From Narcine bancroftii (taxonomy: Eukaryota): DNA of 64,000 nucleotides. The notes below the pieces were generated by a model. The model saw only the letters and a list, made by a program, of their open reading frames with translations. It did no database searches and was not told where the DNA came from. The position numbers were made by a program, and so were the translations under genes. Below are positions 1 through 64,000 of the stretch, in pieces (position 1 is the first letter of the stretch; each line of letters starts with the position of its first letter). Location of the stretch: NCBI RefSeq assembly GCF_036971445.1, contig NC_091470.1:192820001-192884000 (forward strand), in the 5' to 3' direction.

Positions 1-356
1 GATGAGGGAGCCTGTGTTCCAAATGCATTGCAGTAGTGTCCACGCTCATCCCCTGGGGTGCAGAACGAGCTACGGTGAGAGCAGCAGGTTCCTTCCACGG
101 GGACAGATGTGTCACATCAGGACACAAACTCTCTGGGCTGTAATCCCAACCCTCTCTCTCCCCTCCACGAACACTGCTTGACAAACTGAGTCTCCCCTAC
201 AGCGTGGATCATGCTCCAGTTTCGAAACCCTGCGCCTGAACTCCACCACTCGATTCCTTCCTCGCGGGGAGCGGAGACACAGCGCTCTCCCACGGGGTTC
301 AACCGCCCAGTCTGACTGACATCGGCTATGTACAGGCTTTGAACAATCCGTTAGCG

Positions 357-905
357 ACCGCGGGATCTGCGCCCAAGATGGCGGCGCCTGTGATCGGCAG
401 CGGTCACGAGGGGTTGCAGACTCCAGGGGAGTGGAGGACTAGTGCAAGGCACCAGAAAATGTGGAGACCACAACCCCGTTTGAGAAAGGGAAGCAGAGGA
501 GATGACTCACAGGATGGTGACCACGGTGGCGGTGAGGGGTTTCTGTGTCTGGAGAAATACACAAGTGGCGGGCTTGAGGCAAGGAGCCCACGCAGGCTGG
601 GGGCTACGGTCAAGGGACTCACACCAGGCTGCAGGGGGACTAGGTATGGAAACCGGGATGCCGAGGGCACTGAAGGGTCCCTGATTGTGTTAGACGTTTG
701 GATCTCGATCTTGGGCTGTGACAGTTTGGTCTAGACCCCGTGCGGCTCAAGGGAGGCGAATCCACGGACACTCGGTGGGGTCTCTCTTTTGCTTCCTTCT
801 CTCAGGCAATTTCAGCTGATGGCGAATCTACGGCCGACAAAAACAATATCTGTGTAATATTATACTGCCTTTATTACATGACAATAGATTGAATCTTGAA
901 TCAGA
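357..905 (+). mobile_element. Non-autonomous interspersed repeat (AAGATGGCGG head, GAATCTT tail)
   Basis: Shares several blocks and the tail with 50900-51360; related pieces at 14130-14350, 30500-30730, 37087-37400 and 43880-44900. Confidence 0.55.
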
Positions 906-2139
906 AGGGCTTGTAAACACCAACCTTCAGATTCAAGGAGAGCTCGTTCCAGATATTATCAGATGCTGAAATGGACACATGCCTGCTGTGTACACTTTAA
1001 CTCTATCTTCCGTAATACTCAGTGGATATCTCATATCTCAGTGGATGTGTCAATGGGAGAGGTCCAGAGAAGGGGCCCCCACCATGGCAGCTGACTTGCA
1101 GGGCATGCTAATGGCCAGCAGATGGTGGTGATGTGGCACAGGCCGGTGAGCGGAGATTTTGGTTGGACACTGTGGTCTTCATCTGAGTGGACAGGCCTGG
1201 GGGAAGGGGAGGGGGCGGTGGTGGAAGGAGCGCTGGTGGGAAGGGGGCGGGGGGGGAAGGAAAGCCCGTGAAGGGGGGAGGAATGCCGGGGAGGGGGGAG
1301 CTCCAAGGAAAGGAATGCCAGGAGAGAAAGGTGCTCCAGGGGGAGGGGGGGGAACTTCAGGGAAGGTAACTCCAGGAGGGGGGGGGAACTCTGGTAGCAT
1401 GGGGAGGGTGCTCTGGGGGAGGGGAGAGTGCTCTGGACAGGAGTGGGGGGGGGGAAACTCTGGTAGCATGGGGAGGATGCTCTGGGGGAGGGGAGAGTGC
1501 TCTGGACAGGAGTGGGGGGGGCAGGAGGCAGGAAAACTGGTTTGTAGGTGCCCAAGGGATGGGGCTGGAGGGGCAGAATGTTCCCAGACTGTGGCCTGTC
1601 CCAGAACGATGCAGCTGATCCCTGTGCCCAAGAACAAATCTTTAGGAATGCCACTGGCTGCAACAGGCACTGGAAATGTCACTCTCTGGGAACGTCGGAC
1701 ACGGGGAGCGTCGGCCAGAGGAAAAGGTAGTCTCTGGGACTATTGCATACTGAAAATGTCTAGCATGGGTCTGCAGCTCTCCAGGAAGACCCCTGGGCAC
1801 TGGGAATGCCACATTGTGGGAACCACCACACTCACTGCTGTCCACTTTACCCAGGACTGGGGAAACCGGGGGCTGTGCTCCAAGCACATTACCGAGTGGA
1901 GAATACCTCGCCGTTCCTTCACCGTCACTGGGTCAACACCCCGGACTCCCTCCCTGGCACCACGGAGCCATACCACGAGGGGCGCAGTGGCCAATGGGCA
2001 GCACCCACCACCATCACAGCCTCGGACCCCCTGCTCATGCCAAGGTGGCCTCATCCTGTCCCTGCGGAGCCCATATCACTCCCTCTGCCCACTCACTGTT
2101 GCTCGGTCCTGGATGCCCATTCCTTTCCCCGGAGCCCAC

Positions 2140-2370
2140 ACCAGTACTGAACCCCCAGAGCCCAGGCCGGTACTGACCCCCTGGACCCCAGGCCAGTACT
2201 GATCCCCCGGGGCCCAGGCCAGTACTGATTCCCCGGAGCCCAGGCCAGTACCGACCCCCTGGAGCCCAGGCCAGTACTGACCCCCTGGAGCCCAGGCCGG
2301 TACTGATCCCCCAGAGCCCATGCCGATACTGACCCCACTGGATCTTACACTCTGATCCCCCGGAGCCCAG
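2140..2370. repeat. ~29-bp tandem repeat (cccaggccagtactgacccc...)
   Basis: About 7 visible copies. Confidence 0.85.
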
Positions 2371-2444
2371 GGTAATGCCCAACCCTCCCCACGTCAGTGC
2401 CCACACTAGCACTAACCTCCCCCCTCCCCCATGCCCATGCCTAC

Positions 2445-2582
2445 CGTCCAGCGACAGCCAGTCGAGCTGGGAGCTGGGCAGCGCCAGGCTGCCGCGGGCT
2501 CGGTACTCGAACAGCACTGATGCAGACACCAGCCAGGGCTCCTGCCGTGTCACCCACAGACGCACCAGGCCTGCCATGTGAG
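2445..2582 (-). CDS. CAMTA2: CAMTA2 exon 10, end of TIG (AHMAGLV...SASVLFEYRAR...QLDWLSLD); the gene continues beyond the left edge
   Basis: 138 nt, ttcccag acceptor, GTAGGC donor; all ten exon phases chain correctly. Confidence 0.95.
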
Positions 2583-2739
2583 CTGGGAAACAACGGCACC
2601 TGTTAACCAGGAGTCGGCTCTGATCAAGACACTAGGGAAGGCGACAGGGTCAGGGGGCCTGGGTGTGCAGTGTTCGGGGTCAATGACCTGACAGAGGGCA
2701 GGGACAGGGTTCAAGGAAGAAGGGAAGGGGGACAGAGTG

Positions 2740-3512
2740 GTCATGTGATGGGAGGTCGGGGGGGTCATGTGATGGGAGGACTGGGGATCGTGTTGATGGG
2801 AGGAGGGGGGGTTGTGTGATGGGAGGACGGGGGTGTCGTTTGATGGGAGGACAGGGGGGGTCGTGTGATGCGAGGACGGGATGGTTGAGTGATGGGAGGA
2901 CGGGGGGTTCGTGTGATGGGAGCACGGAAGGGTTGTGTGATGGGAGTACAGGGGGGGTCTTGTGATGGGAGGTTGGGGGGGTCGTGTGATGGGAGGTCGG
3001 GGGGTCGTGTGATGGGAGGTCAGGGGTTATGTGATGGAAGGTGTGATGGGAAGACGGGGTGTTGTGTGATGGGAGGACGGGGGTTCGTATGATGTGAGCA
3101 GGGGGTCGTGTGATGGGAGGACGGGGGTGTTATTTGATGGGAGGACAGGGGGGTCGTGTGATGCAAGGCCGGGGTGGTCGAGTGATGGGAGGACGGGGGG
3201 GTCATTTGATGGGAGGACGGGGGAGTCGTGTGATGGGAGGACGGTGGGGTCGTGTGATGGGAGGTCGGTGGGGTCGTGTGATGGGAGGTCGGTGGGGTCG
3301 TGTGATGGGAGGTCGGTGGGGTCGTGTGATGGGAGGTCGGTGGGGTCGTGTGACGGGAGGTCGGTGGGGTCGTGTGATGGGAGGTCGGTGGGGTCGTATG
3401 ATGGGAGGTCGGTGGGGTCGTATGATGGGAGGTCGGTGGGGTCGTATGATGGGAGGTCGGTGGGTCGTGTGATGGGAGGTCTCGGGGGGTCATGTGATGG
3501 GAGGTCGGGGGG
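2740..3512. repeat. 24-bp minisatellite (tcgtgtgatgggaggtcggtgggg)
   Basis: About 30 copies filling most of the intron. Confidence 0.9.
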
Positions 3513-3572
3513 GGGAACGACAGGAGGTGGAAAACAGGGGGACGGGTAGTGTGGAGGGCTGGGTGCACTTAC

Positions 3573-3699
3573 CGGGGCAGTAGCAGCGGAGAACACCAGA
3601 CTGTATGAGTGAAGCTGGCACCGTGATCTGGTCGAAAACGCAGGAGAAACTGTTACTGTTGTCGCCCCAGGGTCCAGTGATCAGCACCTTCACCCCTCC
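3573..3699 (-). CDS. CAMTA2: CAMTA2 exon 9, IPT/TIG domain (GGVKVLITGPW...GVLRCYCP)
   Basis: 127 nt, gacag acceptor, GTAAGT donor. Confidence 0.97.
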
Positions 3700-3984
3700 C
3701 TGTCGGTGAAACCGGGACGTCAGTCGGGCATGGCACTCACTTGTCAGTAATGCCGGTCATTCCCTACCCGGTCACCCACCTCCCCCAGTCGCTCTCCCTA
3801 TCACCCACATCCCCTACCAACTGTGACCCATCATCCACCCACTCCCCCACCCAGTTCCCTTCTTAGCACTAGTGTGTCGGGGTGTAGGTGTGTGTGTGCG
3901 TGTGTATGTCAGGGGTGTAGGTGAGTGTGTGTCGGGGTGTAGGTGAGAGTGTATTTGGCATGTTGGGGAATGTGTCAAATATTG

Positions 3985-5660
3985 AACACTGCAGGAAAGT
4001 ACAGGCCCTTCAGCCCCTCGATGTTGTGCTGAAGAATATATTCATGGCACAAAAAAAACAACCCTCCCTACCCCATAACTCTCTATTTTTCTTTCATCTC
4101 TGGTCTTGTCTTTTAAATGCCCCAATATTCCAGCCTCCACCATCACCCCAGGCAAGGCATTCCAGACACCACAACTCTGTGTAAAAAAAAAAAGTCCCCC
4201 TGACATCGCCTCTAAACTTCCCTCCCTTCACTTTGTACAGACATCCTCTGGTGTTTGCCGATCCCACCCTGGGAAACAGGCGCTGGCCATCCACCCTGTC
4301 TATGAAAATCTTATAGACCTCTAGCAAGTCTCCTCTCATCCTTCTACGCTCAACTAGCCTTGCCTCATAAGATTTATTTTCCAATCCAGACAACAGCACA
4401 GAAAACAGGCCATATAGTCCTTCTGGTCTGTGCTAGCCATTATCCGCTGGTCCCATTGACCTGCTCCCACTCCATAACCCTCCAGACCTCTCCCGCCCAT
4501 GTATCTATCCAATTTATTCTTAAAACCCAAGATCGAGCACACAATCACCACACCAGATGGCAGCCCGTCCCACACTCCCAACACTCTCTGAGGGAAGAAC
4601 TTTCCCCTAATGTTCCCCGTAAAGCTTTCCCCTTTCAGCTTAAAACTATGACCTGTTGTATTATCTCCCCCAATCTGTGGAAAAAGCCTCCTCGCATCAA
4701 TTCTGTCTCTACCTCTCATAATTTTGTAAACTTCCATCAAATCTCCCCTCATTCTTCTTCACTCCAAGGAATAAAATCCCAACCTGCTTAATCTTTCCCT
4801 GTAACTCTACTCCTGAAATCTGGCAACATCCAAGTAAATCTTTTCTGCACTCTTTCAATCTTATTGATATCCTTCCTGTAGTTTGGTGATCCAAATTCTC
4901 CAAATTTGGCCTCACCAATGTCTTAAACAACTTCAACATAACATCCCAACCCCTATACTCAATACTTTGATTTATAAAGGATAAGATGCCAAAGGTTTCT
5001 TTACAATCCTGTCCACCTGTGACACCATGTACCGTGTATGTCCTACCTTGGTTTGCCCTTCCCAAAATGCATCACCTCATATTTGTCTGCATTAAACTCC
5101 ATCTGCCATTTATTGGCCCATTCTCCTAGTTGGACCAGATCCCTCTGCAAGCTTTGAAAGCCTTCCTCACTGTCCACAACGCCTCCAATATTTGTGTCAT
5201 CAGCAAACCTGCTGATCCAATTTCCCACATTATCATCCCTGGGCACACCACTCGCCACAGGCCTCCAGTCTGAGAAGCAACCATCTACTAGCTTCTCCTA
5301 CACAGCCAATTTCAAATCCAGTTTACAACCTCTCAATCTCCCATATGGGATCTTTTCAAAGGCCTTACTAAAGTCCACGTAGTCAACATCCACCGCCTTT
5401 CCTTCATCTACCTTCTTGAAAATCTACAAGATTCATTAAACATCTTGGTCAACCTCCTCTGCCCCCTCTCCATGGCTTCCACATCCTTCCTGTAATGAGG
5501 TGACCAGAACTGAACACAATATTCCAAGGGTGGTCTCACCAGAGGTTTGCAGAGCTCGTCTCTTGGACTCAGTCCCCCGACTAATGAAGCCCATCATACT
5601 GTCAGCCTCCTTCACTATCCTATCAACCTGTGCAGCAACTTGGAGATGTTTGGATTTGGA
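3985..5660 (-). mobile_element. Nested, decayed CR1-type LINE fragments
   Basis: Motifs RRRMRGDLxEVYKI, SRFADDTNIGGVVDSEEG, WQMEFNADK and KLFKTLVRP. Confidence 0.85.
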
Positions 5661-5681
5661 CACCAAGGATCAGGTACTCAC

Positions 5682-7576
5682 CTCTGGGTAGGACCACTCG
5701 GGAGAGAAGTCGGTGATGCACGCGGTCTGGCTGTTCTCTGCACCATTGGAGGAGGCTGCAGGAGTGGCTAGGTCATCGGGGAAGGGCAATGAGCCAGTAG
5801 AGTCCATGGGTTGCAGGGAAGCCTGTTGTGGTGGCGGGGGGCTGTAGGTAGCCAAGGGGCAGGATACCTTGGGGTACTGGCCCAGCACCTCTGCTGCTCG
5901 TCCCAGGCTGTACTGACCGTGGCCCCTGGCGCCCTCTCTGCCGCCGTCCGCCATGAAATCTGGCATCAAGTCGGGGAACTGGCCGTCGAAAATGTCAAAG
6001 TGGTCAATGGCCAGGTCGATGTGATCTGGAGGCACGGGCGCCGAGGACAGGTCACTCTGGATGATGGAGTACAACTCGCTCACGTTGCCACACTGCAGTT
6101 CCGCATCCACCCCATCACCTGCCTCCAACTTGACAGCACTGCTCTGCAGGCTTGCTTTGTTCGCGTCTCCGTTCAACTGCGAGGTGTCCATGGGCGTTTC
6201 TCCCTCCGGGTCCACTGGCCGGATCGGCCCAGGTTCAGGAACGACCGCAGGGTGGAGATGCCCAGGCCCAGATGCAGGGTGAAGAGCCTTGGGCTCAGGC
6301 CTGGCCACAGGGCAGAGATCCATGGGCCCAGCTACAGAGCGGAGAGCCTCAGGCTCCGGGCAGTGATCTCCAGGCCCAGCAATGGAGCCGAGAGCCCCAG
6401 GCTCAGGCCTGGCCACAGGGCAGTGATCCGTGGGCCCAGACACAGGGCTGAGAGCCTCAGCCTCAGGCCCGGCTGCAGCGCCGAGATCCCTTAGCTCATG
6501 TGCAGGCCTACTTGTTTGGCTAAGAGCCCCAGCCCCAATCCCAGTGGTGGGCACCAGTTCCTCCTTCACACTGCTGCTGCCACAGGCCTCCCGGGTCTGC
6601 AGGTCCTCTGGCCCAGAGGGTGCTGCCTCTGACATGCCCGTGCCGTCTTTGCCAGTCTCGGCAGTGAAGTGGTGTGCTGAGGGCAGGGAACCACCTGGCG
6701 CCGTGTGCTGGGGCAAGGCTGTAGAGTAATCTGTGGACGAGGCGTAATCCATGTTCTCCAGTGTAGTAGCTGAGTGGAGGGCAGGAGACCCCATCCGCAC
6801 CTTGGTAGCCCTGGGCAGCATCTGTGAGAAGCTGGATGCAGAGGAGGAGTTCGAGACTCGGTTGTTGGACCGGGACACCTCACTCTCCCTCTTCAGCTCA
6901 GGCAGGCGGAAAGGCCTGGGGATTTGGCCCCTTCCTCCCCCGTACGTCTGGCCCTGTTTCGGGCTGTTCAGGAAGGAGTCGGGGTCAAAGATTTCGGTGT
7001 CCATGTGGGTCTCGGCGGCCTTGGGCAACGCCAGGTCTCCTGCAGAGCCGGGCAGCAGGGCTACGGCAACGGTGGAGGCCTGCGTGGGAGGCGTCACCCC
7101 CTTGTCCAATGCCCCAGCCTGCCCGCTGGTGGTCAGCTGCAGGCTAGGAGTCAGCCCTGGTCCGGCCAAGGGCTCCAGCTTCTCCCTGGTGCCCGCCATC
7201 AAGATCACGGCACCGCGCGGCAGGCAGCAGGCAGCCGTGCCGAGGCCTGGCACACTGGCAACTGGGCCGGGCTGGCGGTGGTTGGAGCAGCCGTTGGCAC
7301 GCCCAGCTGGGGAACGGCGTGAAGCATCGGGGTGGGACGGGAAGCCGGCAGAAGGAGGCTCGCTGCTCCCATTAGTGCAAGGGCCCGCGTTCAGCAGCTT
7401 GGCCGCCCTCTTGTCCTGGAGGCCGGCTTTGCTCTCGCCCTCCACCTTGCCGTCCCCCACCGACAGGTTCTGCACTTCTGTCAGAGCGGAGCAGGGCGTC
7501 AGCCGCACATCGATCTTCGGTGAGATAATCCGGTGCTTGGTGCTGTTACATCTGTGGGGAACAGTCCCAGCGCTGC
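5682..7576 (-). CDS. CAMTA2: CAMTA2 exon 8, large activation-region exon ending at the TIG start (ITDFSPEWSYPE)
   Basis: 1895-nt open exon with HRCNSTKHRIISPK, FDPDSFLNSPKQGQTYGG and ITDFSPEWSYPE; ttccag acceptor, GAG|GTGAGT donor. Confidence 0.95.
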
Positions 7577-8409
7577 CTGGAAAACACCGACAGGCAGCCA
7601 GGTCAGCCACGCCTCAGCAACATCCCCTTCCCAAAGCACTGTGGTGGGCAGTGCAGCTAATATACAGGGAGGCCATTACATCCCATCCCGTCTGTGCTAG
7701 CTTGCACAGTATGTGCAAAGCCCAAGGTTCCCGGCAGCTGAGGCAGGTTGTGTTCGATCCACAAGGCACCTGATGCTGGGGGGGGTCCGGGGTTGGGGCA
7801 GTTGGGAGGTCAAGGCTGGATGCCCTGCTCCCTGGGACAGAGAAGGAGGCAGAATTACTGAACATACTTGTGCAATCGGCAAATTTTTGGACTACAATTC
7901 AAGGCGAAAAAAAAGTGGGGGATGACTTTTAAACAGATCAAACTTTTGACCTTGGGCAGGGCCAGGTAGTAAATGCAGGGTGGGGGTTGGTGGCTGGAGC
8001 ATCGGGAGGTCGGGTGGGAGGGAGGTCGGGGCGTCGGGAGGTTAGACAAGAGGGAGGTCGGGTGTCTGAAGGTCAGACGGGAAGGAGGTCAGGAGGGATG
8101 TTGGGGTGTCAGAAATCGGATGGCAGCGAGGTCGGGAGCTCAGACGGGAGGGAGGTCGGGGCGTTGGATGAAAGGGAGATCGGGGAGTTGGGAGATCAGA
8201 CAGGAGGACGATCGGGGATTAGGGAAATCAGACAGGAGGGAAATCGGGGAGTTGAAAGGGAGGTTGGGGATTTGGACGGGAGGGTGGTTGGGGAGTCGGA
8301 CGGGAGGGCAGTTGGGGAGTCAGACGGGAGGGCGGTCGGGGAGTCGGACTCGATGGTCAGCGTGGGCACAGACGGCCGAAGGGCCTCAGCGACCCTGATC
8401 TTCCCTCGG

Positions 8410-9410
8410 GAGGGAAGCACAAAAGTCCGCAGATGCTGTGACTGTGGTAAAAACACACAGAGATGCTGAAGGAAGCCAGCCGGTCTCGCTGCTGACAATT
8501 CGGGCCTGAGTCCTTTTTTGAGGAAGAAAGCAAAGAACAAGCGGTCATCTGAGGACTGGGGAAAGGGGGTACAGACAGGGGAGAGAAAGGGGGTACAGAC
8601 AGGGGAGAGAAAGGGGGTACAGACTGGGGAGAGAAAGAGGTACAGACTGGGGAGAGAAAGAGGTACAGACTGGGGAGAGAAAGGGGTACAGACTGGGGAA
8701 GAATGGGGAGGGGGAGGAGACCAGACCCACAGACAAAAGGTGTTAATTAGATATGATATGAGGAAAGGTGAGAATTAAGTTTGGCTCTGTGAAAGGAGAT
8801 GGGGAAAAGAGAGAGAGTCAGAGAGATGGGGAAAGGTGACGGGGAAGAAGGAGGTTAATGAAAACCGGAGAATTCTACGTTAATGCCATCCGATTGGAGG
8901 GCGCCCAGACAGAAGATGACATTTCTCCCATTTGCGGGTGGTCACAGTCTTGCAGTGCATGAGATCATAAACAGGCATATCAGTGAGGGAATGAGATGGG
9001 GAATTGAAATGGGCAGCCACTGGGAGATCCACACTGTTGCAGCGGACAGAGCGATGTCCCAGTCTGCGTCCAGTCTCTCCGACATAGAGGAGACCACAGC
9101 AGGAGCACCGGATGCAGCAGGCGACCTCTGCAGATTCACCAGTGAAGTGTCGCTTCACTTGGAGGGGTTGAATGGTGGTGAGGGAGGAGGTGTGGGTGTA
9201 AGTGGAGCAGGTAGGTCCCGAGGGGACGATTGGCGGGAAGGGAAGAAAGTATTCTCCAGTCTCTGACACCTTCCTGTTCTTTGCTCACACCTTGAGAAAG
9301 GGGCTCAGGCCCGAAACGTCAGTAACATATCTTTACCTCCAGTGGACGCTGACGCTGCGAGGCCGGCTGAGATCCTCCAGCATTTACTGTGTGTTTTTAC
9401 CATCTTCCCT
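8410..9410 (-). mobile_element. Penelope-like element fragment with GIY-YIG endonuclease remnant
   Basis: QVKRHFT...CIRCSCCGLLYVGETGRRLG...LPVAAHFNSPSHS, with terminal-repeat-like ggcccgaaacg blocks. Confidence 0.75.
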
Positions 9411-9706
9411 CTAACCCATTCTGCCCCCATTCCCATCAACTCCCCAGATTCCTGGGAGGGGGGGGGGGAAATGCCGGTTCATCCATCCTCCCACCTTTGG
9501 GATGTGGGAAGAAGTAGGATCCCTTGGGGAGGGTGGTGGAACGGAGAACGGCAAACTCCACGCAGACAGTGTGCTGGAGGTCAGAATCAAACTGCGGTTC
9601 GCATGGCGGGTTTGAAGAGCCCACCACCCACCCCGCTCAGGCTCCCCCTCACACAGACTGTTGCACAGATAGACTGGCCCTCGCTGCCAGACAAGAACCC
9701 ACTCAC

Positions 9707-9847
9707 CGAGGCCAGCGTTGCAGAGGCAGGCGTGCGTGCGAGGCTGGGGCTTTGCGTGATGACTCTCCATGACCTGATGGACTAGCTGCTCGATGGAGAA
9801 CTCCGCCACTGTGTTGCAGTTGTCACAATTCCACTTAATGCAGTGGA
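9707..9847 (-). CDS. CAMTA2: CAMTA2 exon 7 (FHCIKWNC...EFSIEQLVHQV...PQPRTHACLC)
   Basis: 141 nt, phase 1-1, ttccag acceptor, GTGAGT donor. Confidence 0.95.
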
Positions 9848-9884
9848 CTGGAATGGAGAGAAGAGTCCGTCAGTGCTCCCCTCG

Positions 9885-10130
9885 CCACGCAGGCCAAGGC
9901 AGGTCAGCCGTACCCATACCCAGGGATGTCCCGCAGGCAGGTCAGCCGTACCCATACCGAGGAATGTCCCGCAGGCAGGGGCAGATCAGCCGTACCCACA
10001 CCCAAGGATGTCCCGCAGGTCGGGGGCAGGTCAGCCTCGTACCCACACCCAGGAATGTCCCGCAGGCCGCAGGCAAGTCAGCCTCATCCATCCCCACACC
10101 CAGGGATGTCCCGCAGGCCGGGGAAAGTCA
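9885..10130. repeat. ~36-42-bp tandem repeat (cagccgtacccacacccagggatgtcccgcagg)
   Basis: 5-6 copies. Confidence 0.8.
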
Positions 10131-10607
10131 GCTTCGCCCCCACCCTCAGGGTTGTCTTCCCCCACCGCCCCCCACTACCAGAGACTTTTCTCCCACCCCC
10201 ATGGACTCCTGCCCCAGACCCCTCTCCTACCACCATTCTACAATATTGGGGGATAAAGGAAATATGGTGGGGTGAAGGGAACGGTTTGATGGGGATATTC
10301 GGGGGAATTGAGGTCAAAGGTGGAGGGCCAGGGTAGGGGTTCAAGGGGATTTTGGGTGTTCGAGGGATGCCAGAATGAGGAGGTCGTCTGGGGTGGGAAG
10401 GAATGATTGGTGTGGTGGGTCAAGGGAGGTCAGTGCAGTGGGTCAAGGGGGTTCAGAGCAGTGGGGTCTGTGTGGTGGGTCACGGGGATCAGTGCGGGGG
10501 GGTGTCGAGGGGAATCGGTGCAGTGGGTCAAGGTGGGGGAAATCATTGGGTTATGGGGATTGGGAGTACGGGCAGCCCTGACCACTGCCCCACTGACACA
10601 CACTCAC

Positions 10608-10761
10608 ACATAGGTTTGAGCTGACAGATGAGCTCCTCCCTGGACCATTTGAGCCACTCCCTGCGGTCACTGCTGCCGGCACTGAGGATGGGACTGCACA
10701 TCTTGCCACAGTCTTCAACATTCGGCACGTTCAGGTAGTGAACCAGCACGATGTCAGGGTT
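10608..10761 (-). CDS. CAMTA2: CAMTA2 exon 6 (NPDIVLVHYLNVP...SDRREWLKWSREELICQLKPM)
   Basis: 154 nt, catag acceptor, GTGAGT donor; SDRREWLKWSREEL is CAMTA2-type. Confidence 0.97.
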
Positions 10762-11404
10762 CTATGGGGAAACACCGCGGGCACAGGTCACAGTCTGCAT
10801 GCACACTGAACACATGGCCGGTCTACAATGCAGGTGAGAGTCACGGACGCCATTTGCGAGGGAGAGTTCACCGCCCTCAATCCCCGCTCCATCCTGAGAT
10901 CCTCTGCATGGGCCTGGGGCTCCACCTTGGAAGGAGAAACCCACAGCTGACCTTAGGTGGGTGAGGTAGGTTAGAAACACATGTTCCTGCTGCCAGTGAA
11001 CACAGGACGCAGGGAATACAGGACTTAATTATGGTTTTTGGATGGCAGCCATGTAACGGCACAATCAAGGAATCTTGCCACTACACGGGCAGTCTGAAAA
11101 GGGAACGTGCAGGAATTTGGAGTCGATTTATCCCATAGGGCCCCTACAACTTTGTGGAGGTAGCCTGCAGTGTAAATTGTACCAGAAAAATTCGTTGTCG
11201 CTCATCTGCTCCACTGCCGTCCAACTCCTGGGTCTGTCGCACTCAGTCTAAAAAAGCGCTCAGTGTGAATGAGCACACGGGCAGTAATTTTTTTCCACTA
11301 TTTTCTCGACATTGCAGTCTAAAAACCATGTGTGTGTACAGGGCCCAGAGCGTTCAGGACTCAGTCAGGAACTCAGTCATGTGCAATGGTTAACATCTGA
11401 TATT

Positions 11405-11615
11405 CAGCACAGTTAGGGTAGCAATTAATGCAAAGCTGTTTCAGCGCCAGCAACTGGAGTTCCAATCCACGCTGTCTGTAAGGAGTTTGTACGTTCTCCC
11501 CATGTCTGCATGGGGTGGGGGGGGGGGGGTGCTCCCACTGTTCAAAATGTACGTGGGGTTGTAGATTAATTGGGCAGCACTAACTCGTGGGGCAGAAGGG
11601 CTACATTCAACTAAA
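11405..11615 (+). mobile_element. SINE (family also at ~13935, 29070, 31115, 33805, 39730, 39975, 45120, 46570, 51400)
   Basis: Recurrent core ctgtctgtaaggagtttgtacgttctcccc...taattggg...gggccgaaagggcctg. Confidence 0.75.
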
Positions 11616-11627
11616 TTAGATTCCTAC

Positions 11628-11699
11628 CTGGAGAAGCCAGTAGCACCTGCGGTGGAATGTGGGAACGATTGAAGAGTGCACATAGCAACCATACAGACA
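11628..11699 (-). CDS. CAMTA2: CAMTA2 exon 5, CG-1 domain (CLYGCYVHSSIVPTFHRRCYWLLQ)
   Basis: 72 nt, AG/GT bounded, near-invariant CG-1 motif; not in the ORF track. Confidence 0.97.
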
Positions 11700-12199
11700 C
11701 TGCAGAAAGAGGCGGGGAGAGGGTTAGTGTATGTTAAAGCCAGAGCCCTCCCAGCTCCCCCCATCCCATCCCCATCAGTCCCAAAGCACGGCGATGCACT
11801 CTCGCCTCCGGGCCAGAGGGATACCGCACTGCCCTCCATCCCCGCTCCATCCTGAGATCCTCCAACCGGGCCTGGGGCTCCACCGTGGAAGGTGAAACCC
11901 ACGGCTGACCCTAGGTGGGTGAGGTAGGTGTCCCACACAGCAGGAGGGAGCCTCTTACCTCTGCTCCTCCCCCTGTGAGTGTGGTCACAGCCGAACCTCC
12001 CGCTCCCCCCCCACGTCCTCCTGATACCCTCCCTCCTGTCGATGGTGGGGGAGAGAGACTGACCAATCTCTGCATGGGCACTGCCCTGTGATCAGGGAGT
12101 GGAAGGAATCCCCTGTATTCTGCTGGACTTTGCCCTTTATCTCAGCTGAACAGCAGAAGCCAAGCAGACGTTGCCCAGTCTCCCCGGCAGTGACCAGTT

Positions 12200-13175
12200 A
12201 TTTGATCCATTGTCGCCTGGGCCCATTCTGTCTCCCCAGGAACCAGCCTGTCACCCTTGGGCCTGGCCTGTGTCTCCCTAAGTCTCATCCTGTCTCCCCA
12301 GGGCCAAGCCTGTGCTGAGCCCTGATCTGTCAGAGGCGCTCGTTGGACCCGAAGCCCGACGGGTGTTGCAGGAGCCGCTCTGGGATAATGTGAGCCGCCT
12401 CGCGGCGTTTTGCGCTGTGCTGTTTTGGGATGCGCCGAAGCAGTGCCAGTACAGGCTTGCTCCTACACACTTCATCACTCTCGTCAGTTGCCCAGACACA
12501 CCGTGGCAGTCTGTTTTACCACCTGTAATTGAGGTGGGTCCCCAGTGGAAGTTCCTTTATGCAGGATTCCTCCCCCTTTACATCAGAGATCTGGGGTGGA
12601 GAGTGATGCACAGAGCAGTGCCGTGTAACAGATTGCTGAGTCAGTTCACCGACACCCCAGCCGCCATCTCTGAGGAGTGCATGAGGCTGCAGCCCCTCTT
12701 CGCCCACCTGAAGGGGCTGCTCCTCAAACTCTGGCTGCCCTCCAGCCCCCATGGGTCCTGACCTATGGCCACCTAGTGCGGAAGGAGGCCAGGCGTTGGG
12801 TGGATCTCCTTGTGGAGTTGCTGTCGAGGTTGACGAAACTGGCCATTAACAGGGCGAGGCAGCAGGTGGTTGAGGGGGGTGGGAGCGTTGACTCTCCTTC
12901 GGGGGGGGGGGGGTTATGTCCGGGCCCATTGGACCAGGAACATGCAGTGTCTGAGGGGACGGTGGCCGGCCAAATTCAGGGAACGGTGGGGCCCACAGGG
13001 GATCGTGTGTGTGGTAGCTGACGTAATTTGATGTGCAATAGAGAGGTGGTTGTAATTACTGCCTATGACGGTTTTGTTGCCACGTTTTTGCTGGTTTTTG
13101 GTTGTGGTTGTAGTTCTGGGTGCGTTTTGCGTTGTTAAAGTTGTAGTTTGAATAAAGTTTGCATGTTTATTTAAA
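12200..13175 (+). mobile_element. Tx1/L1-clade ORF2 3' fragment
   Basis: QWKFLYAGFLPLYIRDLGWRVMHRAVPCNRLLSQFTD...ECMRLQPLF...KLAINRARQ, followed by AATAAA and an A-rich end. Confidence 0.8.
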
Positions 13176-13674
13176 AACAAAGGGGTCCTGGGAGGGAGTT
13201 GGCCCCATGTAGCAAGCCCCCCCACCCCATCAGGGTCTGAAACCCAGGCTATCTCTTGCCCTCACTCCAAACCAGCATTGTCCGGTGAATCCACCGAATT
13301 TCTGGGGAAAGGTGGTCTCCACTTTCATTGAAAGAGAGCAGGGGCAATGCCCCTGCAGTGGCACTGAGACCTCGCCGAGAGCAGATGGCCCATCCAGCAC
13401 CACTCTCCGCCGTCTCGCAGCTCCGCAACCCCCCCCCCGTGCAACCTGTGCAGAGTTTGCATGACCCCACCCCCGGCTGCTTTGGTTGGGGGGTGCTGAT
13501 GTGATGGGGAGGGGTCAAATCAGTGGGATCATGTGACAGAGAAAATCAGTGGTGCAGTAGGGCTGGTGAGATGGCAGAAAGGTGATGGATGGGCCAAATG
13601 CTTCCCGTCTCCTCTGTCAGCAGGCGCCCCATGAATCTGCGCAGGTCCGTCTGGGCCACTCAGCCTCCACACAC

Positions 13675-13810
13675 CTCCATTCCCTGCACCTTCAGCTTCA
13701 TGTGGTCCTCCCTGGTGGTCTTCCCGTCCTTCCTCTTTTTCCAGCAGTACCCATCTTTCCGATACTTCACCTTCTTCCTGTTGTACAGGATTATCGAGCC
13801 GTTAAGTGGC
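13675..13810 (-). CDS. CAMTA2: CAMTA2 exon 4, CG-1 domain (PLNGSIILYNRKKVKYRKDGYCWKKRKDGKTTREDHMKLKVQGME)
   Basis: Near-invariant CG-1 sequence; aacag acceptor, GTGTGT donor, 136 nt. Confidence 0.97.
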
Positions 13811-14509
13811 CTGTTCAAGAGATTCAAGATTCCTTTATTGCCACATCGTAAGATTAACATGCACAATGCACTTCAACATTCACCTGCCACACGCCAAGCC
13901 AAGAGCCATTAGCGTTCTCCTAATAACAGGCCACGCCTTTATAGCGCTGGCGACCGGGGTTCAAATCCAGTGCTGACTGTAAAGAGTTTGCATGTTCTCC
14001 CCGTGTCTGTGTGGGCTTTCTCCGGGTGCTCCGGGGGCAGGGATGTAGCTGAATTGGGTGAAATTGGGCGGCACAGATTCGAGGGCCGAAAGGGCCTGTA
14101 GCTGAGCTGTGTGTCTAAACCGAAAGAAGAATGTTAAGAAAGAGAAGCAAAAGAGACCCAGAATGTCCGCTGATTTTCCCCCAGCGCTGGTTCCAGGACG
14201 TTAACAAAGAAAACACCGTTGGCTCCTCAGAGCCATGACCGACAGTAGGACCTGCGGAGCAGCGCTGTGCCTCCGGTCCCTGCTCTCCCGGGTCCGCACC
14301 AGTGGCAGGGCTGCCGTTACAGCAACTCCAGCAGTCCCGCCATGTTCTTCTTTACAATCTACGAGTGATGTGACTTCACAAAGACTTAACAGGAGTGGAG
14401 GCTCAGCAGGCAGGGGTGGGGTGCGGGGGGGGCAGATCAACAGAATGGAGTGGGGGGGGGGCATTCAATTGTCTAATGGTAGTTGCAAAGCATCGGAATG
14501 GAAGTTAAT

Positions 14510-14725
14510 ACGGAGGGTCAAGAAGATCACTGGGGTCTCTCTTTCCTCGACTGATGGCATTCACTGGGACCGTTGCCTAAATAGGGCTCAAATAATTATA
14601 GTGGATCTTTTCCATCCCACGCCCAGGGTCTCTGACCTACTCCCATCAAGGGGGAGGTACAGGGGCATCAGAATCAGGACGGCCAGACTAGGGAATGGCT
14701 TCTTCCCGCAGGCTGTGAGATTGTC
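14510..14725 (+). mobile_element. Rex1/Babar-like LINE 3' fragment (similar pieces at 47780-47970 and 48470-48700)
   Basis: KITGVSL...LLPSRGRYRGIRIRTARLGNGFFPQAVRL. Confidence 0.7.
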
Positions 14726-15685
14726 CAAGGAGGTTCATTCGGGGAAACATTTGATGCTGAATGTCATGACCACATTGAATTTAACCTTTAAGGTCAAATG
14801 AAGTTCAAAAGTGTTTTTTGACCAGCTTGTACTGACTTGCATTACTGGTGACTATAATTGTGGTAACATTTGACGCTGAATGTCGTGACCACATTGAATT
14901 CAACTTTCAAGGTTGTATGAAGTTCAAAAGTTCAACAAAAAAGTTGACCTTGTACCAGGGACACCTCGATTAGTTACAAGGATGTGCATCAACGTACATT
15001 CAGAATAAAAACAAGTGACCAAACCCAGTTCAATATGGACCCAAAAAAGTGAAGCAACGTGGGCAGAGGCTCTTCACGAGCCTGTAGAGTTAGACAAAGC
15101 AAGAGACAGCAGAGGGACATCAGCCTCGCCCCTCACTGTTGATGCTTCCAGACAGGCCAGGAGCAGGCAGTGGGAAGCAGAACAGCGACACCAGGCCCGC
15201 CTCAGTGCTCAGGGCCTCCAGACGGGCAACGGGCAGGCAGCAGGAAACTGACAATATATATTTATGCAGAATTACCATGAGGTTTTTGGGTCTTTTGTTT
15301 CAACCAGGTAGTCAACAACTGAGTGTTTTATTTCACAGGCAGCACCGGGGATCCTGCTAGTATTTATATATATTTATTTTGAATTTTAAATATATATATT
15401 TCTGAAGGGACGTACAAGAGTGTGCAGAAATGTGTGTTCATAGACATATATACTGTATTTTTTAGTGAGAATTAAACATTATTTTAATACTTTAAAAGCC
15501 TTCTCTTGTTGTTTAAACACTGTTACAAGTGATTTGCAGTTGCTACTGGGCTGTTTTTTAAAAATGACCAGTTCTCCGAAAAAAAAATTTATCCGACATC
15601 GACCCGGTCCCGACCATTCCGGATGATCAGAGTTGAACTGTATATACTGTACGTGAGTATATACATATATATATATATATATATA

Positions 15686-16466
15686 TCTTTGGCTTGGCTT
15701 CGCAGACGAAGATTTATGGAGGGGGTAAAAAGTCCACGTCAGCTGCAGGCTCGTTTGTGGCTGACAAGTCCGATGCGGGACAGGCAGACACGATTGCAGC
15801 GGTTGCAAGGGAAAATTGGTTGGTTGGGGTTGGGTGTTGGGTTTTTCCTCCTTTGCCTTTTGTCAGTGAGGTGGGCTCTGCGGTCTTCTTCAAAGGAGGT
15901 TGTTGCCCGCCAAACTGTGAGGCGCCAAGATGCACGGTTTGAGGCGTTATCAGCCCACTGGCGGTGGTCAATGTGGCAGGCACCAAGAGATTTCTTTAGG
16001 CAGTCCTTGTACCTTTTCTTTGGTGCACCTCTGTCACGGTGGCCAGTGGAGAGCTCGCCATATAACACGATCTTGGGAAGGCGATGGTCCTCCATTCTGG
16101 AGACGTGACCCATCCAGCGCAGCTGGATCTTCAGCAGCGTGGACTCGATGCTGTCGACCTCTGCCATCTCGAGTACTTCGACGTTAGGGGTTTAAGCGCT
16201 CCAATGGATGTTAAGAATGGAGCGGAGACAACGCTGGTGGAAGCGTTCTAGGAGCCGTAGGTGATGCCGGTAGAGGACCCATGATTCGGAGCCGAACAGG
16301 AGTGTGGGTATGACAACAGCTCTGTATACGCTTATCTTTGTGAGGTTTTTCAGTTGGTTGTTTTTCCAAACTCTTTTGTGTAGTCTTCCAAAGGCGCTAT
16401 TTGCCTTGGCGAGTCTGTTGTCTATCTCATTGTCGATCCTTGCATCTGATGAAATGGTGCAGCCAT
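15686..16466 (-). mobile_element. RTE-clade LINE 3' end inserted in a (TA)n tract
   Basis: RLAKANSAFGRL...LERFHQRCLRSIL...QLRWMGHVSRMEDHRLPKIVLYGEL...CNRCNRVCLSRIGLVSH. Confidence 0.9.
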
Positions 16467-16501
<35 letters not shown>

Positions 16502-16744
16502 ATATGTGCATGAGTGCAGAAATGTGGGTAGATATATATTGTATGTGCATATATATGTGCATGTATACACATACACACATTCACAGACACATACATACAA
16601 TTACACATATCTGTATCTCAATATATATTATGTGCTATATATGGTGTGTGTATGTATTTATGTGATGTATAAGCACCATGATCAGGAGAAACACAGTTTC
16701 ATGGGGTACAGCCAGCTATAATAAACTTGAACACTCGTACAGCA

Positions 16745-17530
16745 CCCACTGCCAGACTCACCTGGTGCATGGAGATCGTGACTACTGCAGACTCACCTGG
16801 TACACAAGACCCCAACCACTGCCATACTCACCTGGTACCTGGATATCCCAAACTCATCTGGTGCCTGGACATCCCAACCACTACGAAACTCACCTGGTGT
16901 GCGGAGATCCCGTCCACTGCCAGACTCACCTGGTGCACGGAGATCATGATGACTGCCAGACTCACCTGGTGCATGGAGATCCCAACCACTGTTAAATTCA
17001 CCTGGTGCCTGGACATCCCAACCACTGCCAAACTCACCTGGTGCATGAAGATCCCGTCCACTGCTAAACTCACTTGGTGTGCGGAGATCCTGACCACTGC
17101 CAGACTCACCTGGTGCCTGGACACCCCGACCACTGCCAGACTCACCTGGTGCGCAGAGATCCCGACCACTGCCAGACTCACCTGATCCATGGACATCCTG
17201 ACCACTGCCAAAGTCACTTGGTGCCTGGACATCCCAACCATTGCCAAACTCACCTGGTGCATGAAGATCCCGTCCACTGCTAAACTCACTTGGTGTGCGG
17301 AGATCCTGACCACTGCCAGACTCACCTGGTGCCTGGACACCCCGACCACTGCCAGACTCACCTGGTGCGCAGAGATCCCGACCACTGCCAGACTCACCTG
17401 ATCCATGGACATCCTGACCACTGCCAAAGTCACTTGGTGCCTGGACATCCCAACCACTGCTAAACTCACCTGGTGTGCAGAGATCCCAACAAATGCCAGA
17501 CTCACCTGGTGCGCGGAGATCCCGACAACC
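16745..17530 (-). repeat. 36-bp minisatellite built from the CAMTA2 exon 3 end and its donor
   Basis: About 22 copies of actgccagactcacctggtgcgcggagatcccgacc, with an internal 216-bp higher-order duplication. Confidence 0.92.
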
Positions 17531-17573
17531 ACTCTTCATGCCTCTCAAAGCTGGTCAGGTATGACGCAATCTC
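17506..17573 (-). CDS. CAMTA2: CAMTA2 exon 3, CG-1 domain (EIASYLTSFERHEEWLSGSPRTR)
   Basis: ctccag acceptor, AG|GTGAGT donor, 68 nt; EIASYL is CAMTA2-type. Confidence 0.95.
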
Positions 17574-17789
17574 CTGGAGGGACAAACAGAGTGCGGTGAA
17601 GGGGTGCTGACAGCTCACCTATTGTCCCCAGCTCCCCCCCAGCACCGGGGGGGGGACTCAGCTGGACTTCGGGGGGAAAAGGTTGGGGTGGAAGGCTGGG
17701 AGAATGGAAAGGGCAAAGATGGAGTGGATAGAGGTCAGGGGAACAGAGGGAGCAAATCGGGGGATGGATAGGGTAGAGGCAGCTAGAGG

Positions 17790-18060
17790 GGGGAGCAGAG
17801 GTTGGGGGGATGGAGGGAGCAGAGGTCGGGGGGATGGGGAGCAGAGGTCGGGGGGACAGAGGGAGCAGAGGTCGGGGGATGGAGGGAGCAGAGGTCGGGG
17901 GATGGAGGGAGCAGAGGTCGGGGGACGGAGGGAGCAGAGGTCGGGGGACGGAGGGAGCAGAGGTCGGGGGACGGAGGGAGCAGAGGTCGGGGGACAGAGG
18001 GAGCAGAGGTCGGGGGGACGGAGGGACCAGAGGTCAGTGATGGAGGGTGCAGAGGTCTGG
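17790..18060. repeat. ~21-bp tandem repeat (ggagggagcagaggtcggggga)
   Basis: About 11 copies. Confidence 0.85.
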
Positions 18061-18533
18061 GATGGAGTTCTGGGGGATCAGGGCAGAGGACAGGGGGTGT
18101 AGAGGGCAGAGGTTGGAACAAAAGGGGTGGATGGACGGGGCAGTGGTCAGAGGGATGGATGGGGCAGTGGTCGGAGGGACCAGAGGTTTGAGGGGGCAGT
18201 ATTTGGGGGAACAGAGGGGCCAGTGATTTATGGGACAGATGGGGCAGAGGTTGGGGGACAGAGGTCAAGAGGGGAAGAAATCAGGGTTCAGGGACAAAGG
18301 GGCAGAGATCAGGGTGGATGGAAGAGGAAGAGATTGGAGGGGATAGATGTTGGTGAGGACAGGGGCAGATGAGGTCAGGAGAGGGGAAGCAGAGGTTGGA
18401 GGACAGAAGGGGAAAGGGTTGGGGGCATGGAGACAGTGGTGTGTGAGGAGACAGAGCTGGGGGATGAAAGGTCAGGAGTCAGTGGTGGGGATGGAGGCAC
18501 CTCTGGCCGTTGCCACTGGAAGCACCCACTTGC

Positions 18534-18637
18534 CTCGTTGGTGTTCCACCGCTGTCTCTCGTTGGGCAGGGATGCGCACTTGGGTAAGCTGTCAATCAGC
18601 TTGTTGGGCAGGAACACCTTGATGTGATTGTTATTTT
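18534..18637 (-). CDS. CAMTA2: CAMTA2 exon 2 (ENNNHIKVFLPNKLIDSLPKCASLPNERQRWNTNE)
   Basis: ttgcag acceptor; matches CAMTA KIFLPKKLLECLP...RWNTNE; 104 nt; GC-type donor GCAAGT. Confidence 0.95.
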
Positions 18638-18699
18638 CTGCAAGAGAGGAAAGAAGTCGTCAGAGTGAGCGGGAAAGTCAGATTCAGCTGGAAGGGCAA

Positions 18700-20460
18700 G
18701 ATCACAAGATAGAGGAGTGGATAGTGGCCCATCAGCCCATCGAGTCTGCCCCACTGTTCTAATCATGAGCTGATCCACCCACCCAGTCAGCCCCACTCCC
18801 CGGCTTTCTCCCCATAACTCTTGATGCCCTGTCCCCACCAGTACTGTCAATCTCTGCCTTAAATACCCCCAATGACTTCAGTGCCACAGGCTCGCAACCC
18901 TCTGGATAAAACAAATTCTGCGTTTCTCTGTGTAAATTGATGCCCTTTTACCCAGTTGTGCCCTCTTGTACCAGACTCCCCGACCATAGGAAACATCCTT
19001 TTTTTAAATTTTTTTTTATTTTTCACACTATAAACCACATTGATCAAGATACATACATTTTCCTTTTCAAATATATATAGTGTCGTTTTCTCCCCCCCTC
19101 CCTCTTCCCATCCCACCCTCCCTACTTCCCCTCCCATTCATTTAAAGTTCAGAATCTAAGATTCATTAAACCCGTCAAACAATGTTGTCACTCAATAAAA
19201 ATAAACAAGAAATTCCACTGAGTCAATTCTTTTCATTCCCTTCTCCTTCTGTCATTTTAGGTGGTAGATGTCCCCGGTAGGTTTTCGCTATTGTGTTTCA
19301 TGTATGGCTCCCATATTTGTTCAAATTTTGTAATATTATTTCTTAAATTATATGTTATTTTTTCTAATGGAATACATTTATTCATTTCTATATACCATTG
19401 TTGTATTCTCAAGTTATCTTCTAATTTCCAGGCTGACATAATACATTTTTTTGCTACAGCTAGGGCTATCCTAACAAATCTTTTTTGTGCTCCATCCAAA
19501 TCAAGTCCAAATTCTTTGTTTTTTATGTTACTTAGGAGGAAGATCTCTGGGTTTTTTGGTATATTGCTTTTTGTGATTTTATTTAATATCTGGTTTAGAT
19601 CTTCCCAAAATTTTTTCACTTTCTCACATGTCCAGATTGCATGAATTGTTGTTCATGGGAAACATCCTTGCCACATCTACTCCATCCAGGCCTTTCAGCA
19701 TTCGAAATGCTTCGATCAGGTTCCCTCTCATCCTTCTGTACCCCAACAAGAACAGTCCAAGAGCAGACAAACATTCCTCATATTCTACCCCTTTCATTCC
19801 TGGTATCGTTCTAATAAATCTACTCTGAACCTGCTCCAACGCCAGCACGTCTTTTCTCAAATAAGGCACCCTAATGAGGTCTCACCAGTGCCCAGAGAGA
19901 GTCTTAACATCACATCCCTGACCTTGTATCCTATTCCTCTACATATGAATGCCAATGTTGCATTCGTCTTCTTCACCACTGACTCAACCTGGAGTCAACC
20001 TTCAGGGTGTTCTGCACTCCCAAGTTCCTTTGTACGCTCAAATTTTCAATTTTCTCCCCGTCTAAATAATAGTCCGCCTATCTATTTCTTCGACCAAAGT
20101 GCATGAGCGTACACGTTCCAACATTGTATTTCATCTACCACCTTTTTGTCTGTTCTCCGAATCTATCCAAGTCCCTCTGCAGCCTTTCCGAGTCCCCAGC
20201 TCCCCTAACACCCATTTAGGTAACATCTACAAACTCAGCCACAAAACCATCTATTCCATCATCCAAGTCATTTATATACGAAATGAAAAGATGTGGCCTG
20301 CACCCTGCCCTCTGTGGACCAAGACTGGTAACCACAAGGCATCCATAATATTCCCTTTTACCGCTCCAGCAGCCAATGCTCTCCCCACACCGATATCATC
20401 CTGTCATTCCATGGGCTCTCATCTTGTTAAATATCTTTATGTGATCCATCTTCTCAAAGG
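18700..20460 (-). mobile_element. CR1-type LINE fragment interrupted by an L1
   Basis: PYLRKDVLALEQVQSRF...RRMRGNLIEAFRMLKG. Confidence 0.8.
19001..19653 (-). mobile_element. 5'-truncated L1 with A-rich tail and target-site duplication
   Basis: ORF2 C-terminus KKFWEDLNQILNKI...IPLEKITYNLR...FEQIWEPY; flanks catAggaaacatcctt (18985-19000) and catGggaaacatcctt (19654-19669). Confidence 0.88.
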
Positions 20461-20564
20461 TCTGAAGGGGAAGATCGAGCAGGGGGGAGGGGCAAGGTCA
20501 TGGAAAAGGGGACTTTCGGGGTAAAGAGGAAATTCTGGGTGACAGGGGAAGGCTGGGATAACTT

Positions 20565-20840
20565 GCCCCCACCAGTACTCTACCCCAGTGTTACAGTGAC
20601 AGACTCGACCCCACCAGTACTGTGCCCCAGTGTTATACAGTGACAGATCCATCCCCACCAGTACTGTACCCCGGTAATACACAGTTACAGACCCAATCCT
20701 ACCAGTACCATACCCAGGTGTTATACGGTGACACATCCGTCCCCACCAGTACTGGACCCCAGTGTTATACAGTGACAGACCCGACCCCACCAGTAGCGTA
20801 CCCCAGTGTTGCACAGTGTCAGACCAATACCCACTGGTAA
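20565..20840 (-). repeat. 44-bp satellite, reverse complement of the 53835-54740 array
   Basis: About 6 copies of ccccaccagtactgtaccccagtgttatacagtgacaga. Confidence 0.85.
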
Positions 20841-21149
20841 TTTACTTCGATGTAATTACGACTACACTGGGGAAACTATGGGGTACAGCTCTGATACAGA
20901 CACAGACTGGGCCTGTGCTGACTTCTGACCCCGAGTTGATTCAAATTGCATTCAATGCATTTAGGTTGGAGTGTTTAAGCTGCACTCATTGGCAGCACAG
21001 CGGTGGAGAGGATCCCAGCTGTGGGGGAGCAGCAGAGAACACGGCACCACCTTGCCAAGTGATCATTAAGCAATATGTGACATCTCACAGCAGCAAGCAG
21101 GACAAGAATGATGAGAGACCTCCTGAAGGGCTCCACACTCCAACCGAGC

Positions 21150-24100
21150 CCAGACATGAACAGATCCACACACCGACAGAGCCGAGAGGACAGATCCACA
21201 CTCCATCGAGCACAGACACAAACAGATCCACACTCCAACAGAACCCAGAGAGGACGGATCGACACAACGACAGAGACAAGACAAGGGGCGAATCCACACA
21301 CCGACAGAGACAAGACAAGGGACGGATCCACACACCGACAGGCACCAGACAGCAGACAGATCCACACACCGACAGGCCCCAGACAGACGACGAATCCACA
21401 CACTGACAGGCCCCAGAGGAAGGATCCACACTCTGACAGGTTCAAGACAGAGGACAGTAACAGGTGTCAAAGGACAGATCCACACACCGACTGGCCCCAG
21501 AGGACAGATCCACACACCAACAGGCTCCAGAGGACAGATCCAATCACCGACAGGCCCCAGAGGACGGATCCACATACCGACTGGCCCCAGAGGACGGACC
21601 ACATACCGACAAGCCCCAGAGGACTGATCCACGCGCCGACAATCCCCAAAGGACGGATACACACAACGACAGGCCCCTGAGGACGGATCCATACACCAAC
21701 AGGCCCCAGAGGATGGATCAACACACCGACAGGTCCCTGAACATGGATCCACACACCGACAGGCCCCAGAGAACAGATCCACACAACGACAGGCCCCAAA
21801 CAGAGGACAGATCCACGCACTGACTGGCCCCAGAGGACAGATCCACACACCAACAGGCTCCAGAGGACAGATCCACATACCAAAAGGCCCCAAGGAAGGA
21901 TCCACACACCAACAGGCTCAAGACACAGGACAGTAACAGGTCCCAGAGGACAGATCTACACACTGACAGGCCCCAGAGAACAGATGCACCCACCGACAGG
22001 TCCCAGACGGAGGACTGATCAACACACCAACAGTCCCCAGAGATCGGATCCACACACCGACACACCTCAGAGGACAGATCCACACACAAGCAGGCCCCAG
22101 AGGTCAGATCCACACACACGGACTGGCCCCAGAGGACAGATCCACACATCGACATGCCCCAGAGGACGGATCCACACACCGACAGGCTCCAGACAGAGGA
22201 CAGTAACAGGTCCCAGAGGACAGATCCACACACTGACAGGCCCCAGAGTACAGATGCACACACCGATAGGCCTCCAACAGAGGACTGATCCACACACCGA
22301 CAGTCCCCAGAGGACAGATCCACATTACGACAGGCTCCAGAGGACAGATCCACATACCAAAAGGCCCCAAGGAAGGATCCACACACCAACAGGCTCAAGA
22401 CACAGGACAGTAACAGGTCCCAGAGGACAGATCTACACACTGACAGGCCCCAGAGAACAGATGCACCCACCGACAGGCCCCAGACGGAGGACTGATCAAC
22501 ACACCAACAGTCCCCAGAGATCGGATCCACACACCGACACACCTCAGAGGACAGATCCACACACAAGCAGGCCCCAGAGGACAGATCCACACACACGGAC
22601 TGGCCCCAGAGGACAGATCCACACATCGACATGCCCCAGAGGACGGATCCACACACCGACAGGCTCCAGACAGAGGACAGTAACAGGTCCCAGAGGACAG
22701 ATCCACACACTGACAGGCCCCAGAGTACAGATGCACACACCGATAGGCCTCCAACGGAGGACTGATCCACACACCGACAGTCCCCAGAGGACAGGTCCAC
22801 ATTCCGACAAGCCCCAGAGGACTGATCCACACACCGACAGTCCCCAGAGAACTGATCCACACACCGACAGATCCCAAACAGAGGACAGATCCACACACCG
22901 ACTGGCCCCAGAGGACAGGTCCACACACCAACAGGCCCCAGATGACAGATGCACTCACGGACAGGCCTCAGACAGAGGACAGATCCACACACTGACACAC
23001 CCCAGAGGACATATCCACACACCGACAGGCCCCAGAGGACAGATCCACACACCGACAGGCCCCAGAGGACAGATCCACACACTGACAGGTCCCAGAGGAC
23101 GGATTCGCACACCGACAAGCCCCAGAGGACGGATACACACACCAGCAGGCCCCAGAAAATGGATCCACACACCGACAGACCTCAGACAGAGGACAGATCC
23201 ACACACCGACAGGCCCCAGGGGACGGATTAACACACCCGCAGGACCCAGAAGATGAATCCACACACTGACAGGCCCCAGAGGAAGGATCCACACTCCGAC
23301 AGGTTCAAGACAGAGGACAGTAACAGGTGTCAAAGGACAGATCCACACACCGACTGGCCCCAGAGGACAGATCCACACACCAACAGGCTCCAGAGGACAG
23401 ATCCACTCACCGACAGGCCCCAGAGGACGGATCCACATACCGACTGGCCCCAGAGGACGGATCCACATACCGACAAGCCCCAGAGGACTGATCCACGCGC
23501 CGACAATCCCCAAAGGACGGATCCACACAACGACAGGCCCCTGAGGACGGATCCATACACCAACAGGCCCCAGAGGATGGATCAACACACCGGCAGGTCC
23601 CTGAACATGGATCCACACACCGACAGGCCCCAGAGGACGGATCCACACACCGACAGTCTCCAGTCAGAGGACAGTAACAGGTCACAGAGGACAGATCCAC
23701 ACACACCGACTAGCCCCAGACGACAGATCCAGACACCAACAGGCTCAAGAGGACAGATCCACTCACCGACAGGCCCCACAAGACGGATCCACACACCGAC
23801 AGGCCCCAGAGCAAGGATCCACACTACGACAGGTTCAAGACAGAGGACAGTAACAGGTATCAAAGGACAGATCCACACACCGACTGGCCCCAGAGGGAGG
23901 ACTGATTAACACACCAATAGTCCCCAGAGGACTAATCCACACAACGACAGTCCACAGAGGACAGATCCACACACCGACACATCCCAGATGACAGATTAAC
24001 ATACCGACAGGCCCCAGAGGACGGATCCACATACCGACAAGCCCCAGAGGATGGATCCACACACTGGCAGGCCCCAGAAGACGGATCCACACGCCGTCAG

Positions 24101-27100
24101 ACCCCAGAGGAATGATCAACACACTGGCAGGTCCCAGAAGATGGATCCACACACTGGCAGGCCCCAGAAGACGGATCCACACGCCGTCAGACCCCAGAGG
24201 AATGATCAACACACTGGCAGGTCCCAGAAGATGGATCCACACACCGACAGGCTCCAGACAGAGGACAGCAACAGGTCCCAGAGGACAGATCCACACACTG
24301 ACAGGCCCCAGAGTACAGATGCACACACCGACAGATCACAGACAGAGGACTGATCCACACACCGACAGTCCCCAGAGGACGGATCCACATTCTGACAAGA
24401 CCCAGAGTACTGATCCACACACCGACAGTCCCCAGAGAACAAAAACAGAGGACAGATCCACACACCGACTGGCCCCAGAGGACAGATCCACACACACGGA
24501 CTGGCCCCAGAGGACAGATCCACACATCGACATGCCCCAGAGGACGGATCCACACACCGACAGGCTCCAGACAGAGGACAGTAACAGGTCCCAGAGGACA
24601 GATCCACACACTGACAGGCCCCAGAGTACAGATGCACACACCGATAGGCCTCCAACAGAGCACTGATCCACACACCGACAGTCCCCAGAGGACAGATCCA
24701 CATTCCGACAAGCCCCAGAGGACTGATCCACAAACCGACAGTCCCCAGAGAACAGATCCACACAACGACAGGCCCCAAACAGATCCACGCACCGACTGGC
24801 CCCAGAGGACAGATCCACACACCAACAGGCTCCAGAGGACAGATCCACATACCAAAAGGCCCCAAGGAAGGATCCACACACCAACAGGCTCAAGACACAG
24901 GACAGTAACAGGTCCCAGAGGACAGATCTACACACTGACAGGCCCCAGAGAACAGATGCACCCACCGACAGGCCCCAGACAGAGGACTGATCAACACACC
25001 AACAGTCCCCAGAGATCGGATCCACACACCGACACACCTCAGAGGACAGATCCACACACAAGCAGGCCCCAGAGGACAGATCCACACACACGGACTGGCC
25101 CCAGAGGACAGATCCACACATCGACATGCCCCAGAGGACGGATCCACACACCGATAAGCCTCCAACAGAGGACTGATCCACACACCGACAGAGGACAGTA
25201 ACAGGTCCCAGAGGTCAGATCCACACACTGACAGGCCCCAGAGTACAGATGCACACACCGATAGGCCTCCAACAGAGGACTGATCCACACACCGACAGTC
25301 CCCAGAGGACAGATCCACATTCCGACAAGCCCCAGAGGACTGATCCACAAACCGATAGTCCCCAGAGAACAGATCCACACAACGACAGGCCCCAAACAGA
25401 GGACAGATCCACGCACTGACTGGCCCCAGAGGACAGATCCACACATCAACAGGCTCCATAGGACAGATCCACATACCAAAAGGCCCCAAGGAAGGATCCA
25501 CACACCGACAGGCTCAAGACACAGGACAGTAACAGGTCCCAGAGGACAGATCTACACACTGACAGGCCCCAGAGAACAGATGCACCCACCGACAGGCCCC
25601 AGACGGAGGACTGATCAACACACCAACAGTCCCCAGAGATCGGATCCACACACCGACACACCTCAGAGGACAGATCCACACACAAGCAGGCCCCAGAGGA
25701 CAGATCCACACACCAACAGGCCCCAGAGGACGGATCCACACACCCACAGTCCCCAGAGGACAGATGCACCCACCGACAGGCCCCAGACGGAGGAATGATC
25801 CACACACTGACAGGCCCCAGAGATCGGATGCACACACCCACAGTCCCCAGAGGACAGATCCACACACCGACAGGCCCCAGAGGACAGATCCACACACCGA
25901 CTGGCCCCAGAGGACGGATCCACACACCGACACGCCCCAGAGGACGGATCCACACACCGACTGGCCCCAGAGGACAGATCCACACACCGACAAGCCCCAG
26001 AGGACAGATCCACACACTGACTGGTCCCAAAGGACAGATCCACACATCAACAGGCCCAGACAGAGAACAGATGCACACACCGACAAGCCCCAGAGTATGG
26101 ATCAACACACCAACAGGCTCAAGACAGAGGACAGTCACAGGTCCTAGTGGATAGACCCACACTTGACAGGCCCCAGAGGACAGATGCACTCACCGACAGG
26201 CCCCAGAGGACAGATCCACACACCGACACACCCCAGAGGACAGATCCACACACCGGCAGGCCCCAGAGGACGGATCCACACACTGACAGGCCCCAGAGGA
26301 CGGATTTACACACCGACAAGCCCCAGAGGACGGATCCACACACCGACAGAACCCAGAGGACGGATCCACATACCGACAGCCTCCAGACCGAGGACAGTAA
26401 CAGGTCTCAGAGGACAGATCCACACACCGATTGGCCCCAGATGACAGATCACACACCAACAGGCTCAAGACAGAGGACAGTCACAGGTCCTAGTGGATAG
26501 ATCCACACTTGACAGGCCCCAGAGGACAGATGCACTCACCGACAGGCCCCAGAGGACAGATCCACACACCGACACGCCCCAGAGGACAGATCCACACACC
26601 GGCAGGCCCCAGAGGACGGATCCACACACCGACAGGCTCAAGGCAGAGGACAATAACAGGTTCCAGAGGACAGATCCACACACTGACAGGCCCCAGAGGA
26701 CAGATGCGCCCACCAACAGGCCCCAGACATAGGACTGATCAACATACCGACAGTCCGCAGAGGACTAATCCACACAACGACACACCAACACACCCCAGAG
26801 GACAGATCCACACACCAACAGGCCCCAGAGGACGGATCCACACACCGGCAGTCCCCACAAGACGGATCCACACACCGACATGCCCCAGAGAACAGATCCA
26901 CACACCGACAGGCCCCAAAAGAGGACAGATCCACACACCGACTGGCCACAGAGGACAGATCCACACACTCCGACTGGCCCCAGAGGACAGATTCACACAA
27001 ACTAACTGGCCCCAGAGGACAGATCCACACATCAACAGGCCCAGACAGAGAACAGATCCACACACCAACAGGCTTCAGAGGACAGATCCACTCTCCGACA

Positions 27101-28198
27101 GGCCCCAGAGGACGGATCCACATACCAAAAGGCCCCAGAGGACGGATCCACACACTGACAGGCTCAAGACAAAGGACAGTAACAGGTCCCAGAGGACTGA
27201 TCCACACACCGACAGGCCCCAGAGGAAAGATCCACACACCGACTGTCCCCAGAGGACAGATCCACACACCGACAAGCCCCAGAGGACTGATCCACACACC
27301 GACAGTCTCCGAAGAACAGATCAACACACCGACTGGCCCCAGAGGACAGATGCACACGCCGACAGTCCCCAGAGGACAGATCCACACGCCGACAGTCCCC
27401 AGAGGACAGATCCACACACTGACAGGCCCCATAGGACAGATCCACACACTGACAGGCCCCAGAGGACAGATCCACACACCGACAGTCCCCAGACAGAGAA
27501 CAGATCCACACACCGACTGGCCCCAGAGGACAGATCCACACACTGATTGGCCCCAGAAGACAGATCAACACACTGACAGGCTCAAGACAGAGGACAGTAA
27601 CTGGTCCCAGAGGACAGATCCACACACTGATAGGCCCCAGAGGACAGATGCACACACCGACAGGCCTCAGACAGAGGACTGATCCACACACCGACAGGCC
27701 CCAGAGGACGGATCCACACACCGACAGGCTCCAGACAGAGGACAGTAACAGGTCTCAGAGCACAGATCCACACACAGACAGTCCCCAGAGGACAGATCCA
27801 CACACCAACAGTCCCCAGAGGACAGATCCACACACCGACAGGCCCCAGAGGACAGATCCACACACCGACTGGCCCCAGAGGACAGATCCACACACCGACA
27901 CGCCCCAGAGGACAGATCCACACACGGACTGGCCCCAGAGGACAGATCAACACACTGACAGGCTCAAGACAGAGGACAGTAACAGGTCCCAGAGGACAGA
28001 TCTACACACTGACAGGCCCCAGAGGAGAGATGCACACACCGACAGGCCTCAGACAGAGGACTGATCCACACACCGACAGTCCCCAGAGACGGATCCACAT
28101 ACTGACAAGCCCCAGAGGACAGATCCACACACCAACAGGCCCCAGAGGACGGATCCACACACCAACAGGCCCCAGAGGACAGATCCACATACCAACAG
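21150..28198. repeat. ~7-kb 30-bp minisatellite with higher-order structure
   Basis: Unit aggacagatccacacaccgacaggccccag, over 200 copies by length; variant blocks recur. Confidence 0.95.
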
Positions 28199-29859
28199 TT
28201 CCTTACTCAGGGTCAGGGATGCCTCTTTAGTGGACGGCAAAAAGAACACAGTCTCCCCTGTGAATTTTATGCACAGCATTATTACCCTCTCGCCATCCAG
28301 AGTCTGAGACAGACCTATTAAACCACCTTCCAGACCAATGGATGGACGTATATTACATTGTGCGCCAGTGTCCCACGTCAATAATCTGAAGGGAGATGCC
28401 ATCACAGGAGCCTCGCTTCCAGGAACTGCAACTGCTGGGTAGGTCCAAGGGGCTGCCATTGCAGAGCTGCACCCCACCACGATGAAAATCCTATGCAGAC
28501 AGGAATTACCGCACCTGCTCGTTCCACCAGCAGAGCACACAATGAATCCGTTCTCCAAAGAGCAGAGCAGGGAAGGGGTCGTGGTGGGAATGTCTATGCA
28601 CTGAGGTCTGTGATGCTGTTCTTCTCGAGCGCAGGGAGCATGTTCTCCACCGGGTCAGCCCGATTCTTCTCCAGCCTCATGAGTCCCAGGAGCTGCCGAG
28701 GATCTCCATTTCCCGCAGTTATCCTGAGCGAAATTCCTTGGTTGAGGGAGTGGGCTCTCCAATGATGACCCAACCCCCAATGAAGTCCAGAAACGGCATT
28801 GGCAATCTGCAAGCCACTGCTGCTCCCTCAGCCCTCGGGGCCCAGTCAAAGACCTTGCGGGGCAAACTCTTCTTCCTCCAAAAAACACCTCCGCTGGGAT
28901 GGGAATGTGCTCCCTCGTTTTTCAGTGATCTCTGCACTTAACAATTTTTAAAACCATAAATTCTTAGTCGACGATACCACCCACTCCCACAGTGACCACC
29001 CAGCAGTACTGCTCCTCCCACACTGTGATACTCTCCTTGGAGAGTCATTAACTGTATTCTCCATTTGTAGGGCAGCGCGGATACAGCGCCAGCAACCTGG
29101 GTTCAAATCCCTTGCTGTCTGTTAAGAGTTTGTACGTTCTTCCTGTGACCTGCGGTGTTGTAGTTTAATTGGGTGGCCCGGACTCATGGACTGGAAGGGC
29201 CTGTTACTGTGCTGTAGGTCTGAATTTCAAAACGTACCACATTAACCTCACGTGCAAACCCAAAAACCCAATGAGTCATGACAGGATTGGGAGCTTGGCG
29301 TAGGTTAAAGTCAGAGTAAGGGGTGGGGGTTAGGATTGAGGTCAAAGAGGAGGCAGGGCAGAACCGATCTGGAGGGAGGAGGAACAGGGGAGCAGTGTGT
29401 GTAGCCAGGGACATGAATGGGCAAGGAGAAACACTGGAGGAGGTGGGATGAGGGAGGGTGGAGGGAGGGTTGAGGGGCAGGAGGGGATGAGAGGGTGGGG
29501 GATGGAGGGATGAGGGGGGTGGGGAGGAGGATGGAGAGGTGGGGGAGGGAGGGATGAGGGGGGTGGGGGAGGGATGAGGGGGGTGGGGGAGGGATGAGGG
29601 GGGTGGGAGAGGGATGAGGGGGGTGGGAGAGGGATGAGGGGGGTGGGGGAGGGAGGGATGAGGGTGGGAGGGATGAGGGGGTGGGGGAAGGAGGGATGGC
29701 GAGGTGGGAGAGGGGGAATGATGGATGAGGGGGGAAGGATGAGGGGGGAAGGAGGGATGAGGGGAAAAGAAGGATGGGGAGGGTGGGGTAAGGGCAGGAG
29801 GGAGGGATGAGGAGGGGGCGGGACCGTGGGCCCTGCCTGGGGGCGGGCCTCTCGGCGGA

Positions 29860-30125
29860 AGTGGGAACCCGAGGGCCTCGGGAGCAGACTGAGCTCCCTG
29901 TCCCTGCCCCTGCACCCCGCGTCGGGCCCGGGTTCGCGTTGCCCGTCTCCGCACCACACCCACCTTCCGGCTTCATGACGGCCGCCATTTTACTTCCGAC
30001 TCCCATTGGCTCGAAGCCGCGCCCATTGGCAAGGCCCACCCTGTGCTGCATGTCTATTGGCTACTACTCCAATCAAGCATATAAAATGGGCGGTACTATT
30101 AGCTAGAAAATTAGCCAATTAGAAT
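29860..30125 (-). promoter_or_regulatory. CAMTA2: CAMTA2 CpG-island promoter
   Basis: YY1 motif GCCGCCATTTT over the ATG, an adjacent ETS-like CGGAAGT, five CCAAT/ATTGG boxes (30004-30119) and local CpG enrichment. Confidence 0.7.
29964..29988 (-). CDS. CAMTA2: CAMTA2 coding exon 1 (MAAVMKPE)
   Basis: AAAATGGCGG start context in a CpG-rich patch and a GAAG|GTGGGT donor in phase 1. It joins the 18637 exon in frame (MAAVMKPE-ENNNHIKVFLP) and resembles short vertebrate CAMTA N-termini (MAAENKPE-type, from memory). Confidence 0.75.
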
Positions 30126-31399
30126 AGAGCAGTAGAGATCTGGGTGTTAACTGGTTAAGTAAACTATCAATCAAACTTTCGCTCCTTTGAAGAAACAGTG
30201 GGCGGGAGGTCTGTGTATCACACAGGGTTCAGGAAGGAACCAGGAAACCCCTCCTCCCCCTCGCCCCTCCCTCCCCCATCCCTCCACCCTTCCCCTACCA
30301 TCCCACTCCGTCCGCCGCCACCCTCCCTTCCCCCTCCCCTCCTCTTCCCTCCCCCTCCTTTCAAGAAGCATATGAGATGACCCGACAGGACAGTTACCAC
30401 AGCAGTGGACTTTAGAGGAGCTCAGCGGCAGTTGGCTGCTGGACACTGGCTCATAGGAACCAGGTGTCGGAGCCAGGATTCGAGAGGACGCTGAGGGCAA
30501 GAAGCCCCCCCCCCCCCCCCACCCCTCAGGTGCAAAAGGTTTCCTGATTATGTCGGGAGTTTGGATCTGGAGCTCGGGATGAGTCTGTGCGGCTGCACGG
30601 ACACTCAATGACCCTTTGCTTCTCTTTCTCCTTTTATTAAGGGTCAATGCTTGTGGTGACTCTACGTTTGCCTTGCGTCAGGCAAACGTTGAAGTCTATC
30701 TTGTATGAATTAGAAAGTGACAATAAAAAAGGACCTTTAACCTTCCCGGCAATTTCTGTCTTCACGTCGGACCCAGCACCCTGGGCGTGCAAGGTGACGA
30801 CCGGGAACGTACGGCTCCTTGCTCCAGATTAGCGTTGCCCACCTCGCCAGCCTCCACCCCGAGTGGTTTTAGCCAAAAGCTTGGAGCAGATCCTGATCTG
30901 CGCAGGGGTGGAAATTGGCTCTACCAAGCAGAGCCATCAGTGACACAGTTCAACACAGCAAGGAACTCCTCGGCTTTGTTACTGGTGAACAAGAGCTCAG
31001 CCGCTCGGGGAGTGGTTTCCTCCTGGGATGATGGAGAATTTGAAGGATGTTTTCTCTTTAAATAGCTGGTATAATGATCGTCTCTGATTCGTTGCGCGCA
31101 ATTTAATTTCAATTTGGACATACAGCACAGTAACAGGCCCTTCCGTCCCACGAGCGCGTGCTGCCCAATTTACACCCAACTTACTGACATCCCCCCCCCC
31201 CCCCCAGTACGTTTTGAAGGGTGGGAGGAAACTGAAGCTCCTAGAGGAATGCAGGGAGAAAGAACCACAAACTCCAAACCCTCAAGTCCAGATTGGGCAA
31301 GTTTTTTTTTCACCCAAGCCACCAGGCTCTTGAATTCCCAGAACATTTGGGGATAGGGTCCCGTGGACTGTTTCTGTGTAAGTCTGAATATTTTAAGTG

Positions 31400-32315
31400 A
31401 AGACACGAAATGCTGGAGAAGTTCAGCAGGTCAAACAGGGCCCTTTATGTAGCAAAGGCAGATACATGAACGACGTTTCGAGCTTGAGCCTTTAATCAGG
31501 GTCTGAGGAAATGCCAGCAGGCTTCGAACAGAAGAGTTGGGGGGGGGGGGGAGAAGGAGTGGGAATGGCAAGGGAAAGGAGGGAGGGGGCAGCAGCAATG
31601 ATGGGGAGGAGGGATGGCTGGATGGGTGAGAGGGGAAAGAAAAGGCGAGCAGGTTTAATGGAAGGCAATGAAGTCGGTGTCAATGCCATTTGGCTGGAGG
31701 GCGTCCTGACAATCTGCAGAATGTCAGGGTGGGACAGTGCACAAGGCTGTGGACAGGTGTGGGAGTGTGACCCGGAATTGAAATGATTGGCCTCTGGGAG
31801 AGTCGCTGTAGTTGCGAATGGACTAGTGATGCTGGGAGAACCAATCTCCCAATCTGTGATCGGTCTCTCCGACGTAGAGAAGGCCACAGAGGGCGCACTG
31901 GATGCAGCGAATCAGTGCTCTGGGTGTACAGGTGAAGTGTTGCTTCACGTGAAAGGCCTGTTTGGGGCCCAGGACCATGGTGATGGAGGAGGTGTGGGCG
32001 CAAGTGTTGCACCTCCTGCGGGCACAGGGGAAGATGCCAAGGGTGTGACAGGTGGGGAGGGATGAGGGCACAAGGGAGTTGCAGAGGATCCAGTCCCTGT
32101 GGAAGGACAAGAGGGGAGGAGAAGGAAAGATGTGTCTGGCGGTGGGATCCTGTAGTAAGTGCTGGACATTCCAGCGGATAATGTGTTGGATGTGGAGGCT
32201 GGTAGGTGAGGATGAGGGGGATTCTATGTTTGTTGCATCTGGGGGGCAGAGGGGGCCAGGGCAGATGGGCAGAAAATGGAGGAGATGCGGTTGAGAGCTG
32301 ATCGACAGTGGTGGA
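31400..32315 (-). mobile_element. Penelope-like GIY-YIG fragment
   Basis: GPKQAFHVKQHFTC...IRCIQCALCGLLYVGETDHRLGDWF. Confidence 0.75.
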
Positions 32316-33403
32316 GCCTCTATCTCATACTTCGACTGCGGTGTCTACAGATTTCCACGATTTATTTCTTAATATTTTAACTCCTAACATATTTATGTAA
32401 ATTTGCTCCGTGGTCCTGGAGAAACGCTCTCTCATCTTTACCGTGTGAGCACAGTATGAATGATAAATAAAGGTGACGACTTGAAGTCAGCCAACAGCAG
32501 ACAGTAAAAATTCCTGTTATCTGGAATTTAAGCATCCGGCAAAAAAAATGTGGAAAAATTCGAGTTAAAATAAGCGTGCCTCGCCATTAGTTCGCCAATC
32601 ACCCAACACGCAATCTCAAGCAACTGGAAAATACACATCTGGCAATTACTAATCCCCATAGGTGCCGGATACCAGGGGTTTTACCTGTTTATTATGCTCA
32701 CACAATCTTGGTAAAGTTTCACCCCAGATTTATTTTCCTTGACATTGAAGGCCAGGTTGGCAAGTCAGCACAAATAAGAAAACAAGTCTTATGAACAAGA
32801 GTGATCACATAGCATCAACCAGCACTCGGTAACATCATGGGAACATGGCCTAACACCAAAGCTCTCAGGTTTTCTGATCACATTTTCCAAAAGGCAGCAG
32901 CTGGCACAAGCAATGGTGAGACCCACAAGGTCAATGTCTGCCTGTCCACACCATCAGGTCAACGACCACCTGTTGACACCGTCAGTTCAATGTCCGCCTG
33001 TCTACACCATCAGCTCCTGTGGCAGAAACGGGCCCCCCCCCCCCAAACCCCAGCACAGTCTGGGGCAGGAACCATGGAGAAGGGGTGAAGCTGGACTCTC
33101 ACAGATATGGGCACGCAGGATGAGGAATGTTACAGGCAGCCGGATGGAGCCACAGACCACTTCAGGAGGTCGGGACTGTGGGGAACATCATGCCCTCTCA
33201 CCACTGGACCAACCTTCTGGCTTCCAGCTCAAGTCAGAGAGGTGCGACAGAATCTCTTCCACCACCTTGCGGAATGGGCAATGGCAGGCTGCCCCGTGTC
33301 CCACCAGAGTGCACACCCCAACCCCACAGACACCCAACCAGTGCAATAAACAACAAACGAATGAACAGTCCAATGTAAGGTCAATAAACGATAACTGGTG
33401 GGC

Positions 33404-33586
33404 TCATTCCTCAGCTTGCTGCCACTGCTCTCTCCAGAGAATGCCTCTATAGTCGAGTGGCCGTGCCGCTAGCCCCCAAACCTGGAGCCTCTCCTCAGCT
33501 TCCCCACTGAAAGTAGTTGGGCACCAGATGCCTGTCGGAATGGGGCACTGCTTCTGAACCCCGAAACTCCAGCGGGGGTGGAAAAA
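33404..33586 (-). CDS. INCA1: INCA1-like terminal coding exon (FFHPRWS...QWQQAEE*)
   Basis: ctctgcag acceptor, 61 open codons ending EE-TGA as human INCA1 does; minus-strand AATAAA near 32730 and 32690. Confidence 0.7.
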   Translation of the reverse strand, partial: FFHPRWSFGVQKQCPIPTGIWCPTTFSGEAEERLQVWGLAARPLDYRGILWREQWQQAEE

Positions 33587-34097
33587 CTGCAGAGAGAATC
33601 AGAGATTTTGATCGACCCAACAAAGTCCAAAACCCCTTTGATACCCCAAGACATTTTTCAAATGAGAATACTCCAGAAACATCGTGGGATGAGACCTTGG
33701 GACAAATCAACGCTAACTGACTTGATCTTCCATGTAAATTAAAGCAGGGGAAGTATCACATACTGAGGACACAGGACACACCATCCCATCACACACTCCC
33801 ATGCAGCCGTTGGCTCAACGCTATTATAGAATCCAGCACTGTCTGAAGGGAGTTTGTACGTTCTCACCATAACTGTGTGAGTTTACTCTGGGCACTCTGG
33901 TTTCTTCCACCCTTTCAAAATGCACAGGGCTGGGGTGGGGTTTGTAGGTTAATTGGGTGGCATGGGCTCGTGGGCCGGAAGGAACTGTTACCATCCTGCC
34001 TGTCTAAATTTAAAATTTAAAAACTCCCAGGGTCAGACACAGAGTGAAGCTCCATCCACACCATCACTGAAGGATAACTGGACCAGACAAACTTTAC

Positions 34098-34245
34098 CGG
34101 CTCTCTATCCTCCAGATCGGAGCTGTTTGGGAAATCTGTGATGCCAGGACAGTCATTCTGTTGTCGCTCCTGATCAGTCAAGGATTCCTCTGCCTCTGCT
34201 GCCAGTCCCTGCGTTCTGCAGCCTCCCCATTTCAGAGCCTTTAGT
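34098..34245 (-). CDS. INCA1: INCA1-like coding exon 5 (LKALKWGG...DLEDREP)
   Basis: ttttag acceptor in phase 2, CCG|GTAAAG donor; LKALKWG resembles human LKKAQWG. Confidence 0.8.
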
Positions 34246-34639
34246 CTAAAATGCAAGATGCACTGGTCATTCTGTGCCTGTGCAGATAGCCTGCTGCTAA
34301 GCCAACTCCCTGGGGCAGGTTCCTACCCTTCCCTGCTCCCTACCTTGACATGCCTGGCACTGAGACCCACAGCACACAGCAGTCAGAGGCCCTTCCATTG
34401 CCTGAAAGGGGGCAGTCACAGCGGGCCCAGCGATAGTCTCAACCCTCCCTCTACCAAGCCTCAAATGCAGGATTGATCAACCTTCTGAAGGACGAGGGAG
34501 AGTGTATAACTCCCAAAGTGTGTTGGGAGGTAGGCTGGAGAAAAGCCTGATGTTTATATATTTTCAGCATATATTGGTGAACATTGTCTTGTGGTTACTT
34601 ATTACTGTCTGTTATTATGATCCTACATATGTTGATTAA

Positions 34640-35760
34640 AGGCCTGATGGGAGAGGGCAGGGAGGAGGGATAGAGGAAGGGGAGTGAGTGAGGAAGGGGA
34701 GGAAGAGAGGAGTGGGAGGGAGAGAGGTGGGGAAAGAGAAGAGGGGGGTAGAGAGAGAGAGGAGGGGTAAAGAGAAAGGAAGGGGAAAGGAGAAGGGAAT
34801 GGAGGCAAGAGGGGGAAGAGAATGGAGGAGAGGAGGGAGAAAGGGGGAAAAGAAAGGAGAGGAGAGAGAATGGGGAGAGGAGGGAGAAAGGGGGAGAGAG
34901 AGGGGGAAGAGAAGGGAGAGAGGGGAAGAGAAGGGAGAGAGGGGGTAGTGGGGTTGAGAAGGGAAGGGGAGAGAGGGCAAGAGGGTAGATAAGGTTTAGA
35001 GGGGAAGAAGGGTAGACGGGTGGGGTTGAGGGGGTAGTGATGCAGAGAAGGAGAGGTGGAGAGGAGGTAGAGGGGAGAGAGGGACAGATGGGAGAGGAGG
35101 GGGAAGGAAGGTTGCAGAAGAGAGGAAGGAGAGGAAGGGGAGGGAGGAGGGGAAGAGGTGTGGAGAGGGGAGGGAGAGAAAAGGGAAGAGAAGTACATGC
35201 AGGTAGAGGAAGGTAGATACATTAGAGAGTACAATGGGAAAGGGCGAGGAAGGGGTGAGATGTGGTGAGGGCAAGAGGGAGAGAGCAGGGAATGAGTAGA
35301 GAGCAGTCATAAAGGAGGGGGAGGGGAAGCAGGGTTTGAGGAGGTGGCTGGAGGAAGGGAAGAGGGCGAGAGGAAGGCGAGAGGTGGTGGACAGAAGGGC
35401 GGTGATGAATGGGGAGAGTTGGGGAAGGAGGGGAGAGGAAGGGTGGAGGGGAAGGAGGGGAGGGGGCAGAGTAGTGGAGAGAAGAGAGTGGAGAGAAGGG
35501 GGAGGTTGGGTGAGAAGATGGAGAGAGGAGGGGAGCAGTGGTGGGGGGAAGAAGGTGGGGGGGAAGAGAAGGTGGGTGGGGGAGAGAAGCCAGGGGAAGG
35601 TGGGGGGAGAGAAGGTGGGGAGAGGAGGTAGGGGAAGGTGGGGGGGGGAGGAAAAGTGGGGGAGAGAGAGTGGGGAGGCAGGGGAGAGAAGATGTGGGGA
35701 GAGAGAAACCAGTAGAAGGTGGGGGGGGGGGGGCGGCAGATGGCAGAGGGAGAGAAGGCA
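34640..35760. repeat. ~1.1-kb polypurine low-complexity tract
   Basis: Almost exclusively G/A on the + strand. Confidence 0.85.
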
Positions 35761-35821
35761 GTTGTGTGTGGGGAGCAGAACCAAGGACTCATGGGACAGA
35801 GAGGGATGGGGCACTCCCTAC

Positions 35822-36024
35822 TGATCAATACAGCTCTGTCTCCTCTTGAGCTCCTCCAGGTGACAGGTCACGGCCAAGACTGGCCTCTGTCTGTGTGACC
35901 TGTCCCGGCCTCTCCTCCTGCCATACAGTTCTCTCGGGGAAGGCAGTCTTTCCAACATCAAGCCTGAGTTTGGGCAACTGGCATCCAATCTGGCATCTGG
36001 TCTCTCAGCAGCATGACCACTCAG
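35822..36024 (-). CDS. INCA1: INCA1-like coding exon 4, conserved core (LPSPRELYGRRR...LAVTCHLEELKRRQSCIDQ)
   Basis: 203 nt, AG/GT bounded; strong resemblance to human LPPPEMLWRRKKRR...RAVTYHLEDLRRRQSIINE. Confidence 0.85.
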
Positions 36025-36109
36025 CTGGAGAGAAAAGGTGGGGGGGAGAGAGGAAGAGTGTGTGTGAGTGAGGAACGAGTCAACAGCTGAGGTCCAGAGG
36101 CAAGGGAAA

Positions 36110-36470
36110 CCACGAGAGTGAGAATGGGGAGAACACTGGGGGAGGCGGAGGACGGGGGCTCACTGGGGGAGGGACACTGAGGAGGTAGAGAATGGGGTTT
36201 CATTGGGGAAAGTGGAGAATGGGGGTTCACTGGGAGAAACGGGAAGGTAGAGAATGGGGGTTCACTAGGGAGAGGTGAAGAATAGGGGTTTACTGGGGAG
36301 GCAGAGAATAGGGTTTCACTGGGGATGGACACTAGGGAAGGTGGAGAATGGGGGTTCACTGGGGAGGCGGAGAATGGGGGTTCACTGGGGAGGCGGAGAA
36401 TGGGGGTTCACTGGGGAGTGACACGGGGAAGGTGGAGAATGGGGGTTCACTGGGGAGGCAGAGAATGAGG
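36110..36470. repeat. ~26-bp tandem repeat (ggagaatgggggttcactggggaggc)
   Basis: About 10 degenerate copies. Confidence 0.8.
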
Positions 36471-36634
36471 AGACATGCTGGGGGAGGGGAAGAATGGAGG
36501 TGTCATATGGAGAGGTCAGGGCACTGGGGACCAGCTCAGACTGGCCCTGGACACTGCCCTCGTCTCACCCTCCAGGAGACCATGCTCTCCCAGCAACCGA
36601 GGACAGGCACAGAGCTCCAACCAGGACTACTTAC

Positions 36635-36677
36635 CAATGGCAGGGGAGCTTTGTCATACATCTCCATCAAATGAGGT
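36635..36677 (-). CDS. INCA1: INCA1-like coding exon 3 (PHLMEMYDKAPLPL)
   Basis: 43-nt exon, ctacag acceptor, GTAAGT donor; bridges phase 2 to 0; positionally equivalent to human PTWLEEQHIPPML. Confidence 0.7.
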
Positions 36678-37644
36678 CTGTAGGACACAAGCAGAGAGCA
36701 CAGAATTGGAGAAAGGTTGCCTGTACCGTGGGCTCCCTTTCCCTCCCACCACACATCCCCCTCACCCCACCCCAAACCTCCCACCCTGGTGAACAGGGAG
36801 ACCCTCCCTCTCCCCAAAAGATGTTCACTGCCTCTCTCCTAACAAATGCCAACAGAAAGATGGGGCTCTAGTCTCCAGGGCTGACACTGCCATCAGTTGG
36901 CAACACCCCCCAGGGTGACGCACACTCTCCTCAGTGCTCCCAGACTGGACATTATCCCCTGACGTCCACCTCCCCCACCACAGAGGTCCTGTCCTTCTGG
37001 TCCTTCACCCCAAGAGGCATTGCATCACCCCTTCCCTAGCAAGCCTGTATTGGGTCTCAGGAGTTTGGACCACTTCCCGGGGAGGTTCATTTATTGTCAC
37101 ATAATGATGCATTAAATGTAATATGCATGGTATACTTCAACATTTGCCTGCAGCAAGGCAAACAAAGTCCCCAATAGCATGGCCCGGTGTCCCCAACAAG
37201 AGAAAGAGAAGCAAAAGAGACCCAAAGTGTCCATTGATATTTACCTCTAGTGCTAGTTCCGGCTCCTATGTCAGGCTGAAAGCCTGCACAGTACCATGAC
37301 CAGGGAATAGGACCCTGCAGAGCAGTGCTGTGCCTCTGCTCCCCCGGGTCTACACCAGCGGCAGGGTTGTCGTTACAGCAGCTCTGGCAGTGCCGCCATG
37401 TTCTTTTTACAATCTTCAAGTGACGTGCTTCACAAAGACTCCACAGGAGTGGAGGCTTAGCAGTAGGGCAGAACCAACAGAGTGGAGTTGGGGGGGGATG
37501 GTTGGGGAGTGAGGGGTGGACAATTTGAATTGTCCAATGGTAGTTGCAAAGCATCGGAATGCAAGTTAATACAGAGGGTCATCAAAACAGCCTAGAAGAT
37601 GACTGGGGTACTCATGTCCCTGAACAGGGAACTCTGGTACTTAC

Positions 37645-37761
37645 CTCCCCTGCTGGCTCAAGCCCTCCAGATCCACCCCACTGCCCCAGGTCCCTAGAGG
37701 AGGGGGGCACAATGGGCTGGGTTCAGCCTGGCCTTCGCACCGGTTCACCATCTTCGAACAC
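37645..37761 (-). CDS. INCA1: INCA1-like coding exon 2 (CSKMVNR...LEGLSQQGR)
   Basis: tgcag acceptor, AG|GTAAGT donor, phase 2-2; resembles human CSRVVSR...KNLNQRP. Confidence 0.75.
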
Positions 37762-38484
37762 CTGCACTGGGACAGGCAGAGGGTGTGGGAGGGGGGGGTT
37801 GAGGGAGGGATGAGGGTGAGAGTGGGAGAAGGGATAGGGAAATGGGAAAAGGGATAGGGGAGGAGGAGAGGGACATCAAAATTTGGTGAGAAAAAAGGGG
37901 GGACAGAGGCAGTGGGTGAGAGGGGGAGGAAGGGGGAGAGATGGGAGGAGGAGTGAAATGGGGAGAGGAAGAAAAGGAGAGGGGGTGAGAGAGGCAGGTG
38001 TGAAAGGGAGAGGGGGTAGAGGGAGAGGATGCGAGGGAGGGGAGAGGGGTAGGGAAATAGGGTTAGAGAAAGTGAGAGAAAAAAGGTGTGAGAGAATGGG
38101 GAGGGAGAGAGGGAAGGGGCTGAGAAAGATGGTGGAGGGAGAAGCAACAGGGATGGCAGGGGAGAGGGCTAGGAAGGAATGGAAAGGGATAGGAATGAGG
38201 GAGGGAGGAACAATAGGGATGCCAGGTGAGAGGGGATAGATTGTAGGAAAGCGAGAGAGTTGGGAAGAGAGAATAAACAGAAAGCATTAGAAGGAATAAA
38301 TGGGTTCTTTCAGTTTGGGAAGCTGTAACTGTGAGTGCATCAGGCTTCAGTGTTAGGTCACAGGTATTAGTGCTGGAGCCCTAGGGTTCAGTGCTGGGAC
38401 CCACGGATAAGTGCCAAGGACCCAGGGATCAGTCCGAGGATCCAGGGATCATGCCAAGGACCCAGGGATCAGTGCTGGGACCCC

Positions 38485-39723
38485 TGGGAGAATGCCACTG
38501 TCTGGAAGTCAATCCTCCTAGCTCTCCGGTCGAAAGGCCTGCCCATCTCCCAGGAGCAGGAAATCCTCCCCAAGGCACTCCACGCCACCAGATCCCTCCC
38601 CTGTACTGCTGCACCACATGAAAGGCTCTTTTCCTTCCCCCGGAAGTCGGCGTCAGGAACAACACTTCCACCCTGACTAACAACAAGACTAATCTTCTGG
38701 TCGAGAAGGTCCACCTCCTCCATGCAAACCCCCAGTACACTTATGTGGAGTACCTGGATGGGTGGCAAGACACGGTATCTATCCCCTCTCACCTGCCATC
38801 CCTATTGTTCCTCCCTCTGTCATTCCTCTCCCGTTCCTTCCTACCCCTCTCCCCTGCCATCCCTGATGCTTCTCCCTCAACCTCTGCCCTCATCTTTCTC
38901 AGCCCCTTCCCTCTCTCACTCCCCATCCTCTCACAACTTTTTCCCCTCTCCCTTTCTCTATCCCCATTTCCCTACCCCTCCCTCACATCCTCTCCCTCTA
39001 CCCCCTCCCCCTTTCACACCTGCCTCTCTCACCCCCTCCTTTTCTTCTCCCCATTTCACTCCCCCTCCCACCTCTCCCCCTTCCTCCCTCTCTCACCCAC
39101 TGCCTCACCAAATTTTGATATCCCTCTCCTCCCCTCCCCCTCACCACTACCCCCTCTCCCTTTTCCCATTTCCCTACCCTTCTCATCCCTTCTCCCATCC
39201 CCTCTCTCACCCTCATCCCTCCCTCAACCACCCCCCTGCCTGTCCCTGGTCATGCAGGGGACCCCTCGACCAAGCAATCAGCATCCCCTCACCCGACCAC
39301 TGCTGGCGCCCTGCCCCAACCCCAGACCATGCAACCCCACAGCCCTATTAACCACCCCTCAGCCACCAGAGACACAGCCTGTCGCACAAAACAGCAGCTG
39401 AGCCACAGCAAGCCCTGCGATGGTCACAATGACAGAAGAGACCACCGGACAGGCTGAACCTGTAATGAACATTGATTCACTTCACCCCGCTGGACTCTGT
39501 TTAAAAGGGGTGAATGTAGTGGAACCTCTGTATGTACTGGCCCACCCCTGCACCAGTAACTCCTTCCCTCAGAATCCCCATATAGGCTGATACGCCCAAA
39601 CCCCTCCCTCAGTACCTGCCTTGGAACCAAGCCAGCAACATGCGAGACGTGCTGATGTCTTATGGTGATTAAAGCCTCTTTAAGACAACTTTCAGTCTAA
39701 TGTGGTTGATCAATAGCCCTACA
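38485..39723 (+). mobile_element. Gypsy-type LTR retrotransposon 3' relic (integrase C-terminus, polypurine tract, 3' LTR 39515-39723)
   Basis: NATVWKSILLALRSKGLP...PHERLFSFPRKS...LVEKVHLLHANPQYTYVEYLDGWQDTVSI; aaaaggggtgaa tract followed by TGT...ACA with ATTAAA. Confidence 0.8.
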
Positions 39724-40214
39724 GTCATATGGTGTGGTAACAGGCCATTTTGGCCCATGAGCCTGTGCCACCCAATTGACAACACCCCCAGTACACTTCG
39801 AATGGTGGGAGGAAACCTGAGCACCCGGGGAGAATGTACCAGTGCCTTACAGACAGCGTGGGATTTGAACCTGATCGCTGGCACTGTAACAGCTTGGTAC
39901 TGGCCACTATGCCAATCTTGCAGCCCTATATGTTGGTTTCTGTTTTATTTACTGGGCAGGAGCTTTCACAACAGGCAGGACAGTTAGTACAATGCTGTTA
40001 CAGCACCCGGTTCGAATCCCATGCTGTTTTCCTCCGGGATCTGCGGTTTCCTCCCGCCATTCAAAACGTACCAGGGGTTGTAGGTTAATTGGGTGTAATC
40101 GGTTGGAATGGGCTCGTGGGCCGAAAAGGCCTGTTACTGAGCTGTATGTCTAATTTTTAAAAAATTTAGAACCCAATGCCATCAACGTTCTGGGGAAATA
40201 TACAAGTAACATAC

Positions 40215-40294
40215 GTCACAAATGGTATGAAATTCTCATTCTCCTCTTTACAGCTTTCGTGAAGGCTCCAGGGTGTTTTAAAGTGCTGAGTCAT
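40215..40294 (-). CDS. INCA1: INCA1-like coding exon 1 (MTQHFKTPWSLHESCKEENENFIPFVT)
   Basis: Acceptor ccaagcag at 40300, ATG at 40294, GTATGT donor in phase 2; NFIPFVT resembles human NLIPFAK. Confidence 0.7.
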
Positions 40295-40792
40295 CAGAGC
40301 TGCTTGGAGAAAGATCAAACAAATTACCACAACAGAACTGCATTCACCAATTACAAAGAGGCAAGGATGGAGACAGAGGGAACAGGTCAGCGTGAGAGGA
40401 AAGAGAGAGGGATGAGACAGATTTGTTTTTTACACAGCCAATTTCCCAGAACGCAGTCCGTGTTAAAAGATTGGAATGGGAATAAGGGACTCATTTCTGT
40501 TCTGACATTTTACCTCCTCGACCCCTAGTTATTTTGATGGGTTGCCTGAGGTCGAAACTGAACTGCAGGTGACCTGTGAACCATGGGTTAATGAATAGGA
40601 TGTCCAGCCTCCTTAAATGCAGCGCTACTGTCTGAACTCGCTGTGTGATACGGATATTTGGAGCTTTGGTCGTTCCTTAGTGATGGCCGCTCCAGAAGGT
40701 AGGGAGATGGAAAAATAATCACGCAAACTCTATGTAAAAAACATATCAGAGAGGGAGGTCAGATGAACAGGACACAGAGAGAGGAAGAGAGA

Positions 40793-41230
40793 TGTAGCGC
40801 TATCAAGTAGACCCAACAGACCAGAAGTCAAGATTAACAGGCTTTAATCACTATAAACTTCAGTCATTGCTTACAGGCTGTTGGCCCGATTCCAAGGCAG
40901 TACTGAGAAAGGGGGATTGGTTGATACCTGAGGGGGAGGAGTTACAGTAACGTGGTGCACTGTTAGACAGAATCAGACACACAAGGAAAATCCTGTACAA
41001 CAGGCTTTAATCCACAAAGACTTCCACAGAGTCAGGCTGGCTGTGGCTGCAACAACTCTGTGTGAGGCCGGCGCAGGCTTATAGCCCAGAGGGTGATTGA
41101 CCCCCGACCAGGTGGGGCTTGATCCATTCAAGCCAACTGATTGACAGCCGGCCAGGTGTGGTCCTGTCCCTTTACACTCCTGCAGGTACAGAGGATGCCC
41201 CCTGCAATAGGCCGGTGGTGTACCACCACA
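40793..41230 (-). mobile_element. Probable adjacent or nested solo-LTR remnants
   Basis: Two aacaggctttaatc motifs (ATTAAAGCCT on the minus strand, as in the 39515 LTR) and TGT.../...ACA ends. Confidence 0.5.
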
Positions 41231-41689
41231 ACCACGGGAGAATCAGAAAATCCATGGTTGTTAAACAGAAACATTGTGTTGTCCTTTAGTTGAATACCTT
41301 CCTGTCAATTTTGGATGAATGACAGCCAAAGGAATGGGAAGGGGAAGAGAGGTGAAATTGTGAAAAGTAGGGGAGATAGGAGGGGGAGAAACAACAGAAT
41401 AATTAGGACCAGCAAGTCGATCGAGGGTAAGGAAAAAAGCAAAGATTGGCAGTGGAGGAATGAATCAGATGAAAGTCTGCAGATGCTGTGAAAACACCGA
41501 AACGCTGGAGGAACTCACCTGGTCTCGCAGCGTCCATAGGAGGTAAAGATACTGCCGAGAGTTTTGTCTCCCGGGATGGAAGACAGAGAGATCAAAGAAG
41601 GGAAGTGTGCTGCTAGAGATGGACGCTCGAGACTGGCTGAGACCCTCCAGCATTGTTGTGCTTTAACACAGAACAAGGGGAAGGGGGAA

Positions 41690-42415
41690 ATTGCAAATGA
41701 AACACAATGTCGGAAAGTGTACGGTCATGCACTTTGGTAGAAGGACAGACTATTTTTTTAAATGGGGAGAAAATTGAAAATCCCCAGATACAAATGCAAT
41801 GCTGGCGTTCAGTTCAAGGGGAATAGGATATAAGGGCAGGGATGTGATGTTGAGGCTTTATAAGGCCCTGGGGAGATCTCACGTGGAGGATTGTGAGCAG
41901 TTTTGGGCTTCTAATTTAAGAAAGGATGTGCTGACGTTGGAGAGGGTTCAGAGGAGGTTCACTTTCTGGGAATGAAAGGGTTATTATATGAGGAGTGTTT
42001 GACAGCTCTTGGCCTGGATGTTGGAATTTCGGAGAATGAAGGGGGAGGGGGTCTCATTGGAAGATTTTGAATGTTGAAAAGCATTGACAAGAGTAAATGT
42101 AGTAAGGTTTCCCAAGGTGGGAGGGTCTAGGACACGAAAGAGGGCAGAACTCCACGATCGAAGAGTGTCCGCTGAGAAACGTGTAGGAATTTCTTCAGCC
42201 AGGGGGTGGTGAACCTGTGGAATTTGTTGCCAGGGGCAATTGTGGAGCCAGGTCATTGGGTTGATTTAAGGCAGAGATTGATATGTTCTTGATTAGACAG
42301 GGCATCAAAGGTTAAGGGGATAAGGCCAGGCAGCAGGGAAATAGCTCAGCTTATGATTAAATGGTGGGGCAGACTTGATGGGCTGAATGGCCTGTTTCTG
42401 CTCCTATGTCTCATG
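41690..42415 (+). mobile_element. CR1-type LINE 3' fragment
   Basis: Decayed LRLYKALxR, LRKDVLTLERVQRRFT and a typical gggctgaatggcctg tail. Confidence 0.75.
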
Positions 42416-42847
42416 CGCTATTGAAAAAAAGCTGAGGGAAAGAGGCAGAGAACCCCTGCCCTTACACTGCTCCCGCACAGATGGACCATGAGATGAGTAA
42501 GAGGAAGGAGTGAGACCTGGTTTCTTGCACAGAGCAGTTGCCAGCAGTCTGACTCAGGATCAGCACTTCCTTAATCTTTATTAACAGGAAGGGCCTGAGG
42601 TGTATGGCCCAGCAATCTGCAAATGACTCAAAATTTCAAGGCTGAGTGAGCAATGAGGCAGAGATGAATCAGGTCTGTGGAAGGGCTCTGGGGAGCTGAT
42701 GGGGCTCCAGTTCTTGGCCATACCTGAATAGTGCTGAGTGTGAAAAACGGCAGCACCTTTTAACACTGTCACTGGACCAGGTCTGTGCTGCCAGTGGACA
42801 GGCATGTTCTGCTGGCCACACCAGTGGTCTTCCGTTAACACAGGACC

Positions 42848-42990
42848 CCCCCGACAGGCTGTTTCACCACCCCCTGCCTGAGCTCAGGGTATTGACCGCA
42901 GCCCACCGACAGGCTGTTTCACCGCCCCGTGCCTGAGCTCAGGGAATTGACTGCAGCCCACCGACAGGCTGCTTCACCACCCACTGCCTG
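42848..42990. repeat. ~55-bp tandem repeat, 3 copies
   Basis: ccgacaggctgtttcaccacccc...gcctgagctcaggg repeated. Confidence 0.75.
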
Positions 42991-43644
42991 GGCCAAGGGC
43001 AGTGAACACAGGAGGGAGATGGTCAAACCTCAGGCTGACGGTGCAGCCAGGAGTATGGGTGACTCAGCAACGCACTGACCATTAACCACTCTGCGCCCAC
43101 CCCCACCTACCATGCACAGCACCCAGTGGAGCTCTGGTTGTCCACTGTTCCCCAAAGGTGCTGCAACCAATCAGGAGGCGATAGCAGGATCATAGCTGTG
43201 TCCATTCCCCCTCCACCCCCTCTCTTACCCCACCTACCCCTCTGCTCCTTCTACCTCACCACCCTGCTTCTTGTCCTCACCCCCACCCTCCTCAGACCCG
43301 CACCCCCTCCTCTCTTCATCCTTTCTATCTTCCTCACACCCCTCATCCCACCTGCTCCTCTTCTCCCCCTCACCACCCTCCTTCCTGTTCTCACCCCCAC
43401 CCTCCTAACCCCCCCCACCGCCCTCACATCCCCGCCTCCTCACCCCCCCATCCATTCCCACCTCTTCACTCCTGCCATCCACCTCAACCCCTCCCACCAC
43501 CTCATCCCTCCCATCCTACCGCACCTTCCCCTCAACAACCCTCCCACTCCACAAAACCCTCCCATCCTACCGCACCTTCCCCTCATCATCCCTCTCCTCT
43601 CCTGATCCTCCTCCCCTCCTTCATCCCTCCCTCCACAGCTCCAC

Positions 43645-43870
43645 CTTCCGACCTTCTGCGGAACTGACGCGCGGCCGCTATTCCCGCCCTGTGCGTCACT
43701 TCCGCGGCCAGGGCCGGCGGGCTGTCATTGACGGCGGAGCGGAGCTGTGAGTTCACGCTGAGCGGCGGGTTTGGCCGACACGCCGCAGCCTTCCTGGCCC
43801 ACACAGCGGCCGCAGGGCCCTCCTGCTCCGGGAAATCAGCGCTCCTTCTATTACCGGCGGTTCCGACGGA
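43645..43870 (-). promoter_or_regulatory. INCA1: CpG island: likely INCA1 promoter and non-coding first exon
   Basis: CpG-dense, with TGCGTCACTTCCG (CRE-like plus ETS) and a candidate minus-strand donor GAAG|GTGGAG at 43644. Confidence 0.55.
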
Positions 43871-45529
43871 ATGTGACAAGGAGAAGGCCCCTCACAAACG
43901 GAGAAAGAAGTAAAAGAGGGTCCCCTCAGAGACTGACCATGGAATCACCTCCAGCGCTGGTTACAGGATATTAGATTAAATATGTTAAACACATTATCTA
44001 CCTCAACCTCTGCCTGCTGTCAGCCTTTGAACATTGCCCACTGGCCCCTCACAGAGAAAGAAGCAAAAGCGAGACCCCCTCAGAGACTGACCATGGATTC
44101 AACTCCAGCTCTGGTTACAGGATATTAGATTAAATATGTTATATGGTTACAGGATATTAGATTAAATATGTTAAATATGTTTAACATATTCAACCTCTGC
44201 CTGCTGTCAGCCTTTGAACATTGCCCACTGGCCCCTCACAAACAGAGAAAGAGAAGCAAAAGCAAGACCTCCAAAGAGGATTCACCTCCAGCACTGGTTC
44301 CAGGATGTCAGATTAGAAATATAATCTACTCAATGTACTTCATCTTCCGCCTGCTGCAAGGGAAAGAGAGTTGCCGTGAGCATCGTCCAGCGCCCTAACA
44401 ATAGGAGAAAGAAGCAAAAGTGAGACTCCCTCAGAGACTGCCCGTGGATTCGCCTCCAGCTGTGGTTGCAACATGTTAGATTAAATATGTAATCTAAAGG
44501 GGAAACCCTTGCTCCAGCTTTCTCTCCACCACAATTCTAAGATGCCTCCACACTCCTTTCTTTCCCAGAAAGAAAGAAAAATGTAATATACATGATATGT
44601 TTTCAACTTTTGCCATGCTTAAGGCAAACTAAGAGTTGCCTTGAGCATTGCCTGTTGGAGAAAGAGAAACAAAAACAAGTCCCTTCAGAGTCAGTGAGTG
44701 TCCATGGATTCGCCTCCACTGCTCCCACAGCCTGTTTGATCCATCGGCAACCTGAGCTCCAGGTCCAAACCTCTGATGCGTTTGGGGAGTTTTCAATGCC
44801 TGAAGCCCCTCGGTGCCCTCCTGGACCCGATACCTGGTTCCCATGAGCCCAAGGTTAGAGCCACTCCACTGGTTCCCAGAGAGGGGAGAGGTGCGAACCC
44901 CACAGGGGAGCAGTGGCAGTGAGTGGAGAGCCAATCAGCAAGGCAGAACACAAGGAGCCTGGGCCCTACCGTTCAATAATGTGAAACCAGGAAGTCTGCA
45001 GGTGCTAGGGTAGGCATTTTTATGAGAACTTCAGGATAGTCTCAGCTTGATGAAGGGCTCAGGCCCAAAATGCTGATTATATATCTTTGTCTCCAGGACC
45101 TGCTGAGTTTTCTTTTTATTTAAAAACATATAAACATACAGCATTCCGGCCCTCGAGCCCATGCTGCCCAATTAACCTTCAACCTTGTACATTTTGAACC
45201 ATGGGAGGAAACCCATGCAGATACAGGGAGAACAAACAAACTCTTTGCAGGTAGCTCAGGATTCAAACCCAGGTCCCAATCACTGGTGCTGTAATGATGT
45301 GGCACAGACCACTATGCCAACCTTGCCGCCCTTCCTATTCAATATTGAATCGCTATTCAATGATTCATGGTTGATTTGGCCATGACTACAACTCCCAACT
45401 ACCCACATGTTCTCCACGTGTACCTTGTACAGAAGGATGACTCTGGTGAGGGTAGAACCAATCAGAGATAAAGGTGGGGGGGGGGGGGAGGGGAGGAAAA
45501 TTGTGTGCCTGGATGGGCAAGTCCTTAAT

Positions 45530-47450
45530 TTGAGGTCTTTGCTTCAGTGTTCACCAGGGAGAGGAACCATAGTGAGGTCAGCGTAGAACAGGCTGGAACA
45601 CGTTGAGGTTAAGAAAGTGATGGAGCTTTTGAAAAACGTCCCCTGGGCCAAACTGGATATTCTCCTAACCTGCTTCCACAGGAAGCAAGGGAAGGGGTAG
45701 CTGGGCTGTTGGCGATGATCTTTGCATCCTCCTTGTCTACAGGAGTGGTACTGGTGGATTGGAGAATGGCAAATGTAGTCCCCTTACTCAAGAAAGATAA
45801 TCGGGAGAATCTGGGGACTTGTAAGTGAGTCTTAAGTCAGTAGTGCACAAACTATTAGAGAGGATGCTTAGGGACAGTGTTTGCAAGCATTTGGGGAAGC
45901 ATAGTCTTGTTAGGGATACATCGTGACTTTGTGAGAGGCAGGTCGTGCCTCATGAGCCTAATTGAGATTTTTGAGGTGACAAAAAAAATTGATGAAGGTG
46001 GGGCAGTAGATACCTGACTAAGGAATCCACTGCCCTTTAGTAAGGTACTTGACAAGGTCCTCCATGGGAGACTCATTCAGAAAGTCAGGAGGCATGGGAT
46101 CCATGGCCTTGGCTTTGTTGATTTCGAATGGGCTTGCCTGCAGAAAACAGAGGGTAGTAGCAGATGGAACGTATTCTGCTTGGAGGTCATTGACTAGTAG
46201 AGTTCCTAAGGGATCTGCTCTGGGACCCCTGCTCTTTGTGATTTTTATAAATGGCTTGGATTCGGAAGTGGAGGGGTGAGTCAGTAAGTTTGCAGATGAT
46301 ACAAAGATTGGGGGTGTTGTGGATAGAGTAGAAGGTTGTCAGAGGTTACAACAGAGTTTGGCAGAGAAGTGTGAGGTGATTCTTTGGAACATTGAACTTG
46401 AAGGCGAGTATGTGGTTATTGGTAGGGTTATTGCAGATTGGAGGAACAGGGGGAGCTTGGGGTTCACCCATGGAACCCTCAAGGTTGCTGTGTAAGGGAT
46501 AGGATGGCTAAGAGCTGGCCTTCATTAGTCAGGGGATTAGGTTCAAGAGCTTTTTACATTTTAAAAAAGTTTTGCCATACAACAAAGTGACAGGCCCTTT
46601 CGGCCCACGCTGCCCAAATTACCTAAGTTTTTGACAGGTGGTAGGGAAAACAGCACATAGACACAGGGAGAATGTGCAAACGCCTCATGAACCCGGATTG
46701 GTGGTGCAGTAATAGTGTGGAGCTAACCGCTACACTAACTGCGCCACCATATAAGATAACATTGCAGATCTCTAAAATTCTGGTTGGACCACTCTTGGAG
46801 TATTGCATTCAGTTCTGATCGCCACAGTTTTGGAAGGATGTGGAAGGTGTGGGGAGCGTGCAGAGGGGAGATTTACCAGGATGTTACCTGGATTGGGGAA
46901 GACCTTATGAAGAAAGGTTGAGCCAGAACATGGAACAATACAGCACAGAACAGGCCCTTCGGCCCTCTGTTCTGCCAAGCTATACCTTTCTACTCCATAA
47001 CCCTCTATTTTTATTTCCTCTATGTGCCTGTCTAAGGGTCTCTTCAATGCCCCCCTAATGTTTCCGCCTCCATCCCCTAGCAAGGCATTCCAGGCACCCA
47101 CAGTTCTCTGCATTTAAATAAAAACATTACCCCTGAGGTCTTCCCTCCCTTCACTTTGTACACTTGCTCTCTGGTGTTTGCTACCCTCCCTGGGAAACAG
47201 GTGCTGGCCGTCCACCTTATCTAAGCCTCTCAGAATCTTGTCAACCTCTATCAAGTATCCTCTCATCCTTCTACGCTCCAAAGAGAAAAGTCCCAGTTCT
47301 GCTAACCTCGCCTCATTAGAACTTGTTTTCCAATCCAGGCAACATCCTGGTGAATCTCCTCTGCCCCCTCTCTGCAGCTTCCACATCCTTCCTGTAATGA
47401 GGTGACCAGAACTGAACACAATACTCTTACCAGAGATTTGTTGAGCTTGG
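45530..47450. mobile_element. CR1 RT fragment (+) with an inserted SINE, followed by a CR1 3' end (-)
   Basis: VPKGSALGPLLFVIFIN...SKFADDTKIGG on +; LERRRMRGYLIEVDKI on -. Confidence 0.8.
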
Positions 47451-50389
47451 CATGATAAACGATGAGCTGACTTCAAAGAGATGTGCAGGAGTATATATGA
47501 GGCAGAAACAGGGTTAATACACAAATGCAGTGAAATTAGAAAAGCAACTGGTTTGTTGGCCATTGCTGGAGGATTGTGACTGAGAAAAGATCTCCATAAG
47601 CATTCCCTCGAAATGGAGGATGACTTGCTTCTGGCTGTGGGGGTTCTGAGTCTAACGTGAAGCCTGCAGGCTCTTCCACAGGTGGGTCAGGACTGGCTGG
47701 TGGTGTGCAACCTGTGTGTGTGGAGCGGCTGCATCATGGTCTGGTATGGGGGGGGGGGTGGTTGGGGGGGTGGTGGTGGGGTGGGGCCCTGCAAAAGGTA
47801 GTGGACATCACAGGGCATCACATCCCCTCCCCACCATCAGAGAGCAGCAGCAATCACCACCCAACACCCGCTCTGTTCTCGCTGTTCTAGTGGTCTCGGG
47901 GGCCACAAGACTCACCCCACCAGGTTCAGGAACAGCTGCTTCCCCTCCACCATCAGACTCCTCAATGACAAATTCATTTAAAGACTTTACTATTATTTAT
48001 TACTGAATTTTATTTTGTACTGCACAATCAAATTCAGCCATTCACATTCTTTCTTTTGGAGAGGGCCCATTAGGACTCTGCTCGAAGTTTATGGGCCTCC
48101 CTTCTCTGAGGAACAGTCGTTTAGTTGGTTTCTTCCCTACTTCTACCAACTTTGTAAAAAAGTCAAATTTATTGTCACCTGATTGTACATATTCAACCTG
48201 ACAGAACGGCGTATCTCCAGACCATAGGGCGCGTGCACACACACACACACACCAAAGACATATATTCTGTACAAAATAATATACATAAAAATAATTTACA
48301 GATAGTTTAACAGTCTCAGCACCTACAGGATGAAGCAGTTTCCCAGCCTGGCAGTCTTGGTTTTTATGCTCCTGTGTCTCTTTCTTGATGGTCATGTCTC
48401 AAAGATACTGCGAGCTGCCTTCTCTGTAGATATCATCGACAGCAGGGAGGCCCCAGTGATGCACAATGGGGAGCGTGTTGGTATTTCGGGGTGGTACGGG
48501 AACCGTATTCCACAAGATCGCAGGGCACTCCAGTGGGCGGTGAAAACTGCCCAACGGATTATCGGGCTACCATCGAAAACATCCAATGGGAACGCAGGGC
48601 GAGAAACATCATCAAAGATGCAACACACTCGAATTACAGACTAGTTACTCTTCCATTGGGCAGACACTACAAGAGCCTTCACTCACGCACCAGTAGACTC
48701 AATACTCACATTGTAAACATCAGTACTTTTTAACCGTTTGTTGTAGAATAGTGTGGTTCGTTTTGATTGCGCATTTTATTGTATATAGCACTATTTTTAA
48801 AACCTGGTCGATGCTGGTTGTATTTCATTGGCTGGTTTACTGGTACAATCACAAGAAAGTGAATCGTCATCTCAACTGTTTTAATCACCCTTCATACATC
48901 TAGACCCCGACTTGCGACATTTTGATCAGAATCCATTTTGAATAAAGCTGTCGGGGTCAACCTGTATCAACTTAGTCGCTTTACCTTCGCTGAAAGAAAT
49001 GCTTCCGTCCAATCAGCGCATGCAGATCATGTCCCTCCCCCCCATCCCTAAACATCATCACATCAGTGCTCCTCTTGTAGTGACGTCAAGGACATGTGCT
49101 TTGTTGGACCCAAGGCTGGTTTTTAAAATCAAAGGTGATTTGAAACCCATGCGCAGATTGCCGTTACTGGGGAGGGAGGGAGAGCTTGAAGACGGAGAGA
49201 GATGGCAATCTGTGCGTGCGTTCCAAATCACCACGTAGATTGCGAGGAGATGTTGCTGCTTCTAGTTACCTGGCGCCATCTCAGGCTCCCGGCAGGAGCG
49301 GCTCGGAAAGCTACCTGTACAGGTAGACCCCGGCACGATAATTTCACCTTACAGTGCGAGGCGCGGAACTGAACCCCATCGTGTCGGGCTCTGCCTGTAC
49401 TGATCTCCAATCTGATGCTTTGCAGCTGCCACACCACACTGTGATGCAAATAAGACAGGAAAGTTGACAGACACCATGGTTGAAGTAAAAACACAGCAAA
49501 GATCAAGATAGAGAACCAACGTTTCAGGCCTGAGCCCTTCAGCAAGGTATGGTGCACTCAGCCAGGACAATCTCTATTGTGCTCCTGTAGAACGTAGTAA
49601 GTAGGATGGGGGCTAGTAGTTTTGCCCTCCTCAGCCTCAGGTGGGCGCTGCTACCTCTTCCTGACTAATTAGGATGTGCGGTGGGTGGGTGGGTGCAGGA
49701 TGGGTCAGCCTTTAAATGGATGCATCTGTGGCCTCGATGGGCTGCAGTGAAGACTGAACGGAGGAGCAGTGGGTGTCAGGTGAACCACTTCTGGTGTGAG
49801 CAGAGGCTGAGATGCAACTTACAGTTCCCTCATGTTTCCTTAGGGTAGATGGCCGCTCAGCCCTCTGAGTCTCTGCTAGCTCACAGAGCATTCCCAATCC
49901 CTTGAGTGAAATGCAAAAGTCTGCAGGCACTGGGATTGATATTAAGACACACAGAAACGCTGGAGGAACTCAGCCGGTCTCATCATAACGTCCATAGGAA
50001 GTAAAGATATATTACTGACGTTTTGAGCCTGAGCCCCTTCTTCAAGGTATGAAGGACATTGAAGGGATTAGGCTCCAAACCATCAATTATGTACCTGTAC
50101 TTCTGAAGGACACTGCAAGACTGTCTTCTCCTCCAGCAATTCCTAGTTGATTTCCCTCAAACCTCTCTTTTAAACCCCCGGGGAGAGTGGGCAGGGAAGA
50201 CACAGCGATCCCGTGGGGTCCAACTGGCGTCAGCTCTGTGCAGGCTTTGAATGGCCCATTAAAGGAGCCAACTGTAGTTTTATTTAAAATGCATGAGATC
50301 AGCAGCAGACACAGGGAGTTACAGTCTCCGGGGAAGCAGAGGAGATGACTCACGGGATGGTGACCATGGCAGTGGACCAGTGAGGGGGT

Positions 50390-50905
50390 TCTTCTTTCTT
50401 TGGCTTGGCTTCGCGGATGGAGATTTAAGGAGGGGATAAATGTCCACGTCAGCTGCAGGCTCGTTTGTGGCTGACAAGTCCGATGCGGGACAGGCAGACA
50501 CGGTTGCAGCGGTTGCAGGGGAAAATTGGTTGGTTGGGGTTGGGTGTTGGGTTTTTCCTCCTTTGCCTTTTGTCAGTGAGGTGGGCTCTGCGGTCTTCTT
50601 CAAAGGAGGTTGCTGCCCGCCAAACTGTGAGGTGCCAAGATGCACGGTTTGAGGCGATATCAGCCCACTGGCGGTGGTCAATGTGGCAGGCACCAAGAGA
50701 TTTCTTTAGGCAGTCCTTGTACCTTTTCTTTGGTGCACCTCTGTCACGGTGGCCAGTGGAGAGCTCGCCATATAACACGATCTTGGGAAGGCGATGGTCC
50801 TCCATTCTGGAGACGTGACCCACCCAGCGCAGCTGGATCTTCAGCAGCGTGGACTCGATGCTGTCGACCTCTGCCATCTCGAGTACTTCGACGTGAGGGA
50901 TGAAA
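50390..50905 (-). mobile_element. Second RTE LINE 3' end, nearly identical to 15686-16190
   Basis: Same translated C-terminus with only a few substitutions. Confidence 0.9.
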
Positions 50906-51759
50906 GATTCTACCGATGAAGGAACCACATGGGTGGCAGGCTCTTGGTGATTCAAGGCGAAGAACCCATGCATGCAGTGGTCTGCCGGAGACTGTGGTTG
51001 AGGGGCTCACACCAGGCTGCGGACAGCTGGAGACTGGCTGAAGGGGGACCAGATATTGGAACTGGGATGCGAGAGAGTGGCTAGGGTACTGTCAGAGGTT
51101 CGGATCTGGAACTCGGGCTGCTGATGGTTTGGACTGGACTCTGTGTAGCTGAAGGGGCTGTGGAGTCGAATCCACAGACACTTGGTGACTCAGGGGGGGG
51201 GGGAACACAAATCTCTTTTGTTCTCTTTCTCTGACTGTAAGAGGCACCTCAGGCAATTCCTGCCGATAGTGAATCTGTCTGCCTTTCAGCAGGCAAAAGC
51301 AATTCTGTGTAATATGGCCCTGTTTTATTACAGGACAATAAATTTAATCCTGAATCTTAACAATCTCCCCTCCTGAATCTCCTACGACCATAGAGGCATA
51401 CACAGAGCCATTTACCGCCATCAATTATTCCACCAACTCACACATCTTCAGATATGGGAAAGATTTGGAGCATGAGGGGAACACATGCAGTCACAGAGAG
51501 AACGTGCAAACTCCACACAGACTGCACTGGCATTTGGGAATCAATTCCAAGGCAGCAGTACTGAGCTCTGCATAGCCCGCTGAAAGGGTGTGGGTGTAGC
51601 AAGGGTGTGCCAGAGGGAAGTGATCGTGTGCTGACACCTGCATGTGTGTTGAAGGAATCGTATTGCAGAGCAGAAGCCCAATGTCCAAAGTACAAACCAC
51701 TCAGAACTGGTGCAAACACACACCCTGCGACTGCCTGTACTCAGTGTAGGGACCGCCGG

Positions 51760-52680
51760 AGCTACAGCCCTGACACACGCCCCACCCCTATACACAACAC
51801 CTTCCGCAACCTCCACACACCCCCCACCCCTGACACACACTGTCCACAACTCCTACACACCCTCACCCCTACAGAACACCATCCACAACCCCAACACACC
51901 CCCACCACCTACACACACTGTCCACAACCCCTACACACCCCCCACCCCCTTCACAACACTGTCCATAACCGCCACACACACCCCCTAACACAACATCGTC
52001 CACAACCCATACACACACCCTGCGACTGCCTGTACTCAGTGTAGGGACCTTCGGAGCTACAGCCCCAACACAACCCCCACCCCTCACCTCCTACACACCC
52101 CCTAACCCCTACACACAACACCATCCACAACCCCTACACACCCACCACACCCCCAACACACCATTCACAACTGCCAGAAACCCCTCCATCCCTCATCCCC
52201 TATACACCCCCACCCCTATGCACACACCTCATCCCCGACACAACACTATCCACAACCCCTACACACATCCCTCCATACTCCCTGCACAACACTGTCCACA
52301 CCCCCACCCCCTATAAACCAACGTCTGCAACTCCCACACAACCCTCACATCTCCTACACACATCTCCACCCCCCACATGCCCTACACATAACTTTGACAC
52401 TCCTGAAACACACTCCAACTCTCCCCTCAACCCCCACTTCACCCACACACCCCCTCACATCCTGATACACCCCCCACATCCCTGACACACCCATCAACAC
52501 CCCCGATACACCCCCATACATGTCCTAGACACCTCTTACAATCCCCACACACCATTTGCATCACCCCTGCACACCCCTATACACATTCCCCACAATCACC
52601 CACCTTTCACAACCCCCATACGAAACTCCTACACCCACCTCATTCCCAACTCACCACACATCCTTTACCCATCCCTCTAA
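51760..52680. repeat. C/A-rich low-complexity tract
   Basis: cacacccc/acaacccctac motifs; 51716-51770 is duplicated at 52012-52066. Confidence 0.75.
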
Positions 52681-52784
52681 TAAATAATGTGGGATGTGTA
52701 GGTGAGTGTGTCGAGGGTGTAGGTGAGTGGATGTTGGGAATTGTGTGGAGGATCACTTGATGTCTGCAAGGACAGGATGCGGGG

Positions 52785-53490
52785 TGGACCCTGCCCCTTT
52801 AATGCTGTGTTGGCGGTGGTGCTGGCTGATCCCTGCACCTTTAAGAGAGCCAAGGGGATCTGCTCCTTTAAAACTGCCGGCGGCAATGTCTGCGAGATGC
52901 CTGTCCGTTTAACACTCTACCATCGCCTTGCCCGGAGGGTACCTGCCCCTTTAACCCTCTGCTGATGCCTCACCTGTGGGGTATCTGCCACTAACCCTCT
53001 GCTGACTTGCCTGGAGGGTACCTGCCCCTTTAACATCGCCGACACTTTGCCGCGAGGTGCCTGCTTCTTTAATATTCAGCCGATGCTTTTCCAGCGAGAG
53101 ACTGTCCCTTTAACACCCTGCCAACGCCTTGCCCGCGGGGCGCCTTCCCCTTTAACACTCGCCTGATGCTTCACCTGTGGGGTGTCTGCCCCTTTTGCCG
53201 ACACCTTGCCTGGAGGGTACCTGACCCTTTAACACTGCCGACGCCTTGCCTGGAGGTACCTTGCCCGGAAGTTCCTGCCCCATTGACATTCTGCCGACGC
53301 CTGCCCGCAAAGTACCTGCCCCTTTAACATTCTGCCGACGCCTTGCCCGCTAGTGTCTGTCCCTTTAATATTCGGCAGACGCCTCGCCCGCGATAGACTG
53401 TCCCTTTAACGCTTTACCCGGAGGGTTGGTACCTGCCCCTTTAACACTCTACAGACGCCTCGCCCGCGGGACACTTGTCCCTTTAACAAC
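52785..53490. repeat. ~42-bp degenerate tandem repeat upstream of the KIF1C promoter
   Basis: About 16 copies of cctgcccctttaacactctgccgacgccttgcccg. Confidence 0.85.
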
Positions 53491-53813
53491 CCCGCAGGGT
53501 CGGGAGCGACCACGTGACCGGGAATGGCGACCGGCTCCTGACCGCGGACGTCAATCAGCGCCGAGCAGCCGCCCGTCCCGGACACGCCGGCCCGAGCCCC
53601 CACCCACCACCTCCCCCCTCCCGCCCGCCCGGCGCCACAGCCCCGCTTGGGAAAGTTTTCCCAAACTTCAGGAAAAGTTTTCTGGGGGCGGGGCGGGCCC
53701 CGCAGCGCCGGCAACGGGAACGCGCAATGCCGCCCCGGGCACCGGCAGGAGAAAGCGAGCCGAACCGGGAGGACGGAATGTGGAAGGGTGACAGGATCCT
53801 GCTGGCGGAGAGG
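53480..53813 (+). promoter_or_regulatory. KIF1C: KIF1C CpG-island promoter and probable non-coding exon 1
   Basis: E-box CACGTGAC at 53511, GACGTCA at 53547, GC boxes near 53685 and a candidate donor AGG|GTGAGA at 53814. Confidence 0.65.
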
Positions 53814-53834
53814 GTGAGAGGGAGTCGGGTCTGC

Positions 53835-54740
53835 CTCTGGGGTACACTACTGATGGGGACAGGTCTGCCCCTGTGTAACATCGGAGTACAGTACTGGTGG
53901 GGACGGGTCTGTCCCTGTCTAACACTGAGGTACAGTACTGGTGGGGACAGGTCCTATCTGTCTAACACCGAGGTACAGTACTGGTGGGGACGGGTCTGTC
54001 ACTGTGTAACACCGGAGTATAGTACTGGTGGGGACAGGTCTGTCCCTGCCTAACCCCGAGGAACACTACTGGTGAGAATGGGTCTGCCCCTGTGTAACAC
54101 CGGAGTACAATACTGGTGAGGACAGGTCTGCCCCTGTCTAACACCGAGGTACAGTAATGATGGGGACAGGTCTGCCCCTATGTAAGACTTAGGTACAGTA
54201 CTGGTGGGGATGGGTCTGCCCCTGTCAAACACCGAGGTACAGTACTGGTGGGGACGGATCTGTCACTGTGTAAGACTTAGGTACAGTACTGGTGAGGACA
54301 GGTCTGTCCCTATGTTACACCGGGGTACAGTACTGGTGGGGACGGATCTGTCCCTGTCTAACACCGGGGTACAGTATTGGTGGGGACAGGTCTGCCCCTA
54401 TGTAAGACTTAGGTACAGTACTGGTGGGGATGGGTCTGCCCCTGTCAAACACCGAGGTACAGTACTGGTGGGGACGGATCTGTCACTGTGTAACACTGGG
54501 GTACAGTATTGGTGGGGACAGGTCTGTCCCTATGTTACACCAGGGTACAGTACTGGTGGGGATGGATCTGTCCCTGTCTAACACTGGGGTACAGTACTGG
54601 TGGGGACAGGTCTGACCCTGTCTAACACCGAAGCACAGTACTGGTGAGGACAGGTCTGTCACTGTGTAAGACTTGGGTACAGTACTGGTGGGGACGAGTC
54701 TGCCCCTGTGGAACACTGGGGTATAGTACTGGTGGGGAAT
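53835..54740 (+). repeat. 44-bp satellite filling the first KIF1C intron
   Basis: About 20 copies of gtacagtactggtggggacaggtctgtcactgtgtaacaccgag. Confidence 0.92.
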
Positions 54741-54866
54741 GATTTGTTTACTTTTTTACTGTGACTGGACAGTGGGAATTTTATTTCTGGAGAAGCTTTG
54801 AACTTTGCTCTTTGACCCAACGCAGGTACAGTTGTGATTGGCCATTGGGCCTGAGCTGAGGTCAGG

Positions 54867-54972
54867 ATGTCGGGCGCCTCGGTCAAAGTGGCCGTGAGGG
54901 TGCGGCCATTCAACGAGCGGGAGCTCCGTCTGCGCTCCTCCTGCATTGTCCAGGTGTCGGGTAACTCCACCA
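54867..54972 (+). CDS. KIF1C: Kinesin-3 first coding exon ([35 protein letters not shown])
   Basis: Canonical KIF1 N-terminus; 106 nt, A|GTGAGT donor, upstream acceptor acgcag at 54825. The paralog is assigned by synteny with CAMTA2/INCA1, not by sequence alone. Confidence 0.85.
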
Positions 54973-55438
54973 GTGAGTGCTAGGTTGAGGGGCAGGGTGG
55001 GTCCTCTGGGAGATGGATCCGTCTGGGGTGGGCCCGTACTCTGGGTGACGGTCTGTGGGTTGGATCCATTTGGGGGTATGCATCTGAGTGCGGGGATGTG
55101 TCTGTTTTGTGACCGTTTGTAGGTACATCTGTCTGGCGGATTCATCTTGGGGGTGGGTCCATCTGCTGTTTGTCTCTCTGGGAGGGTGGGGCGTCTGTCT
55201 GATGTGTGTTTGGAATAGTGGGTTACACCTTTTCAGCGCCAGGGATTGGGACCGAGTTGTGGATCTCATGTGTCTATAAGGAGTTTGACCGTCCTCCCCG
55301 GGTCTGTGTGGGCTTCCTCTTGGGCAGGGGTGGCTAAACATAAGAGCAAGACATGATAAAATATTACATACAAGTTTTTACTCTTGCATATTTTGTTATG
55401 AAAAGTTTAATTAATACATGTAGAGTAATTTATTTGTA

Positions 55439-55879
55439 CAGGTACACAATCCTTTGTACAGGAACACAGTGTGTTCCGAATTTCAGATTTTTCCGGATTT
55501 CGGAAAGCCAGATTTAAGCCCCCCCAAATTGTGCTGCTGTATCCACCCCCACCCCCCTCCTGTCGTGCTGCCGGTCTCCCGCCCTCTCTCTCCCGCCCAA
55601 CACGCACTGCCGGTCTCCCCTCCCCTCATCCGCCCGACTCGCGCTGCCAGTTTGCCCTCCCCTTGTCTGCCCGACTCGCGCTGCCGGTTTGCCCTCCCCT
55701 TGTCCGCCCGACTTGCGCTGCCGGTCTCCCCTCCTCTCGCCCGCCCGGCTCCCCACCCCCCTCACCCACCCGGCTCCCCACCTCCCTCACCCGCCTGACT
55801 CAAGCTCCCGTCTCTTCCCACTTGCCGAATTGTGGAGCTTTCTGGAATTTAGATGTCTGGATAAAGGATTGTGTACCTA
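55439..55879. mobile_element. MITE with terminal inverted repeats (Tc1/mariner-Tigger-like)
   Basis: Perfect 16-bp TIRs aggtacacaatccttt / aaaggattgtgtacct, with TA on the left; a similar, more decayed element lies at ~32502-32687. Confidence 0.75.
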
Positions 55880-57654
55880 TTTGTGGTTTTTAAACTGGTA
55901 ATTTGTTTTAGTTTCAAAAATAAAATGTACACAAAAACATACCAAATATTTTCAAAATCCAGACCGATATTTTTTTGTAGAAATCTCTTCCCAAGGAAGC
56001 ATCAGAGGGGAATTAAGGGTTAAGGAGAAAAGAAGGCAGAGCTGGGTCTATGACCTGATAACCTGAGATCTCACTGAATGTGGGAGCAGCCATGACGCCA
56101 GATGGACAACTCCTGCTCCTGTTTCTGTGGTGTTCTGTACAGGAATGCTGCTGCCACTGGTCTTTGCAGATACCTGCACCATTGCAGCGTCCACAGTTAA
56201 GTACACGATACAGGAAGCAACCTGATGCGTCTGCCTCCTGTGGCAGGGTGAGGCCAAGGAGCCCACAGCTCTCCTCTTCCCCATCCCACCTTCCACTCCC
56301 CCCTTCCTAGACTTGGGGTGAGGGAGGGGAAGGGAAGAGAAAGAATGGCTGCTGCGAGCAGAGGCTGAGGTATGGAATGATAAAAACCTTTGCACTGCCA
56401 AGTGCTTACTCTCCATCCATTGGGACCAGGGTTTGCATGTGGCCACTGCCAGCTCCAGTTCTTGTCCTGGCTTGGTATCTGGATGAGGTCCTCTTTGAGG
56501 ATTCCCTCCAGCCTTTCCTCCCCGTCTCCATCATCTTGCTCCTCCCCTGCCAGAGAGCCTGCTTTGGACAGATACCCTGCCTCTGGGGCAGACTATGCCT
56601 CAATGGAGCTTTCCTGATCCAGCCCCGGCTTTTCTTCCTCTGCGTCCGCTCCCCGAGGAGGAACCTCAGCTCTGCTTGACTCCCAAAGTTGGCAGCGCTC
56701 TGCTGTGGTGTTACTGACCTGAGCAAAGAGAACCCGACTCTGGTGTGTGCTGCTCGCTCAGCCCCTCTACAGGACCGTTCCTCCAGTGCCCACTCCCTCT
56801 TCTTGTCACGCACCCAGGGCTATGACCCCTGGTCTGGCCGCAGTGATTCAGAGTGTCCCAGAGTGGCTTTGGGAGCACTGCTATCTCCACCAGCCTTCCC
56901 AGGTAGCCCCTGGCTCTCTGGTTTTCCTCTCTGGCTGCGGTCAGGGGCACCCAGCAACAGAGAGGCTTGATGCCCTGTACAAGCTGAATCAGCTGAGATT
57001 TGCATGACTCCTCCCCAGCCAAGCCTCTGCACTCCTTCCTGGACATGAGGAAGTACCGGAAGGAGAACCATTCGTCGAAAGCCACACCAGCTAAAGCTAA
57101 CATTGAGCATTGGATCATACGATTCCTGTCACAACCAACATATTTCCGTGAGCCATACGTTGTATGTCAAAGAGCCACATGTGTCTTGCGAGCCACGGTT
57201 TGGCGACCTCTACTCTAGGGGCTTCAGTTCCCCCCACTGTTCGATAACACTGGGGGGGGGGGTAGGTAAATGGGGTGTAAATTGGGGGCAATAGACTTGT
57301 GGGCCGAAATGGCCTGTGGCCATGCTGAACGTATGAATCTGGTGTTGGAGACGGCTGTGATTGACCTCACCCCATCCGTCTCACGCCTGTCCCGTCCGTC
57401 TCACGCCCTCTACCACGTCCATCTCCCTTCCCCCACTCTCTCTCTCTCTCTCTCCTCCTCCATTCTTGTTGAGGTGGTGGATGGGCCTCTGGGAGCCCCT
57501 ATCTGTGTGGGGGTCCCACCTCCCTCAGGGGGAGGTGCCAGAGGCAATTGCATGGGAAGTTGGCCAGGAGACAATGGGCTGAATGGCCTCCTGAACTGTC
57601 TGATGTGGGAGCAACATGGTGGATGTATGTGGATGGATTGGTTGTGACATTTTC

Positions 57655-60600
57655 CCCCTTCCCCTTTCCTCCCCCCGCTGTTCCCTCTCCTCACCGCGCT
57701 GTTCGCTCTCCACCCCCCGCTGTTCCCTCTCCTCCCCCGCTGTTCCCTCTCCTCCCCCGCTGTTCCCTCTCCTCCCCCGCTGTTCCCTCTCCTCCCCCGC
57801 TGTTCCCTCTCCTCCCCCGCTGTTCCCTCTCCTCCCCCGCTGTTCCCTCTCCTCCCCCGCTGTTCCCTCTCCTCCCCCGCTGTTCCCTCTCCTCCCCCGC
57901 TGTTCCCTCTCCTCCCCCGCTGTTCCCTCTCCTCCCCCGCTGTTCCCTCTCCTCCCCCGCTGTTCCCTCTCCTCCCCCGCTGTTCCCTCTCCTCCCCCGC
58001 TGTTCCCTCTCCTCCCCCGCTGTTCCCTCTCCTCCCCCGCTGTTCCCTCTCCTCCCCCGCTGTTCCCTCTCCTCCCCCGCTGTTCCCTCTCCTCCCCCGC
58101 TGTTCCCTCTCCTCCCCCGCTGTTCCCTCTCCTCCCCCGCTGTTCCCTCTCCTCCCCCGCTGTTCCCTCTCCTCCCCCGCTGTTCCCTCTCCTCCCCCGC
58201 TGTTCCCTCTCCTCCCCCGCTGTTCCCTCTCCTCCCCCGCTGTTCCCTCTCCTCCCCCGCTGTTCCCTCTCCTCCCCCCGCTGTTCCCTCTCCTCCCCCC
58301 GCTGTTCCCTCTCCTCCCCCCGCTGTTCCCTCTCCTCCCCCCGCTGTTCCCTCTCCTCCCCCCGCTGTTCCCTCTCCTCCCCCCGCTGTTCCCTCTCCTC
58401 CCCCGCTGTTCCCTCCCCTCCCCCGCTCTTCCCTCCCCTCCCCCGCTCTTCCCTCCCCTCCCCCGCTCTTCCCTCCCCCCCCCCGCTCTTCCCTCCCCTC
58501 CCCCGCTCTTCCCTCCCCTCCCCCTGCTCTTCCCTCCCCTCCCCCCGCTCTTCCCTCCCCTCCCCCCGCTCTTCCCTCCCCTCCCCCCGCTCTTCCCTCT
58601 CCTCCCCCCGCTCTTCCCTCTCCTCCCCCCGCTCTTCCCTCTCCTCCCCCCGCTCTTCCCTCTCCTCCCCCCGCTCTTCCCTCTCCTCCCCCCGCTCTTC
58701 CCTCTCCTCCCCCCGCTCTTCCCTCTCCTCCCCCCGCTCTTCCCTCTCCTCCCCCCGCTCTTCCCTCTCCTCCCCCCGCTCTTCCCTCTCCTCCCCCCGC
58801 TCTTCCCTCTCCTCCCCCCGCTCTTCCCTCTCCTCCCCCGCTCTTCCCTCTCCTCCCCCGCTCTTCCCTCTCCTCCCCCGCTCTTCCCTCTCCTCCCCCG
58901 CTCTTCCCTCTCCTCCCCCCGCTCTTCCCTCTCCTCCCCCCGCTCTTCCCTCTCCTCCCCCGCTCTTCCCTCTCCTCCCCCCGCTCTTCCCTCTCCTCCC
59001 CCCGCTCTTCCCTCTCCTCCCCCCGCTCTTCCCTCTCCTCCCCCCGCTCTTCCCTCTCCTCCCCCCGCTCTTCCCTCTCCTCCCCCCGCTCTTCCCTCTC
59101 CTCCCCCCGCTCTTCCCTCTCCACCCCCCGCTCTTCCCTCTCCACCCCCCGCTCTTCCCTCTCCTCCCCCCGCTCTTCCCTCTCCTCCCCCCGCTCTTCC
59201 CTCTCCTCCCCCCGCTCTTCCCTCTCCTCCCCCGCTCTTCCCTCTCCTCCCCCCGCTCTTCCCTCTCCTCCCCCCGCTCTTCCCTCTCCTCCCCCCGCTC
59301 TTCCCTCCCCTCCCCCCGCTCTTCCCTCCCCTCCCCCGCTCTTCTCTCCCCTCCCCCGCTCTTCCCTCCACTCCCCCGCTCTTCCCTCCCCTCCCCGCTC
59401 TTCCCTCTCCTCCCCCCGCTCTTCCCTCTCCTCCCCCGCTCTTCCCTCCCCTCCCCCGCTCTTCCCTCCCCTCCCCCGCTCTTCCCTCCCCTCCCCCGCT
59501 CTTCCCTCCCCTCCCCCGCTCTTCCCTCCCCTCCCCCGCTCTTCCCTCCCCTCCCCCGCTCTTCCCTCCCCTCCCCCGCTCTTCCCTCCCCTCCCCCGCT
59601 CTTCCCTCCCCTCCCCCGCTCTTCCCTCCCCTCCCCCCGCTCTTCCCTCCCCTCCCCCCGCTCTTCCCTCCCCTCCCCCGCTCTTCCCTCCCCTCCCCCG
59701 CTCTTCCCTCCCCTCCCCCGCTCTTCCCTCCCCTCCCCTCGCTCTTCCCTCCCCTCCCCCGCTCTTCCCTCCCCTCCCCCCGCTCTTCCCTCCCCTCCCC
59801 CCGCTCTTCCCTCCCCTCCCCCCGCTCTTCCCTCCCCTCCCCCCGCTCTTCCCTCCCCTCCCCCCGCTCTTCCCTCCCCTCCCCCGCTCTTCCCTCCCCT
59901 CCCCCCGCTCTTCCCTCCCCTCCCCCCGCTCTTCCCTCCCCTCCCCCCGCTCTTCCCTCCCCTCCCCCGCTCTTCCCTCCCCTCCCCCGCTCTTCCCTCC
60001 CCTCCCCCCGCTCTTCCCTCCCCTCCCCCCGCTCTTCCCTCCCCTCCCCCCGCTCTTCCCTCCCCTCCCCCGCTCTTCCCTCCCCTCCCCCGCTCTTCCC
60101 TCCCCTCCCCCGCTCTTCCCTCCCCTCCCCCCGCTCTTCCCTCCCCTCCCCCGCTCTTCCCTCCCCTCCCCCCGCTCTTCCCTCCCCCCCGCTCTTCCCT
60201 CCCCCCCCGCTCTTCCCTCCCCCCCGCTCTTCCCTCCCCTCCCCCTGCTCTTCCCTCCCCTCCCCCCGCTCTTCCCTCCCCTCCCCCCGCTCTTCCCTCC
60301 CCTCCCCCCGCTCTTCCCCCCCCTCCCCCGCTCTTCCCTCCCCTCCCCCGCTCTTCCCTCCCCTCCCCCGCTCTTCCCTCCCCTCCCCCGCTCTTCCCTC
60401 CCCTCCCCCGCTCTTCCCTCCCCTCCCCACGCTCTTCCCTCCCCTCCCCCCGCTCTACCCTCCCCCCCCGCTCTTCCCTCCCCTCCCCCCGCTCTTCCCT
60501 CCCCTCCCCCCGCTCTTCCCTCCCCTCCCCCCGCTCTTCCTTCCCCTCCCCCCGCTCTTCCCTCCCCTCCCCCCGCTCTTCCCTCCCCTCCCCCCGCTCT

Positions 60601-63600
60601 TCCCTCCCCTCCCCCCGCTCTTCCCTCCCCTCCCCCGCTCTTCCCTCCCCTCCCCCCGCTCTTCCCTCCCCTCCCCCCGCTCTTCCCTCCCCTCCCCCCG
60701 CTCTTCCCTCCCCTCCCCCCGCTCTTCCCTCCCCTCCCCCCGCTCTTCCCTCCCCTCCCCCCGCTCTTCCCTCCCCTCCCCCCGCTCTTCCCTCCCCTCC
60801 CCCCGCTCTTCCCTCCCCTCCCCCCGCTCTTCCCTCCCCTCCCCCCGCTCTTCCCTCCCCTCCCCCCGCTCTTCCCTCCCCTCCCCCCGCTCTTCCCTCC
60901 CCTCCCCCGCTCTTCCCTCCCCTCCCCCGCTCTTCCCTCTCCTCCCCCGCTCTTCCCTCCCCTCCCCCGCTCTTCCCTCTCCTCCCCGCTCTTCCCTCTC
61001 CTCCCCCGCTCTTCCCTCTCCTCCCCCGCTCTTCCCTCTCCTCCCCCGCTCTTCCCTCTCCTCCCCCGCTCTTCCCTCTCCTCCCCCGCTCTTCCCTCTC
61101 CTCCCCCGCTCTTCCCTCTCCTCCCCCGCTCTTCCCTCTCCTCCCCCGCTCTTCCCTCTCCTCCCCCGCTCTTCCCTCTCCTCCCCCGCTCTTCCCTCTC
61201 CTCCCCCGCTCTTCCCTCTCCTCCCCCGCTCTTCCCTCTCCTCCCCCGCTCTTCCCTCTCCTCCCCCGCTCTTCCCTCTCCTCCCCCCGCTCTTCCCTCT
61301 CCTCCCCCCGCTCTTCCCTCTCCTCCCCCCGCTCTTCCCTCTCCTCCCCCCGCTCTTCCCTCTCCTCCCCCCGCTCTTCCCTCTCCTCCCCCCGCTCTTC
61401 CCTCTCCTCCCCCCGCTCTTCCCTCTCCTCCCCCCGCTCTTCCCTCTCCTCCCCCGCTCTTCCCTCTCCTCCCCCGCTCTTCCCTCTCCTCCCCCGCTCT
61501 TCCCTCTCCTCCCCCCGCTCTTCCCTCTCCTCCCCCCGCTCTTCCCTCTCCTCCCCCCGCTCTTCCCTCTCCTCCCCCGCTCTTCCCTCTCCTCCCCCGC
61601 TCTTCCCTCTCCTCCCCCCGCTCTTCCCTCTCCTCCCCCCGCTCTTCCCTCTCCTCCCCCCGCTCTTCCCTCTCCTCCCCCCGCTCTTCCCTCTCCTCCC
61701 CCCGTGCTCTTCCCTCTCCTCCCCCCGCTCTTCCCCTCTCCACCCCCCGCTCTTCCCCGCTCTCCCTCCTCTCTCCCCCGCTCTTCCCTCTCCTCCCCCC
61801 GCTCTTCCCTCTCCTCCCCCCGCTCTTCCCTCTCCTCCCCCCCGCTCTTCCTCTCTCCTCCCCCGCTCTTCCCTCTCCTCCCCCCGCTCTTCCCTCTCCC
61901 TCCCCCCGCTCTTCCCTCTCCTCCCCCCGCTCTTCCCTCTCCTCCCCCCGCTCTTCCCTCTCCTCCCCCCGCTCTTCCCTCTCCTCCCCCCGCTCTTCCC
62001 TCTCCTCCCCCCGCTCTTCCCTCTCCTCCCCCCGCTCTTCCCTCTCCTCCCCCCGCTCTTCCCTCTCCTCCCCCGCTCTTCCCTCTCCCCCGCTCTTCCC
62101 TCTCTCCCGCTCTTCCTCTCTCCCCCGCTCTTCCCTCTCCTCCCCCCGCTCTTCCCTCTCCTCCCCCGCTCTTCCCTCTCCTCCCCCCGCTCTTCCCTCT
62201 CCTCCCCCGCTCTTCCCTCTCCTCCCCCGCTCTTCCTCTCCTCCCCGCTCTTCCCTCTCCTCCCCCGCTCTTCCCTCTCCTCCCCCCGCTCTTCCCTCTC
62301 CTCCCCCCGCTCTTCCCTCTCCTCCCCCCGCTCTTCCCTCTCCTCCCCCGCTCTTCCTCTCCTCCCCCGCTCTTCCCTCTCCTCCCCCCGCTCTTCCCTC
62401 TCCTCCCCCCGCTCTTCCCTCTCCTCCCCCCGCTCTTCCCTCTCCTCCCCCCGCTCTTCCCTCTCCTCCCCCCGCTCTTCCCTCTCCTCCCCCCGCTCTT
62501 CCTCTCCTCCCCCCGCTCTTCCCTCTCCTCCCCCGCTCTTCCCTCTCCTCCCCCGCTCTTCCCTCTCCTCCCCCCGCTCTTCCCTCTCCTCCCCCCGCTC
62601 TTCCCTCTCCTCCCCCGCTCTTCCCTCTCCTCCCCCCGCTCTTCCTCTCCTCCCCCGCTCTTCCTCTCTCCCCCGCTCTTCCTCTCCTCCCCCGCTCTTC
62701 CCTCTCCTCCCCCCGCTCTTCCCTCTCCTCCCCCCGCTCTTCCCTCTCCTCCCCCCGCTCTTCCCTCTCCTCCCCCCGCTCTTCCCTCTCCTCCCCCCGC
62801 TCTTCCCTCTCCTCCCCCCGCTCTTCCTCTCCTCCCCCCGCTCTTCCCTCTCCTCCCCCCGCTCTTCCCTCTCCTCCCCCCGCTCTTCCCTCTCCTCCCC
62901 CCGCTCTCCCTCTCCTCCCCCGCTCTTCCCTCTCCTCCCCCGCTCTTCCCTCTCCTCCCCCCGCTCTTCCCTCTCCTCCCCCGCTCTTCCTCTCCTCCCC
63001 CGCTCTTCCCTCTCCTCCCCCCGCTCTTCCCTCTCCTCCCCCCGCTCTTCCCTCTCCTCCCCCCGCTCTTCCCTCTCCTCCCCCCGCTCTTCCCTCTCCT
63101 CCCCCCGCTCTTCCTCTCCTCCCCGCTTCCTCTCTCCCCGCTCTTCCCTCCCTCCCCCCGCTCTTCCCTCCCCTCCCCCCGCTCTTCCCTCCCCTCCCCC
63201 CGCTCTTCCCTCCCCTCCCCCCGCTCTTCCCTCCCCTCCCCCCGCTCTTCCCTCCCCTCCCCCGCTCTTCCCTCCCTCCCCCGCTCTTCCCTCCCCTCCC
63301 CCGCTCTTCCCTCCCCTCCCCCGCTCTTCCCTCCCTCCCCCGCTCTTCCCTCCCCTCCCCGCTCTTCCCTCCCCTCCCCCCGCTCTTCCCTCCCCTCCCC
63401 CGCTCTTCCCCTCCCCTCCCCCGCTCTTCACCTCCCCTCCCGCTCTTCCCTCCCCTCCCCGCTCTTCCCTCCCCTCCCCGCTCTTCCTCCCCTCCCCGCT
63501 CTTCCCTCCCCTCCCCGCTCTTCCCTCCCCTCCCGCTCTTCCCTCCCCTCCCCGCTCTTCCCTCCCCTCCCCGCTCTTCCCTCCCCTCCCCGCTCTTCCC

Positions 63601-64000
63601 TCCCCTCCCCGCTCTTCCCTCCCCTCCCCCGCTCTTCCATCCCTCCCCCGCTCTTCCCTCCCCTCCCCCGCTCTTCCCTCCCCTCCCCGCTCTTCCCTCC
63701 CCTCCCCCGCTCTTCCCTCCCCTCCCCCGCTCTTCCCTCCCCTCCCCCCCCTCTTCCCTCCCCTCCCCCCTTCTTCCCTCCCCTCCCCCCCTCTTCCCTC
63801 CCCTCCCCCCCTCTTCCCTCCCCTCCCCCCCCTCTTCCCTCCCCTCCCCCCCTCTTCCCTCCCCTCCCCCCCTCTTCCCTCCCCTCCCCCCCTCTTCCCT
63901 CCCCTCCCCCCCTCTTCCCTCCCCTCCCCCCCTCTTCCCTCCCCTCCCCCCCTCTTCCCTCCCCTCCCCCCCTCTTCCCTCCCCTCCCCCCCTCTTCCCT
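57655..64000. repeat. >6-kb 20-21-bp polypyrimidine/polypurine satellite
   Basis: (ccgctgttccctctcctccc)n changes to (ccgctcttccctc[t/c]cctcccc)n and runs off the right edge. Confidence 0.97.

Follow-up and report, generated by a model that had tools for sequence, protein, structure and literature searches.

The CAMTA2-like host gene

The window, by which is meant the whole stretch of DNA analyzed, comprises 64,000 nucleotides of Narcine bancroftii contig NC_091470.1 (positions 192,820,001 to 192,884,000 of assembly GCF_036971445.1), and all positions given below are counted within it. On its sequence, the host gene was assigned as a minus-strand CAMTA2-like gene, in agreement with the original prediction. 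Across the 330 residues scored, the exon at 7575-5682 showed 100% identity to a N. bancroftii CAMTA2-like protein, which was the top protein match, and the next 12 matches were all CAMTA2. The Pfam CG-1 domain was detected in exons 4 and 5. Since exon 4 corresponds to profile positions 34-78 (E 1.9e-17), exon 3 is deduced to lie in the first third of CG-1. Exons 2, 3, 6, and 10, searched singly (four of the seven queries), gave no match to Pfam.

Exon 2 ends GAG/GC, the NCBI proteins run across this GC donor, and intron 2 (18533-17574, minus strand) is a GC-AG intron. The acceptor of exon 3 is pyrimidine-rich, with a share of 0.82. In isoform X2 the exon at 3699-3573 (minus strand) is shorter by its first 24 residues, which fits an internal acceptor trimming the TIG domain. 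CAMTA2 is immediately preceded, on its own strand, by an INCA1-like gene at 35821-36027, with further likely exons near 36633-36678 and 37641-37763; the match of the frame at 35821-36027 to Pfam was weak (E 1.6e-4) and below the curated cut-off. In human, too, the order is INCA1-CAMTA2, with the genes adjoining. In isoform X3 of the CAMTA2-like protein of Mobula birostris, PF15142 (INCA1) is found alongside the CAMTA domains, and this protein is deduced to represent either read-through transcription from INCA1 into CAMTA2 or a gene model in which the two are fused. The coordinates of the features around exon 3 are collected in Table 1.

Table 1. Features of the CAMTA2-like gene and of the array that follows exon 3 (window positions)
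Feature	Position	Strand	Basis
First exon 1a, coding part, isoform X3	29964..30006	-	tblastn
Alternative first exon, isoforms X1 and X2	28459-28315	-	tblastn
CAMTA2 exon 2, 104 nt, followed by GC donor	18534..18637	-	tblastn
CAMTA2 exon 3, 68 nt, ends in phase 2	17506..17573	-	tblastn of NCBI isoforms
Authentic 5' splice site CAG/GTGAGT, first intron base 17505	17500..17508	-	NCBI isoforms X1-X3 join here
Minisatellite, ~22 units	16746..17526	-	TRF, unit alignment
21 downstream donor copies: 15 CAG/GTGAGT, 5 weakened with GT, 1 without GT (16857)	16756..17472	-	
Six-unit (216-bp) higher-order duplication	17026..17456	.	Unit alignment, exact repeat
CAMTA2 exon 4, 136 nt, acceptor for all donors	13675..13810	-	Pfam CG-1, tblastn

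Anatomy of the donor array

The minisatellite was reported by TRF with a period of 36 bp, 22.0 copies, 76% matches, and a score of 778, together with a higher-order period of 216 bp. The unit alignment resolved the repeat unit into the last 23 nt of exon 3, CAG included, and the first 13 nt of intron 3, with the first unit straddling the real exon 3/intron 3 boundary; the exon itself was confirmed by the NCBI isoforms. On the minus strand, 22 donor positions were counted, the authentic one being first. They recur every 36 nt from 17505 to 16857 and then at steps of 26, 35, and 35 nt. With the authentic site included, the donor 9-mers were CAG/GTGAGT (16 of 22), CAA/GTGAGT (two), CAA/GTGACT (two), CAG/GTGAAT (one), and CAG/ATGAGT (one), so that GT is kept in 20 of the 21 downstream copies. 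The authentic site carries T at +13, where most copies have G.

These data uphold the earlier description of about 22 tandem donor copies directly after CAMTA2 exon 3, derived from the exon 3 junction, with the true donor at 17505 and the decoys mostly intact. The 36-nt spacing claimed throughout holds down to 16857 but not for the last three steps, and the unit does span the junction, although its exon part had been given as about 22 nt plus CAG. The term "functional" had been extended to the whole array; it is appropriate for the first site, where the annotated proteins join, but not as a status given to the copies. When judged by U1 pairing counts and duplex energies, the copies could plausibly bind U1.

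The concentration of the junction sequence at this position was examined across the window. The sequence CAGGTGAGT matched 17 times on both strands, with 16 of the matches inside the array, and a 12-nt junction pattern matched 19 times, with 18 matches within the array, against 0.79 expected by chance; 19 matches were reached by none of 100 shuffles.

Since most units have CAG directly before GT, they could in principle be read as recursive or acceptor sites (AG/GT), or, given two minus-strand frames that stay open for 235-253 codons, as a coding extension. No strong acceptor was found directly before the GT, as a recursive splice site would have. The units have no polypyrimidine tract: their pyrimidine share was 0.47-0.65, with purine runs, compared to 0.59-0.88 in eight real acceptors. 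The open frames differ from the frame of exon 3 and are explained by a unit that is free of stops and divisible by three in length. The longest of the frames open across the array gave no match at E 0.001 among 7999 candidate proteins of 139-443 aa, a comparison that is not a test of conservation. Both the recursive and the coding interpretation are considered extremely unlikely.

Origin and turnover of the array

Relative to the authentic junction, the copies carry differences at 3-10 of 36 nt, with one shifted unit differing at 15. Neighboring units were on average 78% alike, and pairs at a lag of six units were up to 100% alike. The array contains a 215-bp perfect duplicate, 17026-17240 being identical to 17242-17456, which suggests recent turnover. 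Among the distinct changes relative to the consensus, 15 of 29 were G>A or C>T.

The perfect 215-bp block could alternatively reflect false duplication in the assembly, in which case the copy number would be partly an artefact and the true array would have ~16 units. The identity of the two blocks lends some substance to this, as other units differ by about 20%. However, the differences in the flanks of the block are graded, and recent duplication of blocks is normal for minisatellites. With ~16 units, the locus would also be read in the same way. An artefact of this kind is judged very remote, and even when taken jointly, the recursive, coding, and artefact readings are highly improbable.

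The data are best accommodated by an origin, ordinary for a minisatellite, in which 36 bp spanning the exon 3/intron 3 junction were duplicated in tandem, in a region very rich in such repeats, and so seeded the array; unequal exchange or slippage would then have amplified the unit. The copies drifted, mostly through G/C to A/T changes and CpG decay, and the six-unit block was duplicated recently. Exon 3 stays intact because new copies land in the intron.

Tandem repeats make up 34% of the window, which holds 46 arrays with a period of at least 15, and one of the 22 exon ends tested touches an array. For the first 30 kb, a rough estimate puts the number of junction-spanning seeds arising by chance at 0.24-0.43. 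Given this expectation and the repeat content of the window, no special cause is needed for an array that starts at a donor.

Consequences of downstream donor use

Reading through the first donor gives AGG TGA, with the TGA at 17504-17502, which is codon 67 counted from the ATG at 29988. It had been claimed that use of any downstream donor introduces an in-frame stop within CG-1, and this proved correct: all 21 downstream positions give a stop, which falls at codon 73 or 107 in the annotated ORFs and, according to which start is used, 199-319 nt from the start codon. In each of these 21 cases the alternative site would produce a PTC upstream of later junctions, as is expected of an element of regulated unproductive splicing (AS-NMD). 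The stop requires no design, since any phase-2 GTGA or GTAA donor gives one. Stops this near the start codon can partly escape NMD, a point that would be relevant only with actual use of the copies.

The first donor serves the junction between exons 3 and 4 in three of the four named N. bancroftii isoforms (X1-X3), such models giving no shares. The fourth, isoform X4 (XP_069775883.1), begins at the exon-4 Met (13701, minus strand) and is without about two thirds of CG-1. This raises the question of whether a sizeable part of splicing goes to donors 2 and 4 as an unselected, tolerated cost, with CAMTA2 output lowered via NMD or with a CG-1-truncated protein made from the exon-4 Met. Such a cost would be set by the first few units rather than by the total copy number. 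This reading is regarded as possible though unlikely. It is favored by the observation that the exon-4 Met, the start of X4, is the next in-frame start for 19 of the 21 downstream positions. The same isoform is, however, equally explained by another first exon or by exon 3 skipping, which would also leave the exon-4 Met as the start, and X4 was rejected as evidence of decoy use because it is not specific. Furthermore, among 174 proteins examined, 11 from other species likewise have their start at exon 4 or just before it (Heterodontus, Hypanus, Bombina, and several CAMTA1), and the Heterodontus and Hypanus CAMTA2 models that start there carry short N-termini of their own. N-termini that bypass exon 3 thus recur in CAMTA1 and CAMTA2 models of other vertebrates and perhaps come from a start site in intron 3. 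The spacing of exons 3 and 4 was the same in 123 of the 174 proteins, and none had an insertion; 32 were unclassed by the motif used.

Contigs of four runs from one study, presumed to be of RNA, gave no match to 17385-17785, a stretch that takes in the first three copies and exon 3 with the flank upstream of it; as exon 3 itself was bare as well, this result speaks neither for nor against use of the copies.

Comparison with known arrays and the favored interpretation

The arrangement is already known as a class of junction-spanning minisatellites, found in F7, IFI6, CBS, and ABCA7 and in the amphioxus "mirages." As in these, the array at CAMTA2 runs head to tail, its first unit spans the boundary, and the splice signal is repeated. 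On this CAMTA2 locus and on tandem repeats of N. bancroftii, nothing was found in a literature of mostly open-access coverage.

The accessible portions of the study of the human F7 intron 7 37-bp VNTR (Borensztajn et al. 2006, PMC1557585) describe use of the first donor only, alike for 1 to 12 units, and show that the copies work once the first donor is destroyed. Among the sequences tried there, CAG/gtgagt alone competed, reaching 70-90% use against a weaker first site; competition between perfect donors lay outside the tests described. The two arrays resemble each other in having the first unit across the junction and in donor spacing (37 nt in F7 and 36 nt in CAMTA2). In contrast, F7 has 5-9 units with 4 exon nt per unit and a moderate donor (TGG/gtgggt), whereas CAMTA2 has 22 units with 23 exon nt per unit, a perfect CAG/GTGAGT, and drifted copies. 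The splicing outcome was measured in F7.

Further cases are cited in the same portions of that study (PMC1557585). Two of the 25 pseudo-sites are used in IFI6 (6-16) intron 2 and two in CBS intron 13, in both genes the two nearest, and none is used in the LMNB2 and PDGF intron 4 minisatellites. With CAMTA2 these arrays share junction-spanning units and 10-25 repeated donors, the 25 of IFI6 being close to the 21 downstream copies seen here. For the human ABCA7 intron 18 25-bp VNTR, the available part of the report (De Roeck et al. 2018, PMC5954066) describes a second donor whose use leaves one unit in the mRNA and so produces a PTC transcript sensitive to NMD, at an apparent level of about 2% and unaffected by VNTR size. 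There, too, the array starts at the donor, and the mechanism proposed in the original prediction is itself displayed; however, the ABCA7 unit begins at GT and shifts the frame, while a retained CAMTA2 unit is in frame with an immediate stop. In the amphioxus mirages (Adh3 and globin genes), boundary duplications were accompanied by no apparent splicing disturbance, according to the part of that report at hand (PMC3087553). These are likewise minisatellite-like, with intact splice signals and block-wise turnover, but they occur in a cephalochordate, have units of 10-160 bp on both acceptor and donor sides, and show length instability. The accessible text of PMC10078293 held nothing relevant to repeated donors.

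From these precedents, the array is probably a selectively neutral minisatellite with a dominant first donor and at most a small leak that would be cleared by NMD and would be independent of copy number. As in F7, most transcripts would be spliced from the donor that comes first after exon 3, and the copies, although probably able to bind U1, would mostly be passed over. Any leak would go mainly to the second donor (+36), yielding the CG-1 stop as a minor NMD substrate that does not scale with copy number. Some leak at +36 is plausible and likelier than in F7, since the first site and 15 copies are of perfect consensus, and because exon 3 is short (68 nt), use of the donors at +36 or +108 would still give an exon of ordinary length (104 or 176 nt).

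A larger leak, with the sizeable share for donors 2 and 4 raised above, is the next reading in likelihood. The competition by CAG/gtgagt pseudo-sites in F7 points in that direction, as does the use of the two nearest pseudo-sites in IFI6 and CBS and of one in ABCA7. In addition, the available part of a study in nuclear extract (PMC3413131) reports that, between two strong donors, splicing went almost wholly to the downstream one in vitro. Against this stands the strong first-site preference of F7 in cells, within what is accessible of PMC1557585. With perfect sites behind a 68-nt exon, the array could also escape the first-site rule altogether, so that downstream donors serve a large share of transcripts, varying with tissue or allele, and these stop at the start of CG-1 and are degraded or re-initiated at the exon-4 Met to give the DNA-binding-deficient X4. 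This is considered very unlikely; if true, a lineage-specific repeat would toggle the CAMTA2 of an electric ray between a full-length form and one without CG-1.

Opposite predictions follow from the first-site rule seen in cells and the downstream-site rule seen in vitro for the CAMTA2 array, which, with about 16 equal perfect-consensus donors at 36-nt steps, constitutes a natural test case beyond the F7 tests. If downstream donors were to carry a large regulated share, a young repeat would have brought a conserved transcription factor under control of its dose or isoforms. As it stands, the array adds a further case to a class known from human and amphioxus genes.

Conservation of the donor cores

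It had further been proposed that the array, by binding U1, could tune CAMTA2 through unproductive splicing to a degree that depends on copy number, or might aid exon definition. Selection for such a role should be visible in the donor cores, and changes were counted on a tree built from 14 distinct units in register, the last three, out-of-register units being left out. The nine donor columns (of 36) carried 5 of 41 parsimony changes, about half of the 10.25 expected (raw P of 0.04), and the donor window ranked in the top 3 of 36 for conservation. This signal weakened with control for base composition: P was 0.09-0.11 without the CpG columns and 0.10 when stratified by base type. All five changes in the donor core fell at the G of -1, +1, or +5, positions that are important for U1 pairing. 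In seven control arrays or array pieces, the quietest 9-nt windows had 0.13-0.77 of the expected changes, compared to 0.37 for the CAMTA2 array. The evidence for selection on the donor cores thus amounts to a weak hint at most.

The tuning proposal draws further on the retention of GT in 20 of the 21 copies and of the full 9-mer in 15, and on the stop that follows from every downstream donor use. The stop, however, is generic to phase-2 GTGA donors, and the array is only one among the 46 minisatellite-type arrays of the window. Copy number was without effect on donor choice in F7 (PMC1557585) and on the PTC isoform of ABCA7 (PMC5954066) in the portions available of both reports. Without significant extra conservation of the donor cores, copy-number-dependent tuning through NMD is not borne out. 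An effect of length by another route is conceivable, since ABCA7 VNTR length drives skipping of the next exon, as described in the accessible part of PMC5954066. The exon-definition version fares no better: the GC donor beside which the array was thought to act is that of exon 2, about 1 kb upstream, while exon 3 has its own pyrimidine-rich acceptor and a perfect donor. Tuning or exon definition under selection is accordingly judged very unlikely, and in our analysis a regulatory role of the array is not supported.

RNA structure was considered as a possible selector of the first site and rejected, since the authentic donor is predicted to be no more open than the copies (unpaired probability of 0.001 compared to 0.001-0.14). 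The predicted fold of exon 3 with six units was less stable than that of shuffles (z +1.8).

Other repeats in the window

Several other repeats were observed. Intron 1 contains ~7 kb of a 30-bp repeat (~229 copies, 21132-28198) just downstream of the alternative first exon, and a 60-bp duplication of 1.9 copies was found by TRF at 6358-6473, inside the large coding exon 9. A 21-bp array at 57662-64000 (312 copies, 96% matches), with one strand almost all pyrimidine, runs past the end of the window. A 41-42-bp array at 52890-53410 (minus strand) holds eight donor-like AG/GT[AG] words and lies beside a CpG-rich stretch at 53450-53800; this is perhaps another array that bears donors, at a putative non-coding first exon. 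Finally, a pair of near-identical fragments was found at ~15690-16460 and 50400-50900 (minus strand), the former in intron 3 downstream of the array; both resemble the 3' end of an RTE-type LINE.

Follow-up and report, generated by a model that had tools for sequence, protein, structure and literature searches.

Mammalian INCA1 is a cyclin A-CDK2 binder and kinase inhibitor (PMC4272264, PMC3130024), its action on CDK2 having been called 'similar to p21 and p27' (PMC4272264), and in sheep the gene lies between KIF1C and CAMTA2, in the same order as in the ray locus analyzed here (PMC11276604). Function was carried over from mouse and human, and a literature search found no functional study of INCA1 in fish, which counts against that inference. 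The proline-motif segment is reportedly the mapped cyclin-binding region of human INCA1, and the orientation of KIF1C, INCA1 and CAMTA2 in mammals is taken to be as here. CRL4-DCAF12 substrates with a di-glutamate degron include CCT5 and MAGEA3.

The window was a stretch of 64,000 nt from Narcine bancroftii (GCF_036971445.1, NC_091470.1, positions 192,820,001-192,884,000), in which a first-pass annotation had proposed a hidden INCA1-like gene. The six minus-strand exons given there (80, 117, 43, 203, 148 and 183 nt, with canonical ends) were reproduced and joined into an open 257-aa frame (774 nt, equal to 257 codons plus TGA, with no internal stop; Table 1). All five introns were GT...AG (2453, 967, 610, 1576 and 511 nt; phases 2, 2, 0, 2 and 0), and the end of exon 1 fell within the N-terminal motif FxPF..S.xVxR. 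Of 20,000 ATG/AG-started random chains of matched lengths drawn from the same 8 kb, one was open; since this control leaves aside the reader's freedom to pick from 23-45 AG..GT candidates for each internal length, homology was taken as the real proof of the exon chain. Exon 4 was matched by 18/18 orthologs (tblastn), had a genome-wide match count of 1 and returned Pfam INCA1 when queried alone (E=2.7e-4); the other four of the five pieces queried singly (exons 1, 2, 5 and 6) returned no family. Isoform breakpoints of other species coincided with ray exon junctions, exon 2 being precisely what isoforms from the basking and horn sharks skip and the intron 4 codon the point where macaque and manta isoforms diverge. 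Intron positions were found to be shared on this indirect measure.

Table 1. Features of the INCA1 locus (positions are those of the window).
Feature	Position	Strand	Remarks
CAMTA2-like gene	2446..30006	-	11 collinear pieces by tblastn, Mobula CAMTA2-like proteins as queries
Two AATAAA hexamers, candidate poly(A) signals	32688..32734	-	670-710 nt past stop
INCA1 coding exon 6	33404..33586	-	183 nt including stop; end W...AEE*, candidate di-glutamate C-degron
INCA1 coding exon 5	34098..34245	-	148 nt; helix end (LK..KWG), acidic linker
INCA1 coding exon 4	35822..36024	-	203 nt; LPxPxEL motif, basic run, most of conserved helix
INCA1 coding exon 3	36635..36677	-	43 nt; ME.Y..A motif; weak tblastn support, 8/18 orthologs
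INCA1 coding exon 2	37645..37761	-	117 nt, phase 2-2
Inverted duplication, intron 1	37787..39240	.	arms 37787-38241 and 38777-39240
INCA1 coding exon 1	40215..40299	-	matched by 8/18 orthologs (tblastn)
Exon 1, coding part	40294-40215	-	80 nt from ATG; acceptor AG ends at 40300
Exon 1, conserved start ATG	40294-40292	-	
Four upstream RefSeq exons	43111..44844	-	44844-44640 (GC donor), 44394-44339, 43721-43576, 43160-43111; boundaries reproduce XP_069771734.1
CpG-rich stretch, likely INCA1 promoter	43401..44000	.	CpG obs/exp 0.81-0.87, 400-nt windows
KIF1C-like kinesin-3 first coding exon	54867..54972	+	PDB kinesin-3 matches, E~1e-9

The 257-aa model was identical to residues 155-411 of the Narcine bancroftii RefSeq protein XP_069771734.1 and used the same six exons, which bears out the chondrichthyan source suggested earlier. 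XP_069771734.1 matched Pfam INCA1 (PF15142) at 33.2 bits (gathering cut-off 27) and no other family, and PF15142 was matched by 62/62 aligned family members. BLASTP with macaque INCA1 recovered the ray protein (32% over 145 columns, E=9e-8). A mammal-based profile (five mammal or mammal-like rows, cut from an alignment that included the ray) ranked exon 4 first among 2,015 window reading frames (E=1.1e-7) and matched the 257-aa model at E=2.7e-21, against 0.37 for the reversed model; a profile without sharks also placed exon 4 first of the 2,015 frames. The top two ESM Atlas clusters were INCA1 (0.95). Leads to DUF4682 (0.82) and FAM217 (0.80) fell below the 0.9 bar, and with the INCA1 clusters skipped the Atlas gave no usable feature match for the core. 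In a gene tree built from 31 rows, in which 7 of the 28 internal branches stayed open, the gene followed species (rays 99/96; sharks plus rays 84/91), and the ray terminal branch (0.31) was not long. INCA1 was single copy in the Narcine genome; two weak PF15142 matches were seen elsewhere (E=5.0 and 8.1).

Because the Pfam score, the neighbors and the species-following tree agree, the gene was assigned as an INCA1 ortholog at least as old as the jawed-vertebrate ancestor, as had been proposed. It is an intact single-copy ortholog that has come down by vertical descent from that ancestor within the block KIF1C(+)/INCA1(-)/CAMTA2(-), and this assignment is virtually certain. No relative outside jawed vertebrates appeared among the named matches (most of the 74 rows being unnamed and only 10 new ones named). 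The gene is not hidden: RefSeq already predicts it here, and the name INCA1 or INCA1-like is carried by 4 of the 12 shark and ray species seen (Pristiophorus, Cetorhinus X1, Leucoraja and Mobula hypostoma), as well as by coelacanth, bichir and bowfin. Since the RefSeq prediction exists and public names show the jawed-vertebrate range, the worth of the locus as a gene discovery is small. The named shark and ray proteins were 46-50% identical to the ray over the alignment (three named rows) and shared its start, its motifs and, except in Cetorhinus, its end; the differences are those of ordinary species divergence.

The exons could also belong to a silent or decaying copy or have been chained by chance, and the donors of introns 1 and 4 (GTATGT, GTAGGG) are off consensus. 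Against this stand 257 codons with no stop or frameshift, ortholog support for every exon, a single genome copy and the unremarkable terminal branch, making such a reading extremely improbable. The RefSeq form, labeled 'uncharacterized protein' with no gene name, differs from the model in 154 additional N-terminal residues from four upstream exons. These exons join in frame, extensions short or long also occur in three shark models, and position -3 is a pyrimidine at the conserved ATG but a purine at an upstream in-frame Met pair (RefSeq positions 132-133), which lies in the CpG-island exon, so that the start could lie upstream, giving either the 411-aa protein of RefSeq or one of 280 aa begun at the Met pair. 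However, the extensions of different species bear no mutual resemblance, 0/18 orthologs matched within 40.4-46 kb (only three have any extension to compare), the first RefSeq intron requires a GC donor, the first two exons are situated among repeats, outside the CpG island or on its margin (the second amid local repeats), and Met 1 of the model faced a Met in 57/58 rows. A longer N-terminus is unlikely on this evidence, and the four upstream exons are probably 5' untranslated or mis-predicted. XP_069771734.1 thereby gains a name, and its 154-residue extension is put in doubt.

The 257-aa protein was predicted to be mostly disordered with one helix; AlphaFold2 (horn shark row) returned a single confident helix, the remainder at low confidence and a tail pLDDT of ~50. 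Solved structures related by sequence were limited to one chance row (E=1.1), and a search by fold gave 0 matches. A conserved core of ~45 aa had been put forward; the core was found to span 52 aa (residues 104-155), and two further short parts, the N-terminal motif and the terminal W...EE, are also kept family-wide. The core holds the LPxPxEL motif (L107 and P108, 62/62; P110, 61/62; L113, 60/62), a basic run that is probably a nuclear localization signal, and one amphipathic helix (H135 and L139, 61/62; Q143, 62/62; K150, 59/62). Motif order, the KIF1C/CAMTA2 neighbors and the intron 4 codon (macaque) are alike in mammalian INCA1 and the ray, and the terminal EE is common to many family members. 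The motifs quoted in the first-pass annotation were all present in the same order, but LPSPRELYG is the shark form: the ray keeps Ser-Pro and R-x-L-Y-G, whereas macaque has LPPPEMLW. The motif-helix spacer is 28 residues in the ray and 36-37 in mammalian INCA1, only 22/52 core positions match macaque, and the ray C-terminal half is barely alignable with mammals. The description of the ray form as highly divergent was not borne out, as it is close to the shark, caecilian and coelacanth forms and the longer branch is that of mammals. Mammalian INCA1 is the fast-evolving form, so results obtained with mammalian proteins may reflect a derived state. The shark-to-mammal alignment flags residues worth mutating in a CDK inhibitor that lacks an experimental structure (~15 core positions, the N-terminal motif and the terminal EE).

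By analogy with mammals, core 104-155 would dock on cyclin A-CDK2 in the nucleus and lower kinase activity, and lowered CDK2 activity would restrain S-phase entry. That ray INCA1 works in this way is rather likely, and the account as a whole, an INCA1 ortholog most likely acting as in mammals, holds with high probability. Cyclin A1-like, cyclin A2-like and DCAF12 genes are present in the Narcine genome, the A1-like and A2-like labels being our presumed assignment. When the core (RefSeq 250-315) was modeled in complex with cyclin A of an invertebrate as a proxy, with no CDK chain, alignments or controls, the score was 0.21 (mark 0.34).

The ancestral job might instead have been something other than CDK inhibition, the near-invariant helix (V..H...L...Q..I..LK...W) binding ING5 or a coiled-coil scaffold, say, with cyclin binding secondary or mammalian. 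Conservation on the helix face equals or exceeds that of the proline motif, but L107, P108, P110 and L113 are equally fixed, and that fixed segment is the one said to bind cyclin in the human protein. ING5 is one of nine further pull-down partners of mammalian INCA1 (PMC3130024). This alternative is rather doubtful. INCA1 resembles the Cip/Kip inhibitors (p21/p27/p57) in being disordered and in pairing a short motif with a helix, and could be read as their distant relative, with shark RELYG standing for the RxLFG cyclin-binding motif and the linker helix and a tryptophan coming next. R/K-x-L-Y/C-G occurred in 10/12 shark, ray and allied rows, and the order motif-helix-W recurs in the four Cip/Kip proteins encoded by the ray. 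Yet profile-profile comparison with those four proteins gave probabilities of 0.1% and 1.0%, Pfam CDI (PF02234) matched 0/62 members, and R/K stood at the motif position in just 31/98 family rows, an RxL cyclin-docking motif not being kept across the INCA1 family. Homology to Cip/Kip was undetectable and was rejected, descent from a common source being very improbable.

The ray model ends AEE* on a tail predicted to be flexible, resembling the DCAF12 substrates CCT5 and MAGEA3 in both respects. A terminal EE was found in 36/62 aligned rows (0.45 expected), with a small residue (A, S or P) at -3 in 26 of these 36; the 26/62 rows lacking it include white shark, basking shark, bichir and zebrafish, the white and basking shark models ending before the terminal W...EE. 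These sequences fit a DCAF12 degron. The terminal -EE may set INCA1 turnover through CRL4-DCAF12, a proposal we make tentatively, and with equal reserve INCA1 may be a conserved CRL4-DCAF12 substrate whose di-glutamate degron was kept from sharks to mammals while the C-terminal half diverged. A limited search of the literature found no report of INCA1 as a DCAF12 substrate. The idea is cheap to test; if true, CRL4-DCAF12 would be directly tied to cyclin A-CDK2 control, and isoforms or lineages with no EE end would make a stable inhibitor.

The claimed position between CAMTA2 and KIF1C was confirmed by tblastn and by PDB kinesin matches (KIF1C-like). The CAMTA2-like gene lies downstream of INCA1 on the same strand and extends beyond the window on its left side. 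The KIF1C-like gene is head to head with INCA1 and has its own CpG island (53.0-53.9 kb); a stalk exon beyond the window matched PDB KIF1C (E=4.2e-32). Because KIF1B-alpha has the same tail as that matched here, the name KIF1C rests partly on synteny. Direct in-frame read-through from INCA1 into CAMTA2 exon 2 is impossible in this locus, since the CAMTA2 acceptor needs phase 1 and the INCA1 donors are of phase 2 or 0. The inverted duplication in intron 1 (398/420 aligned bases complementary) ends 26 nt from the exon 2 acceptor.

Exon 4 by itself matched Pfam INCA1 (PF15142, E=2.7e-4) and no second family. Used as a query, it recovered 11 out of 269 candidate proteins; every one of the 11 carries PF15142 and 10 are named shark or ray records. 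The top match was XP_069771734.1, a 411-aa 'uncharacterized protein' of Narcine bancroftii whose last 257 residues are identical to the six-exon model of the first-pass annotation. The full protein scored 33.2 bits against Pfam INCA1 (cut-off 27), its sole family, and the profile check proposed with that annotation gave no better family. Exon 4 was also ranked first of 2,015 window reading frames (E=1.1e-7) by a mammal-type profile whose five source rows are mammalian or mammal-like, two of them by record name and three by likeness. Across the 3.33-Gb ray genome, exon 4 gave one match and Pfam INCA1 two further rows (E=5.0 and 8.1). The PF15142 score and the mammal-type profile bear out the claimed orthology, and the gene is a real, ordinary INCA1 ortholog. 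It is not 'hidden', as had been claimed: RefSeq already predicts it, and INCA1 or INCA1-like stands in the record name for 4 of the 12 species of shark and ray in which PF15142 was seen (Pristiophorus, Cetorhinus, Leucoraja, Mobula hypostoma).

Positions of the INCA1 exons, neighbouring genes (window coordinates) and conserved residue groups (257-aa model)
Feature	Position	Strand	Remarks
INCA1 coding exon 1	40294-40215	-	GT...AG chain
INCA1 coding exon 2	37761-37645	-	GT...AG chain
INCA1 coding exon 3	36677-36635	-	GT...AG chain
INCA1 coding exon 4	36024-35822	-	GT...AG chain, PF15142 match
INCA1 coding exon 5	34245-34098	-	GT...AG chain
INCA1 coding exon 6	33586-33404	-	GT...AG chain, ends with stop
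CAMTA2-like exons	30006 to at least 2446	-	running downstream along minus strand
Kinesin-3 gene start	54867	+	first coding exon
Conserved group 1	F25/S29/V32/R34		62 rows
Conserved group 2	L107-P108-x-P110-x-x-L113 + basic run		62 rows
Conserved group 3	V132, H135, L139, Q143, I146, K150, W154		62 rows
Conserved group 4	terminal W...EE		62 rows

The six exons were found in phase as first placed, giving 774 nt (257 codons plus stop) with GT...AG at every intron. An open frame arose in 1 of 20,000 random exon chains of equal lengths; this control takes no account of the freedom of exon choice in the original model, so the case for the gene rests on homology. XP_069771734.1 has 4 additional upstream exons (154 residues), the first intron of this extension requires a GC donor, and the upstream exons were matched in 0 of 18 orthologs, few of which have extensions to compare. 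The Met of the 257-aa model stood opposite Met in 57 of 58 aligned rows and, judged from this alignment, is a better start than that of RefSeq; an in-frame Met pair 23 residues before it is a possible alternative. The predicted junctions are backed by isoforms of other species: macaque and manta isoforms part ways within the codon that intron 4 interrupts, and exon 2 is skipped exactly in isoforms of two sharks. Intron 1 holds an inverted duplication (arms 37787-38241 and 38777-39240, 95% complementary over 420 bases) that stops 26 nt from the exon-2 acceptor; pairing of the arms in pre-mRNA could influence use of exon 2. Transcription likely starts at a GC-rich, promoter-like stretch (43650-43710) where the third upstream exon of the RefSeq model begins, containing a CGTCACTTCCG word that we take to be a composite CRE/ETS site. 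Local repeat families were seen at 43897-44493, 42840-43004, 36153-36491 and 27500-28200 (units of about 150-190 nt, 55 nt, 26 nt and ~30 nt); RefSeq's second upstream exon is embedded in the first.

The ray gene had been called highly divergent, which the comparisons do not support. In a tree of 31 rows (7 of 28 inner branches open) it grouped with Mobula and Leucoraja (99/96) within sharks and rays (84/91) on an end branch of 0.31. Macaque and platypus shared a stem of 0.83, with end branches of 1.08 and 1.22, the macaque branch being inflated by an isoform with a different tail. Over the 52-position core, identities to the ray numbered 39 in horn shark, 31 in caecilian, 29 in coelacanth and 22 in macaque. 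The ray form is typical, and it is the mammalian form that has diverged most. Searching 1.84 billion representatives with a profile turned up 74 rows (E<=0.001), most of them without a name; no row with a name came from outside jawed vertebrates. Among ten new rows looked up, INCA1(-like) was named in macaque, platypus, coelacanth, bichir, bowfin, piranha and eagle, and the zebrafish and Xenopus records were labelled 'uncharacterized'; the family also occurs in caecilians, turtles, lizard, sturgeon and salmon. Xenopus-type members (P0073, P0117, P0085, P0088, P0095) are long proteins that have repeats at the N-terminus and in which part of the core is duplicated; the core is doubled in record P0044. 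Titles and abstract openings, most subscription journals lying outside the search, yielded no study of INCA1 evolution.

The proposed conserved core stood, although not at ~45 aa: the 62-row alignment set it at about 52 aa, with two further motifs lying outside it and four groups of positions in all. AlphaFold2 (horn shark row, 42 sequences; mean pLDDT 57.8) placed a single confident helix across the conserved block. In mammalian INCA1 the proline motif and basic run are reported as the cyclin-binding region and nuclear signal. The ray genome holds cyclin A-like genes, which we assign to A1 and A2. Two papers describe mammalian INCA1 as a cyclin A1-CDK2 partner that binds and inhibits CDK2 (PMC4272264, PMC3130024). 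From this inhibition, the region map and the ray cyclins, we infer that ray INCA1 would probably be nuclear and inhibit cyclin A-CDK2 through residues 104-155. A proline-directed kinase may act on S109-P, a position at which 67 of 98 rows have Ser/Thr. An intronless processed cyclin A1-like copy with one in-frame stop (L019, contig C1) and its intron-bearing parent (L020, contig C16) were also seen.

The INCA1 motif RELYG resembles the Cip/Kip RxLFG motif, and INCA1 may act in a Cip/Kip manner. Membership of that family was ruled out: just 31 of 98 rows retain the R/K, and comparing profiles with the four Cip/Kip proteins of the ray yielded a probability of 0.1-1%. Of the four loci that encode them (L015-L018), two share a contig, where they face opposite ways and are separated by 47 kb. 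The accessible text of PMC4393124 mentions RxL for ING5 only. The terminal EE was present in 36 of 62 rows (0.45 expected from composition, the rows being related), the other 26 including incomplete models, alternative isoforms and genuine losses. For DCAF12, PMC9929631 describes binding to C-terminal di-glutamate that depends little on the residues upstream, and the ray genome has a DCAF12 gene. A literature search showed no DCAF12-INCA1 connection, the sole paper listed for both terms seeming unrelated, and INCA1 was absent from one small supplementary file of each of three degron papers, large screen tables excluded. The EE is a tentative, rather doubtful candidate DCAF12 degron.

A stalk exon of the kinesin-3 gene, outside the window, matched KIF1C in PDB (E=4.2e-32). 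The orientation of KIF1C, INCA1 and CAMTA2 in mammals was taken as matching. Since the order is common to the ray and mammals, an ancestral block, as the first-pass annotation proposed, is the simplest reading. The sheep order is ZFP3, KIF1C, INCA1, CAMTA2, SPAG7 in PMC11276604, and INCA1/KIF1C labels a human locus in PMC12206034. INCA1 is joined to CAMTA2 in four manta RefSeq models, which indicates identical adjacency in a second ray; these four CAMTA2-like Mobula birostris isoforms with INCA1 sequence at the start (P0010, P0015, P0018, P0019) either reflect transcriptional read-through or are fused models. The window offers no way of joining INCA1 directly to CAMTA2 in frame. In two carp-order models (P0134, P0139) INCA1 is instead fused with a TNF-family (TNFSF13) domain, which suggests another downstream neighbour and a block probably broken in these fishes. 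Distinct CpG islands (43.4-44.0 kb and 53.0-53.9 kb) argue against one promoter for INCA1 and KIF1C. Several kinesin motor exons are present twice (locus L005 8300-9450; locus L006 680-3050, which holds 200 N), the second set looking degraded, through either local duplication or assembly artefact. Inside the KIF1C-like gene, a long pyrimidine-rich tandem repeat (about 57700-64000, unit about 18 nt) accounts for two ~1000-codon minus-strand open frames.
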